Positions 1-64,000 of a stretch of DNA of 64,000 nt are shown one piece after another. The position numbers were made by a program, and so were the translations under genes. The notes beneath the pieces were generated by a model. The model had not been told where the DNA came from, did not search any database, and saw only the letters and a program-made list of their open reading frames with translations. The DNA comes from Candidatus Babelota bacterium (GTDB lineage Bacteria; Babelota; Babeliae; Babelales; Vermiphilaceae), in assembly GCA_029262555.1 (NCBI GenBank), contig JAJCZE010000016.1, positions 25,129 through 89,128 of the forward strand, written 5' to 3'. Positions within the stretch are counted from its first letter, which is position 1; each line of letters starts with the position of its first letter.

Positions 1-1
1 T

Positions 2-1513
2 GAACCAAAAAGCAAATACGATACCGATTTTAAACAAACAAAAAAGCTCTTTACGCAGCCAGTCACCCTCTCATTACAGGCAACTGTTTCTGATCCTTCT
101 TTGCAAGATGCAACGCTTCATTTGGCAACCGTTTCACGATTGAAAAAAAATCAGCAATTTCAATTCCCACTCCATTTTAAAAACGCACTCACTTTTCAAA
201 ACAACGACTCGTTGAATGAAATAGACAACAGTCCTGCGGTATCTGATGCCATTAACACAGAATCGCAACGAACGCTCAGCTTTCAAGAGCGACTTTTATT
301 ATTATTTACAGAAACTGAATCGTGGTGGATTCGTTTGGCATTAGCGCTTCTTTTAGGATTCATTTTAAGCTTAACTCCGTGCATTTATCCTATGATCCCG
401 ATCACCGTAGGAATTTTACAATCACAAGGAAGCAAATCGATCACTCGTAACTTTTTCATAGCGCTTACCTACGTCTTTGGCATCGCCACTACATTTGCCA
501 CGCTGGGAACAGCAGCAGCATTGAGCGGTAGAATGTTTGGAAGCTTTATGCGTAATCCAATCATCATTCTTACTATCGTCGCGCTTCTTGCTTATTTAGC
601 CGGATCAATGATCGGATTGTATGATCTGTATACGCCTCGCTTTATGCAAGGTTCAAACAACCACACCGTTAAAAAGGGATCTTTCTTTTCTATCTTTTTA
701 TTTGGAGCAGCGAGTGGCACTGTCGCATCTCCCTGCATATCACCCGGTCTTGTATTGCTTCTTTCTATGGTAACCGCCCTTGGAAACACTGCCCTTGGCT
801 TTATACTTCTTTTTTTCTTTGGCATTGGACTCGGAATACCATTACTTATTATTGGTACCTTTTCCGGATCGCTTCGTGTACTACCACAAGCAGGCACATG
901 GATGGTAAGCGTTAAACAGTTTTTCGGTTTTTTTATGCTAGCGACGTGTCTCTATTTTCTTGGCACTATCGTCCCCGCATCAATCATCGGATGGCTGACA
1001 GTGCTTTTAAGCGGTAGCGTTGGATTGTTTTATCTTATCAGTGCAAATAAAAGTTCTGGCATGGGTCGTTTGATTCAAAACCTACTGGGAATTGCCGCAA
1101 TTGCTTTATCAGTATACCTTGCATTTGAAGCATACAAGAAAACAGATCTGTATCTTGCTGGATCTCAGCACACTGATATTTGGCTTTATAATTATGATGA
1201 GGCACTTGCGATCGCAACCGCTCAAAACAAAAAAATGTTTATCGATATTAGTGCACCATACTGCTCAATTTGTAAGGCAATTGATAAAAAACTATTTTCT
1301 AACGAGCGCGTGCAAGAAAAACTCTCAAATTACGTCACCGTGAAAATTGAAGATATTGAAGAAAATGAGACTACGCTTGCACTACAAAAACAATTTACAG
1401 TAATTGGAGCGCCCACTATACTTATCTACGATCCAATTGCAAAAAAAGAACTCAAACGTTGGGGTGGAGAACTTTATGAATTAAGCCCTGACGAATTTAT
1501 TGAAACACTATAA
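2..1513 (+). CDS. dsbD: Thiol:disulfide interchange protein DsbD-like (5' end lies outside the window)
   Basis: This frame is open from nt 2, with no stop before the listed TTG at 101, so the gene continues upstream of the window. The polytopic membrane core carries the two Cys-Pro motifs typical of the DsbD/CcdA electron-transfer domain (LTPCIYP, SPCISPG). The C-terminal domain is thioredoxin-like with a CxxC motif (APYCSICK). Confidence 0.85.
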   Translation, partial: EPKSKYDTDFKQTKKLFTQPVTLSLQATVSDPSLQDATLHLATVSRLKKNQQFQFPLHFKNALTFQNNDSLNEIDNSPAVSDAINTESQRTLSFQERLLLLFTETESWWIRLALALLLGFILSLTPCIYPMIPITVGILQSQGSKSITRNFFIALTYVFGIATTFATLGTAAALSGRMFGSFMRNPIIILTIVALLAYLAGSMIGLYDLYTPRFMQGSNNHTVKKGSFFSIFLFGAASGTVASPCISPGLVLLLSMVTALGNTALGFILLFFFGIGLGIPLLIIGTFSGSLRVLPQAGTWMVSVKQFFGFFMLATCLYFLGTIVPASIIGWLTVLLSGSVGLFYLISANKSSGMGRLIQNLLGIAAIALSVYLAFEAYKKTDLYLAGSQHTDIWLYNYDEALAIATAQNKKMFIDISAPYCSICKAIDKKLFSNERVQEKLSNYVTVKIEDIEENETTLALQKQFTVIGAPTILIYDPIAKKELKRWGGELYELSPDEFIETL

Positions 1514-1528
1514 CAAGAGGTTGCATAA

Positions 1529-1867
1529 ATGAAGGTTGCACTACGCATTATTTTTTTTCTTTGCCTGTTTACTCTGGGAATCTTGCAAGTTACTCACGCA
1601 TCCGAAGGCAACCCGTTGCAAACATTTATAGAAAGGTTGAGTGAAATTGGTATTGGCTATAATGAAGATCCATGCCTTCCCCTTAATCCAACCGAAGATG
1701 GATTGACAGCTGCACGTCAAAGACTTACCGCAATGCGAGGCATATTAGGACAATATGACAATCCTCATTGCTACGTTCGATCTTATATGGACGCTCTTAT
1801 TATTGGACAAATTGCAGTAATTCACTGGATTGAAGCAGCGTTGGCAGAAAATGAGTCTGATGAATAA
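1529..1867 (+). CDS. Hypothetical secreted protein
   Basis: AAGAGG RBS just upstream of the ATG. Hydrophobic signal-like N-terminus (ALRIIFFLCLFTLGILQVTHA). No family recognised. Confidence 0.6.
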   Translation: MKVALRIIFFLCLFTLGILQVTHASEGNPLQTFIERLSEIGIGYNEDPCLPLNPTEDGLTAARQRLTAMRGILGQYDNPHCYVRSYMDALIIGQIAVIHWIEAALAENESDE

Positions 1868-1873
1868 AGAGCA

Positions 1874-2224
1874 TTAGCGCTGTTTTTTAAATTCATCGTG
1901 ACGGCCTGCTTGCTTGCGATCGTCATTCATTTTTTTCTTTTGCTCTCGCAATTGCTTATACATCGTATCAATCACGCGATCAATGCAGTCATACAGATCT
2001 ACGCCCGTTTTTTCATAATTTGAAATACAATCAAAGTTCGGTGATTTTACGCGCAATTCAACAAACGGATGTTCGCGCACTTTCGAAGCTTCGAGAATCA
2101 TATCAATATAGATTGGTGTTGGTTCTGATTCGAGAAATGTTTCTATTTTTTCAAGTTGCTTATTTACGTATTTCTCCATTGGAGCTGAATGCTCCATCTT
2201 TTTGAACGTAATTCGTTTATGCAT
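1874..2224 (-). CDS. hpf: Ribosome hibernation promoting factor / ribosome-associated inhibitor (short HPF/RaiA form)
   Basis: About 116 aa with the S30AE/HPF-like pattern (MHKRITFKKMEHSAPMEKYVNKQLEKI...VELRVKSPNFDCISNYEKTGVDLYDCIDRVIDTMYKQLRE) and a basic tail. I prefer the ATG at 2224 (GGAGA RBS 6 nt upstream) over the TTG at 2236. Confidence 0.8.
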   Translation of the reverse strand: MHKRITFKKMEHSAPMEKYVNKQLEKIETFLESEPTPIYIDMILEASKVREHPFVELRVKSPNFDCISNYEKTGVDLYDCIDRVIDTMYKQLREQKKKMNDDRKQAGRHDEFKKQR

Positions 2225-2300
2225 AGCACTCTCCAATAATTATCATTTTTCATATAACTATTAGTTAGCAAGAATGGCTTTGAAATCACAAGATATGAAA

Positions 2301-3638
2301 TTATTTTTTATCAGGGCGCTTTTTGCGTAATACAAACTTAATAGGAACGCCTTTAAGATCTGCACTCTTACGTAAAATCCGCTCAAAAAAACCAAGCTGA
2401 CTCGGGCCAAACCACTTCGGCTCACCAACAGTAAGCGCAATCGTAATCGGAGCAGTTTTAACCTGTTCTGCGTGATACACAATCAGTCGCTGCTGGGCGC
2501 GATAAAGCGGCTTTGCCTGTAATGCTTCTTTAAAGAGCACAAAAAGCTCTTCGCCAGAAAATCGCTGATGATATCGATCAGAAACAGCCTCAATTTTTTT
2601 AAGCAAGCGTCCAATATTTTTCTTGGTGAGTACAGAGGTGCGTATCTCTTCTACTTTATCTAAAAAGTAACGATACTCTTCAAGGCTGAATTCAAGATCA
2701 TGCTTTGCCTGCTCATCAACTAAATCATCTTTGTTATATAAAACAATAAGCCCTTTGTAGCGCTCTTGAAAGATATAAAATGCAAGTTTGAGCTCTTGGT
2801 CTACAATCTTTCCAGCAGATGCATCCATCATTAAAAGAACGATATCGGCATCATCCAAACTGGCTAATGCACTCTTTACCATAAGCTTTTCTACCGGCTC
2901 AGTAACGCCACGCTTTCTTCTAATACCAGGCGTATCGGTTATCTCGATAGTTTCTTGAGAAAAATGCATTTCTTCTTTGATAGCTTCTCGAGTAGTCCCT
3001 GGCATATCGGCAACAATCGCACGATCTTTTTTGAGCAGTAAATTTAAAAGCGAAGATTTACCAACGTTTGGTTTACCAAGAATTACGACATTGCATTTTG
3101 GCTTTTTCTGCTCAACTATTTTTTTTGGTGCAGGAAGAAGCTCTAGAATAGAATCAAATAAATCCGCTATGCCAATACTGTGTTGCGCTGAAAGCGGAAT
3201 AATTCGCTCAAAGCCAAGTCGTTCAAATTCATACTGATGCTCTTTGGCAAGCTTAGTATCAATTTTGTTGATAGCAAGAATTGTTTTTTTACCTGCTTTA
3301 TGCAGCCAGCGAGCAAGTGAGCGATCCTCTGGCAAAATTCCAATCGTTCCATCACATACAAAAATAACAACATCCGCATCATGCACTGCAGCAATTGCAC
3401 GAGTACGTACTTGCTCTGCAATATAATCTTCAGTAATTTTTTTAATGGCAATGCCGCCAGTATCTACAAGCTCAAATGTGCGATCTTTCCATGATACTTT
3501 ATCAATAATCACATCGCGGGTTACACCAGAATAATCGTAAGTAATACTACGTGCAGACTCAGAAAGACGATTAAAAAGAGTTGATTTCCCAACATTCATT
3601 CGGCCAACAATGGCAACGATAGGTAATGTTTTCTTCAT
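2301..3638 (-). CDS. der: Ribosome-biogenesis GTPase Der (EngA)
   Basis: Two tandem GTPase domains, each with a P-loop (GRMNVGKSTLFN and GKPNVGKSSLLN), DTGG/DTPG and NKxD motifs, and a C-terminal KH-like domain. The start codon overlaps the dnaX stop by 1 nt (TAATG). Confidence 0.95.
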   Translation of the reverse strand: MKKTLPIVAIVGRMNVGKSTLFNRLSESARSITYDYSGVTRDVIIDKVSWKDRTFELVDTGGIAIKKITEDYIAEQVRTRAIAAVHDADVVIFVCDGTIGILPEDRSLARWLHKAGKKTILAINKIDTKLAKEHQYEFERLGFERIIPLSAQHSIGIADLFDSILELLPAPKKIVEQKKPKCNVVILGKPNVGKSSLLNLLLKKDRAIVADMPGTTREAIKEEMHFSQETIEITDTPGIRRKRGVTEPVEKLMVKSALASLDDADIVLLMMDASAGKIVDQELKLAFYIFQERYKGLIVLYNKDDLVDEQAKHDLEFSLEEYRYFLDKVEEIRTSVLTKKNIGRLLKKIEAVSDRYHQRFSGEELFVLFKEALQAKPLYRAQQRLIVYHAEQVKTAPITIALTVGEPKWFGPSQLGFFERILRKSADLKGVPIKFVLRKKRPDKK

Positions 3639-5398
3639 TATTTTACGCTCACAATTTCAGTAATAGTGCCAGAAAGATGTGCTTTAACCATATGCGCAAC
3701 TGGCCATGCAGTTGCATCAGACGTATCAATTGCACGCTCATTAGTAAAAATGCGCACTTGTGGGCGCGCAGAGCGTTTTGCAAATCGATTTGGTTGATAA
3801 TTATTTTTTTGTACTGGTGCAGGAGTTGGCTTTTGTGATGGTTCAGGGACCGGCTGCGATTTCATTCGTTGCGCGGTACGAACTCCTGATGGCGTAACAG
3901 CAGCGTTTTGGCCAGTAAACAATGGTTGAAATACCACTGAAGATCCAAACTGTTTTTGCAGTAGCGGCATCCATACATTTTGTGCGTTTTCAATCCACTC
4001 TTTAAAAAAGATAAGCTCTTTTGAAAATTCAACCTGCAGCGTATTGTTTTCGAACAGCTTAACCGTGCCTTGCTGAAATACAGAGGTTATCAACGGATCA
4101 TCAAGTCCAGAAACAGAGTGTACAAACTTACCCCAAAGCCCGAGCCCTTCTTCTTCAATTTCTTGATCCTCTTGCTCTTCGTCAGATGATTCATCACCAT
4201 CCTCAAATTCATCCGAAAGTGGTTCCACTGTCGCTGCTACCTGGCTAGACGCAGATCCTTCACCGTCCGGGCCTGTTTTTTTCACAAGACTACATAAAGA
4301 AAGTAATACCATTTCAAGCACATCATGCTTTGAAGTTGTTTTAGAAAAGAGCAATTCTCGATCATACATACTACGCATAAATCGAGTAAGCTGCTGCACT
4401 GATGATGCTTGAATCATTTTCTTGATAACATCAACATGTTCAATAAATTGATCCGGCGTTACGCCATACTTAATCCATAACGCAGCGCGAGTAAGCTCTA
4501 GTAATCGCTGCCAAATTAAAGGCGCTGCATACTGATGCCACTCAAGTTTTTGAATAAGTTGTAATACTGTTGCTGCATTGCCAGAAAGCGCTGCCCTCAA
4601 TAGTGCAATGATTGCCACATCATCCATGCGGCCAAGCATCTGAGATACTGCAGCATGTGTAACCTGTTTGTTAGAAAAACGAACCGTTTCAAGTAAGTTT
4701 AATGCATCTCGCACGGATCCTTCAGTCTGTGCAATGATGTGATACAATCCCGCATCATCATAATTAATCTGCTCAGACTCACAAACACGCTGAAGTTGCT
4801 TGAATAAAATATCTTTATCTACAGATCTGAAAAAAAGTTGAAAACATCGAGAGCGAACCGTTTCAATAATTTTGTGCGGATCGGTTGTTGCCAGCATAAA
4901 AATAACGGAGGCTGGCGGCTCTTCTAATATTTTTAAAAGCGCATTAAATGCCGCTTTACTCAGCATATGCGCTTCATCAATAAGATAGATTTTTTTGCTA
5001 CCCATAAGTGGAAGCAAAGATGCTGAATCAATAAGCATACGAACATTATCTACCCCAGTGTGCGATGCGGCATCAATTTCAATGAAATCCGGATGCCTGC
5101 CATGCTCCATGGCAACGCATGATGCACATGTTTGGCACGGTACAATGTGCTGTTTGGGATTTGATTGAAACTCAGATAAGCTCATGCAGTTTAATGCGGC
5201 TGCAAATACTCGAGCAGTACTTGTTTTACCACATCCACGCTGACCAGAAAATAGATACACTGGGAAAAATTGCTGCAAAAAAAGACTATTCTTAAGCATT
5301 CGAACGGAGGTCTCTTGACCAACAATCGTTTCGAATTGCTTAGAACGCCATTTGCGAGCAAGATTTAATTTGATCTCACCCATATCTTCCCCAATCAT
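3638..5398 (-). CDS. dnaX: DNA polymerase III subunit gamma/tau
   Basis: AAA+ clamp-loader motifs are present: GQRGCGKTSTAR (Walker A), a CxxC zinc module (PCQTCASC), YLIDEAHMLS (Walker B) and VRSRCF (sensor). The C-terminal tau region is long, with an acidic low-complexity stretch (DEFEDGDESSDEEQEDQEIEEEG). An alternative start (MGEIKL) lies at 5383. Confidence 0.93.
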   Translation of the reverse strand: MIGEDMGEIKLNLARKWRSKQFETIVGQETSVRMLKNSLFLQQFFPVYLFSGQRGCGKTSTARVFAAALNCMSLSEFQSNPKQHIVPCQTCASCVAMEHGRHPDFIEIDAASHTGVDNVRMLIDSASLLPLMGSKKIYLIDEAHMLSKAAFNALLKILEEPPASVIFMLATTDPHKIIETVRSRCFQLFFRSVDKDILFKQLQRVCESEQINYDDAGLYHIIAQTEGSVRDALNLLETVRFSNKQVTHAAVSQMLGRMDDVAIIALLRAALSGNAATVLQLIQKLEWHQYAAPLIWQRLLELTRAALWIKYGVTPDQFIEHVDVIKKMIQASSVQQLTRFMRSMYDRELLFSKTTSKHDVLEMVLLSLCSLVKKTGPDGEGSASSQVAATVEPLSDEFEDGDESSDEEQEDQEIEEEGLGLWGKFVHSVSGLDDPLITSVFQQGTVKLFENNTLQVEFSKELIFFKEWIENAQNVWMPLLQKQFGSSVVFQPLFTGQNAAVTPSGVRTAQRMKSQPVPEPSQKPTPAPVQKNNYQPNRFAKRSARPQVRIFTNERAIDTSDATAWPVAHMVKAHLSGTITEIVSVK

Positions 5399-5504
5399 TA
5401 CAGTAGTAAGTGATGCATTCAGATTGTGAAATGTGAATGCGCGATTATTTCTAACACGTGCGTCATAGATTCATGAAATCGATCAGAACTGTGACAATTA
5501 AAAA

Positions 5505-5590
5505 GGAAAGTAGATACAAAAATAACAATACGTCTGCTGCTTTCTTTCGAACCTGACAGGGTATGTATCGCATTCCTTATCTACTTTCCC
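5505..5590 (-). ncRNA. ffs: Small (4.5S-type) signal recognition particle RNA
   Basis: The minus strand reads GGGAAAGTAGATA...CCTGTCAGGTTCGAAAGAAAGCAGCAG...TATCTACTTTCC followed by TTTTT. The central segment matches the conserved SRP domain IV (E. coli GGUCAGGUCCGGAAGGAAGCAGCC), here with a GAAA tetraloop. The ends form a 12-bp terminal stem. It sits directly upstream of dnaX, as in Bacillus. Boundaries are approximate. Confidence 0.7.
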
Positions 5591-5709
5591 AATTTTTATT
5601 TTCCGACTTGAATCCGCGTCGACCCAATGGTCCATCTACGCCTATAGCAGCTTCGGACAATCTTGCGCAAATAATGGCAAAGCCAGACGAAGCTCGCAAG
5701 AGCGAAGAC

Positions 5710-5801
5710 TGGTGGAGAGAGAGGGATTCGAACCCTCGATGCCCCTTTCGAGACATACATGATTTCCAATCATGCTCCTTCGGCCACTCAGACACCTCTC
5801 C
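5710..5801 (-). tRNA. tRNA-Ser (anticodon GGA), CCA encoded
   Basis: The minus strand reads GGAGAGGTGTCTGAGTGGCCGAAGGAGCATGATTGGAAATCATGTATGTCTCGAAAGGGGCATCGAGGGTTCGAATCCCTCTCTCTCCACCA. I can see the acceptor stem, the anticodon loop T-T-GGA-A-A, a long variable arm (class II tRNA) and the T-arm GAGGG/TTCGAAT/CCCTC. Confidence 0.9.
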
Positions 5802-5832
5802 AAACCGATGCATATTTCAATTGAATAACAAT

Positions 5833-6759
5833 TTACTCTGCTTTTTTCTCTGCAGATTTTTCCGGTTTGGATTCAGCAGCTTTACGCGGAGCTTTCTTTG
5901 GCTTCTCTTCAGCTTTTACTTCTGGAGCTACTTCTTTTTTCGCCGCTTTTACTGCGGGCTTTGCTGATGCAGCTTCTTTTTTTACAGCAGTCTCTTTCTT
6001 TTTTGGCTCTGCTTTTACTGCTTTTTCAGGAGCAGTTTCTGCAGTCTTTTCTGCTTGTGCAGCTTCTTTTTTAACCGCTTTTAGCTCTATGCCTTTTTCA
6101 ACTGCTTTTTTAAGGTAATCAACGATAACGCCAATAGAACGAGGTGCATCATCGTTTGCAGGAATAACGTAATCAACCAAAGATGGATCTGCGTTGGTAT
6201 CTACCAATGCAACAACAGGAAGACCTACGCTTACCGCTTCTTTCAATGCTGATTGCTCTCTATTTACATCAACAATCACAACAGCTCCGAGAGGCCATTT
6301 CAATGACTTAAGACCACCAACAATAGCTTCTAAACGATCAGCGTTTTTGCGAATCGAGTTTAGTTCTTTTTTTGTATAGTTTGGGTAGCTTTCTGATTTG
6401 CTTACAACATCTTCAAAATGAAGAAGCTTTGTTACAGACTTTTTAACTTGTCCATAGTTGCTTAATGTTCCGCCAATCCAACGGTAATCAACATATGGCA
6501 TATCAAAAGAAACTGCAGCCTCTTTGATAATTGCACGTGCCGGCTTTTTAGTTCCAATCCATAGAATTTGCTTGCCTTGCGCTGCAACGTCTTGTAAAAA
6601 CTGTGACGCTTTTTCTAATTGATGTGCTGTTTTTGATACATCAATTAAATGAACTTTATTCTTAACGCCCCAAATATAGGGATCCATTTTAGGTACCCAT
6701 CGAGATGCTTGGTGGCCAAAATGAACGCCCGCTTTAACGAGCTCTTTAAAATCAATCAT
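5833..6759 (-). CDS. rpsB: 30S ribosomal protein S2 with a roughly 75-aa Lys/Ala/Glu/Pro-rich C-terminal extension
   Basis: N-terminal S2 signature (GVHFGHQASRWVPKMDPYIWG) and conserved core up to about aa 230. The rest is a low-complexity tail (KKEAAQAEKTAETAPEKAVKAEPKKKETAVKKEAASAKPAVKAAKKEVAPEVKAEEKPKKAPRKAAESKPEKSAEKKAE). Confidence 0.95.
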   Translation of the reverse strand: MIDFKELVKAGVHFGHQASRWVPKMDPYIWGVKNKVHLIDVSKTAHQLEKASQFLQDVAAQGKQILWIGTKKPARAIIKEAAVSFDMPYVDYRWIGGTLSNYGQVKKSVTKLLHFEDVVSKSESYPNYTKKELNSIRKNADRLEAIVGGLKSLKWPLGAVVIVDVNREQSALKEAVSVGLPVVALVDTNADPSLVDYVIPANDDAPRSIGVIVDYLKKAVEKGIELKAVKKEAAQAEKTAETAPEKAVKAEPKKKETAVKKEAASAKPAVKAAKKEVAPEVKAEEKPKKAPRKAAESKPEKSAEKKAE

Positions 6760-6857
6760 GAGATCCTTTCTCTAAAGCCATACGGTAACTATAGGTAAAA
6801 GTATACCGTAATACAGCAATAATTCAACGTTTTATACACTGGGAAACCTACGTGTGG

Positions 6858-8291
6858 TTATTCCCCAGAACCAACTCCATCGAGGCCAATAACCTCGTTT
6901 CGAGCCACAGCTCGATCAAATCGCCGCCCTAATAGTAGTGCGACTGCAAACCACAACGCTACCACGCCAGCAAAGAAAAATGAGTGTGCCGGCAAAGAAA
7001 GCGCAGGGCCAAGGTGTGAAACAAAAATATTAAAGGTAGATCCCCCGGCTTTTGCAAACTTACTTCCAAAGGCATCTATCCATGATTTCGACTTAAATTT
7101 AATAGCTTTAATTGTTGGAATATACAAGCTTTCTCGGACCGGCCACGCAAACGCATAGTTTACTGTTTTGAGTGCAATAAAGGCTGCAATCAGCGCTGAT
7201 GGAGTTGTTTCTACCATTAAATAGAGTAACAACACCCCACTCAATAATGGCACCAACATTAAGCACGTTCGCTCTCCAAGGCGCTTCATCAGCGTACTTG
7301 TTCCAAAAAGAGACATGAAAAAACCTGCAAGGTGTACAAAGAAAACCATTTTAAATAACGAAGCACTCACTGCTGCTATATTGTGCGAATCCGCTTGAGC
7401 TACGCCAATTCGCAAATAACTCAACACCGTAGCAATCACTTCGTAAAAATAAATCATACCAAAAATACCTAGTACGTAAGGATACTTTAGCAAAAGAACA
7501 AGCCCCTCCCACATACCAGTCTTCTCTTCTACCTCTTTGCCTTCAACTTTATCTTTGCCTTTAACTTTTTCAGCTTTGTATACCGCCTCATATCCATGCA
7601 AGAAACGACCGCCCACAGTTCGCATTAGAAAATAAACAACAACCGGAACGAGCAAAAGCATAGCAGAAGAAAAACCAAGAATCACTTGATGCACCCAAAC
7701 ATCTTCTGGCGAACCAAATGAACAACTCACATCACAAGCAACCTTTGCAAGCAAATACCATGCAAAGCCAGCACCCACCAAGCCGCCAACCTTTGAAGCC
7801 GCCACCATAAATGGATAGTTGCGACGTGCGCCTTCTGGGCTTGAAATAGAGTTAGCAAATGCCCAAAACACACTCACTACAAAGGGAGAATACCCTTCAA
7901 CAAAAAAATAAAACAGCCATCCAAATAAACGATACGGAGTAGAATGAGTATTTGAAAGCCCAACGGTAGAGCTTCCAAGGAGATAGGCAAACAGAAGCCC
8001 AACAATGCTAAATAGTGCACTATAAATCATGAGAAGCTGATAACGGCGTACCCGATCAACCACGAGCGAATATAAGAAAATTGCAGGAACAAGCACAAAC
8101 ATAGAAAGAATTTTTGCAAGCGGAATATAGTCTTTGCCAATGATACTTGCAAACACAGAATCTTTGAGCTCTTTTGCAATAGTATATCCGCCAATCACAA
8201 AGAAAAATGCGATGCTTAAAAAGACAAACTTTAATCGCTCTTGAGTAGCATCGCTCTCAATATCACCAAGATCCCTATTATCTAGCCCCAT
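6858..8291 (-). CDS. ntt: ATP/ADP (nucleotide) translocase, NTT/Tlc family, copy 1
   Basis: Polytopic membrane protein of 477 aa. The FWAFANSISSPEGARRNYPFM segment resembles the FWGFAN...AKRFY signature of Rickettsia Tlc, Chlamydia Npt and plastid AATP transporters. It is a paralogue of the adjacent gene. Confidence 0.88.
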   Translation of the reverse strand: MGLDNRDLGDIESDATQERLKFVFLSIAFFFVIGGYTIAKELKDSVFASIIGKDYIPLAKILSMFVLVPAIFLYSLVVDRVRRYQLLMIYSALFSIVGLLFAYLLGSSTVGLSNTHSTPYRLFGWLFYFFVEGYSPFVVSVFWAFANSISSPEGARRNYPFMVAASKVGGLVGAGFAWYLLAKVACDVSCSFGSPEDVWVHQVILGFSSAMLLLVPVVVYFLMRTVGGRFLHGYEAVYKAEKVKGKDKVEGKEVEEKTGMWEGLVLLLKYPYVLGIFGMIYFYEVIATVLSYLRIGVAQADSHNIAAVSASLFKMVFFVHLAGFFMSLFGTSTLMKRLGERTCLMLVPLLSGVLLLYLMVETTPSALIAAFIALKTVNYAFAWPVRESLYIPTIKAIKFKSKSWIDAFGSKFAKAGGSTFNIFVSHLGPALSLPAHSFFFAGVVALWFAVALLLGRRFDRAVARNEVIGLDGVGSGE

Positions 8292-8344
8292 AAAAGATAC
8301 CCTTGTTTATACGCCTAGCCATAACCACATATTTTTTAGACAAA

Positions 8345-8371
8345 GGGCCCTCTTTACAAAAAAGAAGGCCC
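8345..8371 (-). terminator. Possible intrinsic terminator between the two NTT genes
   Basis: Hairpin GGGCC-C-TCTTT / acaaa / AAAGA-A-GGCCC (5+5 bp with one mismatch). On the minus strand only TTTG follows it, so the U-tract is weak. Confidence 0.35.
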
Positions 8372-8402
8372 CTTAATTTCAAATTACGTTACACAATCAC
8401 AA

Positions 8403-9770
8403 CTAACAAACAACTTCGTTTTTCTCGATTGCAGCATTGTATGTTTTTGCAATGTATAATGCCGCAAACAACCAAATTGTAATCAAGCCACCCGAAACCA
8501 TCGTGCTAATAGAAAGGAAATAAGCAACCCCTTCCAATGTGCCATACTGAGCTGACAATGATCCACGGAATGTATTAATAGCTGAGCCCCCACCTTTTGA
8601 AAGACGAGACCCAAACATTTCAATCCATGCTTGAGATTTATATTTCGTTTCTTTAGTTGTTGGAATATAAAGCTGTTTTAACGTTGGCTGGTTTAATGCA
8701 TAGTTAATCGCTTTAGCAAGTACCATAATCCAAAACGCAGCTGCAAGCCATGTTGGATTAAATTTAACCATCAACACTGCACCTGTTACCAAAAGAGGTA
8801 GCAAAACCAAAGAAGCTCTTATACCAAGCCTTCTTTGAATATTGTTAATACCAAGAAGTACACACATCATTGAAACAAAACCAGTAAGATACGCATACTC
8901 AGACATATACGATGAAAGAGACGCTTCATCGAGATACACTGAAGCCGCTGTAGACTTAAAGTGAAAATCAAGAATAGTAATAATTACTTCATAAATTGTA
9001 ACAATCAAAAAGATACCAAATAGGTACGGCTGAGTCAGTAAAAGCTTTAAGCCTTCTAAGAAGCCGGGCTCTTCTGAAGCCTCTTTCTTCTCTTCTTTTT
9101 CAGACTCGTAACCTGCAAACTGAGCCGCAGGAACAATACGAACCATCAACCAGAAAAGAACCGCCATTAAAAGCATCAAGCCACCACAAATAGCTACAAT
9201 CGGAGCACTTGTTGTAAGCCCAAGACGCCTTGCATTCAGGAAAAATGGACCAACCATGTTTCCAAGTTGACCAAATAGTGCGATGAATGGGAATCCACGA
9301 CGTGCAGAGTCTGGAAGCGTTGTATCTGTTGTAAATGCCCAGAAAAGAGCAACAATCAATGACCCAAAGCTTTCAACATAAATATACCAGAACCAACCAA
9401 GCATACGCGTTGGGCTCTTAACCGTATTTGCGAGTCCATACTCTGGATTCATTAAGAAAAATGCAAATGTGAGTGCAAGTGCTGCATAGATTGAAATCAG
9501 CACATAGAACACTTTATGACGAGGGAATGTATCAATTAACTTACTGTACATGATAACCAGAGGAAAAACGACAAACATAGAAAGGATTTTAGCAGTTGGC
9601 TGCCAGCTTTCTAATCCAACGATCGCATTGAAAATACCATCCTTCATAGGACGCAATGTCCAGTACGTTCCAATAATAAGACCAAAAATAGAAGCCAAGA
9701 AACCAAATTTCTTCAGCTCATCGGTGCTATCAAATTTACCCCAAAGAGCTGTAGCAATACGCTTAAACAT
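8403..9770 (-). CDS. ntt: ATP/ADP (nucleotide) translocase, NTT/Tlc family, copy 2
   Basis: About 455 aa and polytopic. FWAFTTDTTLPDSARRGFPFI aligns with the same signature region in copy 1. The proteins are collinear throughout (KILSMFV, YIPT.K..K.KS.AWI..FGS...K.GGS). I prefer the start at MFKRIAT (9770) over the upstream ATG at 9806. Confidence 0.88.
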   Translation of the reverse strand: MFKRIATALWGKFDSTDELKKFGFLASIFGLIIGTYWTLRPMKDGIFNAIVGLESWQPTAKILSMFVVFPLVIMYSKLIDTFPRHKVFYVLISIYAALALTFAFFLMNPEYGLANTVKSPTRMLGWFWYIYVESFGSLIVALFWAFTTDTTLPDSARRGFPFIALFGQLGNMVGPFFLNARRLGLTTSAPIVAICGGLMLLMAVLFWLMVRIVPAAQFAGYESEKEEKKEASEEPGFLEGLKLLLTQPYLFGIFLIVTIYEVIITILDFHFKSTAASVYLDEASLSSYMSEYAYLTGFVSMMCVLLGINNIQRRLGIRASLVLLPLLVTGAVLMVKFNPTWLAAAFWIMVLAKAINYALNQPTLKQLYIPTTKETKYKSQAWIEMFGSRLSKGGGSAINTFRGSLSAQYGTLEGVAYFLSISTMVSGGLITIWLFAALYIAKTYNAAIEKNEVVC

Positions 9771-10127
9771 GCAGGTATTTCCTTCCTGATAATAAAAAAA
9801 GAACAATAAGAAACTGTCTAACTTCCTTTATGTTAGCAGACAACTTAATAATTGTAAAAATAATCATTGTTGAAAATTCTCATTCGAAAAAAATCATAAT
9901 GCCTGGCAATATCACATATTTAGGCCTCTCCGCACAGCGTTACAATTTGAAACGATAAATCAGGCCTCATTTCGAGACTTCAAGCAGCCTCTCCTTATAA
10001 AAAGAACCCCCATTTCATTGACAAATCGCTCAATGCCGATACCCTGATAATGTGGATTATTCTCATACTATAGGGGGATAAGTCCCCACTCAAATTGCAA
10101 TAAGAAAAATTAAAAGGGAATAAAACG

Positions 10128-12575
10128 ATGTCAGAAATACTCAAAGATATCACAATCACTGAATCGGTCGACGTAGAGCGCACAACGCTCCCTCTTTTAC
10201 CACTGAAAAATGTCGTTATTCTTCCAAAAAGCATTGTACCTATTATCGTTGGGCGATCGCTCTCTATTAAAGCGGTTGAATATGCTTTAAAAAAAGATCA
10301 CACCATTTTCATCACCTCTCAAAAAGACCAAGAGGTTGAATCTCCCGGCCAGGACGATCTTTTCGAGTATGGAACTCGAGCAACTATCTTAAAAGTAAGT
10401 CATATGCCTAATGGGGCGCTTAAAATCTTGGCTGAGGGTATCTGCCGATCGAAAATTGATGACTTTTCAGAGGCCGACGGATTTATCTCTGTTTCATATA
10501 CCGATTTACCGACTAGCAGCTTAGATAAAGAAGTAGAGATTCAAGCTATTTGGAGACAGCTAGAAGAGCTGTATCTTACCTATTCTCAACTGAACGACAA
10601 AGCTCCTGCAGATTTGGTTGAATCCGTAAAAACTCCAATCGATATTGACTATATTGCTGATACTATCGCCGTGCACATTACAAATTTAACGCTCCTTGAT
10701 CGCCAAAAACTTCTAGAAATTGCTGATCTTTCTGAGCGAATGATCGCATTGTGCCGAATGCTGCAAAAAGAAATTGAAATTTTGCAAACTGAACAGCGTA
10801 TTCGAGGCCGCATTCAAACACAGGTTGAAAAAAGCCAGCGTGAATACTATCTGACTGAGCAAATGAAAGCGATCAACAAAGAGCTTGGCCGAGAAGATCA
10901 AGCTGCTGAGATTGATCAAATGCGCTCAAAAACTAAAAAACTAAAGCTTCCTAAAGATGCGCAGGAAAAAGTGGAAAAAGAGCTCAAAAGACTTGAGCAA
11001 ATGCCTTCACTTTCTTCTGAAGCGGTAGTGAGTCGGAATTACGTGGATTGGATCACCTCTCTTCCATGGAGTGACGTAACAAAAGATACCATTAGCCTTA
11101 CGCAAGCAGAGCGTCTTTTAGATAAAAATCATTTTGGTTTGCAAAAAGCTAAAGAACGCATTGTAGAATTTTTGGCTGCTAAAAAGTTTTCTAAAAAATT
11201 AGATCGTTCTCCAATCTTATGCCTTGTAGGACCTCCGGGCGTTGGTAAAACATCACTTGCACACTCCATTGCTCAAAGCGTTGGGCGCGAGTTTGTGCGT
11301 ATTTCTTTGGGCGGCGTACGAGATGAAGCTGAAATTCGTGGACATCGTCGTACTTATATTGGTGCCCTTCCGGGAAAAATTATTCAGGCTATGAAGAAAG
11401 CTGGTGTTACTAACCCTGTAATCTTGCTTGATGAAATTGATAAAATGTCTCAAGATCTGCACGGTGATCCATCATCTGCATTGCTTGAAGTACTCGATCC
11501 AGAGCAAAACAAATCATTTGTAGATCACTTTCTTGATACAGAATATGATCTTTCAAAGGTAATGTTTATTGCTACTGCAAACGTTATGGAAAACATTCCA
11601 TACCCACTCTATGATCGCCTTGAAATAATTACACTCTCTGGGTATACCGATGAAGAAAAACGTGAAATTGCAAAACAGTTTTTACTTCCAAAAAATCTGA
11701 ATGAACTGGAATTAACAAAGCGTCAGTTCCAACTTCCAGATACTCTTATTGATATGCTTATTTCTGAATACACAAAAGAATCAGGAGTGCGCCAACTTGA
11801 GCGACTCGTTACCAAGCTCATGCGTAAAGCTATTCAAAAATTCTTAAAAGAAAAAGATACTAAGCAAATCAAGGTCACTCCTGATAGTATGAAAGAATGG
11901 CTCGGAAACATCGCATTCAAAAAAACAAGTCTTAGTCAAAACTCTGATCGCATTGGGCTTACAACTGGCCTTGCATGGACTGAAGTTGGTGGGGATGTTC
12001 TTGAAATCGAAACAACCGTACTTTCTGGAAAAGGAAGCGTTACACTTACCGGGCAACTGGGCGATGTAATGCAAGAATCTGCGCAAGCAGGAATGAGCTA
12101 TATTCGATCTCGAGCGCAAAAGCTTGGCCTTAAGAGCTCGTTTCATAATACCAAAGATATCCATATCCACATTCCAGAAGGGGCTACCCCAAAAGATGGT
12201 CCATCTGCTGGTATCACTATTGTTACCGCACTTGTTTCCGCACTTACTGGAATGCAAACAAAGTCACAGCTCGCTATGACTGGTGAAGTAACACTTCAAG
12301 GACGTGTGCTTGCAATTGGTGGATTAAAAGAAAAACTTCTTGCGGCAAAACAACACAATATGACTACCGTACTTATTCCTGAAGAAAACAAAGAAGATCT
12401 ACAGGAAATCAAACAAGAAGTAAATCTAGATGGAATGGAAGTTGTGACAGTAAACAATATGGATCAAGTGCTTGAACAAGCGTTTACTACTCCTCCATTC
12501 AAGAAAAAAGCAACTCGTAAAGCAAAACCTGCGGCCAAAAAGCCCGTAAAAAAGAAAATAACTCGTAAAAAATAG
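10128..12575 (+). CDS. lon: ATP-dependent Lon protease (LonA)
   Basis: N-terminal LON substrate-binding domain. AAA+ motifs GPPGVGKTSLA and LLDEIDK. Protease domain with catalytic Ser (PKDGPSAGIT) and Lys (GGLKEKLLAA). The C-terminal tail is Lys-rich (KKKATRKAKPAAKKPVKKKITRKK). Confidence 0.95.
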   Translation: MSEILKDITITESVDVERTTLPLLPLKNVVILPKSIVPIIVGRSLSIKAVEYALKKDHTIFITSQKDQEVESPGQDDLFEYGTRATILKVSHMPNGALKILAEGICRSKIDDFSEADGFISVSYTDLPTSSLDKEVEIQAIWRQLEELYLTYSQLNDKAPADLVESVKTPIDIDYIADTIAVHITNLTLLDRQKLLEIADLSERMIALCRMLQKEIEILQTEQRIRGRIQTQVEKSQREYYLTEQMKAINKELGREDQAAEIDQMRSKTKKLKLPKDAQEKVEKELKRLEQMPSLSSEAVVSRNYVDWITSLPWSDVTKDTISLTQAERLLDKNHFGLQKAKERIVEFLAAKKFSKKLDRSPILCLVGPPGVGKTSLAHSIAQSVGREFVRISLGGVRDEAEIRGHRRTYIGALPGKIIQAMKKAGVTNPVILLDEIDKMSQDLHGDPSSALLEVLDPEQNKSFVDHFLDTEYDLSKVMFIATANVMENIPYPLYDRLEIITLSGYTDEEKREIAKQFLLPKNLNELELTKRQFQLPDTLIDMLISEYTKESGVRQLERLVTKLMRKAIQKFLKEKDTKQIKVTPDSMKEWLGNIAFKKTSLSQNSDRIGLTTGLAWTEVGGDVLEIETTVLSGKGSVTLTGQLGDVMQESAQAGMSYIRSRAQKLGLKSSFHNTKDIHIHIPEGATPKDGPSAGITIVTALVSALTGMQTKSQLAMTGEVTLQGRVLAIGGLKEKLLAAKQHNMTTVLIPEENKEDLQEIKQEVNLDGMEVVTVNNMDQVLEQAFTTPPFKKKATRKAKPAAKKPVKKKITRKK

Positions 12576-12600
12576 TAGTTATTCAGAACTATTGCAGATA

Positions 12601-12642
12601 ATACCGCCCTCTTTGTACTATAGAGGGCGGTATTATTATTTT
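12601..12642 (+). terminator. Rho-independent terminator after lon
   Basis: 12-bp perfect stem ATACCGCCCTCT / AGAGGGCGGTAT with a 9-nt loop, followed by TATTATTTT. Confidence 0.75.
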
Positions 12643-12656
12643 ATAAAGGAGTTTCT

Positions 12657-12827
12657 ATGAAATACGGACTATTCGCACTTCTTACCCTGGGCTTATTGCC
12701 AAGCTGCTCACACAATTCTCAGCCCGAAAGCACTCAATCAACCAAGAATATGGCTCGCGAGCAAGCCCAAGAGCAACAAGAAGAAATGGAAATGGATGAT
12801 ATGAGCATGAGTGAAGAGCAAATATAA
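12657..12827 (+). CDS. Small acidic putative lipoprotein (56 aa, below the ORF-track cutoff)
   Basis: AAGGAG RBS about 5 nt upstream of the ATG. The product is MKYGLFALLTLGLLPSCSHNSQ..., a signal peptide with a lipobox-like LPSC, followed by a Glu/Met-rich tail. Hairpin terminators flank the ORF on both sides. Confidence 0.6.
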   Translation: MKYGLFALLTLGLLPSCSHNSQPESTQSTKNMAREQAQEQQEEMEMDDMSMSEEQI

Positions 12828-12844
12828 AATATATTTCAATGTGA

Positions 12845-12881
12845 CAAAAAAGGGGTGCTCGCACAAAGCCCCCTTTTTTTT
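12845..12881 (+). terminator. Possible intrinsic (bidirectional-looking) terminator
   Basis: AAAAAAGGGG...(small internal TGC/GCA hairpin)...CCCCC followed by T8. Confidence 0.5.
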
Positions 12882-12982
12882 GGCAAAAAGGCCTGAATAA
12901 GCTCCCGACACAGTAAACCCTTCCAATCTCACCCCCTAAAATATTACTATATGTATATAAAATTATAGTTTAGGGGAACACT

Positions 12983-15091
12983 ATGTTTACTCGTATCATT
13001 TTTCGTAGATTATCGCGCAACATATCCTTTATGTTAATTGGATCGCTCGTATTAAGCACGGTTGGAGCTACATATCCGCAAGATCGTCTAAAAAAAGCAT
13101 TTGGATCAGCTAAAGGGGCTGTTTTTGGTGGGGCTTCAAAACTTGCCTCTACTGCAACCAACCGTATTAAAGGCGGTCTTTCTTCTGCGTTTAATAATGT
13201 AAAACAAATGGATCGTACTGTTGTGATTGATCGATTACAAAAACAAGTCGAAAGCCTTGGGCAAAAGATTGGGTATATGGGCAATTGTATGGCAAAGGGA
13301 ACATGCAGCCAGGCTGAGCGAACCGCTTTTATCGCTACATCTGTAACGGTACTCGCGCTTACTGTTGCAGTAGTAGGAGGAACGCTTTCCGTCGCGGCAA
13401 CGTCAAAAGAGGTTGAATCCGTTACAAGAGTAACTTCGCAAGAGGTACAAGGATGGGGCCCGCAACAAGTATTTCAACGTCTTGCAAACACAACCAATAA
13501 TTTCAAACGCTCTCTTTCTGAACTTAAACAAGGAATGCTCAAAAAAGAGCTTACGCGTGGCCAAAAGAAATTTTTATATGGAGCCGCAATCAGTATTGCA
13601 GCACTCGTAACGATTGCAGTTGGAGCTGTAGTGGCATCATATCTGTATGCGGAAAAAAAAGAATCTGAACAAGAAAAAAAAGACCCTCTCGGTGAGATTC
13701 AAAAATCCGAAGGAGCATTTGGTCAATTTTTCGATCGCATTGTTCGTGTAAAAAAAGAAGGATCAAATTTCTTGCAACAAGCAACACGAGAATTAAACGA
13801 AAAGCTCGAAGAAGCAAACCGTCTTGCAAGGCACGGCTTACAAGCTCAAGCCGACGTTGTCATGAAGCAAGCTAAAACTCAGGCGCAACTCATTGCGTCG
13901 CGCATTAAACAGGGAGGGCCTATACTCATAAAACAAGCTCTTTCGTCTATTTTTGGAATCAGTTATGAGGCACTCGCTTCAGCGCGACAGACATTTGATC
14001 AATCATTGGGTCAAATGACTCCTAAACTTGATAAAATGTGGAAAATCTCAACATGGAACGATATTCAGCGCATACAAACAAAATGGGAAACAATACAAAA
14101 CATGGGATATGCACTATGGGAAAATCTTTCCGGATTTTTATCGCAAATAACTTCTCGATCATGGAATAATATACCGAACTCTCTCTCTCTAGCCGAGGAT
14201 AGAAGAAAGGGAAATCAACGAAAATACAAACCAGAAGACGCAAAAGCATTTAAAGAGAAATATCCACTTGCTTATAAATATGATGCTCTCTTTCCGATAT
14301 ATCAAGATCTTCTTGCGCTTATTGGTAGAACCGATATTCCCGCAGTAGGTGCTGCACTACAAGGCGTACTTGACTCTCTTGGTACAACCTTACAATCTCT
14401 GGCACGTATGCATACTGATGCTGGTGTATGGGGAAAAATTCTCGTCACACAACAAATGATCAATCCATTGAATGCAATCGGTGACCACCTCGAACGCGCC
14501 GCCCTTTATCTGAAACAATTTACAGATGAAAATCCACTTGCCCAACTAGCACAACAACTGCCCGAAGGCCTTGATCGAGAAGCTCTCAAAAAATGGGTAA
14601 CGAGTGTAATTGAGCAACCTATTCCAGTATCGCAAGTAAGAACAATAACCCAGGCACTACTCCCTAAAATACAACAAACCCGTATCGCACTCTTTGAATC
14701 GAAAGACAAGGCGCAAGCGCTTTCAGACACTTTCAGTCAGCACAGCTCACACTTACTTGCTCTTATTGAACAATCAATACTTACACAGTTAAATCGAAAT
14801 CCGGTTGAAAATTATCTCAATGTTGCAAAGCGCGCAGTATTAAAAGAAGCAAAAATCAGCAAAGAGCTCCTTAATGATCTACTTTTTTATATTGCTGCTG
14901 TCGTCAATAATATTGAGAAGCTCATTTCTGCTGGTATCGCAACAATAGAAAACGTCAATGATGCACTTGGAAAAGAGTTTCTTACTGCATCTCATTTAGA
15001 AAAGCTAAAAGCAGCCGCAGCAGAGTTTGATGGCATCAGAAAAAGTCTTATCGAGTTACGGCAAGCTGCAAAAGAAAGCCTTCCACAATAG
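12983..15091 (+). CDS. Hypothetical membrane-associated, helix-rich protein (702 aa), paralogue of the next gene
   Basis: Long ORF with an N-terminal hydrophobic segment and two further predicted TM helices (FIATSVTVLALTVAVVGGTLSVAAT; LYGAAISIAALVTIAVGAVVASYLY). The rest is helix-rich. The C-terminal half aligns with the 15184 protein. Confidence 0.7.
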   Translation: MFTRIIFRRLSRNISFMLIGSLVLSTVGATYPQDRLKKAFGSAKGAVFGGASKLASTATNRIKGGLSSAFNNVKQMDRTVVIDRLQKQVESLGQKIGYMGNCMAKGTCSQAERTAFIATSVTVLALTVAVVGGTLSVAATSKEVESVTRVTSQEVQGWGPQQVFQRLANTTNNFKRSLSELKQGMLKKELTRGQKKFLYGAAISIAALVTIAVGAVVASYLYAEKKESEQEKKDPLGEIQKSEGAFGQFFDRIVRVKKEGSNFLQQATRELNEKLEEANRLARHGLQAQADVVMKQAKTQAQLIASRIKQGGPILIKQALSSIFGISYEALASARQTFDQSLGQMTPKLDKMWKISTWNDIQRIQTKWETIQNMGYALWENLSGFLSQITSRSWNNIPNSLSLAEDRRKGNQRKYKPEDAKAFKEKYPLAYKYDALFPIYQDLLALIGRTDIPAVGAALQGVLDSLGTTLQSLARMHTDAGVWGKILVTQQMINPLNAIGDHLERAALYLKQFTDENPLAQLAQQLPEGLDREALKKWVTSVIEQPIPVSQVRTITQALLPKIQQTRIALFESKDKAQALSDTFSQHSSHLLALIEQSILTQLNRNPVENYLNVAKRAVLKEAKISKELLNDLLFYIAAVVNNIEKLISAGIATIENVNDALGKEFLTASHLEKLKAAAAEFDGIRKSLIELRQAAKESLPQ

Positions 15092-15102
15092 ACGAATATA
15101 AT

Positions 15103-15127
15103 AGGCCCTTGATTATACCAAGGGCCT
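15103..15127 (+). terminator. Possible intrinsic terminator
   Basis: 9-bp stem AGGCCCTTG / CAAGGGCCT with a 7-nt loop, followed by AATTCTT (weak U-tract). Confidence 0.45.
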
Positions 15128-15183
15128 AATTCTTGCGTTCATTCTGAAAAACAATTTAGCGTAAGGCAAAAAAAGGATGAACC

Positions 15184-16671
15184 ATGAAAAAACTCTTTTT
15201 AGCCGCACTATTCCTTTCGTCATCACTTTACGCTCACGATCTTCCTGATCGATTTTTGGGCCAATCAGCAACTGCAATCTGGAACACAATTCACGGAAAT
15301 ATTACCAGTTTTTTTGAACCGGAAGGGGAGGCTCATTCGCCCGCACCTCCCGAAACAATTGAACCATTGAGTGATCCATCACCATTTCAAGTGCTCTTTC
15401 GCCAAACTATCACCTTTACTAACAATGCATCCAATGCGCTCACAAATTTAGCTGCCCACGTGCTTGATGAAGCCAAAGAAAAACTCTACACCGTAGATCA
15501 AGCTGCCGATTATTTTATTCAAAAAATAGAAAATTCCGGATCGACGTTCATGAAAGTAATGCTACAAGAAACACTCGATTTTGATTTAGATCTTCTGATG
15601 CCATCATTTTCAAAAATAAAGCGCCACATACGCCACCTGAGACAAACAGTTCCACGCATGGAGCATGCAGCAGTAGTTGAACAAGTAAATCAACTCATTT
15701 CATACCTCGAGGACATACAAAAAACAGCCGTAACTTTACAAAAAGCAGGCATTGCTACCGTAAGTGCGAAATTAGCGTCCCACGCAATAACCTCAAAAGA
15801 GCACCCTCTCGTTACAGACTTTAATACGCTCTACAACGCATACCCTACAATAATTACCAAATTAAATGAGTTACACATTCCTGCGGCCGGCCATATCGCA
15901 CACCAAGCGTTCAACAGCACTTCCGAGCTCGTTGAGCAAATTGTACTTATGCATGATTCGGCAGGGAAAATTGGATCGGTATTAATTGATGATGCACTCG
16001 TGCATCCACTTGATAGCTTAAAAAACCAAGTGCGTAAATTGGGCAATGCAGCAGAATTTGTAACATCAACGCACCCTCTGATTGTAGTAGCACCCCCAAC
16101 CACCACAGATGCATTACTAGAAATACTCAAAACCTTTATCTGGCGCGATGGCTTTACGCTTAAAGAAACTGCTCAAGAAAAAATTGCTGAGCTCAATTCA
16201 CTCATCCCACCCATTAAAGCGCAAGTAAAACTGCTTAAAAAGCGCCTTCATAACTTTAAATTGGTTATGACAGAATTCCAACCACGATTACACGCTCAAT
16301 TCGTTGCACGATTAAAAGAATCACCGTTAGTCACTATTCCTATCGCACCAAAAATATTATTTGACCTACTAGAACAAGAAATTGAAATAGTAAAAAGTAA
16401 GCTGATAGTAATGATGCGTGCATCTCTTGCGCTTACGTATCGCGTCTCTCGAGTAATTGGTATCGGATCATCACTCCTTGAGTGTATGAATCATTGCATG
16501 GGTGCAACCGATGATCAACCATTTATTCACCATGATATTATTCGCGGAGTCGGCTTTATATCACAAGACACAGTAGGATTTAGCAACATTATCATTAATG
16601 TTACTGAAGCGCTAAAAGAATATAATCCGCTCCCATTTCGCAATGAATTAGAGGAAATAGAGCGTATTTAA
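15184..16671 (+). CDS. Hypothetical secreted protein (495 aa), paralogue of the previous gene
   Basis: AAGGA RBS and a signal-like N-terminus (MKKLFLAALFLSSSLYA). IPAAGHIAHQAFNSTSELVEQIVLMHDSAGKIGSVLIDDALVHPLDSL aligns with IPAVGAALQGVLDSLGTTLQSLARMHTDAGVWGKILVTQQMINPLNAI in the upstream protein. Confidence 0.7.
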   Translation: MKKLFLAALFLSSSLYAHDLPDRFLGQSATAIWNTIHGNITSFFEPEGEAHSPAPPETIEPLSDPSPFQVLFRQTITFTNNASNALTNLAAHVLDEAKEKLYTVDQAADYFIQKIENSGSTFMKVMLQETLDFDLDLLMPSFSKIKRHIRHLRQTVPRMEHAAVVEQVNQLISYLEDIQKTAVTLQKAGIATVSAKLASHAITSKEHPLVTDFNTLYNAYPTIITKLNELHIPAAGHIAHQAFNSTSELVEQIVLMHDSAGKIGSVLIDDALVHPLDSLKNQVRKLGNAAEFVTSTHPLIVVAPPTTTDALLEILKTFIWRDGFTLKETAQEKIAELNSLIPPIKAQVKLLKKRLHNFKLVMTEFQPRLHAQFVARLKESPLVTIPIAPKILFDLLEQEIEIVKSKLIVMMRASLALTYRVSRVIGIGSSLLECMNHCMGATDDQPFIHHDIIRGVGFISQDTVGFSNIIINVTEALKEYNPLPFRNELEEIERI

Positions 16672-17339
16672 AAAAGAGATTTTTTAAGGTGTTCAAGAAC
16701 CTGCACAACGTTCAAATGCGTAGCATCAATCGTTTGCGCCCCGATCGGAATCGTAAGGGGCGCAATTTCTCGAGAAGAATCTCGCGTATCTCTGCTATGA
16801 ATAAATTCTCGCGCATCTGAGATAGTCGTTTGTACGCCTCGATCAAGTTGCTGTTTGTACCAACGATATGCACGCTCATCTTCCGACGCAGTTAAAAAAA
16901 ATTTATGCTCAGCATGGGGAAACACTACTGACCCTGCATCACGCCCATCAATGACTACATCATGATCATTTGCAATTGCACGCTGGAGCTTATCAAGGCG
17001 ATTTCTTACCTGTTGATTAGTGCTCACCAAAGAAGCCCCGTGGCCAATCGTATCACCCTTCAACTGATCCGTGATATCAACACCATCATACGCAATGCGT
17101 TCACGATCACTCGGATCATAAAAATATACAAACTTTTTCGTATCAAGAATCTGATCTACCAACTGCATTTCTGGATCCGCTATGGTTGCAAGCGTGTAGC
17201 CATGATCTTTCATAAGCACATGCGCAAGCGCACGATATAAAAGACCTGTATAGAGATAATAATATTTCAATTCTTTTGCTAAAAGTCGTCCAACTGTGGA
17301 TTTTCCACTTGCTGTTGGGCCATCGATGGTGATAATCAT
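16668..17339 (-). CDS. cmk: Cytidylate kinase
   Basis: P-loop IDGPTASGKST, GRDAGSVVFP and the overall Cmk layout. The start overlaps the recJ stop by 4 nt. Confidence 0.92.
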   Translation of the reverse strand: MIITIDGPTASGKSTVGRLLAKELKYYYLYTGLLYRALAHVLMKDHGYTLATIADPEMQLVDQILDTKKFVYFYDPSDRERIAYDGVDITDQLKGDTIGHGASLVSTNQQVRNRLDKLQRAIANDHDVVIDGRDAGSVVFPHAEHKFFLTASEDERAYRWYKQQLDRGVQTTISDAREFIHSRDTRDSSREIAPLTIPIGAQTIDATHLNVVQVLEHLKKSLF

Positions 17340-19078
17340 AGGTTTGCGCCCTCAAAAGAAAGATCTATGCCTGTTAACTCAATATTAACTCGTCCATTCC
17401 AATGGTTTTCTTGTACATTTGCAGCCAAATTAAATGAATCGCCTTCACGCTCCATCAGTTGCGTATAAAGCTCTGGACGATTGAAAAAAATCACCGGTTT
17501 TATTACGCCATCCGCAAACACCGAACATTTCACATGCAACTCTTTTAAAAGCTTTGGCTTTTGTACCAATACCACATCTGAAATTAAAAAATTTGGCTGT
17601 TTATTATTGCATCCAAATGGCTCTAAGTGCCGTAGATCTTGCATGAATTTTTGAGAAAAATCACTCAGTTTACCCTCAGCGTCAACCACTAATTTTTGCT
17701 GTAAATCTTCTGCTGTTAATGTATCTGAAACAATTTTTTCTAACGATTCTTTAAGGCGTGGAAGGTTACCTTTTTTAATCGCCAAACCTGCCGCTTGAGA
17801 GTGTCCTCCAAATTGCTCAATCCACTCAGAGCTCGCTTGCAGCGCATCAAACATATTAAACTCTGGAATTGATCGGCATGAGCCTTTTAGCATTCCATCT
17901 TTGGTTTCATGAAATAAAATAGTTGGCTTTCCGTATTTACCCACGAATCGAGAAGCTACAAGTCCAATTACTCCCGGAGGCCAATTTTTACTTGAAGCGA
18001 TAATAACGTTTTCATCGATTACATTCACCACTTCAAGATCAATCATCTGCTGCACTTCAGCTATAATCGATCGTTCAATTTCTTTACGCGCTTCATTCAG
18101 TTCAAAAAGCACTTTTCCTACTTGCGTAACCTCATTCTCATCAGAGCCTATTAAAAACTTAACGCCCTGTCGCGGATCTTCAAGGCGGCCCAATGCATTA
18201 ATTTGCGGCGCAATAGAAAAGCCAATATCTAAAGAAGAAACATGCGGCCGAACCACTTTGCCATTTTGCTTTAATGTTTTAAATGCAAAACTTTCCGCAT
18301 TATTCACATATTGCAATCCATGCCGCACCCAAAATCGGTTTTCTCCGAGCAATGGCACTACGTCTGCAACTGTCCCTAATAACAATAACTCATATACTTT
18401 TTGAGGAAGCTCTTTGCCCTTTTGCTCGTATAAAAGCGAAAGTAATTTGAACGAAACACCAACACCCGCAAGCTGTTTAAATGGATAGGTGCACTCATTT
18501 TGATTTGGATTTACAATCGCAAACGCATCAGGAAGTTCAGCATGTTGACGGTGATGATCTGTAATAATTAAATCAACGCCCAACTCTTTTGCTTTCAACG
18601 CCGGATCAAATGCGGTGATTCCATTATCTACGGTAATAATAACTTTGTATCCATTACGCGCAGCGCGCTCTACAATTTTAGTAGATAAGCCATAGCCATC
18701 TTTTACGCGATGCGGAAGATAAAAGTTTACATTTGCGCCAAGCGGCAATAATGACGTCATCATCAACGCTGATGATGTAATGCCGTCAACGTCATAATCA
18801 CCAAAAATTAAAATCGGCTCTTTATTGGCAATCGCATACAAAATTCGATCAACTGATTTTTGCGCATCTTTCAGTAAAGAAGGATGAGCTACATCTTTCT
18901 CTAAAGAACTAAATAAAAAAGAGTTTATCGCATCATGATCGGTATATCCCCGAGATAATAACGTGTGAGCAATCGGCATCGAAATATTGTATGTAGACGC
19001 AATATGCGCAATATGCTGAGAATCTGTTTCTGGAAGCTTCCAGAGATATTTTGAACCAGGAATTGTTTTCATATACAC
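17336..19078 (-). CDS. recJ: Single-stranded-DNA-specific exonuclease RecJ
   Basis: DHH family motifs DYDVDGITS, TVDNGI and ITDHH, plus the DHHA1 motif GGHSQAAG. Confidence 0.92.
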   Translation of the reverse strand: MYMKTIPGSKYLWKLPETDSQHIAHIASTYNISMPIAHTLLSRGYTDHDAINSFLFSSLEKDVAHPSLLKDAQKSVDRILYAIANKEPILIFGDYDVDGITSSALMMTSLLPLGANVNFYLPHRVKDGYGLSTKIVERAARNGYKVIITVDNGITAFDPALKAKELGVDLIITDHHRQHAELPDAFAIVNPNQNECTYPFKQLAGVGVSFKLLSLLYEQKGKELPQKVYELLLLGTVADVVPLLGENRFWVRHGLQYVNNAESFAFKTLKQNGKVVRPHVSSLDIGFSIAPQINALGRLEDPRQGVKFLIGSDENEVTQVGKVLFELNEARKEIERSIIAEVQQMIDLEVVNVIDENVIIASSKNWPPGVIGLVASRFVGKYGKPTILFHETKDGMLKGSCRSIPEFNMFDALQASSEWIEQFGGHSQAAGLAIKKGNLPRLKESLEKIVSDTLTAEDLQQKLVVDAEGKLSDFSQKFMQDLRHLEPFGCNNKQPNFLISDVVLVQKPKLLKELHVKCSVFADGVIKPVIFFNRPELYTQLMEREGDSFNLAANVQENHWNGRVNIELTGIDLSFEGANL

Positions 19079-19129
19079 ACTAACAGTAAATAAGATTATG
19101 CAACTACAGTTAATGTACCCTAGTTCATT

Positions 19130-20860
19130 CTAGATTCCAAATTTACCTAGTTTTTGTTTGGCTTGTGTCGCTTTCTTTTTGCCATATTCAAATAATGAAA
19201 TAGCTTTTTCATACAAATCTGGAGTGCCCGCTTTAACAGCAACCTCTTGCCATATTTCTTGCGCATGAGCGCGCACATTACAATCCATGAGTGTTATTAT
19301 TTGATGAGCCAGCGCCACAGTATACTGCCCTGAACGAGGTGCAATCCCCTTAGTAGTGCCACAACACGTTGAAAGATCCAAAGAAAGTAACACTTTCATT
19401 TCAGGAAATTCTTTCTGTTTTTGGAACAGTAATTCCGTATCTTTTACCAACGGAATATATATCACCGTTGGCACAGATGGATCTTTTTCGTTTCTAAAAA
19501 TTGAAACTGCCCTTTCTGCTGCATTCTTGTAAGAAATAGAAGGAAATTTCAGTTTTTTAGAACGTGCATATTTTTCTACCTTTTTTAACTGATTTAAAGA
19601 AGAAACATTTCCAGACGCATCAATAAAAATAAGAATATCGGGCGAACGATCTTTTCGCATTCCACTCACTGGAGGATACGGTAAGTTAAAATCAAGTGCC
19701 GCATCTACCATCTTTAACGTATCAGCATCTTTAAAAGGAGAATGTTTCATCCCTTTCGTAAAGTTAAATACCTGTGCGGATGTAAAACGGGATGTCCCAT
19801 ATCGATTAATCATTGAATCAATAATTGAACGGGCGAGCGAATTCTCAACATCCACAAAGCGCGTATGCTTATAGAGAGTTTTTAAATCTGCTGCAAACGC
19901 AGATCCAAACGTTCCTAAATTAAATCCAAGCGACTTTTCTGGCTTGTATCCTATTGATTTTTTATTCAAAAATGCTCGCCCCAAAGCCCATGATGGAATT
20001 GAAAACCCATTCGTCCCTTTTACTGCTGGCTCAATCGCTACATCCCACGGAGTGTATGCATACCAATAATGTGGAATATTTTGATCAGCACTCACTGCAG
20101 TATAAATAGGAATAGGCATCGCACCAGTATTCATTGCAGCAACTTGCGATGAAAGCTTTTCAGTTTGATTTCCAAATAACACATTTGAAAGCATCCCGCC
20201 AAATAGATCAACCAACGTCACCGGCATATCATACGCCACATTAACCAAAAGCAATGACGATATATCTCCAGCCTCTAAGCGACTCATGCTTGTTACATAT
20301 CTATCCGCAATGCGAGATACAAAGTGCTGAGCATACTGAGTAGCTGAAAGTGATTCTTTGTGTAATGCAGATTGCACCCACGATCCAATTGCCCACGTAG
20401 ATCCAGAAAGAGTACTTTGCCATAAAACAGCATCAAGCAATCCCGATTTTTCAAGCCCAGAAAGAGCTCCCAGCGTTGCTAGAGATGCGCGAAACCCTCC
20501 GCCACTCGCCACGATAGCTATTTTTGGCGCCTTTTTCACTTCACCCAATTTTGACTGCACCGCATTAGTAACGTGTTTCATACGCTGCGCAATCGCCTGC
20601 TTTTCACCAAAAGAAACAGCATTTGAACTTTCAACATGCGCCACTGAAGCGCTATGCAAAGAACTCCACAACTTTGGAAATCGCTTTTTTACTCCATCTT
20701 TAAATGCTTCCTTCATACGAGATGGCGCGCTCTTGAGTGCTTGCCACGTTGTAGGAAACCATCCCTGCTCAGTTTGATTTAAAGGCTCAGCAAGCAAAAA
20801 GGTAACTCCAAAAATAAGCGTGAAAAAAACAAATCGGAATCGAACATTTCGATTATTCAT
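19130..20860 (-). CDS. Secreted cPLA2-like (PLA2_B / lysophospholipase catalytic domain) phospholipase
   Basis: Signal-like N-terminus (FRFVFFTLIFGVTFLLAEP). SGGGFRA oxyanion motif, nucleophile elbow LSGSTW, and an Asp motif VDAALDFNLPYPP. These closely resemble the SGGGFRAM / GLSGSTW / D-x-G-x-x-FNLPYP triad regions of eukaryotic cytosolic phospholipase A2. Confidence 0.8.
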   Translation of the reverse strand: MNNRNVRFRFVFFTLIFGVTFLLAEPLNQTEQGWFPTTWQALKSAPSRMKEAFKDGVKKRFPKLWSSLHSASVAHVESSNAVSFGEKQAIAQRMKHVTNAVQSKLGEVKKAPKIAIVASGGGFRASLATLGALSGLEKSGLLDAVLWQSTLSGSTWAIGSWVQSALHKESLSATQYAQHFVSRIADRYVTSMSRLEAGDISSLLLVNVAYDMPVTLVDLFGGMLSNVLFGNQTEKLSSQVAAMNTGAMPIPIYTAVSADQNIPHYWYAYTPWDVAIEPAVKGTNGFSIPSWALGRAFLNKKSIGYKPEKSLGFNLGTFGSAFAADLKTLYKHTRFVDVENSLARSIIDSMINRYGTSRFTSAQVFNFTKGMKHSPFKDADTLKMVDAALDFNLPYPPVSGMRKDRSPDILIFIDASGNVSSLNQLKKVEKYARSKKLKFPSISYKNAAERAVSIFRNEKDPSVPTVIYIPLVKDTELLFQKQKEFPEMKVLLSLDLSTCCGTTKGIAPRSGQYTVALAHQIITLMDCNVRAHAQEIWQEVAVKAGTPDLYEKAISLFEYGKKKATQAKQKLGKFGI

Positions 20861-20933
20861 AAAGACTCCCTTTTCATATATGGATACACGTTATACAAAA
20901 AGAACACGCACCCACAAGAGAAAAACGATAGGT

Positions 20934-22445
20934 CTATTTTTTCTTTAATGTTGGAAAGAGGATCACGTCCTTAATAGAAGTGGTATTAGTAATGAGCATC
21001 GTTAAGCGATCAATTCCCATGCCGTAGCCAACTGTTGGCGGCATTGCGTGTTCAAGTGCAGTAACATACTCTGCATCGTAATGATGCGCTTCTGCATCCC
21101 CTGCATCTTTTGCAGCAGCTTGTGCCTTGAATCGCTCAGCTTGATCAAATGGATCATTCAACTCATTAAATGCATTGGCCAATTCCATACCCGCAATAAA
21201 CATCTCAAATCGAGATACAAAATCAGGATGTTCTGGATCACGCTTTGCAAGGGGAGAAATCTCTACTGGAAAGTGGGTGATAAATGTTGGCTGAATAAGT
21301 TTTGATTCAACGAGTTGATCAAAGAGCTCAAAAAGCTTTTGCCCCCATGACGCATTATCTACTACTGAAACATCGTGCTTTTTCAATGTTGCATCAATCG
21401 CGTCATCAGCAAGATCAGCATCTGATATGCCCGCATATTTAATAACTGCATCACGCATGGAAATACGCTCAAACGGTTGTGAAAAATCGATCTGATGATC
21501 GCCAAATTGCACGGTCATATCATCATTCACTGCTTTTACAACGCGCTGAATCATCGCTTGGCTAAAATCCATCATCCACTGATAATCTTTATGCGCAATA
21601 TAAATCTCAACCATTGTAAATTCAGGATTATGCCGAGTCGAAATCCCTTCATTTCTAAAGCTTCGATTGATTTCAAATACACGCTCCATACCACCAACTA
21701 CCAATCTTTTCAGGTAGAGCTCTGGTGCAATGCGTAAATAAAAATCGCTACTTAATGCATTATGATGCGTTACAAATGGACGCGCCACAGCCCCACCCGG
21801 AATCGGATGTAGCATCGGCGTCTCCACCTCTATGCACTCATGCTCATTTAAATAATTACGAATTTCACGAATAATTGCAGATCGTTTAATAAAACGTTCA
21901 CGGCTTTCTGCATTACTAATCAGATCAAGATAGCGCTGACGATACTTTGTCTCTACGTCGGCAAGGCCATGAAATTTTTCTGGAAGCGGATGTAATGATT
22001 TTGAAAGTAACGTTACATGCGACGCCTTGAGTGTGATTTCACCCATTTTAGTTTTAAACGAATGCCCTTTTATCCACAAAACATCCCCAACATCTACAAA
22101 ACGATCAAACGTATCAAAAGCCTCATCGCCAAGCATGTCTTTACGTATATAAATTTGAAGCGTTCCTGATGGGTCTTGAATATGGCCAAACATTGTTTTG
22201 CCATGCCCACGTAATGAAACTAAACGACCCGCAATTTCATACTCACGAGACTCTTGATCATCCTTAAACTCATTCTGCACATCTTTTGTAGTCGCATTGA
22301 TTGGCTTGAATTCTGGCCATGCTTTCAGACCAGCTTCTTTCATTGCAGCTACTTTTTCAACGCGGACTTGATGTTCTTCTGATGGAGTTCGTTCCGGAGA
22401 CTGTGAATGCGGTTCGTTTTTTTTCATGGACAATGTACTTTCCAA
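20934..22445 (-). CDS. lysS: Lysine--tRNA ligase (class II)
   Basis: N-terminal OB-fold anticodon-binding domain. Class II motifs FRNEGISTRHNPEFTMVE and GMGIDRLTMLITN. Confidence 0.95.
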   Translation of the reverse strand: MESTLSMKKNEPHSQSPERTPSEEHQVRVEKVAAMKEAGLKAWPEFKPINATTKDVQNEFKDDQESREYEIAGRLVSLRGHGKTMFGHIQDPSGTLQIYIRKDMLGDEAFDTFDRFVDVGDVLWIKGHSFKTKMGEITLKASHVTLLSKSLHPLPEKFHGLADVETKYRQRYLDLISNAESRERFIKRSAIIREIRNYLNEHECIEVETPMLHPIPGGAVARPFVTHHNALSSDFYLRIAPELYLKRLVVGGMERVFEINRSFRNEGISTRHNPEFTMVEIYIAHKDYQWMMDFSQAMIQRVVKAVNDDMTVQFGDHQIDFSQPFERISMRDAVIKYAGISDADLADDAIDATLKKHDVSVVDNASWGQKLFELFDQLVESKLIQPTFITHFPVEISPLAKRDPEHPDFVSRFEMFIAGMELANAFNELNDPFDQAERFKAQAAAKDAGDAEAHHYDAEYVTALEHAMPPTVGYGMGIDRLTMLITNTTSIKDVILFPTLKKK

Positions 22446-22509
22446 AAAAGAGATTAATTTCTACTATTTGTGAGCTTTTAGCATACCTCAATAGAAGCAA
22501 TTTGTCATA

Positions 22510-23124
22510 CTACTTGCCCAGGATTCCACGATAATTCTCTTCTACTTTATCCCAATCAACCACATGCCACCATGCCTCAATATAATCAGGGCGACGATTT
22601 TCATATTGCAAGTAATACGCGTGCTCCCATACATCCAAGCCTAAAATCGGCTGCGCACCCTTCATCACCGGCGAATCTTGATTAGGTGTCGTTACTACAG
22701 CAATGTCACCACTTTTATCCATTACAAGCCACGCCCATCCGCTACCAAATACTGTTTTTGCAGCTCCTGAAAACTGTTGCTTAAATGCATCGAATGATCC
22801 AAATTTTTTAGTAATTTCATCACCAATCTGCCCGCGCGCAGACCCTCCACCATTTTTTTTCATAACTTCCCAAAAAAAGGTGTGATTAAAATCGCCGCCC
22901 GCATTATTGCGGACTGCAGTGCGAATGTTTTCTGGAAGAGTATCAAGCTCGGTGAGTAAGGTTTCGAGGGATTTTTTTTGCAGCTCAGGAAACTTTTCTA
23001 ATGCTTTATTTAAATTATTTACGTATGCCGCTTGATGCTTATCATGATGAAGTTCCATAATGCGTGCATCAATATAGGGTTCCAATGCGCCAAAATCATA
23101 GGGAAGTGGTCTCAACGTAAACAT
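22510..23124 (-). CDS. sod: Fe/Mn superoxide dismutase
   Basis: HHDKHQAAYVNNLN and the DVWEHAYYLQYENRRPDY signature. I prefer the start at MFTLRPLPYDF (23124), because the upstream 22 codons are not SOD-like. Confidence 0.93.
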   Translation of the reverse strand: MFTLRPLPYDFGALEPYIDARIMELHHDKHQAAYVNNLNKALEKFPELQKKSLETLLTELDTLPENIRTAVRNNAGGDFNHTFFWEVMKKNGGGSARGQIGDEITKKFGSFDAFKQQFSGAAKTVFGSGWAWLVMDKSGDIAVVTTPNQDSPVMKGAQPILGLDVWEHAYYLQYENRRPDYIEAWWHVVDWDKVEENYRGILGK

Positions 23125-23262
23125 GCTATTCCTTTTTGTTTCATGGTAGATAATGAAGAATAAGGTATCGAGGAACCCGTTGAAACACAAGCATTCTTTA
23201 CATTCTCAAAAACTGCTGGTACTACTTATGAAATTTCTCTTACTACTCATGAAAGGATCACT

Positions 23263-23601
23263 ATGAAAAAAACAATCCTCGCTCTTTGTGCTTTCATTGT
23301 AATGGGATATGTACACGCAGAAAGATCATCAACACCCGATGGCCTACCTGAACTTTTTATTACATTCATGACTCACGATCTCGAAATAGAAGATCATTTA
23401 AATCGCAGTGATTTCATTCAAGGATTTAACCCCTCTAATCGTACTCGCGATATGACTTTAAAAGCATTATCTATCGCAAAGCGAACAGCTGAAGGTGTCG
23501 GTATTGGCGTACTGGCATACGGCACTCTACTTATACGACTTATGCCTGAAGATGGCTTTCAACTTGATGGCGAATGCCCTGGAAATATGACTCTTCCTTA
23601 A
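23263..23601 (+). CDS. Hypothetical small secreted protein
   Basis: RBS-like AAAGGA and signal-like MKKTILALCAFIVMGYVHA. No family recognised. Confidence 0.55.
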   Translation: MKKTILALCAFIVMGYVHAERSSTPDGLPELFITFMTHDLEIEDHLNRSDFIQGFNPSNRTRDMTLKALSIAKRTAEGVGIGVLAYGTLLIRLMPEDGFQLDGECPGNMTLP

Positions 23602-23614
23602 AAGCAGGATTACA

Positions 23615-23950
23615 ATGAATAAAAGTATGTTACTCGCATTTGCACTCTGCTCATTTTCATTCATTACGCAGGCAAGCCCCTATAATAAAGAAGATCAAAT
23701 GAAAGAAGTGGGAAAATATATTGCCCAGAGTGCACGCTGGATAGCTCAAAATCCAGGGCGGTCAGCAGCAGAAGCGGGGCCTTATGTAGTTGCTCTTGCT
23801 TGCTATTGCTATCCCGATCAGGCTGGCACGGTAGCTTCATTTATCGCTGAAGAAGTTGCAACAGGAAAAGCTTGTTTTGATGCTCTCAGAATCATAGCGC
23901 CCGCATTTGAACGTTTTGCAGACCATCTTGCTCGGCGCAGGATGAATTAA
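23615..23950 (+). CDS. Hypothetical small secreted protein
   Basis: It follows the previous ORF after 13 nt. Signal-like MNKSMLLAFALCSFSFITQA. No family recognised. Confidence 0.55.
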   Translation: MNKSMLLAFALCSFSFITQASPYNKEDQMKEVGKYIAQSARWIAQNPGRSAAEAGPYVVALACYCYPDQAGTVASFIAEEVATGKACFDALRIIAPAFERFADHLARRRMN

Positions 23951-24023
23951 AACTATTTCAAAAGTCTGCTATACTGGCCTTTTAGGGATTCATTACGTAT
24001 ACACAATGGAGTAGGCCAGTATC

Positions 24024-25889
24024 ATGTCTATCTTAATGCTCAAAAACATTTCTCTTCGCTTTGGTGAACGAACCATTTTTGATGATATTTCTGTTGATTT
24101 TCAAGCTGATCAAAAAGTCGGCATTGTTGGCCGTAACGGCGCAGGTAAATCAACCCTTTTAAAAATCATTTCTGGGATGGACAAACCTGATAGCGGCGTT
24201 GTCTCAAAAGAGCGTGGAAAAACGATTGCGTATATGGCGCAAGAAATGGTCTTGGAATCGAGCAAAACTATTTATGATGAAGCATTCACCGTATTTGAAA
24301 TTTATACGGCACTCGAATTAGAGCAATCTGAGATTGAAAAACAGTTAGATACCGCTCCTTCAAACGCGGAGCAGCTTCTTGAGCGCTACATGCAGATTCA
24401 AGAAAAACTTGCACAATTTAATCGCATTCAAGCCGAAAAACAAACTGAAGAGATTTTAATTGGTCTTGGGTTTAAAAAAGAGCAATTCACTCAACCGGTT
24501 CAAGAATTGAGTGTTGGGTGGAAAATGAGGCTTGTACTTGCAAAACTCTTATTGCAAAATGCTGACTTTTATCTTTTTGACGAGCCTACTAACCACTTAG
24601 ATATCACCGCAAAAGAATGGTTTTTTGAATTTTTACGAAATGCTTCATTTGGCTATTTACTTGTTACGCACGATCGCTACTTTTTACAAAAAGCGTGTGA
24701 TATTATTTTTGAACTTTCTCACGGGAAAGGCACGCTCTATCACGGCAGCTACAATTACTACATTGAGCAAAAAGAAGAACGCAATCGCGTACAGCAATCA
24801 GCATACGAGCGCCAACAGCGTGAAATTGCAAAAAAGAAAGAAACAATCGATCGATTCCGAGCAAGTGCAAGTAAAGCTAAAATGGCCCAAAGTATGATCA
24901 AGCAACTTGATCGTATTGAGCTGATTGAAGTTGAGCCACCCGAGCCAAGCATTCATATTTCATTTCCAGAGCTCAGCCGTCCGGGCAAAGTAGTCCTTTC
25001 CGTAGATGGCGTATCGCATGCATTTGATGATAAAAAACTATTTAATAATGCAACATGCGAAATTGGCCGCGGCCAAAAGGTCGCACTTTTAGCTCCGAAC
25101 GGGACTGGTAAAACAACGCTCTTTAATCTTATTTCTGGAAAACTGCCCCTTCAAAATGGAACTGTTGAATTTGGGCACAACGTACAGCATGCGCTTTTTG
25201 AGCAAGATCAAACCCGTGCACTCGATGCAAATAGTACCATTTTTGACGAAGTTCAAAATAATACACGCAATGTCTCTGATGGCATGATTCGAAGCTTCTT
25301 AGGATCGTTTCTCTTTTCTGGAAAAGATGTTGAGAAAAAAACAAAAGTATTAAGTGGTGGCGAAAAAAACCGCGTAGCAATGGTAAAAGCATTACTCCAA
25401 AATGCTAACTTTTTACTTCTCGATGAGCCTACCAACCACCTTGATCTTTTTGCAAAGTCGGTACTGCTTCAAGCGCTCAAAAAATATCCTGGTACAATTT
25501 TATTCGTTTCTCACGATCATGACTTTATTCAAGAATTGGCTACCGATATTTTAGAGCTTTCTCCAAATGGCCTCTATCATTATCCAGGAAAATACGAAGA
25601 TTTCTTGCAGGATACCAAACAGCATGAATCTACTGCGCAAGAAGCTCCTGCAAAAGAATCTCAACCCAAAGAAAAACCTGCCGAGCTTTCTACACAAAAA
25701 CGACGTGATATCAGAAAAACTGAGCAAAAAATTGCCAAACTTGAAAAGCAATTAGAAAAGCTCAATCTAGAAATCAGCTCCCATACGTATGGCACCCCGG
25801 AGTTTACCGAGCTCTCTCAAAAAATCGATTCCGCTCAAAAGCAACTCATTGAGGCTGAAGCCAAATGGGAAAAGCTGCAAGGCAATTAA
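24024..25889 (+). CDS. ABC-F family ATPase (tandem ABC domains, no TM domain)
   Basis: Two ABC cassettes: Walker A GRNGAGKST and APNGTGKTT, signatures LSVGWKMR and LSGGEKNR, Walker B LFDEPTNHLD and LLDEPTNHLD. There is an inter-domain linker and a C-terminal coiled-coil tail. Confidence 0.9.
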   Translation: MSILMLKNISLRFGERTIFDDISVDFQADQKVGIVGRNGAGKSTLLKIISGMDKPDSGVVSKERGKTIAYMAQEMVLESSKTIYDEAFTVFEIYTALELEQSEIEKQLDTAPSNAEQLLERYMQIQEKLAQFNRIQAEKQTEEILIGLGFKKEQFTQPVQELSVGWKMRLVLAKLLLQNADFYLFDEPTNHLDITAKEWFFEFLRNASFGYLLVTHDRYFLQKACDIIFELSHGKGTLYHGSYNYYIEQKEERNRVQQSAYERQQREIAKKKETIDRFRASASKAKMAQSMIKQLDRIELIEVEPPEPSIHISFPELSRPGKVVLSVDGVSHAFDDKKLFNNATCEIGRGQKVALLAPNGTGKTTLFNLISGKLPLQNGTVEFGHNVQHALFEQDQTRALDANSTIFDEVQNNTRNVSDGMIRSFLGSFLFSGKDVEKKTKVLSGGEKNRVAMVKALLQNANFLLLDEPTNHLDLFAKSVLLQALKKYPGTILFVSHDHDFIQELATDILELSPNGLYHYPGKYEDFLQDTKQHESTAQEAPAKESQPKEKPAELSTQKRRDIRKTEQKIAKLEKQLEKLNLEISSHTYGTPEFTELSQKIDSAQKQLIEAEAKWEKLQGN

Positions 25890-26007
25890 GCGCCTCTCTT
25901 TAAGCACCATAAATCCTTTTCATTTCATATAGAGCAAAACTATATATCCACCCCCACGCCCAATCATTCCAAACTGAATTAAGTTACAATAAAAGCTTAT
26001 ATTTCGC

Positions 26008-26035
26008 TTGCTTTTTAAAAAAATAAGAGGATAAT
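26008..26035 (+). promoter_or_regulatory. Candidate sigma70-type promoter for the AAA+ cassette
   Basis: TTGCTT, 16 nt, GATAAT, about 50 nt upstream of the ATG at 26088. This is a sequence match only. Confidence 0.35.
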
Positions 26036-26087
26036 CCAAAAGTAGAAGTAAGTATTTCTTTTACATTTTTTCCTAAAGGGTTTTATC

Positions 26088-27302
26088 ATGATGCTCAAGC
26101 AGGTATCATGGAGACGTAGTAATCGAGCCCTGTTTCTTTTCTCTCTTCTATTAGTTCCAACCTATTTATTTTCTGGTGATCCCGATGCCTCTGGATGCGC
26201 TACAAAAGCCGCAGAGCAAGCAGCAGACGCAACTGCAAAAGCCGAAGCAGCAGCCAGATCTAAAGCCGGTGCCGGCGCTGGTGTTGGTGGCGAACCTGCG
26301 CCACCACGTAGAGGTATTTCTGAAGCAGACTTTTTTCCCTGTTCAGAAAAAGAAATCGCCATTCAAGAGCGAATTTTAAGAACTCAGGGAGAAGAAGTTA
26401 ATAGCCTTCATAAAACATTGGCTAGGCAAAATCGTGTAAATAGAGTTGTCCTCTTTCATGGCGAACCTGGGGTAGGAAAATCAGATGGCGCAATAGGGCT
26501 TTGTAGGCGTATGAATCTTCGCTTAATGCGTATAGATCGTCATCAAATTAGCTCAGGCTCCTATGGTACATCTGGCAAAAAGCTTGTCAAAAGATTGAAC
26601 AGCGCCGTAGCTGAGTCAGATTGTTGTGGAATATTTATTGATGAATGCGATAAGATTTTTGATCATCCAGAACAGCAAAATAGAGACACCGCACAAACCG
26701 CAAATGATTTTTGGGTATGGACTGACGACTTTAATAAGCTACCGTCAAATAAGCGCATAGTTATTCTTGCCGCTAATGATATTACACATTTCCCGCAACC
26801 ACTTTTATCACGACTATCAGGTATGATATATGAATTCCATGGGCCAACAAGCCCAAAGGATAAAGCTGATGCGCTTGCTTCTTACTTTCCTATGTATCCA
26901 GATTTACCTCTCGCCTATATACAAAAAGCACAATGGCTTTTTACGAAGTATCCTAAACTTACGGGGCGAGATTTTCAGCTTATTTACCAAAAAGCCTTAG
27001 ACTATGCTGGCGATGATGATGTAACCATGGATCATGCTCAACGAGCAATCGAAAAAATTCATCAAGAGCGGCTGGATAGCAAGTATTATGATGAAGACGA
27101 AACGCCTCAAGATCAAGCAGAGCGCCATTTCAATTGGAATAGTAGATTTCAGCTTGCAAATAGCGCACTAAATGCGGGCTGGACCATATTTAAAATAGGA
27201 AAAGCAATACATAAGTGGCATCAGGGAGACACTGATGGGGCCTCTCAAGACGCACAAGACGTTGCAGGGGCTGCTGTTGATGCCTTACGAGGTGAACAAT
27301 GA
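26088..27302 (+). CDS. Membrane-anchored classical AAA+ ATPase (single AAA module)
   Basis: N-terminal hydrophobic anchor (ALFLFSLLLVPTYLF) and an Ala/Gly-rich linker. The AAA module has Walker A GEPGVGKSDG, Walker B GIFIDECDKIF, sensor-1-like ILAANDITHFPQPLLSRL and a helical lid. The stop overlaps the next start (ATGA). Confidence 0.85.
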   Translation: MMLKQVSWRRSNRALFLFSLLLVPTYLFSGDPDASGCATKAAEQAADATAKAEAAARSKAGAGAGVGGEPAPPRRGISEADFFPCSEKEIAIQERILRTQGEEVNSLHKTLARQNRVNRVVLFHGEPGVGKSDGAIGLCRRMNLRLMRIDRHQISSGSYGTSGKKLVKRLNSAVAESDCCGIFIDECDKIFDHPEQQNRDTAQTANDFWVWTDDFNKLPSNKRIVILAANDITHFPQPLLSRLSGMIYEFHGPTSPKDKADALASYFPMYPDLPLAYIQKAQWLFTKYPKLTGRDFQLIYQKALDYAGDDDVTMDHAQRAIEKIHQERLDSKYYDEDETPQDQAERHFNWNSRFQLANSALNAGWTIFKIGKAIHKWHQGDTDGASQDAQDVAGAAVDALRGEQ

Positions 27303-29494
27303 TGAAACGCATACTACTGACGCTACTCACTTTCCCCTTTTTACGTGGGTCAGAAATAACAAAAAAAATCCGTGTCGATGCCAAGCAAGAACTCGTAGAC
27401 TATTTTTACTTAAATATGGGACCTTTGTTTGATTCGTCCACTCAAATGTTTCGTATAAAAAATATATTGAATCAACGATCAACTAGCACCGAGAATATAC
27501 ACTTTGTTGGTATAGCGGATGTTAAAATGTGTTTACGGCCTGCTATACGCGCATACAATAACAAACTCGAAGAAGCCGTTAGATCATTTAACTTAACAGC
27601 CTTAAAAGCTTCAAGGCGATTTTTAACAGACAAATTAAGCGAACGAACTCTTTCCGACAATGAGCGCATTATATATTCCAAACAAATGCAATTACTCATA
27701 TATCATTATAATTCACAAAACATGCAAAATTTTATAGCCATTGTAGAGTCGGACTCACATGAAGAAGCTGCGGTATCGCTCTCTAGCTTACAATCTCAAT
27801 ATCATATGGGCGGATTAAATCAAGATGCCCTAAAAATTGCAGAAGAAGCTTTTCTTTCTCGGTCAGAAGCAGAAGGACTGCGGCAGTTTCACTATCCACT
27901 AGGTACAAATCTAGCTCCTTGGGTAAAATACTACCAGGATTGTGATAAAGAACGATTAGAAGGAGATTGGCTTTCTCTTAATGCAAAAGAAGGCAAATTG
28001 GAATCGCGCTTAAAGGATCCAGATCTCTCCCCCGAGGTCCGATTACATTTGCAACGGGAAAAAGACATTGTAAGTAGCATGCTTCGTCACCACTCAACGA
28101 CACCACTTATGGCAGTACGTCAAGGAAATCCTCGCTCAGCTTTGATTGCATGGAGAAATTTAGAGCAGTGGTGTAAAGATGGGCAAATTGATAGTAAAAC
28201 GTTTCAAGCGGCAAAAACTTTTTATTTACAGCGAAAAGATGTGCATGAATTGGAAGATTCTGCTGCAATAAGTGTTGAAAAACCTACTGAAACAGTTAGC
28301 TCTACAGTCGATGCAAAAATAGACTCTTCGTCCCAACTTGCAAGCGAATTTCTTAATACCGAGTTTGGTATCACACCTGATCGATATTTTAATTTCTCTG
28401 GCACGGCTGAACAGCTTAAAAATGATGCCGTTATCAAGCAAGCTCTTAATAACAATGTCAGTTATTTGCATCAGGCAAAAACGATTGAAGAGCAAGGAAT
28501 GTGGGCTGTAGCGATTCAAGCTAATGTGGAAGCATTTAAGCAAAATGAATCGGGAGCGCTCCAAGGGGCTACGTTTAGTGCGCAATCATTAGATCAGTCT
28601 GAATTGGTCGAAATTGCGTCTCAAGTGGTATCTCGGATAGGCGATAATGCGCAACACCCAATCAGCTTCATTCAAGAAAAAGTTGCCGAAGTTGCCAACA
28701 TTGGATGTGCAATAGCGGATCTTACTATTGGCCAAGCATTCCGAACTCCTGAACAGCAAGTACAGCGCATTCAAGAATTTGCTGCAACAATAGATTCTTA
28801 TGCCGGCTTGCCGTGGGCAGAAAAAAAGACAATCTTTGTAAATGCAATTGCGGATATTATTACTGTAACTGGATTTGCGACTGCAGGGAAAATGGTTACA
28901 AGCCTTGCTGCAAATATTCCCCAATATCTTCCCGCAATTACTGCCGCATTTTCGGAAGGAACCAGTGAACTATTAAGCGCATTAAGCGAGACGCTTTATG
29001 GTGCAAGCTTTAGTGGTGGTGGCGCAGCCGCTGCGCAAACATCTGCATCGCAGGAAGTGATTGCAAACTCAATTGCGCAAGTCGCGAGTGGATTTGCAGT
29101 GGCTATAGCTGCTGATGGATCAGCCACAGTAAGCATGCCCGATCCCTCTTCTGTATTACGGCAGGATAGTGAGAAAACAACTGGCGGTAGCGCTCCTGAT
29201 GTAGTAAAATCTAAGCCAGCGAAAACGGTTGATGATTTGATAAGTGAAGCAACGTTTAGAAAGCAAAAAAGAAGGGCTAAAATCTATGATAAATGTGGAA
29301 CATATCAAGACATGTTAAAAGATTTTGAAAATATGAATCTTACAGAAGTTAGAGATATTTCTTCGGGCAAACTTGGTAAACTTCCTGATGGAAAAGCTGT
29401 AACAGCCCGAATGAAAAGCTCTGACGGGGCTCCCACATTGGAAATTTTTAATCCTATCAAAAACAAAAGTGTTAAATTTAGATATGGAGATTGA
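27299..29494 (+). CDS. Large hypothetical protein (731 aa) with a short C-terminal toxin-like module
   Basis: Uninterrupted ORF coupled at both ends by 4-nt overlaps. The body is long and helix-rich, followed by a Gly/Ala/Ser-rich linker (GASFSGGGAAAAQTSAS...). The terminal module of about 90 aa reads KIYDKCGTYQDMLKDF...GKLGKLPDGKAVTARMKSSDGAPTLEIFNPIKNKSVKFRYGD. Its size, position and pattern are typical of the C-terminal domains of polymorphic toxins (inference). Confidence 0.7.
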   Translation: MMKRILLTLLTFPFLRGSEITKKIRVDAKQELVDYFYLNMGPLFDSSTQMFRIKNILNQRSTSTENIHFVGIADVKMCLRPAIRAYNNKLEEAVRSFNLTALKASRRFLTDKLSERTLSDNERIIYSKQMQLLIYHYNSQNMQNFIAIVESDSHEEAAVSLSSLQSQYHMGGLNQDALKIAEEAFLSRSEAEGLRQFHYPLGTNLAPWVKYYQDCDKERLEGDWLSLNAKEGKLESRLKDPDLSPEVRLHLQREKDIVSSMLRHHSTTPLMAVRQGNPRSALIAWRNLEQWCKDGQIDSKTFQAAKTFYLQRKDVHELEDSAAISVEKPTETVSSTVDAKIDSSSQLASEFLNTEFGITPDRYFNFSGTAEQLKNDAVIKQALNNNVSYLHQAKTIEEQGMWAVAIQANVEAFKQNESGALQGATFSAQSLDQSELVEIASQVVSRIGDNAQHPISFIQEKVAEVANIGCAIADLTIGQAFRTPEQQVQRIQEFAATIDSYAGLPWAEKKTIFVNAIADIITVTGFATAGKMVTSLAANIPQYLPAITAAFSEGTSELLSALSETLYGASFSGGGAAAAQTSASQEVIANSIAQVASGFAVAIAADGSATVSMPDPSSVLRQDSEKTTGGSAPDVVKSKPAKTVDDLISEATFRKQKRRAKIYDKCGTYQDMLKDFENMNLTEVRDISSGKLGKLPDGKAVTARMKSSDGAPTLEIFNPIKNKSVKFRYGD

Positions 29495-29496
29495 GT

Positions 29497-29907
29497 ATGC
29501 CAGAAAACTGGATGACATGGGAAGCTGCAAAAGGCCTAAATGCTAAATATTACATCGATACTATTTTAGATTCAGATGATGATGGGTTTATTATTGAGTT
29601 ATCTGAACAAAATAATAACAAAAAGAAGGTGCGAATTACATTTAAAGATTGGGTATGGTCTTATAAATACGTCCAAGAGATCTTTGCTACTAATAGACTT
29701 GATGAGGTAAGAGGCAAACATGAAAAAGATTTTTTCAAAGGACGCACTTTTTTTAAAATTTCTGAATCAAACTATTTACGCCAGTTATCTCAAGAATCCT
29801 CTGACATTTTGAATTATTATGGAGGAGCAATTCATTTTTGTTTTGTATCTGCTGAATCTATATTAGATGTAATTGCTAATTATGAGCCCACTATTGAATT
29901 TATTTAA
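29497..29907 (+). CDS. Immunity-like small cytoplasmic protein, paralogue A
   Basis: GGAGA RBS 7 nt upstream of the ATG at 29497, which lies 2 nt after the stop of the 731-aa gene. It is about 136 aa with no signal peptide, and is paralogous to the next ORF. Confidence 0.7.
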   Translation: MPENWMTWEAAKGLNAKYYIDTILDSDDDGFIIELSEQNNNKKKVRITFKDWVWSYKYVQEIFATNRLDEVRGKHEKDFFKGRTFFKISESNYLRQLSQESSDILNYYGGAIHFCFVSAESILDVIANYEPTIEFI

Positions 29908-29917
29908 GAAAAACAAT

Positions 29918-30349
29918 ATGACGAATAAAATGGAAAAATGGAAAAAGTGGGTGCCGACTAAAAACATTCCGGGTACATTATATTATGAAGAAATTGTCAG
30001 CAATAAAAAAGGTTTAACGTTATTATTTTCAGATGAATCAAATACCAAAACAATAAAAATTACGTTTAACGGACTAGTTTACTCATATAGGTTTACAGAA
30101 GAAGGATGCTTATTAAAAACATTGGACTATCTAGTAGATACACATAAGAAAAAAGACTTTCATGGTTGGTGTATGTTTGAAGTACAAAATTCAAACTACT
30201 TAACCTGGTTTAAAGAAGAATCCTATGATGCGTATGATACAGAAACATTTGCCCATTATGCCATTTATACCGAAGATGGATTAATCGAAGTGCTTTCTCC
30301 CTATCCTCCCGAAATTGAAGTCAAAGACCTTGTTAAGAGCTCAAAATGA
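29918..30349 (+). CDS. Immunity-like small cytoplasmic protein, paralogue B
   Basis: Three blocks align between the two paralogues: KTIKITFNGLVYSYRFTEE with KKVRITFKDWVWSYKYVQE, FEVQNSNYLTWFKEES with FKISESNYLRQLSQES, and HYAIYTEDGLIEVLSPYPPEIEV with HFCFVSAESILDVIANYEPTIEFI. The start is uncertain (29918 or 29930). The stop overlaps the next start. Confidence 0.7.
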   Translation: MTNKMEKWKKWVPTKNIPGTLYYEEIVSNKKGLTLLFSDESNTKTIKITFNGLVYSYRFTEEGCLLKTLDYLVDTHKKKDFHGWCMFEVQNSNYLTWFKEESYDAYDTETFAHYAIYTEDGLIEVLSPYPPEIEVKDLVKSSK

Positions 30350-30933
30350 AACTCCATCTTTTTTTATTGCCGCTATTACTACTTACTCAAACTACATTCC
30401 CCCATCAGCCCGCCAAAAAAGAGCTGAAAATTTACCGCGCCCCTATTGATTATAGCGCTGCTTTATGTTTGATCTTTGGAACAATCTCTTCAATGGGATC
30501 TGCTGCATTTTTTACACTATCCAGATATGAGCCCAGGCCTCCAAGCCACAAATCTTCTTTTTTGTTCGGTGTATTGCCGGCAGGTATCGCTGTCGGATTA
30601 TTTGCAATAGGATGGAAAGCGCAAGAACAATGGAATGTGCTCATGCATAAACCCATTCTCATTTTTGATGAAGAAGGGTTTACCTACGAACACTCAATGG
30701 GAGCCTTTAAAGATCGTAAGGATGTTCGCTATCTATGGAAAAATGTAATATCTCATTGGGTATCAAAAGTTATAAATGAATATGGCATCACCGAAAAAGA
30801 ACATTGGAATTATCACGTAAAAGGCATTGAGCGCGTAGTGAAAATTAATGCTTTAGAGCTTAATATTCCTAAAAATTTACGTGCACAAGTTCACTCTCTC
30901 AGGCAAGGCCAGATTCGAGCATTATCAATATAA
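30346..30933 (+). CDS. Two-TM membrane protein with a soluble C-terminal (possibly PH-like) domain
   Basis: Signal-like N-terminus, then two hydrophobic helices (ALCLIFGTISSMGSAAFFTL; FLFGVLPAGIAVGLFAIGW). The next segment (PILIFDEEGFTYEH...VRYLWKNVISHW) is reminiscent of bacterial PH-like membrane proteins, but that domain call is weak. It is the last gene of the coupled cassette. Confidence 0.65.
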   Translation: MKLHLFLLPLLLLTQTTFPHQPAKKELKIYRAPIDYSAALCLIFGTISSMGSAAFFTLSRYEPRPPSHKSSFLFGVLPAGIAVGLFAIGWKAQEQWNVLMHKPILIFDEEGFTYEHSMGAFKDRKDVRYLWKNVISHWVSKVINEYGITEKEHWNYHVKGIERVVKINALELNIPKNLRAQVHSLRQGQIRALSI

Positions 30934-31209
30934 TCAATCAATCATATAGATTTCATCACCTGCATGTGCCATGTGAAGCTCTTCGCGGGCAATTTTTTCG
31001 GCAAAAAACGGATCGTTGTGCCACGCGACAATTTGATGATCTAAAAGCAGTAGCTCTTTTTGCGTGTTTTCGATCTGCGCCACAATAAGATCATTTTCTT
31101 GCTTTAATTCATGAACGGCCAATATGCCTCGTGCTCCGGAATAATAAAACCATCCAAAAAGCATAATTTCTACTCCCAAAAAAAAGCGCAACAGTGTCTT
31201 TTTTTGCAT
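30934..31209 (-). CDS. ftsB: Septum formation initiator FtsB/DivIC family protein
   Basis: Single N-terminal TM helix, a coiled coil, and the conserved C-terminal pattern NDPFFAEKIAREELHMAHAGDEIY. I prefer the start at MQKKTLL (31209), because the upstream 11 codons are derived from the palindromic repeat. Confidence 0.78.
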   Translation of the reverse strand: MQKKTLLRFFLGVEIMLFGWFYYSGARGILAVHELKQENDLIVAQIENTQKELLLLDHQIVAWHNDPFFAEKIAREELHMAHAGDEIYMID

Positions 31210-31232
31210 TACAACTCCCTTACCATTCGCTC

Positions 31233-31364
31233 CCTTCGACAAGCTCAGGGCGAACGGTAGATTTATTAAACTATATCTTTTCTTCCTTCCTCTTCATGTC
31301 CTTCATACTCACCAATATGCCCACACAGAGATTTCATAGCCGTTCGTCCTGAGCTTGTCGAAGG
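31233..31364. repeat. Palindromic MITE/REP-like element (25-bp terminal inverted repeats)
   Basis: The left arm is CCTTCGACAAGCTCAGGGCGAACGG (31233-31257). The right arm is CCGTTCGTCCTGAGCTTGTCGAAGG (31340-31364). They are reverse complements with one mismatch, separated by about 82 bp. The element lies between the rapZ stop and the ftsB start. Confidence 0.75.
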
Positions 31365-31374
31365 ATACGAACAG

Positions 31375-32298
31375 CTAATATTCCTGATACGTATCACGTT
31401 CAATATCTCTATAACGTGCCACAAAATTTACCTGCTTTATTACTTGCTGGCAAAAACGATGTACCAGTGCTACTGATCGATGGCGTCCGCCCGTGCAGCC
31501 AATTGCAACGTTCATTGAAAAACGCCCTTCCTTATGAGACTGCTCAATTACATACGATGCAAAAGATACTAATCGTTCCCAATACTCTTTTACTGCAGAC
31601 TGCTCAAACAGATAGTTTTGAATTTCCGCATCAGTGCCATTCAGTTTTTTCAATTCGGGGACAAAATAGGGATTTGGCAAAAAGCGCGCATCAAACACCA
31701 CATTACTTTCTGACGGCACGCCATATTTATATCCAAATGCGGTAACTGTTACTACCATGTGCTGCTGCCCATCCGGCGCAAATGAACTGATCACGCAGTT
31801 ACGCAATTGATGAATAGTAAATTGATCGGTATCTACGATAATGTCTGCCATTTGTGAAAGTGGTTGCAATACATGCTGCTCTTGCTTGATCGCTTCTGAT
31901 ACATCTCGTGATTGCGTGGCCAGCGGATGGCGACGACGCGTTTCTTGAAATCGTTTTACCAAGACAGGATAGGAAGAAGTAACAAATACAATTTTAAGAG
32001 AAAATGGCCAAACTGTTTTAAGCCGAAAAAGCTGCTGCATAATAACACCAATATCGCCCCGAATATCCAAACCAAGTGCAATCCGAGAGGATGGTATTTT
32101 ATCTTGTGTTACGGAATCGAAAAATGGCTGCAAAAGTGCACCGGGTAAATTGTTGATACAAAAAAAACCAATATCTTCTAATGAATGCAATACGGTATTT
32201 TTACCCGCTCCTGAATGCCCGGTAACAATTACTACCTGCGTTACGCCTTCTTTGGGAGCAATATGCGATGCGGCTAATTGGCCTCTCTGCTTTTCCAT
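31375..32298 (-). CDS. rapZ: RNase adapter / nucleotide-binding protein RapZ (YvcJ family)
   Basis: P-loop VTGHSGAGKNT, the FFCINNLP motif, and the C-terminal GCTGGRHRSV motif. Confidence 0.9.
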   Translation of the reverse strand: MEKQRGQLAASHIAPKEGVTQVVIVTGHSGAGKNTVLHSLEDIGFFCINNLPGALLQPFFDSVTQDKIPSSRIALGLDIRGDIGVIMQQLFRLKTVWPFSLKIVFVTSSYPVLVKRFQETRRRHPLATQSRDVSEAIKQEQHVLQPLSQMADIIVDTDQFTIHQLRNCVISSFAPDGQQHMVVTVTAFGYKYGVPSESNVVFDARFLPNPYFVPELKKLNGTDAEIQNYLFEQSAVKEYWERLVSFASYVIEQSHKEGRFSMNVAIGCTGGRHRSVALVHRFCQQVIKQVNFVARYRDIERDTYQEY

Positions 32299-32415
32299 TC
32301 CATAGCCCCTTTTTATTAAAACACTAGCATTAGTTCAATGCAGTTTCGTATAGTTCAAAGCATGCAACTACTATACAGCAACACACTATCCGGCGACAGT
32401 AAAAAGGAGCAAATA

Positions 32416-33882
32416 ATGAAAAAATCGATACTTATAATTCTTCTTGCATTCACTACTCAAACTACAATTCCAGCAAACAACACTTCCGATTCTTCATATG
32501 CAGATGCATTTGATCAACTTGCATATAATTGGTCTCGCACGTTTGCGGAAGTGATCCAACTTGCAAAAAAGAAACATTATAAAGTTGCTGACCTTGAGCA
32601 ATCCATGGTAAAAGCAATTGATGCTTTTTTAACCAACCTCGATCCCCACTCCAGCTTTCTTGATCCTAAAACATATAAATCCATGCTTGAATCAACCAGT
32701 GGTCAATTTTATGGTATTGGAATCGTCATTGATAATACGCGTAAACCAAAAGATAAATACTTAACTATCGTAGATACTATTCCAGGCGGCCCCAGCGATA
32801 AAGTCGGCATAAAAGCACTTGATAAAATCATTGAAATCGAAGGCGCATCTCTTGAAGGCATGTCCACAGAGGAAGCTACTACCAAACTTAAAGGTCCAAA
32901 AAATAGCACCGTACACATCAAAGTATTACGAGAAAATCATCCTGATTTAATTTCATTTGATATTGAACGAGACGTAGTTAAAGAGCAAAACTCAATGAGT
33001 TTTTTAATTAAAGATTATGATATCTACTACATCTCGTTAAATATGTTTACCGAAAACGCGGTACAACAAATTGAAAACCTACTCAAAAAATCAACTGAAA
33101 AACCCCACAAGGGACTCATTCTTGATTTAAGAAACAACTCTGGAGGTCTCTTGCAATCGGCAATTGCTATCGCAGGTCTTTTCCTTGAGAAAGGCAGCCT
33201 CGTAGTGGTGACTAAAGATAAAACTGGCAAAGTAACCGAACAATACGTAACGCGCAGAGATCCTATTGCAAATGCCAAAATGCCGATCTTCATTCTCACC
33301 AATAACTATACCGCTTCCGCTGCAGAAATTTTGGCAAGTGCTTTAAAATCACATGCTCAAGAACAAGCCAAAAAAACAGGCAAAAAGCCACTCGTATTTG
33401 TTGTTGGAACACAAAGCTTTGGAAAAGGATCAGTGCAAGAAGTGATTCCAGTCGGTAATAATTGCGCGGCAAAAATCACCACGACGCTCTACTTTCCTAA
33501 TAATAGAAATATTCAAGGAGAAGGTATTGCTCCAGACTTTGTAGTAGAGCGCTGCATGCCGCCCACAGAACAAATGCAATGGTTTACCAAGCATTATGGC
33601 CGAGAAAGCGCTCTGAATAATTCTATTAAAACAGGCGATCACAAAGATGAAAAAAAGGCAGAAGCTCCCGCCAAAAAGGGCCCAACGCGTTGGACTGAAC
33701 GAGCAAAAGAAATGCTCAAAACAGATAACCAACTTCGAGAAACTATCAGCTTGATCAACCTGCTTCATACCTTTTTAACGCTCTGCCCAGAGAAGGTGTG
33801 TGATACCGATAAAGCGGTCGAGCAATTGCGTAATTCCCATATTGGAAACAACTCCCTGGACATTGAGGAAATCAAGCTCTAG
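32416..33882 (+). CDS. ctp: Carboxy-terminal processing protease (S41 family)
   Basis: AAGGAG RBS and a signal peptide (MKKSILIILLAFTTQT). PDZ domain (GIGIVIDN...PGGPSDKVGIKALDKIIEIEG). S41 catalytic region GLILDLRNNSGG, TASAAEILASAL and FGKGSVQ. Confidence 0.9.
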   Translation: MKKSILIILLAFTTQTTIPANNTSDSSYADAFDQLAYNWSRTFAEVIQLAKKKHYKVADLEQSMVKAIDAFLTNLDPHSSFLDPKTYKSMLESTSGQFYGIGIVIDNTRKPKDKYLTIVDTIPGGPSDKVGIKALDKIIEIEGASLEGMSTEEATTKLKGPKNSTVHIKVLRENHPDLISFDIERDVVKEQNSMSFLIKDYDIYYISLNMFTENAVQQIENLLKKSTEKPHKGLILDLRNNSGGLLQSAIAIAGLFLEKGSLVVVTKDKTGKVTEQYVTRRDPIANAKMPIFILTNNYTASAAEILASALKSHAQEQAKKTGKKPLVFVVGTQSFGKGSVQEVIPVGNNCAAKITTTLYFPNNRNIQGEGIAPDFVVERCMPPTEQMQWFTKHYGRESALNNSIKTGDHKDEKKAEAPAKKGPTRWTERAKEMLKTDNQLRETISLINLLHTFLTLCPEKVCDTDKAVEQLRNSHIGNNSLDIEEIKL

Positions 33883-33946
33883 CAGCTAAAATCAATGAAA
33901 AGCGGCTTCCAATGGCAATCTTTATTTACAAAAAATACCCGTAATT

Positions 33947-33968
33947 TAGGGGGCTTTCGAGCCCCCTA
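33947..33968 (+). terminator. Possible intrinsic terminator after ctp
   Basis: Hairpin TAGGGGGCT-ttcg-AGCCCCCTA followed by TTT (short U-tract). Confidence 0.5.
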
Positions 33969-33969
33969 T

Positions 33970-33997
33970 TTGACAAATGGTAAGGATGGAGTAAGAT
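33970..33997 (+). promoter_or_regulatory. Candidate sigma70-type promoter upstream of ogt
   Basis: TTGACA (33970-33975), 16 nt, TAAGAT (33992-33997). This is a sequence match only. Confidence 0.4.
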
Positions 33998-34209
33998 GAT
34001 GGTGAATGTACAAATAATTCGTAATGGGAATGGGGAATTATGTGTCGTAAAAATCGCTATCGTATGTTGATGACTGTGTATTCAAGTGTTTTCTTTTTGT
34101 TTCTCTTTGCTCTCGTGCATCACTCGGGGCCGAATAAGGCTACCTTAGGATGCTCTCTCGTTAATACTAGTAATTAATCATTTTTCACATGCATATAGAT
34201 TGATGATAA

Positions 34210-34818
34210 ATGATTAAACCCTTTCAAAAAATTTCTCGGTTATTCAAAAAAACAATACAAACCCCTCTTGGGCCAATGCTTGCCATTGCCGATACTGATG
34301 CATTGTATCTCTTGGAATTTACGGACAACCCAACTCTCAATCAGAAAACAACACGCTTACAACCGCTGACTGACGTTCCTATTCTTTCTACTGATATGCA
34401 AGTCGCACCCCTTGTTTCTATTCAAAATGAACTCATCGACTATTTCAATGGGACACTCAAATCCTTTCAAACTCCACTTCATCTGACTGGAACACCATTT
34501 CAAAAATCTGTCTGGAAAAGCCTTCTAAATATTCCTTTTGGACATACTGCTTCTTACGCAAACCTTGCTATTGCGATACACAAACCGACTGCCTTTCGAG
34601 CTGTAGCAAATGCCAATAAAGCAAACCAGTTCGCCATTATTATTCCGTGTCATCGAATAATCAAAAGCAATGGAGATCTGTGTGGGTATGGCGGAGGAGT
34701 TGAGCGTAAAAAATGGTTAATTGAACATGAATCAAACTACTTAGTAGCGATAAATCGCACCATAAGCAACTCTTTTGCTTCAAACGCACGAACTACTGAT
34801 GCATACCCTTCTAAATAG
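34210..34818 (+). CDS. ogt: Methylated-DNA--protein-cysteine methyltransferase (Ogt/MGMT)
   Basis: Active-site IIIPCHRII with the flanking DNA-binding helix (ASYANLAIAIHKPTAFRAVANANKAN). The conserved domain ends near KKWLIEHE. About 30 extra codons then overlap the convergent gene. Confidence 0.88.
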   Translation: MIKPFQKISRLFKKTIQTPLGPMLAIADTDALYLLEFTDNPTLNQKTTRLQPLTDVPILSTDMQVAPLVSIQNELIDYFNGTLKSFQTPLHLTGTPFQKSVWKSLLNIPFGHTASYANLAIAIHKPTAFRAVANANKANQFAIIIPCHRIIKSNGDLCGYGGGVERKKWLIEHESNYLVAINRTISNSFASNARTTDAYPSK

Positions 34819-35579
34819 TATTCAAATCCTTGCACACCTAAATTATGTATCAATTTTTCTTTATTCTGCTTATTAATGCGATCGCATACTTCTACATTAT
34901 ATGCATGATAACGCTCGGAAACATTTTCATACTCAATACTCGAAAATCCTGATTTTTGTAATAACAATTCATAACTTGCAATAGACTCTGCAAACATAGG
35001 AAATGAGTCAATATTACTCAAAGCAATCACAGAAGGCCCCCATGCATGCTCTATGGGACTCAACCAATCAATAATTACCAACTGCCCACCCGGCTTGAGC
35101 ATTCTATAAAATTCTTGAAAAAGATTCTTTTTATCAGGAACATGAAGAAGTACAGCCTTGCTGTATACAATATCAAATGAAGCATCTACAAAAGAAAGAT
35201 AATCATTAGAATCATTTACAGCATATTGCAATTGAGTAGACAGCCCGTTAGAAATTCGTTGCTGAGCAACGCGAATTGCTTCAGCGTTAATATCTAAACC
35301 AGTAATATGCATTCCATATTTTTGTGCAAGATAAACAGAAACACCACCCGTTCCACATCCAAAATCTAATGCTTTTTTGCTGAAAAGATTTACTCCTAAA
35401 AACATTTTTTCAATTTCAGAAAATCCTCCTTCAGACATCAATCCATCGCCATAATCGCCTTCAAGGGCAGAGCAATAATCTTGAGAATAAAGCGTATTTA
35501 TTTTTTCACTCAAATTATTTGACGCAATCACAACAAGAGAACTAAATAAAATAAAAATGGCTGAAAAAATTTTTCTCAT
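34737..35579 (-). CDS. Class I SAM-dependent methyltransferase (phosphoethanolamine/phospholipid N-methyltransferase-like) with a signal-like N-terminus
   Basis: Motif I ALDFGCGTGGVSVYLA and post-I ITGLDIN. FDIVYSKAVLLHV and LKPGGQLVIIDW are also present. The upstream YGDGLMSEGG resembles the YG.GF.S.GG block of PEAMT-type enzymes. The N-terminus is hydrophobic (MRKIFSAIFILFSSLVVIASN). Confidence 0.78.
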   Translation of the reverse strand: MRKIFSAIFILFSSLVVIASNNLSEKINTLYSQDYCSALEGDYGDGLMSEGGFSEIEKMFLGVNLFSKKALDFGCGTGGVSVYLAQKYGMHITGLDINAEAIRVAQQRISNGLSTQLQYAVNDSNDYLSFVDASFDIVYSKAVLLHVPDKKNLFQEFYRMLKPGGQLVIIDWLSPIEHAWGPSVIALSNIDSFPMFAESIASYELLLQKSGFSSIEYENVSERYHAYNVEVCDRINKQNKEKLIHNLGVQGFEYYLEGYASVVRAFEAKELLMVRFIATK

Positions 35580-35598
35580 ACTATTCTTTCAATTTTGA

Positions 35599-36858
35599 TT
35601 AAACTGCTTCAAATCTAAAGGGCAAAAGCTCTTTACTTTCTGCATATTTTTTTTCTAATTCATCGCGATCTTGCGCGCCTAAATGGATCCAGCAATAAAC
35701 ATAGCTCGTACCATCTTGCAATACGTCAGACAGTTTATTTCCTGTGCCAATCCATGGATAGTATTTCAACTCTGGAAATCGACATTGTGCTTTTTGCAAA
35801 TCCCATTCAGTGGGTACATGCAATACACGTTGATCTTCTTTTTGACGGCATACTAAACTTGCCGCCACATCAAATGATCCCCCCGTATATGCATTCGGTT
35901 TTTTACCACGCACAATGTCATAGAGCACGTCATAATTGCTCGCACCATTTACCATTGCAAATAGGTCGCAAAATTGTGCGGCCATACGAGGATTTATTTC
36001 AATAATATATATATCGCCCGTATCATCATCATACATAAATTCAATATTAAAAAGACTCATATCAAGCCCGATGCCTTTTACGAATCGCGCCGATATATCA
36101 AACATTTTTTCTTGCACTTCTTGCGGCAGCGATGAAGGGTATACAAATCGCTCAAAAGAAATCGTGCCCGGAAGCATCACCGAATCTACAATTCCAATCA
36201 ATCCAACTTCACCATCAAATACATACCCCTCAAGCGTTACTTGGCGCCCTTTGAGCATCTGTTCTGCAATAAAGTAACTGCCGTCATATTCAAAGTCGGA
36301 ATAGTTTTTTACTGCCCAATCAAATGAGATTAAAAACTCTTTAGGAATATGCACGTTTTCAAGATACTGCTGTAATTCTTGCATGCTATAAACTGGCCGC
36401 GCAAATGCAGAAAGATATGATTTAACCGGTTTCACAAATAGTGGAAACGATAATTTTTTCACATCATCGAGATGCTCTTTTGAAACGATAGCAAAGTGAG
36501 GCGTAGCTTCTGGTACATATTTTTGCTGCGCTTTACGAGAATAATATTTGTGTTGGCAGGTTAAAATTGCATCCAATGGCGGCGCTGAAAGATTTCGTTC
36601 TTGCGCAAGAACGCTCGTATAAATGCATCCCGGATAATCATATGCATTAAATAAAAACGTAACTCCATGCTGATCGGCAAGCCTATGCAATGTTTTGAGA
36701 TATTGTTTCGGCCTATATTGAAACGGTAACTCTGATTGAATACCAGATAAAACTCTCTTAAATACCGAATTATCCAAGTCAGTAAAAATAAAAGTATCGT
36801 CTTTCAAAGAAAGCTCTTGTCTGTCTTTTTTCTCTGAGCACACTACCAAAATAGCCAT
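35599..36858 (-). CDS. ATP-grasp domain protein (substrate unknown)
   Basis: ATP-grasp hallmarks: FPLFVKPVKSY, FIAEQMLKGRQVTLEGYVFDG and IYIIEINPRMAAQF. It ends 19 nt before the methyltransferase start, so the two are probably co-transcribed. Confidence 0.8.
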   Translation of the reverse strand: MAILVVCSEKKDRQELSLKDDTFIFTDLDNSVFKRVLSGIQSELPFQYRPKQYLKTLHRLADQHGVTFLFNAYDYPGCIYTSVLAQERNLSAPPLDAILTCQHKYYSRKAQQKYVPEATPHFAIVSKEHLDDVKKLSFPLFVKPVKSYLSAFARPVYSMQELQQYLENVHIPKEFLISFDWAVKNYSDFEYDGSYFIAEQMLKGRQVTLEGYVFDGEVGLIGIVDSVMLPGTISFERFVYPSSLPQEVQEKMFDISARFVKGIGLDMSLFNIEFMYDDDTGDIYIIEINPRMAAQFCDLFAMVNGASNYDVLYDIVRGKKPNAYTGGSFDVAASLVCRQKEDQRVLHVPTEWDLQKAQCRFPELKYYPWIGTGNKLSDVLQDGTSYVYCWIHLGAQDRDELEKKYAESKELLPFRFEAV

Positions 36859-36931
36859 TCCCTTCCGCTCCGCTTTTTGATTTTGAGCATAACGGAAGGT
36901 ATAAAAAAATAGCTACCACGCAATGCTCTTT

Positions 36932-37492
36932 TTAACTTTCAGCAATAATTAAAGATAGTTTTGCCATCACTCCATCAATAATCGCAATCTGCCGATCTTT
37001 CTCGCTTTGTAATCTTTGTGAATTTTCAATCATACGTTTGAGACCTTCAAACTCATTTCGAATACTGAAACGCACTTTTTCTCGAACTGCATTTTGCTCA
37101 GAAATACTCAATGGATGCTGCTGTACTACTCGTTGATATTTTTCTAATGGCTGCATATCAAATTGCACCACCGGCTGATCACCTTTAATAAATTCAACAA
37201 TGACTTGTGCTCGAAATTGCGCAATCAACGTTTCAATACCATCCCAACTCAGGCGCATTTTTTCTTCATACCACTGATATCCAAGTGCACCTCCCAAAAC
37301 TGCCGCAAAGCCAATAAGCGTTGCTACCACCTTTGAAAGATTTTTTGATTCTTGTGGGCTGCATTTTCGCTCACGCAACATACAGCTTTTATAACTTGAA
37401 AGCGTAGATTGAAACTCTTTCCACCCCGCATTCGCAGGAGCTATACATGATATCGCGCATGCGATAGTAAGAAATAAATTAGCTTTTTTCAT
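36932..37492 (-). CDS. Hypothetical secreted/membrane protein
   Basis: AGGAGG RBS upstream of the ATG at 37492. Signal-like MKKANLFLTIACAISCIAPANA, plus one internal hydrophobic helix. No family recognised. Confidence 0.6.
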   Translation of the reverse strand: MKKANLFLTIACAISCIAPANAGWKEFQSTLSSYKSCMLRERKCSPQESKNLSKVVATLIGFAAVLGGALGYQWYEEKMRLSWDGIETLIAQFRAQVIVEFIKGDQPVVQFDMQPLEKYQRVVQQHPLSISEQNAVREKVRFSIRNEFEGLKRMIENSQRLQSEKDRQIAIIDGVMAKLSLIIAES

Positions 37493-37590
37493 ACTTCCTC
37501 CTTCATACACCGTTACTCATTCCTATTTCTTTAAGTATAGGTGATTGAAAGAAGGAAAAACAAGAGATGAGCGCTTAAAACCAGGCTTTT

Positions 37591-39435
37591 TTACTCGACT
37601 GTAACTGATTTTGCCAAATTACGTGGTTTATCAATTGCCCGACCCAGCTCTTTGGCAATCGCATAAAAGAAAAATTGCATCAAGCCAGTCATCGCCAATG
37701 GGCCTAAAAGTGGCTTTACTCGTGGTATTTCAAATACCACGTCCGCCAGCTCGATCAGCTCACTTTGCCCATCAAAAGCAAATGCTATAATGTGGCCGCC
37801 ACGCGCTTTTACTTCTTGAGCGTTTACTAATAATTTTTGATAAATAAGTGAATCTTGATGAGAAAAAATAATAACGGGAATATCGGTATCAATTAAAGCG
37901 AGTGGCCCATGCTTGAGCTCCCCTGCCGGATACGCGGTTGCAAAAATATAGGCAATCTCTTTGAGCTTCAGTGCCGCCTCCATCGCAAATGGATAACTAC
38001 TATGCCGTCCTAAAAAAAGCATTTTGCGGTATCGTGCATACCGAGGAGCAAGCTCTTTAATAATCAACAGCTTATAATTCTCAATCGCGTTTTCAAGCAC
38101 CTCAGCTGCAACCAGAAGATCTTCTTGAGACCGCTCTAACTGCTCCAAAGAAATCATTTTCTTTTCATGCGCAATACGATGTGCAAGCCAATAGAGCGCA
38201 GTCAGCTGAGTAGAGAATGCTTTAGTGGATGCTACGGCAATTTCTCGCCCGGCTTGCGTTAATAAAAAACCATCCGCTTCTCGCACCATCGTACTCGATG
38301 ATATATTCGTAAGCGCAACGGTAGGCATTTTACAATCATGTACCATTCGCACGGCTTCAAGCGTATCGGCCGTTTCTCCCGATTGAGAAATGGCAACAAA
38401 CATACTTTTTTGTGAGGGGAAAAAAGGAAGATATCGAAACTCAGACCCCAAATGCAATTGCGTTGGAAGCATACAAATCGTTTCGAAAAAAAACTTTGCT
38501 ATATATCCCGCATGCCACGACGTGCCACACCCGATCAGATTAATCGAATCCAGATCGCGAATTTGCTGAGCGGTCATACCCAGATCATCCCACACGCGAT
38601 CTTTTACGGAATGCAAAAAATCAACAGTATCGTGTATTGCTGTTTTTTGCTCGTAAATTTCTTTCAGCATATAATGTTCATGGCCCTGCTTTTCATAGAG
38701 ATCCCATGTTACATCAATTTCTTGCACCGTAAACGGTAACGAAGTGCCATCAAAAGAATAAAGCTCAACGCCATCTTTTTTTACCAGAGCAAAACTCTCA
38801 TCTGGCATAAAAAGTACATTTTGAGCTTTTCCGGCAAACGCCAACATATCAGAGGCAACAAACATCTGCCCCTCGCCAATGCCAATACACAGTGGGGAAC
38901 GCTTACGAACGGCTATAATGGTATCTGGATAATCTTGCAACAATGACACAAATGCATACGCACCCTGCAAACGGCCTACGAGCTGCTTGAGTGCATCTGG
39001 TAGTGCGCGAGCGCCGGTAAGAGCCGCTTCAAAAAGGTGCGCTATTGTCTCTGAATCAGTTTGGGAATGAAAGCTATGTCCGGCAGCCTCAAGCTGCCGC
39101 TTTAGCTCATGATGATTTTCAATAATTCCATTATGCACTACTGAAATTTGCTTATGGCAATCAAAGTGCGGATGCGCATTCTGCTCTGAAGATGCTCCAT
39201 GGGTAGACCATCGAGTATGCCCAATTCCAGCAAAGCCATCGATCGGATCGTCTTGCAATCGCGAGACCAGCTGTGAAAGCTTTCCTTCGGACTTTGCATA
39301 CATCAATCGATTATCATCGGGATCGATACACGCAAATCCAGCAGAATCATAGCCACGATATTCAAGACGAGAGAGCCCTTCAAGCACAATCGCCCTGCTT
39401 TCTTTCATGCCAATATAGCCAACTACGCTACACAC
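37591..39435 (-). CDS. glmS: Glutamine--fructose-6-phosphate aminotransferase
   Basis: N-terminal nucleophile MCSVVGYIG (class II amidotransferase), two SIS domains and the conserved C-terminus ...NLAKSVTVE. Confidence 0.96.
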   Translation of the reverse strand: MCSVVGYIGMKESRAIVLEGLSRLEYRGYDSAGFACIDPDDNRLMYAKSEGKLSQLVSRLQDDPIDGFAGIGHTRWSTHGASSEQNAHPHFDCHKQISVVHNGIIENHHELKRQLEAAGHSFHSQTDSETIAHLFEAALTGARALPDALKQLVGRLQGAYAFVSLLQDYPDTIIAVRKRSPLCIGIGEGQMFVASDMLAFAGKAQNVLFMPDESFALVKKDGVELYSFDGTSLPFTVQEIDVTWDLYEKQGHEHYMLKEIYEQKTAIHDTVDFLHSVKDRVWDDLGMTAQQIRDLDSINLIGCGTSWHAGYIAKFFFETICMLPTQLHLGSEFRYLPFFPSQKSMFVAISQSGETADTLEAVRMVHDCKMPTVALTNISSSTMVREADGFLLTQAGREIAVASTKAFSTQLTALYWLAHRIAHEKKMISLEQLERSQEDLLVAAEVLENAIENYKLLIIKELAPRYARYRKMLFLGRHSSYPFAMEAALKLKEIAYIFATAYPAGELKHGPLALIDTDIPVIIFSHQDSLIYQKLLVNAQEVKARGGHIIAFAFDGQSELIELADVVFEIPRVKPLLGPLAMTGLMQFFFYAIAKELGRAIDKPRNLAKSVTVE

Positions 39436-39508
39436 TCTTTATACCTTTTTTAGTTAAGAGTACATTATGTGGCTATCACCACAAGGAAATCGAAAATGTA
39501 ATGGAAAA

Positions 39509-39931
39509 TTACCGTTTGGTAAACTGGAATTTACGACGAGCAGCTTTTTGACCCGGTTTTTTACGCTCTTTTTTACGAGCATCAACCGTTAAAAGCCCCT
39601 TGCCTCTTAATTCAGACTTAGTCGCTTCATCGAGCTGTACAAAGCATCGAGCGATCGCTAGTTTCACAGCATCCGCCTGAGCAGCTTTACCACCGCCAGT
39701 TACTGTTACTTTCATGTCGAACTTTTCAGACATCGGTAAAAGACGAAGTGGCGTTGCAGCGTTTTCTACGTCAATTTTGGTATCAAAGTATTGAGAAATA
39801 TCGAGATTGTTTACTCGAACATCACCCTTACCAGAGCGACACCATACACGAGCAACCGACTTTTTGCGGCGACCAACACCGTGTGCAAGAGACGTATTTT
39901 TTACTGAAGCTGACGCTTTTTCTTGTGCCAT
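39509..39931 (-). CDS. rpsI: 30S ribosomal protein S9
   Basis: GGGKAAQADAVKLAIARC and the C-terminal PGQKAARRKFQFTKR. No rplM lies upstream of it in this window. Confidence 0.95.
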   Translation of the reverse strand: MAQEKASASVKNTSLAHGVGRRKKSVARVWCRSGKGDVRVNNLDISQYFDTKIDVENAATPLRLLPMSEKFDMKVTVTGGGKAAQADAVKLAIARCFVQLDEATKSELRGKGLLTVDARKKERKKPGQKAARRKFQFTKR

Positions 39932-40081
39932 ACCGTTTAAAACCTTTCAATAGAATGGAATATGCCTGAATTTTATGGATAAAACCATACTCTTATCGTA
40001 GAGAATCTGGGGTAAAATGTCAAAAAAGAGTGCTGAAAGACCTCTCTTTCTTTGCTCAAACACCCAAAGAGGCCCCCACAG

Positions 40082-40133
40082 GCCCTATCCCTTATCCTCA
40101 AAGGTCTCTTGGCAACCCAAACAGCGAGCCGCA
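40082..40133. repeat. Direct repeat copy A, a non-functional duplicate of the dksA 3' end
   Basis: This 52-bp segment is identical, apart from one synonymous-position mismatch, to 42949-43000. On the minus strand it reads AARCLGCQETFEDKG-stop, but an in-frame TAG lies just upstream and there is no start codon. Confidence 0.9.
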
Positions 40134-40275
40134 CCTGCCTATTCATCTCTCAACAGATAAATATCTAATATGTATATCTAGCAAAAGAGAGAACTATTGC
40201 CTTTTTGAAAATAAAAATGGCACATTGAGAATAATAAAAAAAAGAGGGCCTTGTTTTAGCAAAGGAAAAATCAAA

Positions 40276-42936
40276 ATGAATAAGATCTCAATGCTGCTTA
40301 TAGTAACTATTTTTACTTGTAGCTTACATAGTCAAGCCGCTCAGGCACCTAAAACAAACGCCAGCTTCATCAATGCTGTAAAAATCCTCCGCGGAGAGCG
40401 ATCTGTACTAAAAAGCAAGGCAATCCTTGCTGGTGCAGGCGCTGCAGCTGCTACCGGATTAGCTGTAACCTCACCTCAAATTATAGATCCTGAAATGGAA
40501 ATCCAGCTTTATCGCGAAGCTCGTGGTGGAATTCCCGAGGGCCAAGAATGGAGCGAAGACTATAAAACTGAACATATGCGCAATATCGGAGAAAAAGCTA
40601 TCATCGTTGCGGCTGGATCAGCAGCTATCGGAGCTGGGGTGGGTGCTCTTTATAGTAAGGGAAAAAAGCACTATATCCTTTCAAAGCTGAATTCGCTACT
40701 TCGAGCGTACACCGATTATTCCTCATTTCAAAGCCTCACATTTGCCCAAAGTGCTCTATTATATGCTGCCTATATGCAAGATCTCGATCAGCTCAAGCAA
40801 CTTGCACAAAAAAATTCTGATTTTCTCAATGAAAAAGGAATATTTAACGTCATCACCTCACTGTTTTATAATAAGCATGCAACTCATGATTTAATGGCCG
40901 CGCTCAAAGAGCATTTAAAAATAGATACGATACAAATTCACTATTTGCCAGACATTTTAGCGCGCCAGTCTTTACGGCAAAAAGCTCGAGAAGCAAGGGA
41001 CACAGGAATTGCAACAATAAAATCTGGGGGCGCTGCAATTGGATCTAGTATCCGAACAGGAAGAGATGCTATTGGATCTAGAGTCTCACGCGCAACAAAA
41101 GCAGCAACCTCTCCCTTTAGGCTCAACTATATGTCTGAGAAAGCCATTGCCCCCTATATGAATGACCCTTCGCAATATGATGCTTTTTTGCAAAGCTACA
41201 ACCCCAACATTTTGGTCGGGACATTTGGAGGATATTTAACTGGCGCAAATGCCACACCCATACTCGGATATGCATTATGGAATGGAAAAGGTGAATTTGC
41301 TAGCTTTTTAATCGAACATGGCGCAAAAACAAGTGATAATCGCATGCAAAATCGCGCACTGTATAATAAAAAGGGATATAATAGCTACTTAGATTTGGCA
41401 ATCGACAAAAAACAATTAAATGTTGTAAAAAAGCTGATAAAACTTGGATTGAAAATAGGAGACAAAGAGCTTCGCCGTGCCTTTACAACTCCTGATCAAT
41501 CCATTCAATCCTATATTGAAAGCATAATCTCAAATCCAGAACACTTACAGCCTGGCGTTGCCCCTCTTAATATCGCCGTCTCAATCGGCAATAAAGACCT
41601 TGTAAAAAGATTATTCAATACAAAAAATATCAACAATGCTGATTTAAATGGCAACACCCCATTACATATAGCAGTAAATCAATCTAATACAGATTTAATA
41701 AAATTATTGCTAGAAAGTGACGCATCTGTTGAAGCTAAAAACAAGAAAGGAAACACTCCTTTACACCTCGCAAAAAAGGCTGCGATTGCAAACTTATTGA
41801 TTCAGCAAGGAGCCTCAACAAATAGTAAAAACAATGAAGGCAAAATCCCACTCTTTATCGCCCTAGAAGGAAATGATCCGTTATTAATTAAAGCCCTTGC
41901 GCAAGGAGTAGATCTTGCTATCGCAAATCAAGCTGGTAATAGCTTGCTTCACCAAGCAATTAGACACAATAAAAATGATTTTGCGAAAATGATTTTGCAA
42001 AAAAATCCTTCTTTAATTGATCAAATAAATCAACAAAAAGAAACACCTCTTGCCCTGGCTGCCAAACTTGAAAATAATCAAATGATTAATTTTTTGATTG
42101 CCAACAATGCAAATATAGAGTCTCGCAATAGCGATAATGCTACACCACTGATAATTGCCATTTCGAACAACAATATAGACGGTGCTAAACAGCTACTATC
42201 TTATAATGCAGACCCAAACGCTACAGATAAGCATAGTGATAGCTCTTTGCATAAAGCTGTCGGCTTTAAGCGGATCACAATTATCGATGATTTACTTAAA
42301 AACGGGGCTTCGATAGACAAGCAAGACCTTCTAGGAAATTATCCGCTTCATATTGCACTTACTAAAGACCTTCCGGGTCATATCATCATAAAGCTCATTT
42401 CTCCTACTAATATCAATGCATCTAACAACGCTGGGAACACCCCGCTGAGCCTCACAAAAAACAAACAATCAATGCTCGCATTACTTCGAGCAGGAGCTGA
42501 TCCTAATATTGCGCTTAACAATAACGATACGGCTCTTCAAATTGCTGCAAAAAATCTCGACTCTGATAGCGTGTCAACCCTTTTGCAGCATGGAGCTCGA
42601 ACTAACTTTATAAACAATCAAGGAAACTTACCTCTTCACACGGCGCTACTTGCCATGCAAACTAATTTCTTCACACCAAATGCGACCAAAACAATTGGCA
42701 TTATTCAAAGCTTAATAAGCCCACAAATAATAAATAGCCCCAATAACGATGGGCGGACCCCTATAAGCATTGCCGCAAGTATACCTAATGCTCAACTCAG
42801 CAAACAAATAATTCAATTATTATATCAACATGGAGCCCGGAACGATATTCCCGACTTAAAAGGAAAATTCCCTCATGAATACTCGCTCTATACCGACGTT
42901 CGTAAATTGCTCGGCTATATACCGCCAACACACTAA
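40276..42936 (+). CDS. Ankyrin-repeat protein with signal peptide and N-terminal hydrophobic segments
   Basis: I prefer the start at MNKISMLLIVTIFTCSLHSQA (AAAGGA RBS) over the GTG at 40030, because the GTG extension reads through the dksA remnant. The C-terminal two-thirds holds many 33-aa ANK units (GNTPLHIAVNQSNTDLIKLLLESDASVEAKNKK...). Confidence 0.9.
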   Translation: MNKISMLLIVTIFTCSLHSQAAQAPKTNASFINAVKILRGERSVLKSKAILAGAGAAAATGLAVTSPQIIDPEMEIQLYREARGGIPEGQEWSEDYKTEHMRNIGEKAIIVAAGSAAIGAGVGALYSKGKKHYILSKLNSLLRAYTDYSSFQSLTFAQSALLYAAYMQDLDQLKQLAQKNSDFLNEKGIFNVITSLFYNKHATHDLMAALKEHLKIDTIQIHYLPDILARQSLRQKAREARDTGIATIKSGGAAIGSSIRTGRDAIGSRVSRATKAATSPFRLNYMSEKAIAPYMNDPSQYDAFLQSYNPNILVGTFGGYLTGANATPILGYALWNGKGEFASFLIEHGAKTSDNRMQNRALYNKKGYNSYLDLAIDKKQLNVVKKLIKLGLKIGDKELRRAFTTPDQSIQSYIESIISNPEHLQPGVAPLNIAVSIGNKDLVKRLFNTKNINNADLNGNTPLHIAVNQSNTDLIKLLLESDASVEAKNKKGNTPLHLAKKAAIANLLIQQGASTNSKNNEGKIPLFIALEGNDPLLIKALAQGVDLAIANQAGNSLLHQAIRHNKNDFAKMILQKNPSLIDQINQQKETPLALAAKLENNQMINFLIANNANIESRNSDNATPLIIAISNNNIDGAKQLLSYNADPNATDKHSDSSLHKAVGFKRITIIDDLLKNGASIDKQDLLGNYPLHIALTKDLPGHIIIKLISPTNINASNNAGNTPLSLTKNKQSMLALLRAGADPNIALNNNDTALQIAAKNLDSDSVSTLLQHGARTNFINNQGNLPLHTALLAMQTNFFTPNATKTIGIIQSLISPQIINSPNNDGRTPISIAASIPNAQLSKQIIQLLYQHGARNDIPDLKGKFPHEYSLYTDVRKLLGYIPPTH

Positions 42937-42948
42937 TAGAGCAAGTAA

Positions 42949-43000
42949 GCCCTATCCCTTGTCCTCAAAGGTCTCTTGGCAACCCAAACAGCGAGCCGCA
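42949..43000. repeat. Direct repeat copy B (the functional 3' end of dksA)
   Basis: It matches 40082-40133 at 51 of 52 positions and lies 2867 bp downstream of copy A. Confidence 0.9.
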
Positions 43001-43299
43001 TTGGGATACCATTTCAGGCGTTTTTCTGAAATATCGCTATCGCAATCGATACAGATGCCATATGTGCCATCTTCGATTTTAGAAAGGGCCTGTTTGATAC
43101 GCTTATATTCTTGAAGCTCGGTATCTTGCAAAGAAGATCGAAGGCTTTCCATCGTCGCAGTTAGTGCCTGATCGCCCGGATCTTGCACTTGATCGTCACT
43201 TACCTTCTCGGTTGATAGCTTATGAAGATGCTCTTCAAGCTCATTCCGGCGCTCAGTAAGCTGCGCTTTAATTTTTTTGAGATCCTGATTTGTACTCAC
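42952..43299 (-). CDS. dksA: DksA/TraR family C4-type zinc-finger protein
   Basis: N-terminal coiled coil and a C4 finger (CIDCDSDISEKRLKWYPNAARCLGC). Confidence 0.85.
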   Translation of the reverse strand: MSTNQDLKKIKAQLTERRNELEEHLHKLSTEKVSDDQVQDPGDQALTATMESLRSSLQDTELQEYKRIKQALSKIEDGTYGICIDCDSDISEKRLKWYPNAARCLGCQETFEDKG

Positions 43300-43771
43300 C
43301 TTTTTTTATCCTTTGCATTTGAAAGAATCGCTTCAATAGATGCTCGGCTTGCGCCGCGCAGACACCGCTTACTACTCGCACGTCATTTTTGTATACCGAA
43401 GAGGTCGCAACGTTGTCAAGCTGATATCCAAAGCGCGGTGAGGAAGCTCCAAAGATGAGTGTTTGAATTCTGGAGAGTCGGATCAAGCTATAGCACATAC
43501 TGCACGGCTCAAGCGTTACATATAAGGTACAATCATCCAGGCGCCAATCTCCCCTCTGATCATTTGCCTGCATAATAGCTGTTATTTCTGCATGAGCGCA
43601 CTGCGTATTGCGCCCTTCCACTTGATTATATCCGCGACCAATAATCACACCATTAGCATCTACCACAACTGCGCCAATTGGCACTTCGTTACAATCGAAT
43701 GCCTCTTTCGCCAATGCCAGCGCTTCTTGCATATGTGTAGTATCACGCGTTGAGTCTTTTTTGTCAGACAT
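43268..43771 (-). CDS. tadA: tRNA-specific adenosine deaminase
   Basis: CDA-fold zinc motifs CAHAEITAI and PCSMC. The 3' end overlaps the dksA start by 32 nt. Confidence 0.9.
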   Translation of the reverse strand: MSDKKDSTRDTTHMQEALALAKEAFDCNEVPIGAVVVDANGVIIGRGYNQVEGRNTQCAHAEITAIMQANDQRGDWRLDDCTLYVTLEPCSMCYSLIRLSRIQTLIFGASSPRFGYQLDNVATSSVYKNDVRVVSGVCAAQAEHLLKRFFQMQRIKKGEYKSGSQKN

Positions 43772-43901
43772 CCCAAACCCCTATACAATCATCCCTCGAT
43801 GAGAAAAGTGGAAAAAAAACGGATTATGCTTTACACTTAAGATACAGTCATTTTAGTATACTACGGTGTCTGATTTTTACTATTCAATTGAGCCATGATG
43901 A

Positions 43902-46334
<2,433 letters not shown>

Positions 46335-46469
46335 AAGCTACATTTTATACTTGTATCTTCACAGTTTGATTACATGTTCTTTAGGCTTTTTGCTCTTTCG
46401 AGCAACTCTAAAATCATGAGTCGCTTTGAGTAGTACTATCATTCTATATTTTACAAGTAGAGGTTTTTT

Positions 46470-46730
46470 ATGAATATTCGCCAACTGTTGGTGGTTGGAT
46501 TGCTGTCTTTTGGGATTGTCTCGATTGAGGCTGGATACAATCGGCGTCAATTATTAAGTCCTAGAGAACAACAAGCATTGCTCAGAAAGTTAACAAAAGA
46601 AGAAGGCAATGGGAGGCTATCACCGCAAAGTAGTCGTCGTCTTGCTTTCCTTCGATCTGCTATGAGTAAAGGCCAAGTACCGGTAGCTGCCCAGCAGCAT
46701 AATTATGACGAATTACCACCACAAGACTAA
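46470..46730 (+). CDS. Hypothetical small secreted protein
   Basis: Signal-like MNIRQLLVVGLLSFGIVSIEA followed by a basic/polar sequence. No family recognised. Confidence 0.5.
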   Translation: MNIRQLLVVGLLSFGIVSIEAGYNRRQLLSPREQQALLRKLTKEEGNGRLSPQSSRRLAFLRSAMSKGQVPVAAQQHNYDELPPQD

Positions 46731-46769
46731 TTAAATAAATACATACCTACTTTCTAATCGAGGTTATAC

Positions 46770-47018
46770 ATGAATTTTTATAAAACGTTATTCTCATTGG
46801 TATTAATACTCAGCATGAGCACTATCTGCCATGGAGTTGCAAAAAAAGGCAACGGTAATCGTAGTAGAAAACTGCAAAGTAAAGTAGTGCGTGATAAAAA
46901 AAGGCACGAAAGAATACATGGCAAAAAACACACTGCTCAAGGAGCAGATATGAGCGCCTTATATCTCTTTACAGAAAGCCCTACTCACGGTAGACGCGTT
47001 CCTCGCGCTCAACAATAA
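46770..47018 (+). CDS. Hypothetical small secreted, highly basic protein
   Basis: Signal-like MNFYKTLFSLVLILSMSTICHG followed by a Lys/Arg/His-rich sequence. No family recognised. Confidence 0.5.
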   Translation: MNFYKTLFSLVLILSMSTICHGVAKKGNGNRSRKLQSKVVRDKKRHERIHGKKHTAQGADMSALYLFTESPTHGRRVPRAQQ

Positions 47019-47045
47019 GAGCATCTCGTACATCAAACGAAGGTT

Positions 47046-48017
47046 ATGAATATTCACACTTCAATCTTCACATTTATTGATCAAGAAAATCTGATTCCTG
47101 AAGGCTCAACTATTGTGTTGGGCCTTTCGGGCGGCCCTGATTCTGTTTATTTGCTACACCTTCTTTTGACGCTCAAAAAAGAAGGCCGTATCCAGCAAAT
47201 TATCGTAGCTCATTTGGATCATGAGTGGCGTACCAATTCTCAAAACGATACCGATTTTTGCAAGGCACTTGCGCAATCGAATGAACTACCATTTGAAACG
47301 GCAAAAATGTCAGAGCTTTCAATTGATCTTAAGTGGGACGGCTCTAAAGAGCAAATAGCTCGAACTGCTCGTCGATTCTTTTTAGAATCAGTGGCGCAGC
47401 AGTATTCTGCAGATGCAATCGCATTAGGGCAACATGCGCAAGATCAACAAGAAACATTTTTCATTCGCCTACTACGCGGTACAAGCTTAAGTGGTCTCTG
47501 CGGAATATGGCCAAAGCGAGGATTATATATTCGCCCGCTTTTGCACACTAATAAAGCAGACATTCATGCCTACTTGGAACGCAATGGCATTGCGTATCTT
47601 GAAGATCCAAGCAATCAAGAACAATCATTTTTACGTAATCGCATTCGTGCGCACGTTATTCCTGCGTTAAAGCAGGCTGACGATCGATTTGATAGTTCAT
47701 TTGAACAAACAATTGATCGGCTCCAACAAACAGAAGCGTACCTCGATCAGCATGCAAAGCAGCTCCTCGAAGCAATGAGCAATCAACGCGATTCGATTTA
47801 CCACGTAGACGTGAAACAACTCCTTGCCCAACCACTCATCATGCAATCGCGATTAATTATCCTTTGGCTCACGCAATCAAACGTACAGTTTCCCGTTACG
47901 CAAACCTTTATTAATGAAATTCTGCGATTCTTGCAATCCCCTCAGGGAGGATCTCATGCTCTGCATGAAACATGGAAAATCATAAAAAAGCAGGGTATCG
48001 CATCCATTCAAAAATAA
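47046..48017 (+). CDS. tilS: tRNA(Ile)-lysidine synthase
   Basis: PP-loop GLSGGPDSVYL, HLDHEWR, and the overall N-type ATP-pyrophosphatase layout. Confidence 0.9.
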   Translation: MNIHTSIFTFIDQENLIPEGSTIVLGLSGGPDSVYLLHLLLTLKKEGRIQQIIVAHLDHEWRTNSQNDTDFCKALAQSNELPFETAKMSELSIDLKWDGSKEQIARTARRFFLESVAQQYSADAIALGQHAQDQQETFFIRLLRGTSLSGLCGIWPKRGLYIRPLLHTNKADIHAYLERNGIAYLEDPSNQEQSFLRNRIRAHVIPALKQADDRFDSSFEQTIDRLQQTEAYLDQHAKQLLEAMSNQRDSIYHVDVKQLLAQPLIMQSRLIILWLTQSNVQFPVTQTFINEILRFLQSPQGGSHALHETWKIIKKQGIASIQK

Positions 48018-48085
48018 TGTTTCACCCGCATCATTAAATACGTTACTCTATGGGGCAGCAAAGCATAACTCAAGGAGAGAGAGTA

Positions 48086-49030
48086 ATGAAAAGCACCCTG
48101 CGCCCCTACCATCAACTGATTATTATTGCCATCATTCTGCTTATTCACGGCAGCATGCTGATGACGTTTGTGCTCATTCAGTTTCAATCTCATTCTATGA
48201 ATATGCCTGCCCAAGAAGCACTTGTGACTATTGAGCAAGAAGCGCCCCCTGAGGATCATAATTGGGTGGCTATGAATAATGCACTGCCTAACTCGCAGCA
48301 CATTGCACAAGAGGTGCAAGAACAGCCAGCGCAGCCACAAGAAAAGCAAGAAGAAATGGCACAAGATGAGACAGCTTCAGAACAAGAGCAATCTCATTCA
48401 GAAAAAAATGAAAAAGAATCGGAAATAGATATCACCGAACATTCTCTTGATGATGCAATTGCCGTTGCATCTAGAATGCTCAAAGCTGTCCAGGAAAAAA
48501 AATCAGAAACACCCGAAGAGCAAAAGCCTGCTGAACCTACACAAGCAACGCAACACACAAAAAGCCCCTCTGAATCAAAACAAATACCAACGCTTGCACA
48601 AATAACTCAAGGATTTGTGGAGCATTTACAACAAGCAGACATGGCAGTAAAAAGCAATCAAGACGGCGTTGCAAGCATTGATCAAATCAAGCATTTAAAT
48701 TATTGCCAAAAAATTCTGGGGTGTGTCGTAAATGCGTATCAAATATCGAATCATACCGCTCCAAATAAATCTATGCTGGCAAAACGAGCACGTATCAAAC
48801 TCGCATTAAATAGAAACGGCTCTATTGCAAACTTATACCTTCAAGCATCATCCGGAGATTCTGCTGTAGATAAATTTTTAATTGATATGTTTCGAGAAGC
48901 CAGTAGCTCATTCCCACCCGTTCCTGCAGCACTCACAGAGAGCCCCTATCAACTCCCATCATTCTCTATTGATACGCTCGAAGTATTTCGTTCAACGCGA
49001 GGATGGCATATCGATAATACATCGATTTAA
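48086..49030 (+). CDS. TonB/TolA-like membrane protein
   Basis: AAGGAGAGAGAG RBS. One N-terminal TM helix (LIIIAIILLIHGSMLMTFVLI) and a Glu/Gln/Pro/Lys-rich linker. The C-terminal domain resembles TonB_C (ARIKLALNRNGSIANLYLQASSGDSAVDKFLIDMFREASSSFPPVP). Confidence 0.6.
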   Translation: MKSTLRPYHQLIIIAIILLIHGSMLMTFVLIQFQSHSMNMPAQEALVTIEQEAPPEDHNWVAMNNALPNSQHIAQEVQEQPAQPQEKQEEMAQDETASEQEQSHSEKNEKESEIDITEHSLDDAIAVASRMLKAVQEKKSETPEEQKPAEPTQATQHTKSPSESKQIPTLAQITQGFVEHLQQADMAVKSNQDGVASIDQIKHLNYCQKILGCVVNAYQISNHTAPNKSMLAKRARIKLALNRNGSIANLYLQASSGDSAVDKFLIDMFREASSSFPPVPAALTESPYQLPSFSIDTLEVFRSTRGWHIDNTSI

Positions 49031-49105
49031 CACAAACAGTTCACACGCTCATCATGCCTATGCTAGCGTAATGCTATCACCAGTTTCTGATTACGGAGAT
49101 ATACT

Positions 49106-49669
49106 ATGAAACTGCAGCTAGTATTGATTCTTTTTGCCACCAGTTCACTCCAAGGAGTTGTCCCAACCGATTGCCTTATTTCAGTAGCGCCTCATTGGCA
49201 AAGCGTAGAAAGTAGCTGTAAATATGAAGATGAATTTTGCAGCAAATTAATGCTCGTCGGCAGCGTTACGTTTCGCAAAAAATCAAAAGAGCCGATGAAA
49301 TTACAAACAATGCGCGTGGCATGGCATGGCAAGCGCATTGAGCATCTTGATGGATCACTCTATACAAAAATTCCCGGCAAAAAATTTCTTCCTATTGAAA
49401 AAAATCTTGTATCCGATAGTAATTGGAATAAAGCACGCCAAGAACTGATTTTTAACTTTCAAAACAACCCGCAAACACTGGGGCCTACAAGTATATTTTA
49501 TTTGGTTTTAACCGTGCCTGATTCAGTCGCTCAGACTCTTAAGGGCGGCCATTTTTCTGTGGTAAAACAAACGTTACCTCAATCATTTCAGCGCAAAGCT
49601 GGATCTTTGAGAATCGATCTTGCGCAGCTTTGCTCTGTACAAGATCGCAATCTTTCTGCCGCTGCATAA
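49106..49669 (+). CDS. Hypothetical secreted protein
   Basis: Signal-like MKLQLVLILFATSSLQG. No family recognised. Confidence 0.55.
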   Translation: MKLQLVLILFATSSLQGVVPTDCLISVAPHWQSVESSCKYEDEFCSKLMLVGSVTFRKKSKEPMKLQTMRVAWHGKRIEHLDGSLYTKIPGKKFLPIEKNLVSDSNWNKARQELIFNFQNNPQTLGPTSIFYLVLTVPDSVAQTLKGGHFSVVKQTLPQSFQRKAGSLRIDLAQLCSVQDRNLSAAA

Positions 49670-49785
49670 AATAAACTCTACAAATAAGTAATTAATTATT
49701 GCATTCAACGTATGCATCAATCAATCAGTTGCAAGCAAGTGTTCAGCTATGTATAATAAAAATCAGAACATGAATAATTTTTATC

Positions 49786-50145
49786 GTGAAAAAACTAATG
49801 AATTTTAAAGTCATACAAGAAGTAGCTAATATATTTTTCTTCACCAATATTTGCAATCCAGTTACTTGGTTTTTGGTGGGGGACATAGCGATTCTTTTAT
49901 TTAAAAAATCTATTTCTTCCGATGAAAAAGGTGCTCTTGTTTTTTTATATCGATTAAATATCGTAGTCGCATCTCTAGCAACTATTCTTATTGGAGGACT
50001 ACTTGCTCTTCTTGGCGGATCAGGTGGGGCCCCAATGCATGATTGGAAATATTTTGTATCGGGATTAAGTGCTGTATTTATCATATGGATGGTTGTACTA
50101 AGAAAAGCTTATTTATATCTATTATCAAAAGACTCTAAAAATTAG
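49786..50145 (+). CDS. Hypothetical small membrane protein
   Basis: Three hydrophobic helices. I prefer it over the overlapping minus-strand ORF 49743..50084, whose translation is low-complexity and Pro/Arg-rich. It starts at GTG. Confidence 0.5.
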   Translation: MKKLMNFKVIQEVANIFFFTNICNPVTWFLVGDIAILLFKKSISSDEKGALVFLYRLNIVVASLATILIGGLLALLGGSGGAPMHDWKYFVSGLSAVFIIWMVVLRKAYLYLLSKDSKN

Positions 50146-51005
50146 TCTCCCCTAGCCGTTCGCCCTGCCTGCCAGGCGTAGCCTTGGCGTAGACTGGAGC
50201 GTGTCGAAGGGTTCTGAGCGGAAAAAATTATTTTTCTAAATAACTGATCACCAACAACTCGATCTGAGTCTAAAATTTCTTTTGAAAAAGATGATATTTT
50301 ATACGCAAGCACAGACTCTATAAACGTATCTATTTTTTCATTTCGTGGAATGATATCGCTTTCTTGTGCAGTCGATTTTAAAGCAATCAGCTTCCCAATA
50401 TCTTGATCAAAATCTATATATGGAGCAAGCCCTGTTCGTAAGGATTTCATATCCATGGGGGGCAACGTGCCATGCACTTCAATCCATTTAAAAGCAAATG
50501 CCGGACGAATCGCATAGCAATACAATTTCACTTTCACGCTCTGCTCATCGCATTCTATTTGTTTCCAAATTGCCTGGAACAACTTATAATAATGCGTTTT
50601 TATATGCTCAAGATCGGCAGTTTTTTGAACATACTGCCAGAGCTCATCGACGATCGTTTTTTCTGTTTTATAAACAATGGGCGATTGCAACCATTCAATC
50701 AATATTGAATTTGATTTCAGCGCTAAATAAAGTGCTTTTCGAATATCCCACCCGTTTAAATCTAACGGCACTCCGAGCTGAGGATCGTGCAAAATATCAG
50801 TTTCTAATACATCTCTCTGCTGAATAATAGAAAAATAATCATCATAGGGCCGTACATATAAAAATCGCACATCATAATCGCTATCAACTGAGGGAAAGCC
50901 CCACGCACGACTGCCAGACTCTATTGCAAAAATAATAGTAACTTTATGCGTACTTTCAAACTCGGTCAGTTTTTGCGCGATATGATTGTTTATAGCGGTG
51001 GTCAT
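50142..51005 (-). CDS. COG3541 / pfam10127-type nucleotidyltransferase (Pol-beta superfamily), copy 1
   Basis: The NTase motif AIESGSRAWGFPSVDSDYDVRFLYV and LNGWDIRKALYLALKSNSILIEWLQSPIVY are typical of this family. The last 25 or so codons (...NPSTRSSLRQGYAWQAGRTARGD) come from a dispersed repeat. The start overlaps the stop of copy 2 (ATGA). Confidence 0.85.
   Translation of the reverse strand: MTTAINNHIAQKLTEFESTHKVTIIFAIESGSRAWGFPSVDSDYDVRFLYVRPYDDYFSIIQQRDVLETDILHDPQLGVPLDLNGWDIRKALYLALKSNSILIEWLQSPIVYKTEKTIVDELWQYVQKTADLEHIKTHYYKLFQAIWKQIECDEQSVKVKLYCYAIRPAFAFKWIEVHGTLPPMDMKSLRTGLAPYIDFDQDIGKLIALKSTAQESDIIPRNEKIDTFIESVLAYKISSFSKEILDSDRVVGDQLFRKIIFSAQNPSTRSSLRQGYAWQAGRTARGD
50146..50222. 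repeat. Solo arm of the palindromic element, with an internal insertion, embedded in a gene's 3' end
   Basis: The minus strand reads CCCTTCGACACGCTCCAG, then an insert of about 26 nt, then CAGGGCGAACGG. Compare the left arm of the 31233 element, CCCTTCGACAAGCTCAGGGCGAACGG. Confidence 0.5.
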
Positions 51006-52009
51006 GATAATTCTGCTTTTTGTATTTGTTGTAAATATGTCTTTTCAATAAAATCATCAATTAAATGTGGATCACTGGCCTCGGGTAACGTTGATTTCAA
51101 GGCAAGCGCTTCCACCTTGCCTACTAACTGTTCAATTTCTTGCAACACCTCATCATATGAGATGGTTCCTAATTTGATGGCAAATAAGCGCTCTCGCTCT
51201 GGACGTGGAAAAGTAAGGCGATGATCGGTAAGAAATTCCAATGCTTGATGCCCAATGCGAACTGCATGCGATAGCGCCTTCCAATCAGCCCCTGAGTTTT
51301 GTTCAGCCTGTTTTGCCCGGTCGCCATATTGATGAATAACGTTTTGCACAATTTGACGTGCATTTTTAATAGATGCATGAAATGCAATTTTTTTTCCGCA
51401 AACTTGCAGATGCTTCTCTGTAATACCATTTGGCTGCATAAACGAAGTTATTGAAAGATCTGAATGAGCAGAAACAACTGGCATCACTGTATCTATAGTT
51501 TTTACAAGCGGGGCCATTGTTCCATATGTTTGTTCTGCCGATAACAGCACTTCCAATACAGCTCGTGCTGCACTCAATTTTGATCCCTTTTTGCCATACT
51601 TATATGCCTGCTGCTTGCAATACGCCACAAACGATGCCGCTTGTTTAGTTAATAATTGCATCGATAATTTCTTCATCTCATTCCACAGATGATCTGGTGG
51701 CTCTAAAAAAGATGATTCGGGAGCAAAAAGCATTTCTAATGCAAAAGATTGCCCTTTGGCAACAGAACGCAAAAATTTTTCTGGGCTATACAACTCAAAA
51801 TCAGTATCGGTAGAATCATTTTTCTCTCCCAGCCCTTTACTTCGAGTGGCAACAATAACTGGCTCTACTCGCTGCAAAAGGATGTCACGAGCCGAAGGAA
51901 GATAAACGCCCTTGATGTCCAAATCTGATTGAGGGGTATTGGTGCCGTAAAGATGCGATCCATATCGTATCAGCACTATGGATTTATATTTTTTTTTATT
52001 TTGCATCAT
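51002..52009 (-). CDS. COG3541 / pfam10127-type nucleotidyltransferase, copy 2 (long form)
   Basis: The NTase motif YGSHLYGTNTPQSDLDIKGVY, ALEMLFAPES and the C-terminal helical region (YGDRAKQAEQNSGADWKALSHAVRIGHQALEFL) are typical of the family. I prefer an ATG at 52009 or 52006 over the TTG at 52018. Confidence 0.85.
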   Translation of the reverse strand: MMQNKKKYKSIVLIRYGSHLYGTNTPQSDLDIKGVYLPSARDILLQRVEPVIVATRSKGLGEKNDSTDTDFELYSPEKFLRSVAKGQSFALEMLFAPESSFLEPPDHLWNEMKKLSMQLLTKQAASFVAYCKQQAYKYGKKGSKLSAARAVLEVLLSAEQTYGTMAPLVKTIDTVMPVVSAHSDLSITSFMQPNGITEKHLQVCGKKIAFHASIKNARQIVQNVIHQYGDRAKQAEQNSGADWKALSHAVRIGHQALEFLTDHRLTFPRPERERLFAIKLGTISYDEVLQEIEQLVGKVEALALKSTLPEASDPHLIDDFIEKTYLQQIQKAELS

Positions 52010-52021
52010 ATATATCAATTA
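51854..52021. repeat. 168-bp direct repeat, copy 1 (5' end and start region of NTase copy 2)
   Basis: It aligns base for base with 52654-52821, an offset of exactly 800 bp, with about 11 mismatches by eye. The distal 90 bp or so has a single mismatch. Confidence 0.9.
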
Positions 52022-52143
52022 TTGAAAAAGTTTGTATCAATTCATCTGCCATGATTGAAATCGTCTCACAATGCCATTAATTACACTATCCAGTCGCCAG
52101 TATTAGCATTAAGTGGACCAAAAATATAGAAATGCTTTTTTAT

Positions 52144-52614
52144 TTATTTATCTTTTAAAATTCCTTGGTGCTGCTTTTCTTCATCAAAATATTTAATTAA
52201 AAAAGTTTTACTTAAAAAAGGATTTTTCTTATTGATTCTAACAAACTCTACCTCAAAACCGCATTTCTTATAAAAACCTGGAGCTTGAAAATGAGAGGTG
52301 ACAAGATTTATGTTGTTATATCCTTTGCCTTTGAAAAAACTCTCTAATTCTGTCAGCAATTTGCGCCCTAAATTTCTACGTCGATATGAAGGATGTACCC
52401 ATATATCATCAATATAAATTTCTGAAAACGCTGTATAGGCCTGCAAAGCTCCTATTACAATACCGCTTTTATCCTTCATTACAAAAATAATCTTTTTATA
52501 ATTGCAAACAATTCCCTTTTTAGTCTCATCATTTACATGTCCTTGATAAATCAAATCTTCTATACTCGAAGGAAGTTTATCAAGTTTTTCTATTATATAA
52601 CCCTGATTATTCAT
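52144..52614 (-). CDS. GNAT family N-acetyltransferase
   Basis: 156 aa with acetyl-CoA motif A (VHPSYRRRNLGRKLLTELESF) and the C-terminal FYKKCGFE. Confidence 0.88.
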   Translation of the reverse strand: MNNQGYIIEKLDKLPSSIEDLIYQGHVNDETKKGIVCNYKKIIFVMKDKSGIVIGALQAYTAFSEIYIDDIWVHPSYRRRNLGRKLLTELESFFKGKGYNNINLVTSHFQAPGFYKKCGFEVEFVRINKKNPFLSKTFLIKYFDEEKQHQGILKDK

Positions 52615-52647
52615 TATGCATTTCTTTTTTTACAATGTTTTGTTCAA

Positions 52648-52809
52648 TTAAAAAATAACCGGCTCTACTCGCTGCAAAAGAATGTCGCGAGACGAAGGAA
52701 GGTAGATGCCCTTAATGTCCAAATCTGATTGAGGAGTATTGGTACCGTAAAGATGCGATCCATATCGTATCAGCACTATGGATTTATATTTTTTTTTGTT
52801 TTGCATCAT
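52648..52809 (-). pseudogene. Truncated N-terminal fragment (53 codons) of a COG3541 nucleotidyltransferase
   Basis: It translates to MMQNKKKYKSIVLIRYGSHLYGTNTPQSDLDIKGIYLPSSRDILLQRVEPVIF-stop. This nearly matches the first 51 or so residues of the 51002..52009 product, then ends where the repeat ends. Confidence 0.8.
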
Positions 52810-52821
52810 ATATATCAATTA
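52654..52821. repeat. 168-bp direct repeat, copy 2
   Basis: See copy 1. This copy contains the stop codon of the 245-aa ORF and the NTase fragment. Confidence 0.9.
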
Positions 52822-53521
52822 CCTTTTGAGCGCATGCTTGTAATTCTTGAGCTAATAATTCATTGAATTTTGTTTTCTCGTCATTTTCATAAAGAATATT
52901 TGATAAACAATAAAGGCGTTTTAACTGAAGAAAAAGCGTATAGGATATTCCAGAGTAAACATCTGGATTTTCTAATATACAGCTACTTCGTGCTAAAAAA
53001 TTCTCTACGTTATTTGAAATGAAAAAACCTTCATTATGCTTACTCATTTTTTTTAAATAACCAATAAACGGCTCCACATGCTTTTCAATTAGTTCATTAG
53101 TATACTCAAGGCTATATTCACGCTCTGCTCCAATGATCGAAGGGATCTTGTTATTTTTTTTATGCAATTTTATCGATTTTTTAATATGTATGCTTAACCT
53201 TTTTGCAAGCTCACTAACTTCTTTCCATTGTTCTGTCTTTGAAAAATTATCAAGCATCTCATAGCCTATGATCAAAAAACTAAACATTTGAAATCTTTGG
53301 AATAACTCTAGACCGGTGATTCCGATGATTTGTTGAAAATCAGGAGCATGGCCTTCTAGGATATCAAAGCTCATTGAGCTCGGAAGCCCATGACAATCAA
53401 AACCACACCAAAAATCCATTTCCTGGATATTTTTCTCGATATTGGGATCTGCGATAAAATCAAGAGTGGAACACCATTCGTTTATAAGTATGCTATATAA
53501 GCGCTCATTAGAAAGATTCAC
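52784..53521 (-). CDS. Hypothetical protein (245 aa), AT-rich
   Basis: Uninterrupted ORF with a GTG start that overlaps (GTGA) the stop of a 37-codon upstream ORF. Its last 8 or so codons and its stop lie inside repeat copy 2. No family recognised. Confidence 0.6.
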   Translation of the reverse strand: MNLSNERLYSILINEWCSTLDFIADPNIEKNIQEMDFWCGFDCHGLPSSMSFDILEGHAPDFQQIIGITGLELFQRFQMFSFLIIGYEMLDNFSKTEQWKEVSELAKRLSIHIKKSIKLHKKNNKIPSIIGAEREYSLEYTNELIEKHVEPFIGYLKKMSKHNEGFFISNNVENFLARSSCILENPDVYSGISYTLFLQLKRLYCLSNILYENDEKTKFNELLAQELQACAQKVIDIYDAKQKKI

Positions 53522-53631
53522 TGAATGTATCGCCTTTGTAATAAAAGAAATTCAAGAATTCCTTTTGCCTCTTGAGTGGATTTATCTACGATAAGAAGTG
53601 CAAGATGAATCTTAATTACGTCGATATTCAT
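53518..53631 (-). CDS. Possible 37-aa leader or small protein coupled to the 245-aa ORF
   Basis: AAGAGG RBS 6 nt upstream of the ATG. The product is MNIDVIKIHLALLIVDKSTQEAKGILEFLLLQRRYIQ. Its stop overlaps the GTG start of the next ORF. It is below the ORF-track cutoff, and no homology is recognised. Confidence 0.4.
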   Translation of the reverse strand: MNIDVIKIHLALLIVDKSTQEAKGILEFLLLQRRYIQ

Positions 53632-53746
53632 ATATGGCCTCTTATATGCTATTTTTGAATTATGAGACTCACCTTTATAATATTATATAAGCCCATTTAT
53701 GACAATCTACTAAAACAGATGGTTTTTGTGGTTTAAAAAGGCAAAC

Positions 53747-54511
53747 ATGCATAATTTTCTTGATCTTATAAAAAGGCAAAAGGTTGCTGACGTAAAAAGG
53801 CTTCTTAAAGACGGCATTGATCCAAATATTCCAAAAATCATCTCAACTGATCCGTATGTGGTCGAACTATTCCCCTTAATCGTGGCTGTTAAAACTGGAA
53901 ATTTGGAGATCGTAAAACTCCTTATTGCACATGGAGCAAAGGTTGATGTAAGTACCATTTCTGATGGCCAAACGCCACTACACACTGCATTTTTTATTAA
54001 TGGCGACTATCCACAAGCCTTTACTCAAAAAGAGGGTGCGCAAAAAATAACTGAAATGGTCCATTATTTAGTTTCGCTCGGCGCAGATATAAATGCCGAA
54101 GGTGGATTTTGCCTTACCCCCTTTTTATTGGCAATAGACGCAGTAAAGAAGAAATGCGTCGATGTGAGCTTGCTGCAATATTTAATTGATCATGGTGCAG
54201 ATGTAAATAAAGTGCTTACGTGCGTTGATGAAAATAAATCTCGAACCACTGCGCTTGGCGCGGCAATAGAAGTGCATAGTTTAGATACAGGAGGACACCC
54301 CAAGTTCATAAACTTGGAGATTTTTGCATTGCTCATCAAAAACGGAGCTGACCCATCAATTAACCCAAAGGGATTTACTCCACTTCAAGAAGCGTTCGAT
54401 ATACAAGAACAATTGCAAAACAACTTAACCAACTTGAAACAACAAATTAATAACGCTGAGAAAATTGTTGAATATTTAAAATCCGCAACGCAAATCAATA
54501 ACAATGAATAA
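53747..54511 (+). CDS. Ankyrin-repeat protein
   Basis: ANK units such as FPLIVAVKTGNLEIVKLLIAHGAKVD and QTPLHTAFF. I prefer the ATG at 53747 over the TTG at 53726. The stop overlaps the next start. Confidence 0.88.
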   Translation: MHNFLDLIKRQKVADVKRLLKDGIDPNIPKIISTDPYVVELFPLIVAVKTGNLEIVKLLIAHGAKVDVSTISDGQTPLHTAFFINGDYPQAFTQKEGAQKITEMVHYLVSLGADINAEGGFCLTPFLLAIDAVKKKCVDVSLLQYLIDHGADVNKVLTCVDENKSRTTALGAAIEVHSLDTGGHPKFINLEIFALLIKNGADPSINPKGFTPLQEAFDIQEQLQNNLTNLKQQINNAEKIVEYLKSATQINNNE

Positions 54512-55223
54512 AGTTACCGAACTCATCCAAACAATTAAGTCAAATGACGAAGTACTGGTCGAAAAACTTCTCACGCAGGGTGCAGATCCAAATGGGTATA
54601 TGCCTGAAGCAGATACACGTATCTTTACAGGAGCAACTACTCCTTTAATGGCTGCATCCCGTCAAAAAAATACCGCAATTTTAAAACTTCTCGTTCGATT
54701 TGGCCTTACAATACAAGGAGCTGAACCATTGCGTGCTGCAATCGCTCCAAACTATTTATTGCAAGCTCGAATTTCACAAGACGAGGTTCGCATGCGTACG
54801 ATGGAAACAATAAAATATTTAGTCTATCACGGTGCTGATTTGAATGCCCCTGATGAGCTCTTCGAACTAACACCATTCTTGATGGCGATCTATGAAAATG
54901 ACCTAGAATTAGTAGCATTTTTTATTGATCAGGGTGCAATTATAAATCAAATCTCAAAAAAACGAAATACAAAACTGGTTACTCCCCTTTTAGCTGCCAT
55001 TGAAACACATTCAGCTCCAATAGTTAAGCTGCTCTTGAAACATGGAGGAAACGCGAATCAAATCGTTGAACATAAAGAGCCGCTTCAATACTCTCGAGAT
55101 ACGCTTACATTACTTAAAACTAATGCCAATAAAATACAAAAACTATCTACCAACAACGATAAAATTATCGATCTATTGGTTCGTAACGGCGCCAAGACTG
55201 ATTATCCATGGATAGATAAATAA
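54504..55223 (+). CDS. Ankyrin-repeat protein
   Basis: ANK units: TTPLMAASRQKNTAILKLLVRFG, TPFLMAIYENDLELVAFFIDQGA and VTPLLAAIETHSAPIVKLLLKHGGNAN. Confidence 0.88.
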   Translation: MNKVTELIQTIKSNDEVLVEKLLTQGADPNGYMPEADTRIFTGATTPLMAASRQKNTAILKLLVRFGLTIQGAEPLRAAIAPNYLLQARISQDEVRMRTMETIKYLVYHGADLNAPDELFELTPFLMAIYENDLELVAFFIDQGAIINQISKKRNTKLVTPLLAAIETHSAPIVKLLLKHGGNANQIVEHKEPLQYSRDTLTLLKTNANKIQKLSTNNDKIIDLLVRNGAKTDYPWIDK

Positions 55224-55373
55224 CAATTGATATAAACTTTCAAATAGTCGGCTTCTGAACTTAAAAAGTACCAATACCACCTCTCACAGAGCTCATCAAA
55301 GCCCCTTTTTACTAAAATGTCCCTATTTGATATATTATTCATAAGAATATAATTGTTATTTTCCTTAGGGGTT

Positions 55374-56198
55374 ATGATGAATAAACAGTTTTTAGTATTT
55401 CCTATGATCATTGCAGTGCTAATAGGTGCTCTTTCTGGGTGTATTTCTCAGCAGCATAATAAACAACTACCCACAAGCACGTTCGAAACACCGCGAGAAA
55501 CTCCAAAAATCGTGCGTTCAGAAAAAAATAACATTATTGATTTTTCAATAAAACCACGAGCTGTGCCTGAAATAAAAATAGGTGAATGCGCCTATTGTGG
55601 TAAAGAAACCGAGAATGCATGTGAACGCTGTAAACTTACCTGCTACTGCTCTCAGGAATGCCTAAAATTAAATAAGTGGAAGCACTCAGCAGAATGTGAC
55701 GAAATTAGACAAGCGTATTTTGGCGACTTAGAATGCATGAAAAAGGCTTGCTATGCTTACTTTCGAAAAGCAGCGCTCTCGCCAAATGACTCTTTCTTTT
55801 TGAAACGAGGAATGTCCTGGTTTCAGAGAACTCTTATTAGGTTAAGTCAAGATATCGAATGCTCTAAAGATCCCTCTACCATGGCGGCTATAGAGCAGTT
55901 TTGCATGGAAGTAGGTTCGTTTACTCAGCCACTAGTTAAAAATAATATTTGCACGGAAGAAGATTTGAAAAATCTTGGCAAAGAAGTTTTTTCAGAGAGC
56001 ATTGAATGGGTAGCTCGCATAACTAAAGCAAATATGCTTGTACCGCCTTACGACATAAGAATATATGGGCTTAAAGTATTTAAAAATCCTGAACTTAATA
56101 TTGAAAACGAATTTATACCTAAAAATGAGTGGTATGCTAAGCGCATGAGTGTATTACAAGAATATGAAAAAAGACTGAATGACATCGTGTCTTCATAA
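55374..56198 (+). CDS. Putative lipoprotein with a MYND-type zinc finger
   Basis: Signal peptide with a lipobox (MMNKQFLVFPMIIAVLIGALSGC). CAYCGKETENACERCKLTCYCSQECLKLNKWKHSAEC fits the MYND pattern C-x2-C-x7-C-x2-C-x4-YCS-x2-C-x5-W-x2-H-x3-C. Confidence 0.85.
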   Translation: MMNKQFLVFPMIIAVLIGALSGCISQQHNKQLPTSTFETPRETPKIVRSEKNNIIDFSIKPRAVPEIKIGECAYCGKETENACERCKLTCYCSQECLKLNKWKHSAECDEIRQAYFGDLECMKKACYAYFRKAALSPNDSFFLKRGMSWFQRTLIRLSQDIECSKDPSTMAAIEQFCMEVGSFTQPLVKNNICTEEDLKNLGKEVFSESIEWVARITKANMLVPPYDIRIYGLKVFKNPELNIENEFIPKNEWYAKRMSVLQEYEKRLNDIVSS

Positions 56199-56234
56199 AA
56201 ATGGGTAGATGAATAATAATTGGAAAGGAGTTCC

Positions 56235-56834
56235 GTGAAATGTAAATGGATTATGCTATCACAGCTGCTACTATTCATCATGTCTTTCCCTTTTCTTTTT
56301 CGATATCTCTCATCAAATAAACCAACCCACGACAAGCAGCTTATTGAAAGCATTTCAAAAAAAGAAATTTCCGGCCTTTTGCAAGAAAGCCCCTATGAAC
56401 CAATGGTTGATCTGACGCATAAAACGCGATTGATTCGTTTTTTAATGGAAAATGGGCACACAGATTTTGTATTTGAAAGCCATGATGCAGAGGAAGCTGA
56501 GAAGCTTCGTGATAACCTCAGTCCGGCTCGCCTAGCCTTTGATATGGATGTAATAGATGACGAATATCCCTTAGTAGTCGCATGCTTTTATCGAGAGCAA
56601 TCTCAATATAAGCCATTTTTGACTCAATTGCAGGAACTTGCAAGGCAAAAAGAAGATATTAAGTTTGTCCTTGTTGATGGAGATAAGCTCTTTTCCCTCG
56701 TTGAATGGGCCGCAATTCAGACTTTTCCAACGCTCTTATTCGTCAAAGATGGCGAAATCGTTGATCATTTGGACGATGCTACTATAGAGCAGGTCAGGCC
56801 CAAAATAAACAACCTCGAAGCTAAACAGCCATAA
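56235..56834 (+). CDS. Thioredoxin-fold-like protein lacking the CxxC motif
   Basis: The C-terminal half resembles a thioredoxin fold (PLVVACFYREQSQYKPFLTQLQELARQKEDIKFVLVDGDKLFSLVEWAAIQTFPTLLFVKDGEIV), but REQSQY sits where CxxC would be. The N-terminus is hydrophobic. The start is uncertain (TTG 56220, GTG 56235 or ATG 56253). Confidence 0.55.
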   Translation: MKCKWIMLSQLLLFIMSFPFLFRYLSSNKPTHDKQLIESISKKEISGLLQESPYEPMVDLTHKTRLIRFLMENGHTDFVFESHDAEEAEKLRDNLSPARLAFDMDVIDDEYPLVVACFYREQSQYKPFLTQLQELARQKEDIKFVLVDGDKLFSLVEWAAIQTFPTLLFVKDGEIVDHLDDATIEQVRPKINNLEAKQP

Positions 56835-56925
56835 ATAGACGATTTTATTGCGGTTTTAATCAAACATGATACCATGAAAACTATGGAAAAACCGCCACTG
56901 AAATCGTTTTTGATTGGATATCATT

Positions 56926-58581
56926 ATGAAAGAAATTAAAAACTTATCACAAGAACAAATGCTCCGTGCAGAAAATGCACGGAAAAAAATTCTTTCTCTT
57001 TTTATGCATCGGCATGGTGAGTTGAGTGAGTTTAGTACCCTCACGCGCATTAAGGAGTTGCTAAAAACGCCAGGCCTTGACTTGCAAACTGATCTTCATG
57101 GTACCCTGGCTTCCGCTCTCGAGTCGGCTATGGTGTTTTTTTCAGAAGCTGTGAAACTCATTCTTCCTTATCTTTCTTCCCAACAAATACTTTCTTACTC
57201 AAACATACATGGACGCACACTGTTAATGAGTGCAGCACAATTTGACCGAAACGGTGAGGTGACTCAGTTAATTCTAGATGCTGGAGCAACGGCTGAGTAT
57301 GTTAATGCAAAAACTGAACTTGGCACAACAGCGCTTCATTTTGCCTGTCGAGAAGGAAATTTTGATGCAGTGAAACTTTTGGCTCCGCATATATCGGCTG
57401 GAGAAATTGTTGCGAAAGACAAAACAGCTTTTTCGCCCCTGATGATTGCCGCAGCACAAGGGTATGAACACATTGTGCAGTTTTTGGTTCAGGCCGGAAT
57501 TAGCGGGAAAATCGCATCCGATTTTGATGATGACCTTGCAATCGAAAGCGCATTAGGTATGGCCGCGGTACATGGAAACTTCGAATGTACTCGGGTGCTA
57601 TTGCAAGATGGAATAAACGGGATAACTCCCGAGCTTATTTGCAAAAAAGACTCATTGGGAAGAACGATCTTTTCAGAAACCGCACTTTATGGGCACGTTG
57701 ATGTTGTGTCTCTTCTTATTGATCGAGGCTTAACGGGCGATCAGATAAATATTCAAAACAATGAGGGTTTCACGCCACTTATGAGTGCTGCTTATGATGG
57801 CAATCTCGACATGGTTGAGCGATTGCTACCTCATTTGCACGCAACACATCTTCAGGCGAAAAATGATGATGATAAGACGGCGTTAGATTTGGCGGTAGAT
57901 CAAGGACATGCTGATGTTGCAAGCATGCTGGTAACTGCGCTGCACAAAAAAACATGCGAAGAGACTGTTTTTCCAATCTTGCGAACTGTCGCTAAATCAA
58001 ACAATGCGGATATGCTTTTAAATCTGTGGAGTACTGGATTTGTTCAAGATCATCTTGAGTATCAAGACAAAGAGGGATTGAACCTACTCATGATAGCGGC
58101 AGCTCATGGAGCTACAGATGTAATGAAGATTCTGATTGAATATCACAATGATTTCAGCTTAAAAAAAACCACGATAGACGGAAAAACAGCACTCATGTAT
58201 GCAATTCAAACCGGCATACATGATTCAGTTAAGATGTTGCTGGATGCGGGGGCCTCTTTAGATTGTCATGATGTTACAGGAGAAACACCCTTAATGATGG
58301 CAGCGCGATGGGACAAAGAAATGGTGCAGCTTTTACTTGATAGCGGGCTGACGTACGAAGATATTTCGTGGCACGATAATTATGGACACACTGCGCTTAT
58401 GAATGCAGCTGAATCGGGAGATGCGCAAACAATACGCCTTCTTCTCGATTCCGGATTGACTCTCAAAGATATCAATCGGACAGATGGTACCTCTGGTATG
58501 GCAGCTATCGACTATGCAGAAACAGATGAAATTAAGCGCCTTATTCAAGATCGATTAGATGAATTAACAGAAAAAGCATAA
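56926..58581 (+). CDS. Ankyrin-repeat protein (array member 1)
   Basis: More than 10 ANK units (for example GTTALHFACREGNFDAVKLL and FTPLMSAAYDGNLDMVERLL). C-terminal motif AIDYAETDEIKRLIQDRL. ATG at 56926. The stop overlaps the next start (TAATG). Confidence 0.9.
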   Translation: MKEIKNLSQEQMLRAENARKKILSLFMHRHGELSEFSTLTRIKELLKTPGLDLQTDLHGTLASALESAMVFFSEAVKLILPYLSSQQILSYSNIHGRTLLMSAAQFDRNGEVTQLILDAGATAEYVNAKTELGTTALHFACREGNFDAVKLLAPHISAGEIVAKDKTAFSPLMIAAAQGYEHIVQFLVQAGISGKIASDFDDDLAIESALGMAAVHGNFECTRVLLQDGINGITPELICKKDSLGRTIFSETALYGHVDVVSLLIDRGLTGDQINIQNNEGFTPLMSAAYDGNLDMVERLLPHLHATHLQAKNDDDKTALDLAVDQGHADVASMLVTALHKKTCEETVFPILRTVAKSNNADMLLNLWSTGFVQDHLEYQDKEGLNLLMIAAAHGATDVMKILIEYHNDFSLKKTTIDGKTALMYAIQTGIHDSVKMLLDAGASLDCHDVTGETPLMMAARWDKEMVQLLLDSGLTYEDISWHDNYGHTALMNAAESGDAQTIRLLLDSGLTLKDINRTDGTSGMAAIDYAETDEIKRLIQDRLDELTEKA

Positions 58582-60263
58582 TGTCCAAACACCCTGTAAA
58601 CCACTCACAATTACATCCTGATAAAGCAAGTAAAGCACTCTTGCGTGCAAGTCAAAGCGGGGATCTGCAAAAAGTTAAAGCCCTTTTGAACGTTCCTGGT
58701 ATTGATTTCAATGCTCAAGATGAAGATGGTGATACTCCGTTGATGCTTGCATGCCTAGAAGGCCATGTTGAAATCGTTTCGCTATTATTGAAACATGGAC
58801 CACAATCACAACTAAATCTGCGCGATCACGAACAGGAAACCGCTTTGTTTTTAGCGGCAGGACAAGGACATTTAGACGTTATTAAAATAATATTAGATTG
58901 CAACCTTTCGCCTGAACAACTCAATGCGCAATGCGATATAGGAATGACGCCCTTGATTATCAGCATTACAGAAGGTCATTCTGCCATTGCATCCCTTTTA
59001 ATTTCTCGATTATCACCAGCACAGCTCTCGATTCAAGACAATACAGGAATGACGTCGCTGATGTATGCACTAAGTAAAGGCAATACCGAAATTGCAAAAA
59101 TGATTTTAGCTGCTGTGATGGATGCCAAACAGCTATCAATTCAATGTGAAGAGGGATGGACTGCATTGATGTGGGCAAGTATGCAAAAAGAAGATGACAT
59201 CATCAACCTTCTTCTGGATGCGGGCTTATCACCAGAGCAAGTCAACTTAGAAAATAAGCGTAGTCGAACCGCTTTGATGATAGCAACGCATGCGGGACAT
59301 CTAAAAATAGTAGAATCTTTTTTAAAAAAAATTGATTCAAGCGAAATCATTCGTGCCAATAAATATGGCGAAACGGCACTTTTAATGTCTGCGCGAATGG
59401 GTAACGCAAAATGTATTACATTGCTTCTTGAATATCTTGATGAAGATCAGGTGCGTGATCATGGAATACGGCCATTAATTGATGCTATATGGTATCAATA
59501 TATCGATATTGTAAAATTACTCGTTGATGCAGGGATTGATCAAAAAGATATTTTAACGCCCTATAAAAAAAGTAAGCCCGACCCATCACCCTTGCTCTAT
59601 TCAATTGCTAAAGGAAATGAACAAATTATTCAAACGTTACTTTCAAAAATATCCTCTATAAAAAAAATCGACGAAGCTATCGTGAAAACTCATCTACTCA
59701 AAGCAATTGAAGTTGGAAGTATGGATGCATTTGAGTATTTTTTGCCACACATATCCAAATCTGAATTGTGCGCCTCGTCGAGACTCCAAAACGATAGAAA
59801 CCCCTATCTAATGGCTGCTATTAATCATAATCAAGTGGTAATGGTAGAACGACTTTTAAAAGAAGGGGTCCCTGCGGGAGGCTGGCACTATCATTATTAT
59901 CACGAATGGCTTGATGAAAATTCTGAATCTTCTCCAGCGCTATTTACTGCTACGCAAAAAGGGTATGTCGAAATAGTAAAACTTCTTCTTGAAAAAGTAT
60001 CATTAGCGCAGGTAGGACATCATATATGGGATAGTTATCACAATCCCGGTGATGATCAATGCTGTAGCGAATATTTGGATGGCACTACGGCTCTTATGGC
60101 CGCCGCTCAAAATGGACACTTTGAAGTTGTAGCATTACTTCTCGATGCAGGGTTAAATCAAGAGCATATTCTTTATGAGGATAATAACTTTAAAACTGCT
60201 TTAGATTTAGCTGCAACAGATGAAATAAAAAAGTTGATTGAAGAGAGACTAAAAGAACAATAG
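58581..60263 (+). CDS. Ankyrin-repeat protein (array member 2)
   Basis: Multiple ANK units (DGDTPLMLACLEGHVEIVSLLLKHG and others). C-terminal motif ALDLAATDEIKKLIEERL. Confidence 0.9.
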   Translation: MSKHPVNHSQLHPDKASKALLRASQSGDLQKVKALLNVPGIDFNAQDEDGDTPLMLACLEGHVEIVSLLLKHGPQSQLNLRDHEQETALFLAAGQGHLDVIKIILDCNLSPEQLNAQCDIGMTPLIISITEGHSAIASLLISRLSPAQLSIQDNTGMTSLMYALSKGNTEIAKMILAAVMDAKQLSIQCEEGWTALMWASMQKEDDIINLLLDAGLSPEQVNLENKRSRTALMIATHAGHLKIVESFLKKIDSSEIIRANKYGETALLMSARMGNAKCITLLLEYLDEDQVRDHGIRPLIDAIWYQYIDIVKLLVDAGIDQKDILTPYKKSKPDPSPLLYSIAKGNEQIIQTLLSKISSIKKIDEAIVKTHLLKAIEVGSMDAFEYFLPHISKSELCASSRLQNDRNPYLMAAINHNQVVMVERLLKEGVPAGGWHYHYYHEWLDENSESSPALFTATQKGYVEIVKLLLEKVSLAQVGHHIWDSYHNPGDDQCCSEYLDGTTALMAAAQNGHFEVVALLLDAGLNQEHILYEDNNFKTALDLAATDEIKKLIEERLKEQ

Positions 60264-60273
60264 TGAGACTTGA

Positions 60274-61665
60274 ATGGGACTAGGTGTACAAGATTCAATA
60301 AAGCGATATTTTAAAGCTATTGCGGATGTAGATAGCAAAAAATGCCTTTTTTTATTAAAGGTGTCCGCATTACAACAAAAGCCATTTTGGGAAGGAGTTA
60401 AGGGGGAGTGTAACACGACAGTTTTGATGGCGGCAGCAAGAAAGGGTTTTTTTAACATTGTAAAGTTGATAGTGGAATCGGGGGCAAATGTTAATGCTAA
60501 AAGCAGTTCTGGCTGGACAGCTTTAATGTCTGCTGCATGCAATCTAGAGGTTTTAAAATATTTAGTAGATGCCGGAGCCGAAGTCAATGCACAAAATGAT
60601 TGTGGCGAGACGGCGTTGATCATTGCGGCAGGATGTGGGCAACTTGAAATTGTAAAGTATTTACTCCAAGTTGGAGCCGATCTTGACGCACAAACTGATT
60701 GTGGCGAAACGGCTTTGATCTGTGCGGCAGAGTATGGGCATCTTGAAACTATAAAATATTTATTGCATGTGGGAGCCAATCTTGATGCTAAAGATAAAGG
60801 TGGCAAGACAGCTTTAGATCGAGCATTGGCGAAAAAAGAGCAAGAGGCTGCAGAATTACTAATCCAGGCATCGTCAGGTGCCGACTCTAGAAAGAATGGT
60901 TGTAGCAATGCCTTATTGGATGCATTGTGCCGGGAAAGACTTGTAGATGATATTGAGGACCTAGGGGCATTATTCAAGAAAATTAAATATCTCTTGAAAT
61001 CAGGAGCCGATGTTGATGCTAAAGATGGGGATGACAAAACAGTTTTAATCCGGCTTGCATCGATAAAAGATTCATTGATTGGAGAAGGGGATTTACAAGA
61101 GATTGTAGAGTTTCTATTACAGGCGGGTGCCGATATTAACGCTAAAGACAGGAATGGGGATTCAGCTTTAAAGCTGGCTATGCTGAACAGATATTGGAAT
61201 ATTGCAAAACTTTTCATTCAGGCTGGTGCAAATGCCTACTCGAAAGACGCCCAGGAGGATACCATTATGAAGTGGGCTATATTGCATGAGAGTTATTTGG
61301 TGGAGGATATGTTTCAATCTGGAGCTGATATTAATTATAAAGATGATTATGGAATGACCCCGCTGATGTATGCTGCACGATCAAAGGATCATTATTGCGC
61401 TTTAACTGTTACATTTTTATTGGAGAACGGTGCGCATATAAATGAAAAAGACAATAATGGATGGACTGCGTTGATGCATAATGCTGCAACTCATTCAGTT
61501 GCTGTGCCGGATAAATTTCCTGCGCCTTGGGGGGATAAATTAGAGGTTGCAAAACGTTTTTTGCGGGCTGAAGCAGATCCCAACGTTAAAGACCATAAAG
61601 GACAGAGTGCACTTGATTTAGCTGCGACAGATGAAATAAAGAAGTTGATTGAAGATAAGTTGTAA
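60274..61665 (+). CDS. Ankyrin-repeat protein (array member 3)
   Basis: Multiple ANK units, including two adjacent 99-bp units that are highly similar at the DNA level. C-terminal motif ALDLAATDEIKKLIEDKL. Confidence 0.9.
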   Translation: MGLGVQDSIKRYFKAIADVDSKKCLFLLKVSALQQKPFWEGVKGECNTTVLMAAARKGFFNIVKLIVESGANVNAKSSSGWTALMSAACNLEVLKYLVDAGAEVNAQNDCGETALIIAAGCGQLEIVKYLLQVGADLDAQTDCGETALICAAEYGHLETIKYLLHVGANLDAKDKGGKTALDRALAKKEQEAAELLIQASSGADSRKNGCSNALLDALCRERLVDDIEDLGALFKKIKYLLKSGADVDAKDGDDKTVLIRLASIKDSLIGEGDLQEIVEFLLQAGADINAKDRNGDSALKLAMLNRYWNIAKLFIQAGANAYSKDAQEDTIMKWAILHESYLVEDMFQSGADINYKDDYGMTPLMYAARSKDHYCALTVTFLLENGAHINEKDNNGWTALMHNAATHSVAVPDKFPAPWGDKLEVAKRFLRAEADPNVKDHKGQSALDLAATDEIKKLIEDKL

Positions 61666-61684
61666 GAACAGCAGGGGAGATTGA

Positions 61685-64000
61685 ATGGGACCAAGTATGA
61701 ACGATAAAATCAATGATATGCTCCTTGCGATACAGGCGGGTGACATTAGAACCGCTTTAAATTTATTGCAAGCATCAAATCTGGATGTAAATGTAGCGAA
61801 TGCGATTGGCTATACTCCTTTATTGATAGCGGCTGAAAATGGTCATTGTGAAATTGTAGAACTGTTACTACAAAAGGGCGCTGAAGTTAACCATCAAGAT
61901 AGAAACGGCTACAGTGCTTTGATGTTTGCTGCCTTTCTTGGTCACGAAAAAATGGTTGAGGTGCTTTTGAATGCGGGAGCGCAAGTAAATGATAAAAACA
62001 ATCGCAACTTAACTCCTTTGTTATTAGCAATGGAAGGACACAAGGCGGAGATTTCCGAAGGCAAAACTAATTGCTATCACTTGAACGTTTTTGAGTTATT
62101 ATTGCGAAAAGGTGCGGATGCAAATTCACAATACTCAAAAAAGCATGCATCTCGAACAGAATACATACTTGAAGTAGCTATTGAGTTTGGAGACAATGAA
62201 ATCACATCTTTGCTTTTACAATATGGCGCCAATCCAACGTATGCCTTGCACGAAGTTGTGAGGCGAGGGGATATAAAGAAGGTGAGATTGCTATTGGGCT
62301 GGGGTGCCGATATAAATGATAACCGAATGAGATCAGTTCTTGCATCAGCGATTGACAATGATCGTGAAGAGATCATTGAAATTTTGCTACAAGAAGGAGT
62401 CCGCTGTGAACTTGGAACATTAATATCTACAATAAAAGTTGGAAAAATATCTCTCCTAGGGAGACTTGTCGAAACAATGGGGCTGTCTGCACAGGAACGA
62501 TTAGAGTTAATTACTTTTTGTATTACACATAATTATCATGACATAGCAAAAAATCTTCTGACAAGGTTGAGCGATGAGGAATTGCAAGCTCAGGGTAAAA
62601 ATGGTGAATCACTATTAATTAGGGCGATAAAAGATGGAAACTCATCACTTGCAGAACAGATTATTTCGCGCGTTTCAGTTACACATTGCTCACTGAAAGA
62701 CCATACAGGAAAAACGGCGCTTATGTGGGCAGCGATAAGAGGCCTTATTACAGTAGTAAAGCAACTTTTTCTTATTTTGGAATCAAATGATACTGTATCA
62801 ACAGATGAAGATGGAAAAACAGCTCTAATGTTTGCACTTTGTGCGGGGCACGTTGAAGTATTTGAACTGCTGAATAATTGTAAGGATGAAAAAATTGAAG
62901 GTACTCTTGAAGTGCTGAAAGATGTTATTCAAAAATCAAACTACGACCTCCTTTCATTTTATGACAATTCATTTTTTGAAAATATTGAATCATTTAACAA
63001 GGCAAAAAACGAATTTATTGCTGCGGAAAAAGGTCGGAAAGAACTTGTTCGAAAATTGTTGGAAGATAAATTTCCAGAAAAAAATTGGCATTGGAATGAT
63101 CTAGCATCTTTATGTGTGCAAGCGGGCTTGCAGCAAGAAGATATTTGGGCAAAGCAGGAAGAGCAGCTTGTCAGAAGCGCCCTGTTTGGTGCAACCGAAA
63201 ATGGGGACTTAGAGTTGTTTACTTCTCTTTTAAGGAGGCTTAGTCCGCAACAATTACACTTGCAAGATGGTATTGGAAAGTCAATCCTTATGAGACTAAT
63301 TGATTGGGTTGCTTATGAAGAAGAGGCGGAAAAAATGTTGGAGCAGCTTTTTCAGCATCTGGAAAAACATGCTCCACAGGTATTGATTATTCAAGACGAA
63401 GTGGGGCGTACCGCATTGCATTATGCCGCATGGTTACGTCACTATGACATTGTAAGATACTTAATTTCGCGTTTACCTCGCGAGCAACTATGCATACAAG
63501 ATAAATTTGGCATCACACCAATTCAAGCTTCTGTTTGCTATATGGATAGAAATAATATCGAAGATATAGAGGTGCGAATAGTCGAATTATTTTTTAATGC
63601 CGGCTTATCTCGTGATCAGCTAAATAGTAAAGATAGCTATGGATGGTCTCCTTTCATGTGGGCGCTCATTGTACCTGAGGAGGAAGGAGTTGAAAAACTA
63701 AAAGAATTGTTTTTCAACGCAGGGTTTACCTGGGAGGATGTTTCAGCTGCATCACAGGACAAAGAGAATTTCACAGTACTTGGGTGCCTTATGGAGTCTG
63801 GAAAATTAGAGTGGGTACAAGCACTAGTTGAAAAAACTTCTTCGGAAGTCGTTTCAATCTCGGCATATATTGGAGAGGCGCTAATAAAGGCTACTAAACG
63901 AAAAGATTTCGATAAAATTTTTGAAATTGTTGCACATAAAGATCCCCACTCTGATTGGGCATCAATTCGAAATAAATATGGTGAGACAGTGTTAATGCAT
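61685..64000 (+). CDS. Large ankyrin-repeat protein (array member 4), 3' end outside the window
   Basis: It is absent from the ORF track because no stop occurs. I translated 61685-64000 codon by codon and found 772 sense codons with no stop (MGPSMNDKINDMLLAIQAGD...YGETVLMH). ANK units include GYTPLLIAAENGHCEIVELLLQKGAEVN. Its start context (GAGATTGAATGGGAC) mirrors that of the preceding gene (GAGACTTGAATGGGAC). Confidence 0.88.
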   Translation, partial: MGPSMNDKINDMLLAIQAGDIRTALNLLQASNLDVNVANAIGYTPLLIAAENGHCEIVELLLQKGAEVNHQDRNGYSALMFAAFLGHEKMVEVLLNAGAQVNDKNNRNLTPLLLAMEGHKAEISEGKTNCYHLNVFELLLRKGADANSQYSKKHASRTEYILEVAIEFGDNEITSLLLQYGANPTYALHEVVRRGDIKKVRLLLGWGADINDNRMRSVLASAIDNDREEIIEILLQEGVRCELGTLISTIKVGKISLLGRLVETMGLSAQERLELITFCITHNYHDIAKNLLTRLSDEELQAQGKNGESLLIRAIKDGNSSLAEQIISRVSVTHCSLKDHTGKTALMWAAIRGLITVVKQLFLILESNDTVSTDEDGKTALMFALCAGHVEVFELLNNCKDEKIEGTLEVLKDVIQKSNYDLLSFYDNSFFENIESFNKAKNEFIAAEKGRKELVRKLLEDKFPEKNWHWNDLASLCVQAGLQQEDIWAKQEEQLVRSALFGATENGDLELFTSLLRRLSPQQLHLQDGIGKSILMRLIDWVAYEEEAEKMLEQLFQHLEKHAPQVLIIQDEVGRTALHYAAWLRHYDIVRYLISRLPREQLCIQDKFGITPIQASVCYMDRNNIEDIEVRIVELFFNAGLSRDQLNSKDSYGWSPFMWALIVPEEEGVEKLKELFFNAGFTWEDVSAASQDKENFTVLGCLMESGKLEWVQALVEKTSSEVVSISAYIGEALIKATKRKDFDKIFEIVAHKDPHSDWASIRNKYGETVLMH

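Follow-up and report, generated by a model that had tools for sequence, protein, structure and literature searches.

A tandem array of leaderless ankyrin-repeat genes within a variable island of a Babeliales genome

The Dependentiae are a widespread phylum, nearly all of it uncultured, of parasites of protists, and expansions of ankyrin-repeat (ANK) genes are their signature host-interaction gene set. ANK effectors of the Legionella and Wolbachia type reach the host through type IV systems, and most of them have a further functional domain such as FIC or F-box. Viral ANK proteins do not have to be exported, being synthesised in the host cytoplasm itself, and many of them have C-terminal F-box (PRANC) domains. 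The locus described here resembles the Legionella Dot/Icm ankyrin effectors (AnkX, AnkB, AnkH) and the Wolbachia ANK proteins in that its products are leaderless, that it belongs to an intracellular bacterium and that it shows lineage-specific expansion and turnover, but a search of the 95%-complete genome gave no type IV marker and the proteins have no extra domain. With the terminal ANK arrays of poxviruses and giant viruses it shares large leaderless families, tandem duplication with recombination, and fast turnover; the F-box (PRANC) domain is absent from the array proteins.

The closest described systems are in the same phylum. Babela massiliensis has 126 ANK proteins, 79 with a signal peptide and 47 without (Pagnier et al. 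2015, PMC4378268), as well as ANK-enriched islands, and a type II system is its sole secretion system (PMC4378268). Chromulinavorax destructans has 98 ANK proteins, 78% of them with a signal peptide (Deeg et al. 2019, PMC6561590), which were proposed as its main tools of host manipulation with Sec as the export route (PMC6561590). ANK expansions and ANK-rich islands have therefore been published for Dependentiae before. The genome studied here belongs to the same phylum and order as B. massiliensis, and both have a reduced genome of about 1.1 Mb, many tandem duplications, no injection system found, and ANK genes clustered in islands with other eukaryote-like and secreted proteins. It differs in having far fewer ANK genes (about 30), in holding the leaderless ones in a single array with a family-specific C-terminal module, and in that the insertion site, the orthologous island of a sister lineage and the disruption by insertion sequences (IS) could be defined. 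It is likewise comparable to C. destructans as an ANK-rich member of the Dependentiae, parasites of protists, but none of the array genes encodes a signal peptide of the kind found on most ANK proteins of that species.

The array lies in a 1.11-Mb metagenome-assembled genome (MAG) of the Babeliales (Dependentiae) that is 95% complete. Its best GyrB matches are a Babeliales MAG (68% identity) and a Babeliaceae MAG (62%), and membership in the Dependentiae agrees with the genome size and the relatives. The preliminary description had assumed an intracellular bacterium, and the GyrB placement together with the 1.11-Mb genome supports a bacterium of the obligate-intracellular type. In total the genome contains 32 ANK ORFs with 35.4 kb of ANK coding sequence. 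We analysed a window of 64,000 nucleotides on contig C16, in which ORFs were searched with profiles of the Pfam Ank families PF00023, PF12796 and PF13637 (Ank_2 cut-off 27.3 bits). ANK repeats were detected in all six ORFs assigned to the family at 53.7-64 kb, with Ank_2 scores of 67-315 bits (E 1e-18 to 7e-96), far over the cut-off. The count of seven ANK genes in the window also held; the seventh (40030..42936, + strand, 968 aa) is a separate insertion outside the island, with ANK-region matches only, all under cut-off.

The last 10 kb of the window do hold six ANK genes, all on the + strand, with two non-ANK genes separating the first two from the other four. The first two are leaderless tandem paralogues of 261 aa (53726..54511; Pfam Ank 2.7e-21) and 239 aa (54504..55223; Pfam Ank 2.4e-19) with 31% identity, and the 261-aa gene has no orthologue on the metagenome contig of the sister lineage described below. 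The intervening genes, on the same strand, encode a MYND-finger protein (55353..56198; zf-MYND 22.3 bits, just under the cut-off of 22.7) and a thioredoxin-like protein with a hydrophobic N-terminus (56220..56834; Pfam Thioredoxin 27.9 bits). The former has a lipoprotein-type leader with a lipobox-like ALSGC in its N-terminus and is absent from the sister contig, while relatives of the latter, all of them weak, occur in 7 of the 30 related genomes and never at the same site.

The four-gene run consists of the leaderless genes ANK555 (56914..58581, likely start ATG 56926; Ank_2 1.9e-64; at least 12 repeats), ANK560 (58581..60263; Ank_2 8.4e-77; at least 13 repeats), ANK463 (60274..61665; Ank_2 6.8e-96; repeat families D1 and D7) and ANK827 (from 61685 across the window end at 64000; Ank_2 7.8e-69), all on the + strand; ANK555 and ANK560 end in the conserved C-cap tail. 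The junctions, given previously as 0-20 nt, are a 1-nt overlap at 58581 (TAATG) and gaps of 10 nt and 19 nt, and since the array genes are packed this tightly on the same strand they are probably co-transcribed. ANK827, which had been recognised as exceeding 772 codons and leaving the window, has 827 codons and ends at 64168 in window numbering (C16:89296). Its product is predicted to be all-helical, with paired helices, in a low-confidence AlphaFold model (mean pLDDT 53.7, residues 366-495 unmodelled). By profile, 10-14 repeats were detected per array gene; ANK463 has a 99-nt periodicity, with an internal run of 99-nt units at 60460-61170 that includes two adjoining repeats 71% identical at the protein level. 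The array proteins are ANK-only, probably solenoids that run from an N-cap to a conserved C-cap through about 5 to more than 14 repeats, with no leader, membrane segment or catalytic domain.

The array does not stop at the window end but goes on for a further 4 kb or so to the contig end and beyond. Five more ANK genes of the array lie downstream on C16, where four of six ORFs clearly pass the Pfam Ank cut-offs and a 304-aa ORF is a weak match (19.5 bits); one of the genes is frameshifted (C16:89311-89941). The last downstream gene is split by a multi-copy IS5-like element, which retains the C-terminus of DDE_Tnp_1_2 and whose ends, at the end of C16 and the start of contig C15, show perfect inverted repeats and a TA duplication. 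This multi-copy element caused the contig break at the end of C16. When it was removed in silico, C16 was joined to C15 through an uninterrupted 527-codon ORF, and the restored gene is colinear with ANK827 (38% over 508 aa) and with the sister gene S868 (44%). A second IS truncates another ANK gene.

The array is embedded in a variable island of about 35 kb that holds 17 of the 32 ANK ORFs of the genome and, within 33.7 kb, 19.3 of the 35.4 kb of ANK sequence (55%). Its left anchor is a conserved 187-aa gene (49106..49669, + strand), identified by synteny, with the island starting directly behind it at about 49670, and its right anchor is an amine-oxidase gene at C15:15352; both anchors are of the housekeeping type. 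In three genomes of the same genus and at least seven other genera of the family the 187-aa gene is followed by the amine-oxidase gene within 76-920 bp; the two are neighbours in at least eight related genomes (including G001, G004, G005, G014, G015, G031 and G033; in G002, G003 and G007 they are almost adjacent). Close relatives thus lack the island at this conserved site between the anchor genes. Its head (50142..53521, - strand) encodes two RlaP-type nucleotidyltransferases, a GNAT acetyltransferase and a 245-aa helical protein, of which GNAT was matched by Pfam and RlaP is annotated on the sister contig. Further genes of the conflict type encode a NADAR protein (PADLOC PDC-M42C), a DEDDh exonuclease and a metallophosphatase, and the ANK, LRR and MYND modules constitute an enrichment of eukaryote-like domains. 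We also considered a classical integrative island. Neither the 40-64 kb part of the window nor C15:1-20000 contains a tRNA gene, the Pfam scan of island ORFs showed IS transposases and no integrase, and the G+C content of 0.38-0.41 is like that of the rest of the genome. These features speak against this type, while the conserved site and the absence of the island from relatives fit it.

Comparison between metagenome bins, suggested in the preliminary description, was informative, since a contig from a sister lineage carries an orthologous island with the same layout and different gene content, including orthologues as well as gains and losses. ANK555 corresponds to S431 (46% identity), and ANK560 to two sister genes, S259 (259 aa, 71%) and S421 (421 aa, 62%). 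The nucleotidyltransferases have orthologues with 79-81% identity, and the GNAT gene is missing there. For the ANK orthologue pairs dN/dS is 0.16-0.33 (0.28-0.33 for ANK560), versus 0.07-0.11 for flanking core genes, with unsaturated dS; these values cover orthologue pairs only, since for five genes of the array (ANK463, ANK827, the one with the frameshift and those of 175 aa and 304 aa) the sister lineage has no counterpart. The ratios show purifying but relaxed selection on the array genes with sister orthologues. In parts of the island, synonymous divergence between the two lineages is lower than in the flanking core genes.

The array genes share an N-cap and a 45-aa C-terminal module, which makes them a family of tandem paralogues beyond the generic repeat. 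The module occurs in 12 proteins, and among 261 Dependentiae genomes (this one and 260 others) strong matches were found only in the genome studied. Full-length alignments are colinear for ANK555 with ANK560, for ANK560 with ANK827 and, as noted, for the IS-split gene with ANK827. The near-identical start contexts reported at two junctions proved to be part of a longer repeat of 106 nt (75% identity, spacing 1411 nt), comprising the C-cap tail, a spacer that contains a ribosome-binding site of the GAG type, and the first codons of the gene that follows (60197..60302, + strand, repeated at 61608-61713). Tails also share perfect matches, one of 43 nt and one of 30 nt; the former, in the tail of ANK560 (60204..60246, + strand), is identical to the tail of ANK827 3896 nt downstream (64100-64142 in window numbering). 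Terminal similarity is a mosaic, in which the tail of ANK560 resembles that of ANK827, the tail of ANK463 that of the pseudogene, and the start of ANK463 that of ANK827.

The start contexts had been taken to indicate tandem duplication, and tandem paralogy was borne out while recent duplication was not. For a recent event that left the junctions as its fresh scars speak the exact one-gene spacing of the 106-nt repeat, the 43-nt tail match and a Logan contig that would fit a 3.9-kb tandem duplicate. However, the proteins of the run are only 23-29% identical overall (23-40% for array paralogues), the similarity is confined to the termini in a mosaic that suggests conversion or constraint and not one duplication, and there is no doubling of word depth at 60-64 kb, so that we regard a recent duplication as improbable. 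Orthologous pairs between the two lineages have higher identity (46-71%) than the run's paralogues have to one another; the paralogues are old. The single repeats, whose phylogeny had been proposed for dating, are saturated at the level of the ANK consensus. Conserved N-cap and C-cap modules, made uniform through gene conversion, account better for the junction similarity, and the 43-nt match, which we read as a substrate of gene conversion or recombination, cannot be the relic of an old duplication. The array is under remodelling, with homogenised tails of non-adjacent genes, gene gain and loss, fusion or splitting, a frameshift and a recent IS insertion. The tail-spacer-start junctions would offer homology for unequal crossing-over and gene conversion, through which genes could be added, removed and fused.

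The same features bear on two further readings of the array. In one, most of it is junk in decay, made up of paralogues that have become pseudogenes and are being lost as the genome shrinks; the frameshifted gene, the IS-split and IS-truncated genes and the five genes lacking in the sister lineage fit this, but ORFs of 463-827 codons are intact, the orthologues retain dN/dS of 0.16-0.33 at unsaturated dS, and tight spacing and ribosome-binding-site-like motifs are kept, which makes decay, too, a poor explanation, and one we rate a shade below recent duplication. In the other, the array is an assembly artefact of collapsed or expanded repeats, a possibility raised at the outset. The MAG is fragmented, the contig ends in the array, and the path of one Logan contig (run X1) forms a cycle at the 43-nt repeat. 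Against this, the contig break is accounted for by the multi-copy IS, no array repeat exceeds 43 nt exact or 106 nt at 75%, too short and too diverged to collapse, and contigs of four separate metagenome runs cover the array with even word depth and at most three letters differing per listed piece. The sister contig with the same organisation completes this evidence, and the artefact can be regarded as excluded for practical purposes.

Leaders were called with a hydrophobic-window heuristic on the longest possible ORFs; the secretion-signal prediction suggested earlier thereby gave no leader in the array proteins, which start with polar N-caps and score 0-2, versus 5-12 for ANK genes elsewhere in the genome. 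Of the island ANK genes 12 of 14 are leaderless, versus 2 of 15 elsewhere, where 13 carry a leader. In profile searches of the 95%-complete genome there were no matches to VirB4 (PF03135 VirB4/TrbE), FHIPEP, TssC, phage sheath or gp25 and none to HlyB/HlyD reaching cut-off, and hence no T3SS, T4SS, T6SS, contractile-injection or HlyBD markers, with one marker family used for each system and the IVB-specific (Dot/Icm-type) ATPase outside this set. Two secretins and two TolC-like proteins were the only secretion-related genes seen. The claim of host-targeted effectors was therefore not supported as it stood; their role would be argued by analogy, with the delivery step unexplained. The description of a host-interaction island stands for its variable, lineage-specific character and its eukaryote-like modules, not for an effector role.

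We consider it somewhat better than an even bet (about 0.55) that the array is a lineage-specific tandem family of ankyrin-only proteins forming the core of the Babeliales island, and that its products are binders of host proteins with a non-classical exit. They would bind proteins of the protist host, a role already suggested for the ANK proteins of cultured Dependentiae. Given the lack of a Sec leader and of genes for known injection or type I machinery, a non-classical route would be needed, which might be release through bacterial lysis, vesicles or an exporter not yet recognised. This delivery step is the weakest part of the explanation.

One possibility, to which we give some though clearly minority weight, is that the leaderless array proteins act inside the bacterium as scaffolds, chaperones, regulators, or protective or immunity-type binders, and that only leader-bearing ANK proteins go to the host. 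The leader distribution and the missing export systems favour it, as do the RlaP nucleotidyltransferases, GNAT, NADAR, DEDDh exonuclease and metallophosphatase in the island and the tandem ANK arrays of two other genera (G013 and G015), all of which are leader-bearing. However, it is not obvious what a reduced 1.1-Mb genome with few regulators would do with some 12 large ANK solenoids in the cytoplasm, fast turnover under relaxed constraint is typical of host-interface genes, and 22-37% of the ANK proteins of cultured Dependentiae are leaderless and are still treated as host-directed by their authors (PMC4378268, PMC6561590). Because the arrays in those two genera bear leaders, the array studied here belongs to a different class from them. 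The stronger proposal, that leaderless ANK-only arrays are a functional class distinct from the Sec-exported Dependentiae ANK proteins (through Sec-independent delivery to the host, or action on host-derived molecules inside the bacterium) and that the island is also exchanged between related lineages, seems to us unlikely. Injection by a type IV or III system, in the classical manner of Legionella, Coxiella or Wolbachia effectors, is very doubtful: NCBIfam Dot/Icm Ank models match with E down to 1e-32, but only within the ANK repeats and at 30-125 bits (best whole-protein score for the NF0430xx families 112 bits) versus cut-offs of 450-1400, no VirB4-type or FHIPEP match was found in the genome, and only a type II system has been reported for Babela (PMC4378268). 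Membership in the Legionella Dot/Icm effector families was rejected on these scores and on the missing PF03135 match in the 95%-complete genome.

In kind, the locus adds little that is new, and its value is as a well-resolved example of how an ANK array evolves. It shows a defined insertion hot spot between conserved neighbours, gene gain, loss and fusion relative to a sister lineage, homogenised termini that can drive unequal recombination, and recent IS damage. It also sharpens the question of how, if at all, the 20-40% of Dependentiae ANK proteins that are leaderless reach the host with no known injection system. In this genome the leaderless proteins form one compact family, which can be tested as a unit.

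The ORF listing places a same-strand run of genes at the 3' end of the window, and Pfam found ankyrin (ANK) repeats, all well over gathering scores, in six of its ORFs, named here by codon length: ANK261 (53726-54511, 261 aa), ANK239 (54504-55223, 239 aa), ANK555 (56914-58581, 555 aa), ANK560 (58581-60263, 560 aa), ANK463 (60274-61665, 463 aa) and ANK827, which begins at 61685 and extends past the window end. With a seventh ANK gene at 40030-42936, these results uphold the preliminary description, which had placed seven ANK genes in the window, six of them filling most of the last 10 kb. The last gene, reported as longer than 772 codons and continuing beyond the window, has a full length of 827 codons. 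Two non-ANK genes lie between ANK239 and ANK555, encoding a MYND-finger protein with a lipoprotein-like leader (22.3 bits, slightly under the cut-off) and a thioredoxin-like protein. The four large genes follow one another with a 1-nt overlap (TAATG), then 10 nt, then 19 nt, within the 0-20 nt originally given, and the near-identical start contexts seen at two junctions belong to a longer repeat of 106 nt (60197-60302 versus 61608-61713, 75% identity). Operon structure is read from this spacing, because promoter and terminator scans gave counts no higher than in shuffled sequence. The array proteins consist of ANK repeats throughout, from N-cap to C-cap; searches with Pfam, NCBIfam and PADLOC detected no other domain in them, and PADLOC gave generic ANK-repeat matches only. 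A structure prediction for ANK827 from the single sequence, without an alignment, had a mean pLDDT of 53.7.

Same-strand ANK genes go on downstream of ANK827 on the window's contig, C16. First comes a frameshifted ANK pseudogene (123 + 97 aa), whose frame was apparently broken by an internal deletion between repeats; it is followed by a 175-aa ANK gene, a weakly ANK-like 304-aa gene, ANK353 (353 aa) and a 197-aa ANK ORF that runs into the contig end. The last 130 nt of C16 are repeated at the ends of contigs C3, C7, C10 and C19, and the first ~110 nt of C15 at the ends of C3 and C17. They are parts of a multi-copy IS5-like element (C16:93250-93387 plus C15:1-143, interior unassembled; ends also at C3, C7, C10, C17 and C19) with 19-nt perfect terminal inverted repeats, a TA duplication and a YTAR-like target. 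The C-terminal 40 residues of its product align with the final part of Pfam DDE_Tnp_1_2 (E 6e-6), which suggests the IS5 family, IS427 group. The copy ends are 100% identical, apart from a single base in C7, and the element accounts for the C16 break plus several other contig breaks. With the IS and one TA removed, C16:92677-93249 joins C15:146-1156 in an uninterrupted 527-codon ORF, with an ANK repeat continuing across the junction; therefore C15 follows C16. Colinear alignments link the joined product to ANK827 (38%, 508 aa) and to a sister-lineage protein of 868 aa (44%, 504 aa), and the last array gene appears to have been split recently by the IS.

The source genome, of which the window is C16:25129-89128, comprises 21 contigs and 1.11 Mb at ~40% G+C, with an estimated completeness of 95%. 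Its GyrB is closest to those of 'Candidatus Babeliales' (68%) and 'Babeliaceae' (62%) MAGs, all others being at or below 60%, and the genome belongs to the Dependentiae (TM6), a phylum of obligate protist parasites. The possibility that the array was produced by collapsed or expanded repeats, raised in the preliminary description, is excluded for practical purposes. The window sequence is present in four biofilm metagenome runs of one study, whose contigs span 49-64 kb; their word depth is even (about 3-6x), and they are all but identical to that region, no listed piece differing by more than 3 letters. The repeats internal to the array are short and diverged, and the sister lineage, known from one metagenome contig, independently has the same organisation.

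The array is part of a larger island at a conserved gene junction. To its left, the order gyrB, w47046, w48050 and a 187-aa gene (49106-49669) is kept in three same-genus genomes, where a homologue of the flavin amine oxidase gene at C15:15352 follows the 187-aa gene after ~0.15, 0.7 or 2.3 kb and leads into the next C15 genes. In seven more genera of the family the two genes are 76-920 bp apart; in the source genome the interval is 33.7 kb plus the IS. No tRNA gene was found at either edge, and island G+C is native. The island holds 17 of the 32 ANK ORFs of the genome and 55% of its ANK coding sequence in 3% of its length. Another genus has, at the same junction, ten leader-bearing proteins encoded in a 15-kb array on one strand (G010:C11:8676-23968; 191-840 aa), several of them paralogous and none ANK. 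The junction is a recurrent hot spot for exported-protein arrays. Two further genes were tried as synteny markers and dropped: the thioredoxin-like gene has no syntenic homologues, and the RlaP nucleotidyltransferase has no match in five relatives.

Besides the ANK array, the island encodes two RlaP-type nucleotidyltransferases (NTases), a GNAT protein, a helical protein, a metallophosphatase, a DEDDh exonuclease, a 988-aa ANK lipoprotein (ANK988) on the opposite strand, a 330-aa ANK protein with a leader and several proteins of no known kind in addition to a NADAR protein. The NADAR-domain gene (C15:9804-10307; Pfam 1.5e-57; PADLOC candidate PDC-M42C) adjoins three genes whose products have no family match. 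At C15:2997-5738, a 224-aa ANK ORF (ANK224) is separated by one TAA and 27 nt from a 679-aa LRR protein, and the genome search returned the region as a single 916-aa frame with one TAA; the two may form one ANK-LRR fusion gene that a stop has interrupted. A second IS (C15:12019-12995; DDE_Tnp_1_3 transposase, 292 aa) truncates another ANK gene: the first codons of the '385-aa' ANK ORF come from this IS copy, so that gene is 5'-truncated. The C15 copy is diverged (91-98%), and this IS family has many copies at contig ends (C1, C2, C5, C6, C8, C9, C12, C13, the start of C16, C18, C19 and C20); the window's contig itself begins with an end of the element. An exact 37-nt direct repeat (C15:11749-11785 and C15:15263-15299, 3514 nt apart) flanks the second IS and two ANK genes and ends just upstream of the conserved amine-oxidase gene.

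ANK560 has no orthologue in 30 related genomes, only repeat-level matches, and a metagenome protein search returned a sole close relative at 62% identity. This relative lies on a 31.6-kb contig of the JGI 3300009149 metagenome, where the neighbourhood is the same and the core proteins are 76-86% identical. Island counterparts on this sister contig are an NTase pair (79-81%), ANK431 for ANK555 (46%), a 259-aa and a 421-aa gene for ANK560 (71% and 62%), ANK356 for ANK353 (67%), ANK868 for the IS-split gene (44%), a 60-aa remnant of the metallophosphatase (73%), an exonuclease (80%), ANK229 for ANK224 (61%), a remnant of the LRR protein (57%) and a split gene for ANK988 (59-66%); ANK441 has no partner. 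The ANK part of the ANK224-LRR pair is thus kept there, and the LRR part is a remnant. Absent from the sister contig are ANK261, ANK239, the MYND, thioredoxin and GNAT genes and, as a whole block, ANK463, ANK827, the pseudogene and the 175-aa and 304-aa genes. ANK560 (58581-60263) corresponds to two complete sister genes (L143:9235-11266), each with its own N-cap and tail, that overlap on ANK560 residues 163-251; this one-gene versus two-gene state is probably the product of fusion or fission through recombination between repeats. Nei-Gojobori dN/dS was 0.16-0.33 for the ANK pairs and 0.07-0.11 for core genes just outside the island; the comparable ANK genes are kept by selection, under relaxed constraint.

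Differences at four-fold degenerate sites between the two lineages were 0.32-0.44 in the NTases, ANK560, ANK353 and ANK224 and 0.51-0.60 in gyrB, w47046, w48050 and the 187-aa gene (pooled, about 0.38 for island versus 0.56 for core genes); ANK555 and its sister protein S431 differ by 0.72, contrary to the other island genes. By this measure some of the island seems to be younger than the core around it, a hint that the island was exchanged between related lineages. A foreign origin from a eukaryote or giant virus was rejected: beyond the sister lineage the best matches are 23-35% and taxonomically scattered, base composition is native and no donor could be named.

The similar junctions that had been taken to mean tandem duplication are real; recency is another matter, since the array paralogues are 23-40% identical, less alike than orthologues, and the duplications are old. 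Dating them by a phylogeny of single 33-aa repeats, as had been proposed, failed: the repeats are saturated, with consensus-level similarity of 45-56% identity, so nearest neighbours carry no signal, and a lone recent intragenic pair in ANK463 reaches 71%. More informative is a 45-aa C-terminal module common to twelve proteins of both lineages (consensus ...LPYLS.EQI..KD..GKTALDLAATDEIK.LIQ.RL.EL), the strong form of which occurs only in these two lineages. The tails of ANK560 and ANK827 share 43 identical nucleotides and those of ANK463 and the pseudogene 30; in paralogues that are saturated elsewhere, exact matches of this kind point to gene conversion between array gene tails. The junction modules would also be substrates for unequal recombination, by which whole genes could be gained, deleted or fused. 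This would fit the clean absence of the five-gene block in the sister, the two states of ANK560 and a 3815-nt Logan contig (metagenome runs X1 and X2) that passes from 62629..64087 to 60192..62547 and is cyclic through the 43-nt ANK560/ANK827 repeat. This cyclic path could reflect either a de Bruijn-graph artefact, at a depth of about 5x, or a rare tandem duplicate of 3.9 kb spanning ANK463-ANK827.

The preliminary description had also regarded the array proteins as host-targeted effectors. By a hydrophobicity heuristic, on which all our leader calls are based, the longest possible ORFs of the array have polar starts and no hydrophobic leader, and their sister orthologues, which end in the same tail, are leaderless too. 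Of 15 ANK genes outside the island, 13 have a leader, as do two at the island's right edge; counted by gene, a leader is missing from 12 of 14 in the island versus 2 of 15 elsewhere (Fisher p = 1.5e-4, a descriptive value as paralogues are not independent). Searches of the genome (95% estimated completeness) gave no match for VirB4/TrbE, FHIPEP, TssC, phage sheath or gp25, and HlyB and HlyD yielded ABC and MFP matches below threshold only; two secretins and two TolC-like proteins are present. The published cultured relatives agree with this picture: Babela encodes 126 ANK proteins, of which 79 carry a signal peptide, and its sole secretion system is type II (PMC4378268); Chromulinavorax has 98, 78% with a signal peptide (PMC6561590). 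Tandem arrays of giant ANK proteins in two further genera of the family (G013:C1:1026-1058 kb and G015:C58:80-100 kb; 695-1946 aa) are all leader-bearing, with signal-peptide-like N-termini, in contrast to the leaderless array described here. Neighbouring copies in the former have identical leaders.

The C-terminal tail was considered as a special export signal and rejected; since similar C-caps also end ANK proteins that have leaders in other genera (G241, G228), a capping repeat is the best reading of it. Legionella Ank effector models matched the repeats only, far under cut-offs. With no leader and no match above threshold to those injection and type I markers, the host-effector reading of the array rests on analogy, and action of the proteins inside the bacterium is a serious rival to it.

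The array is a real ANK gene family of the kind expected in Dependentiae, for which expansions of ANK genes, tandem duplications and islands rich in ANK have been on record since 2015 (PMC4378268). What is specific to this locus is that the entire array is leaderless and ANK-only, that its genes have conserved end modules with probable gene conversion, and that its evolutionary context can be given precisely, as insertion at a hot spot, an orthologous island with turnover and apparent disruption by an IS.
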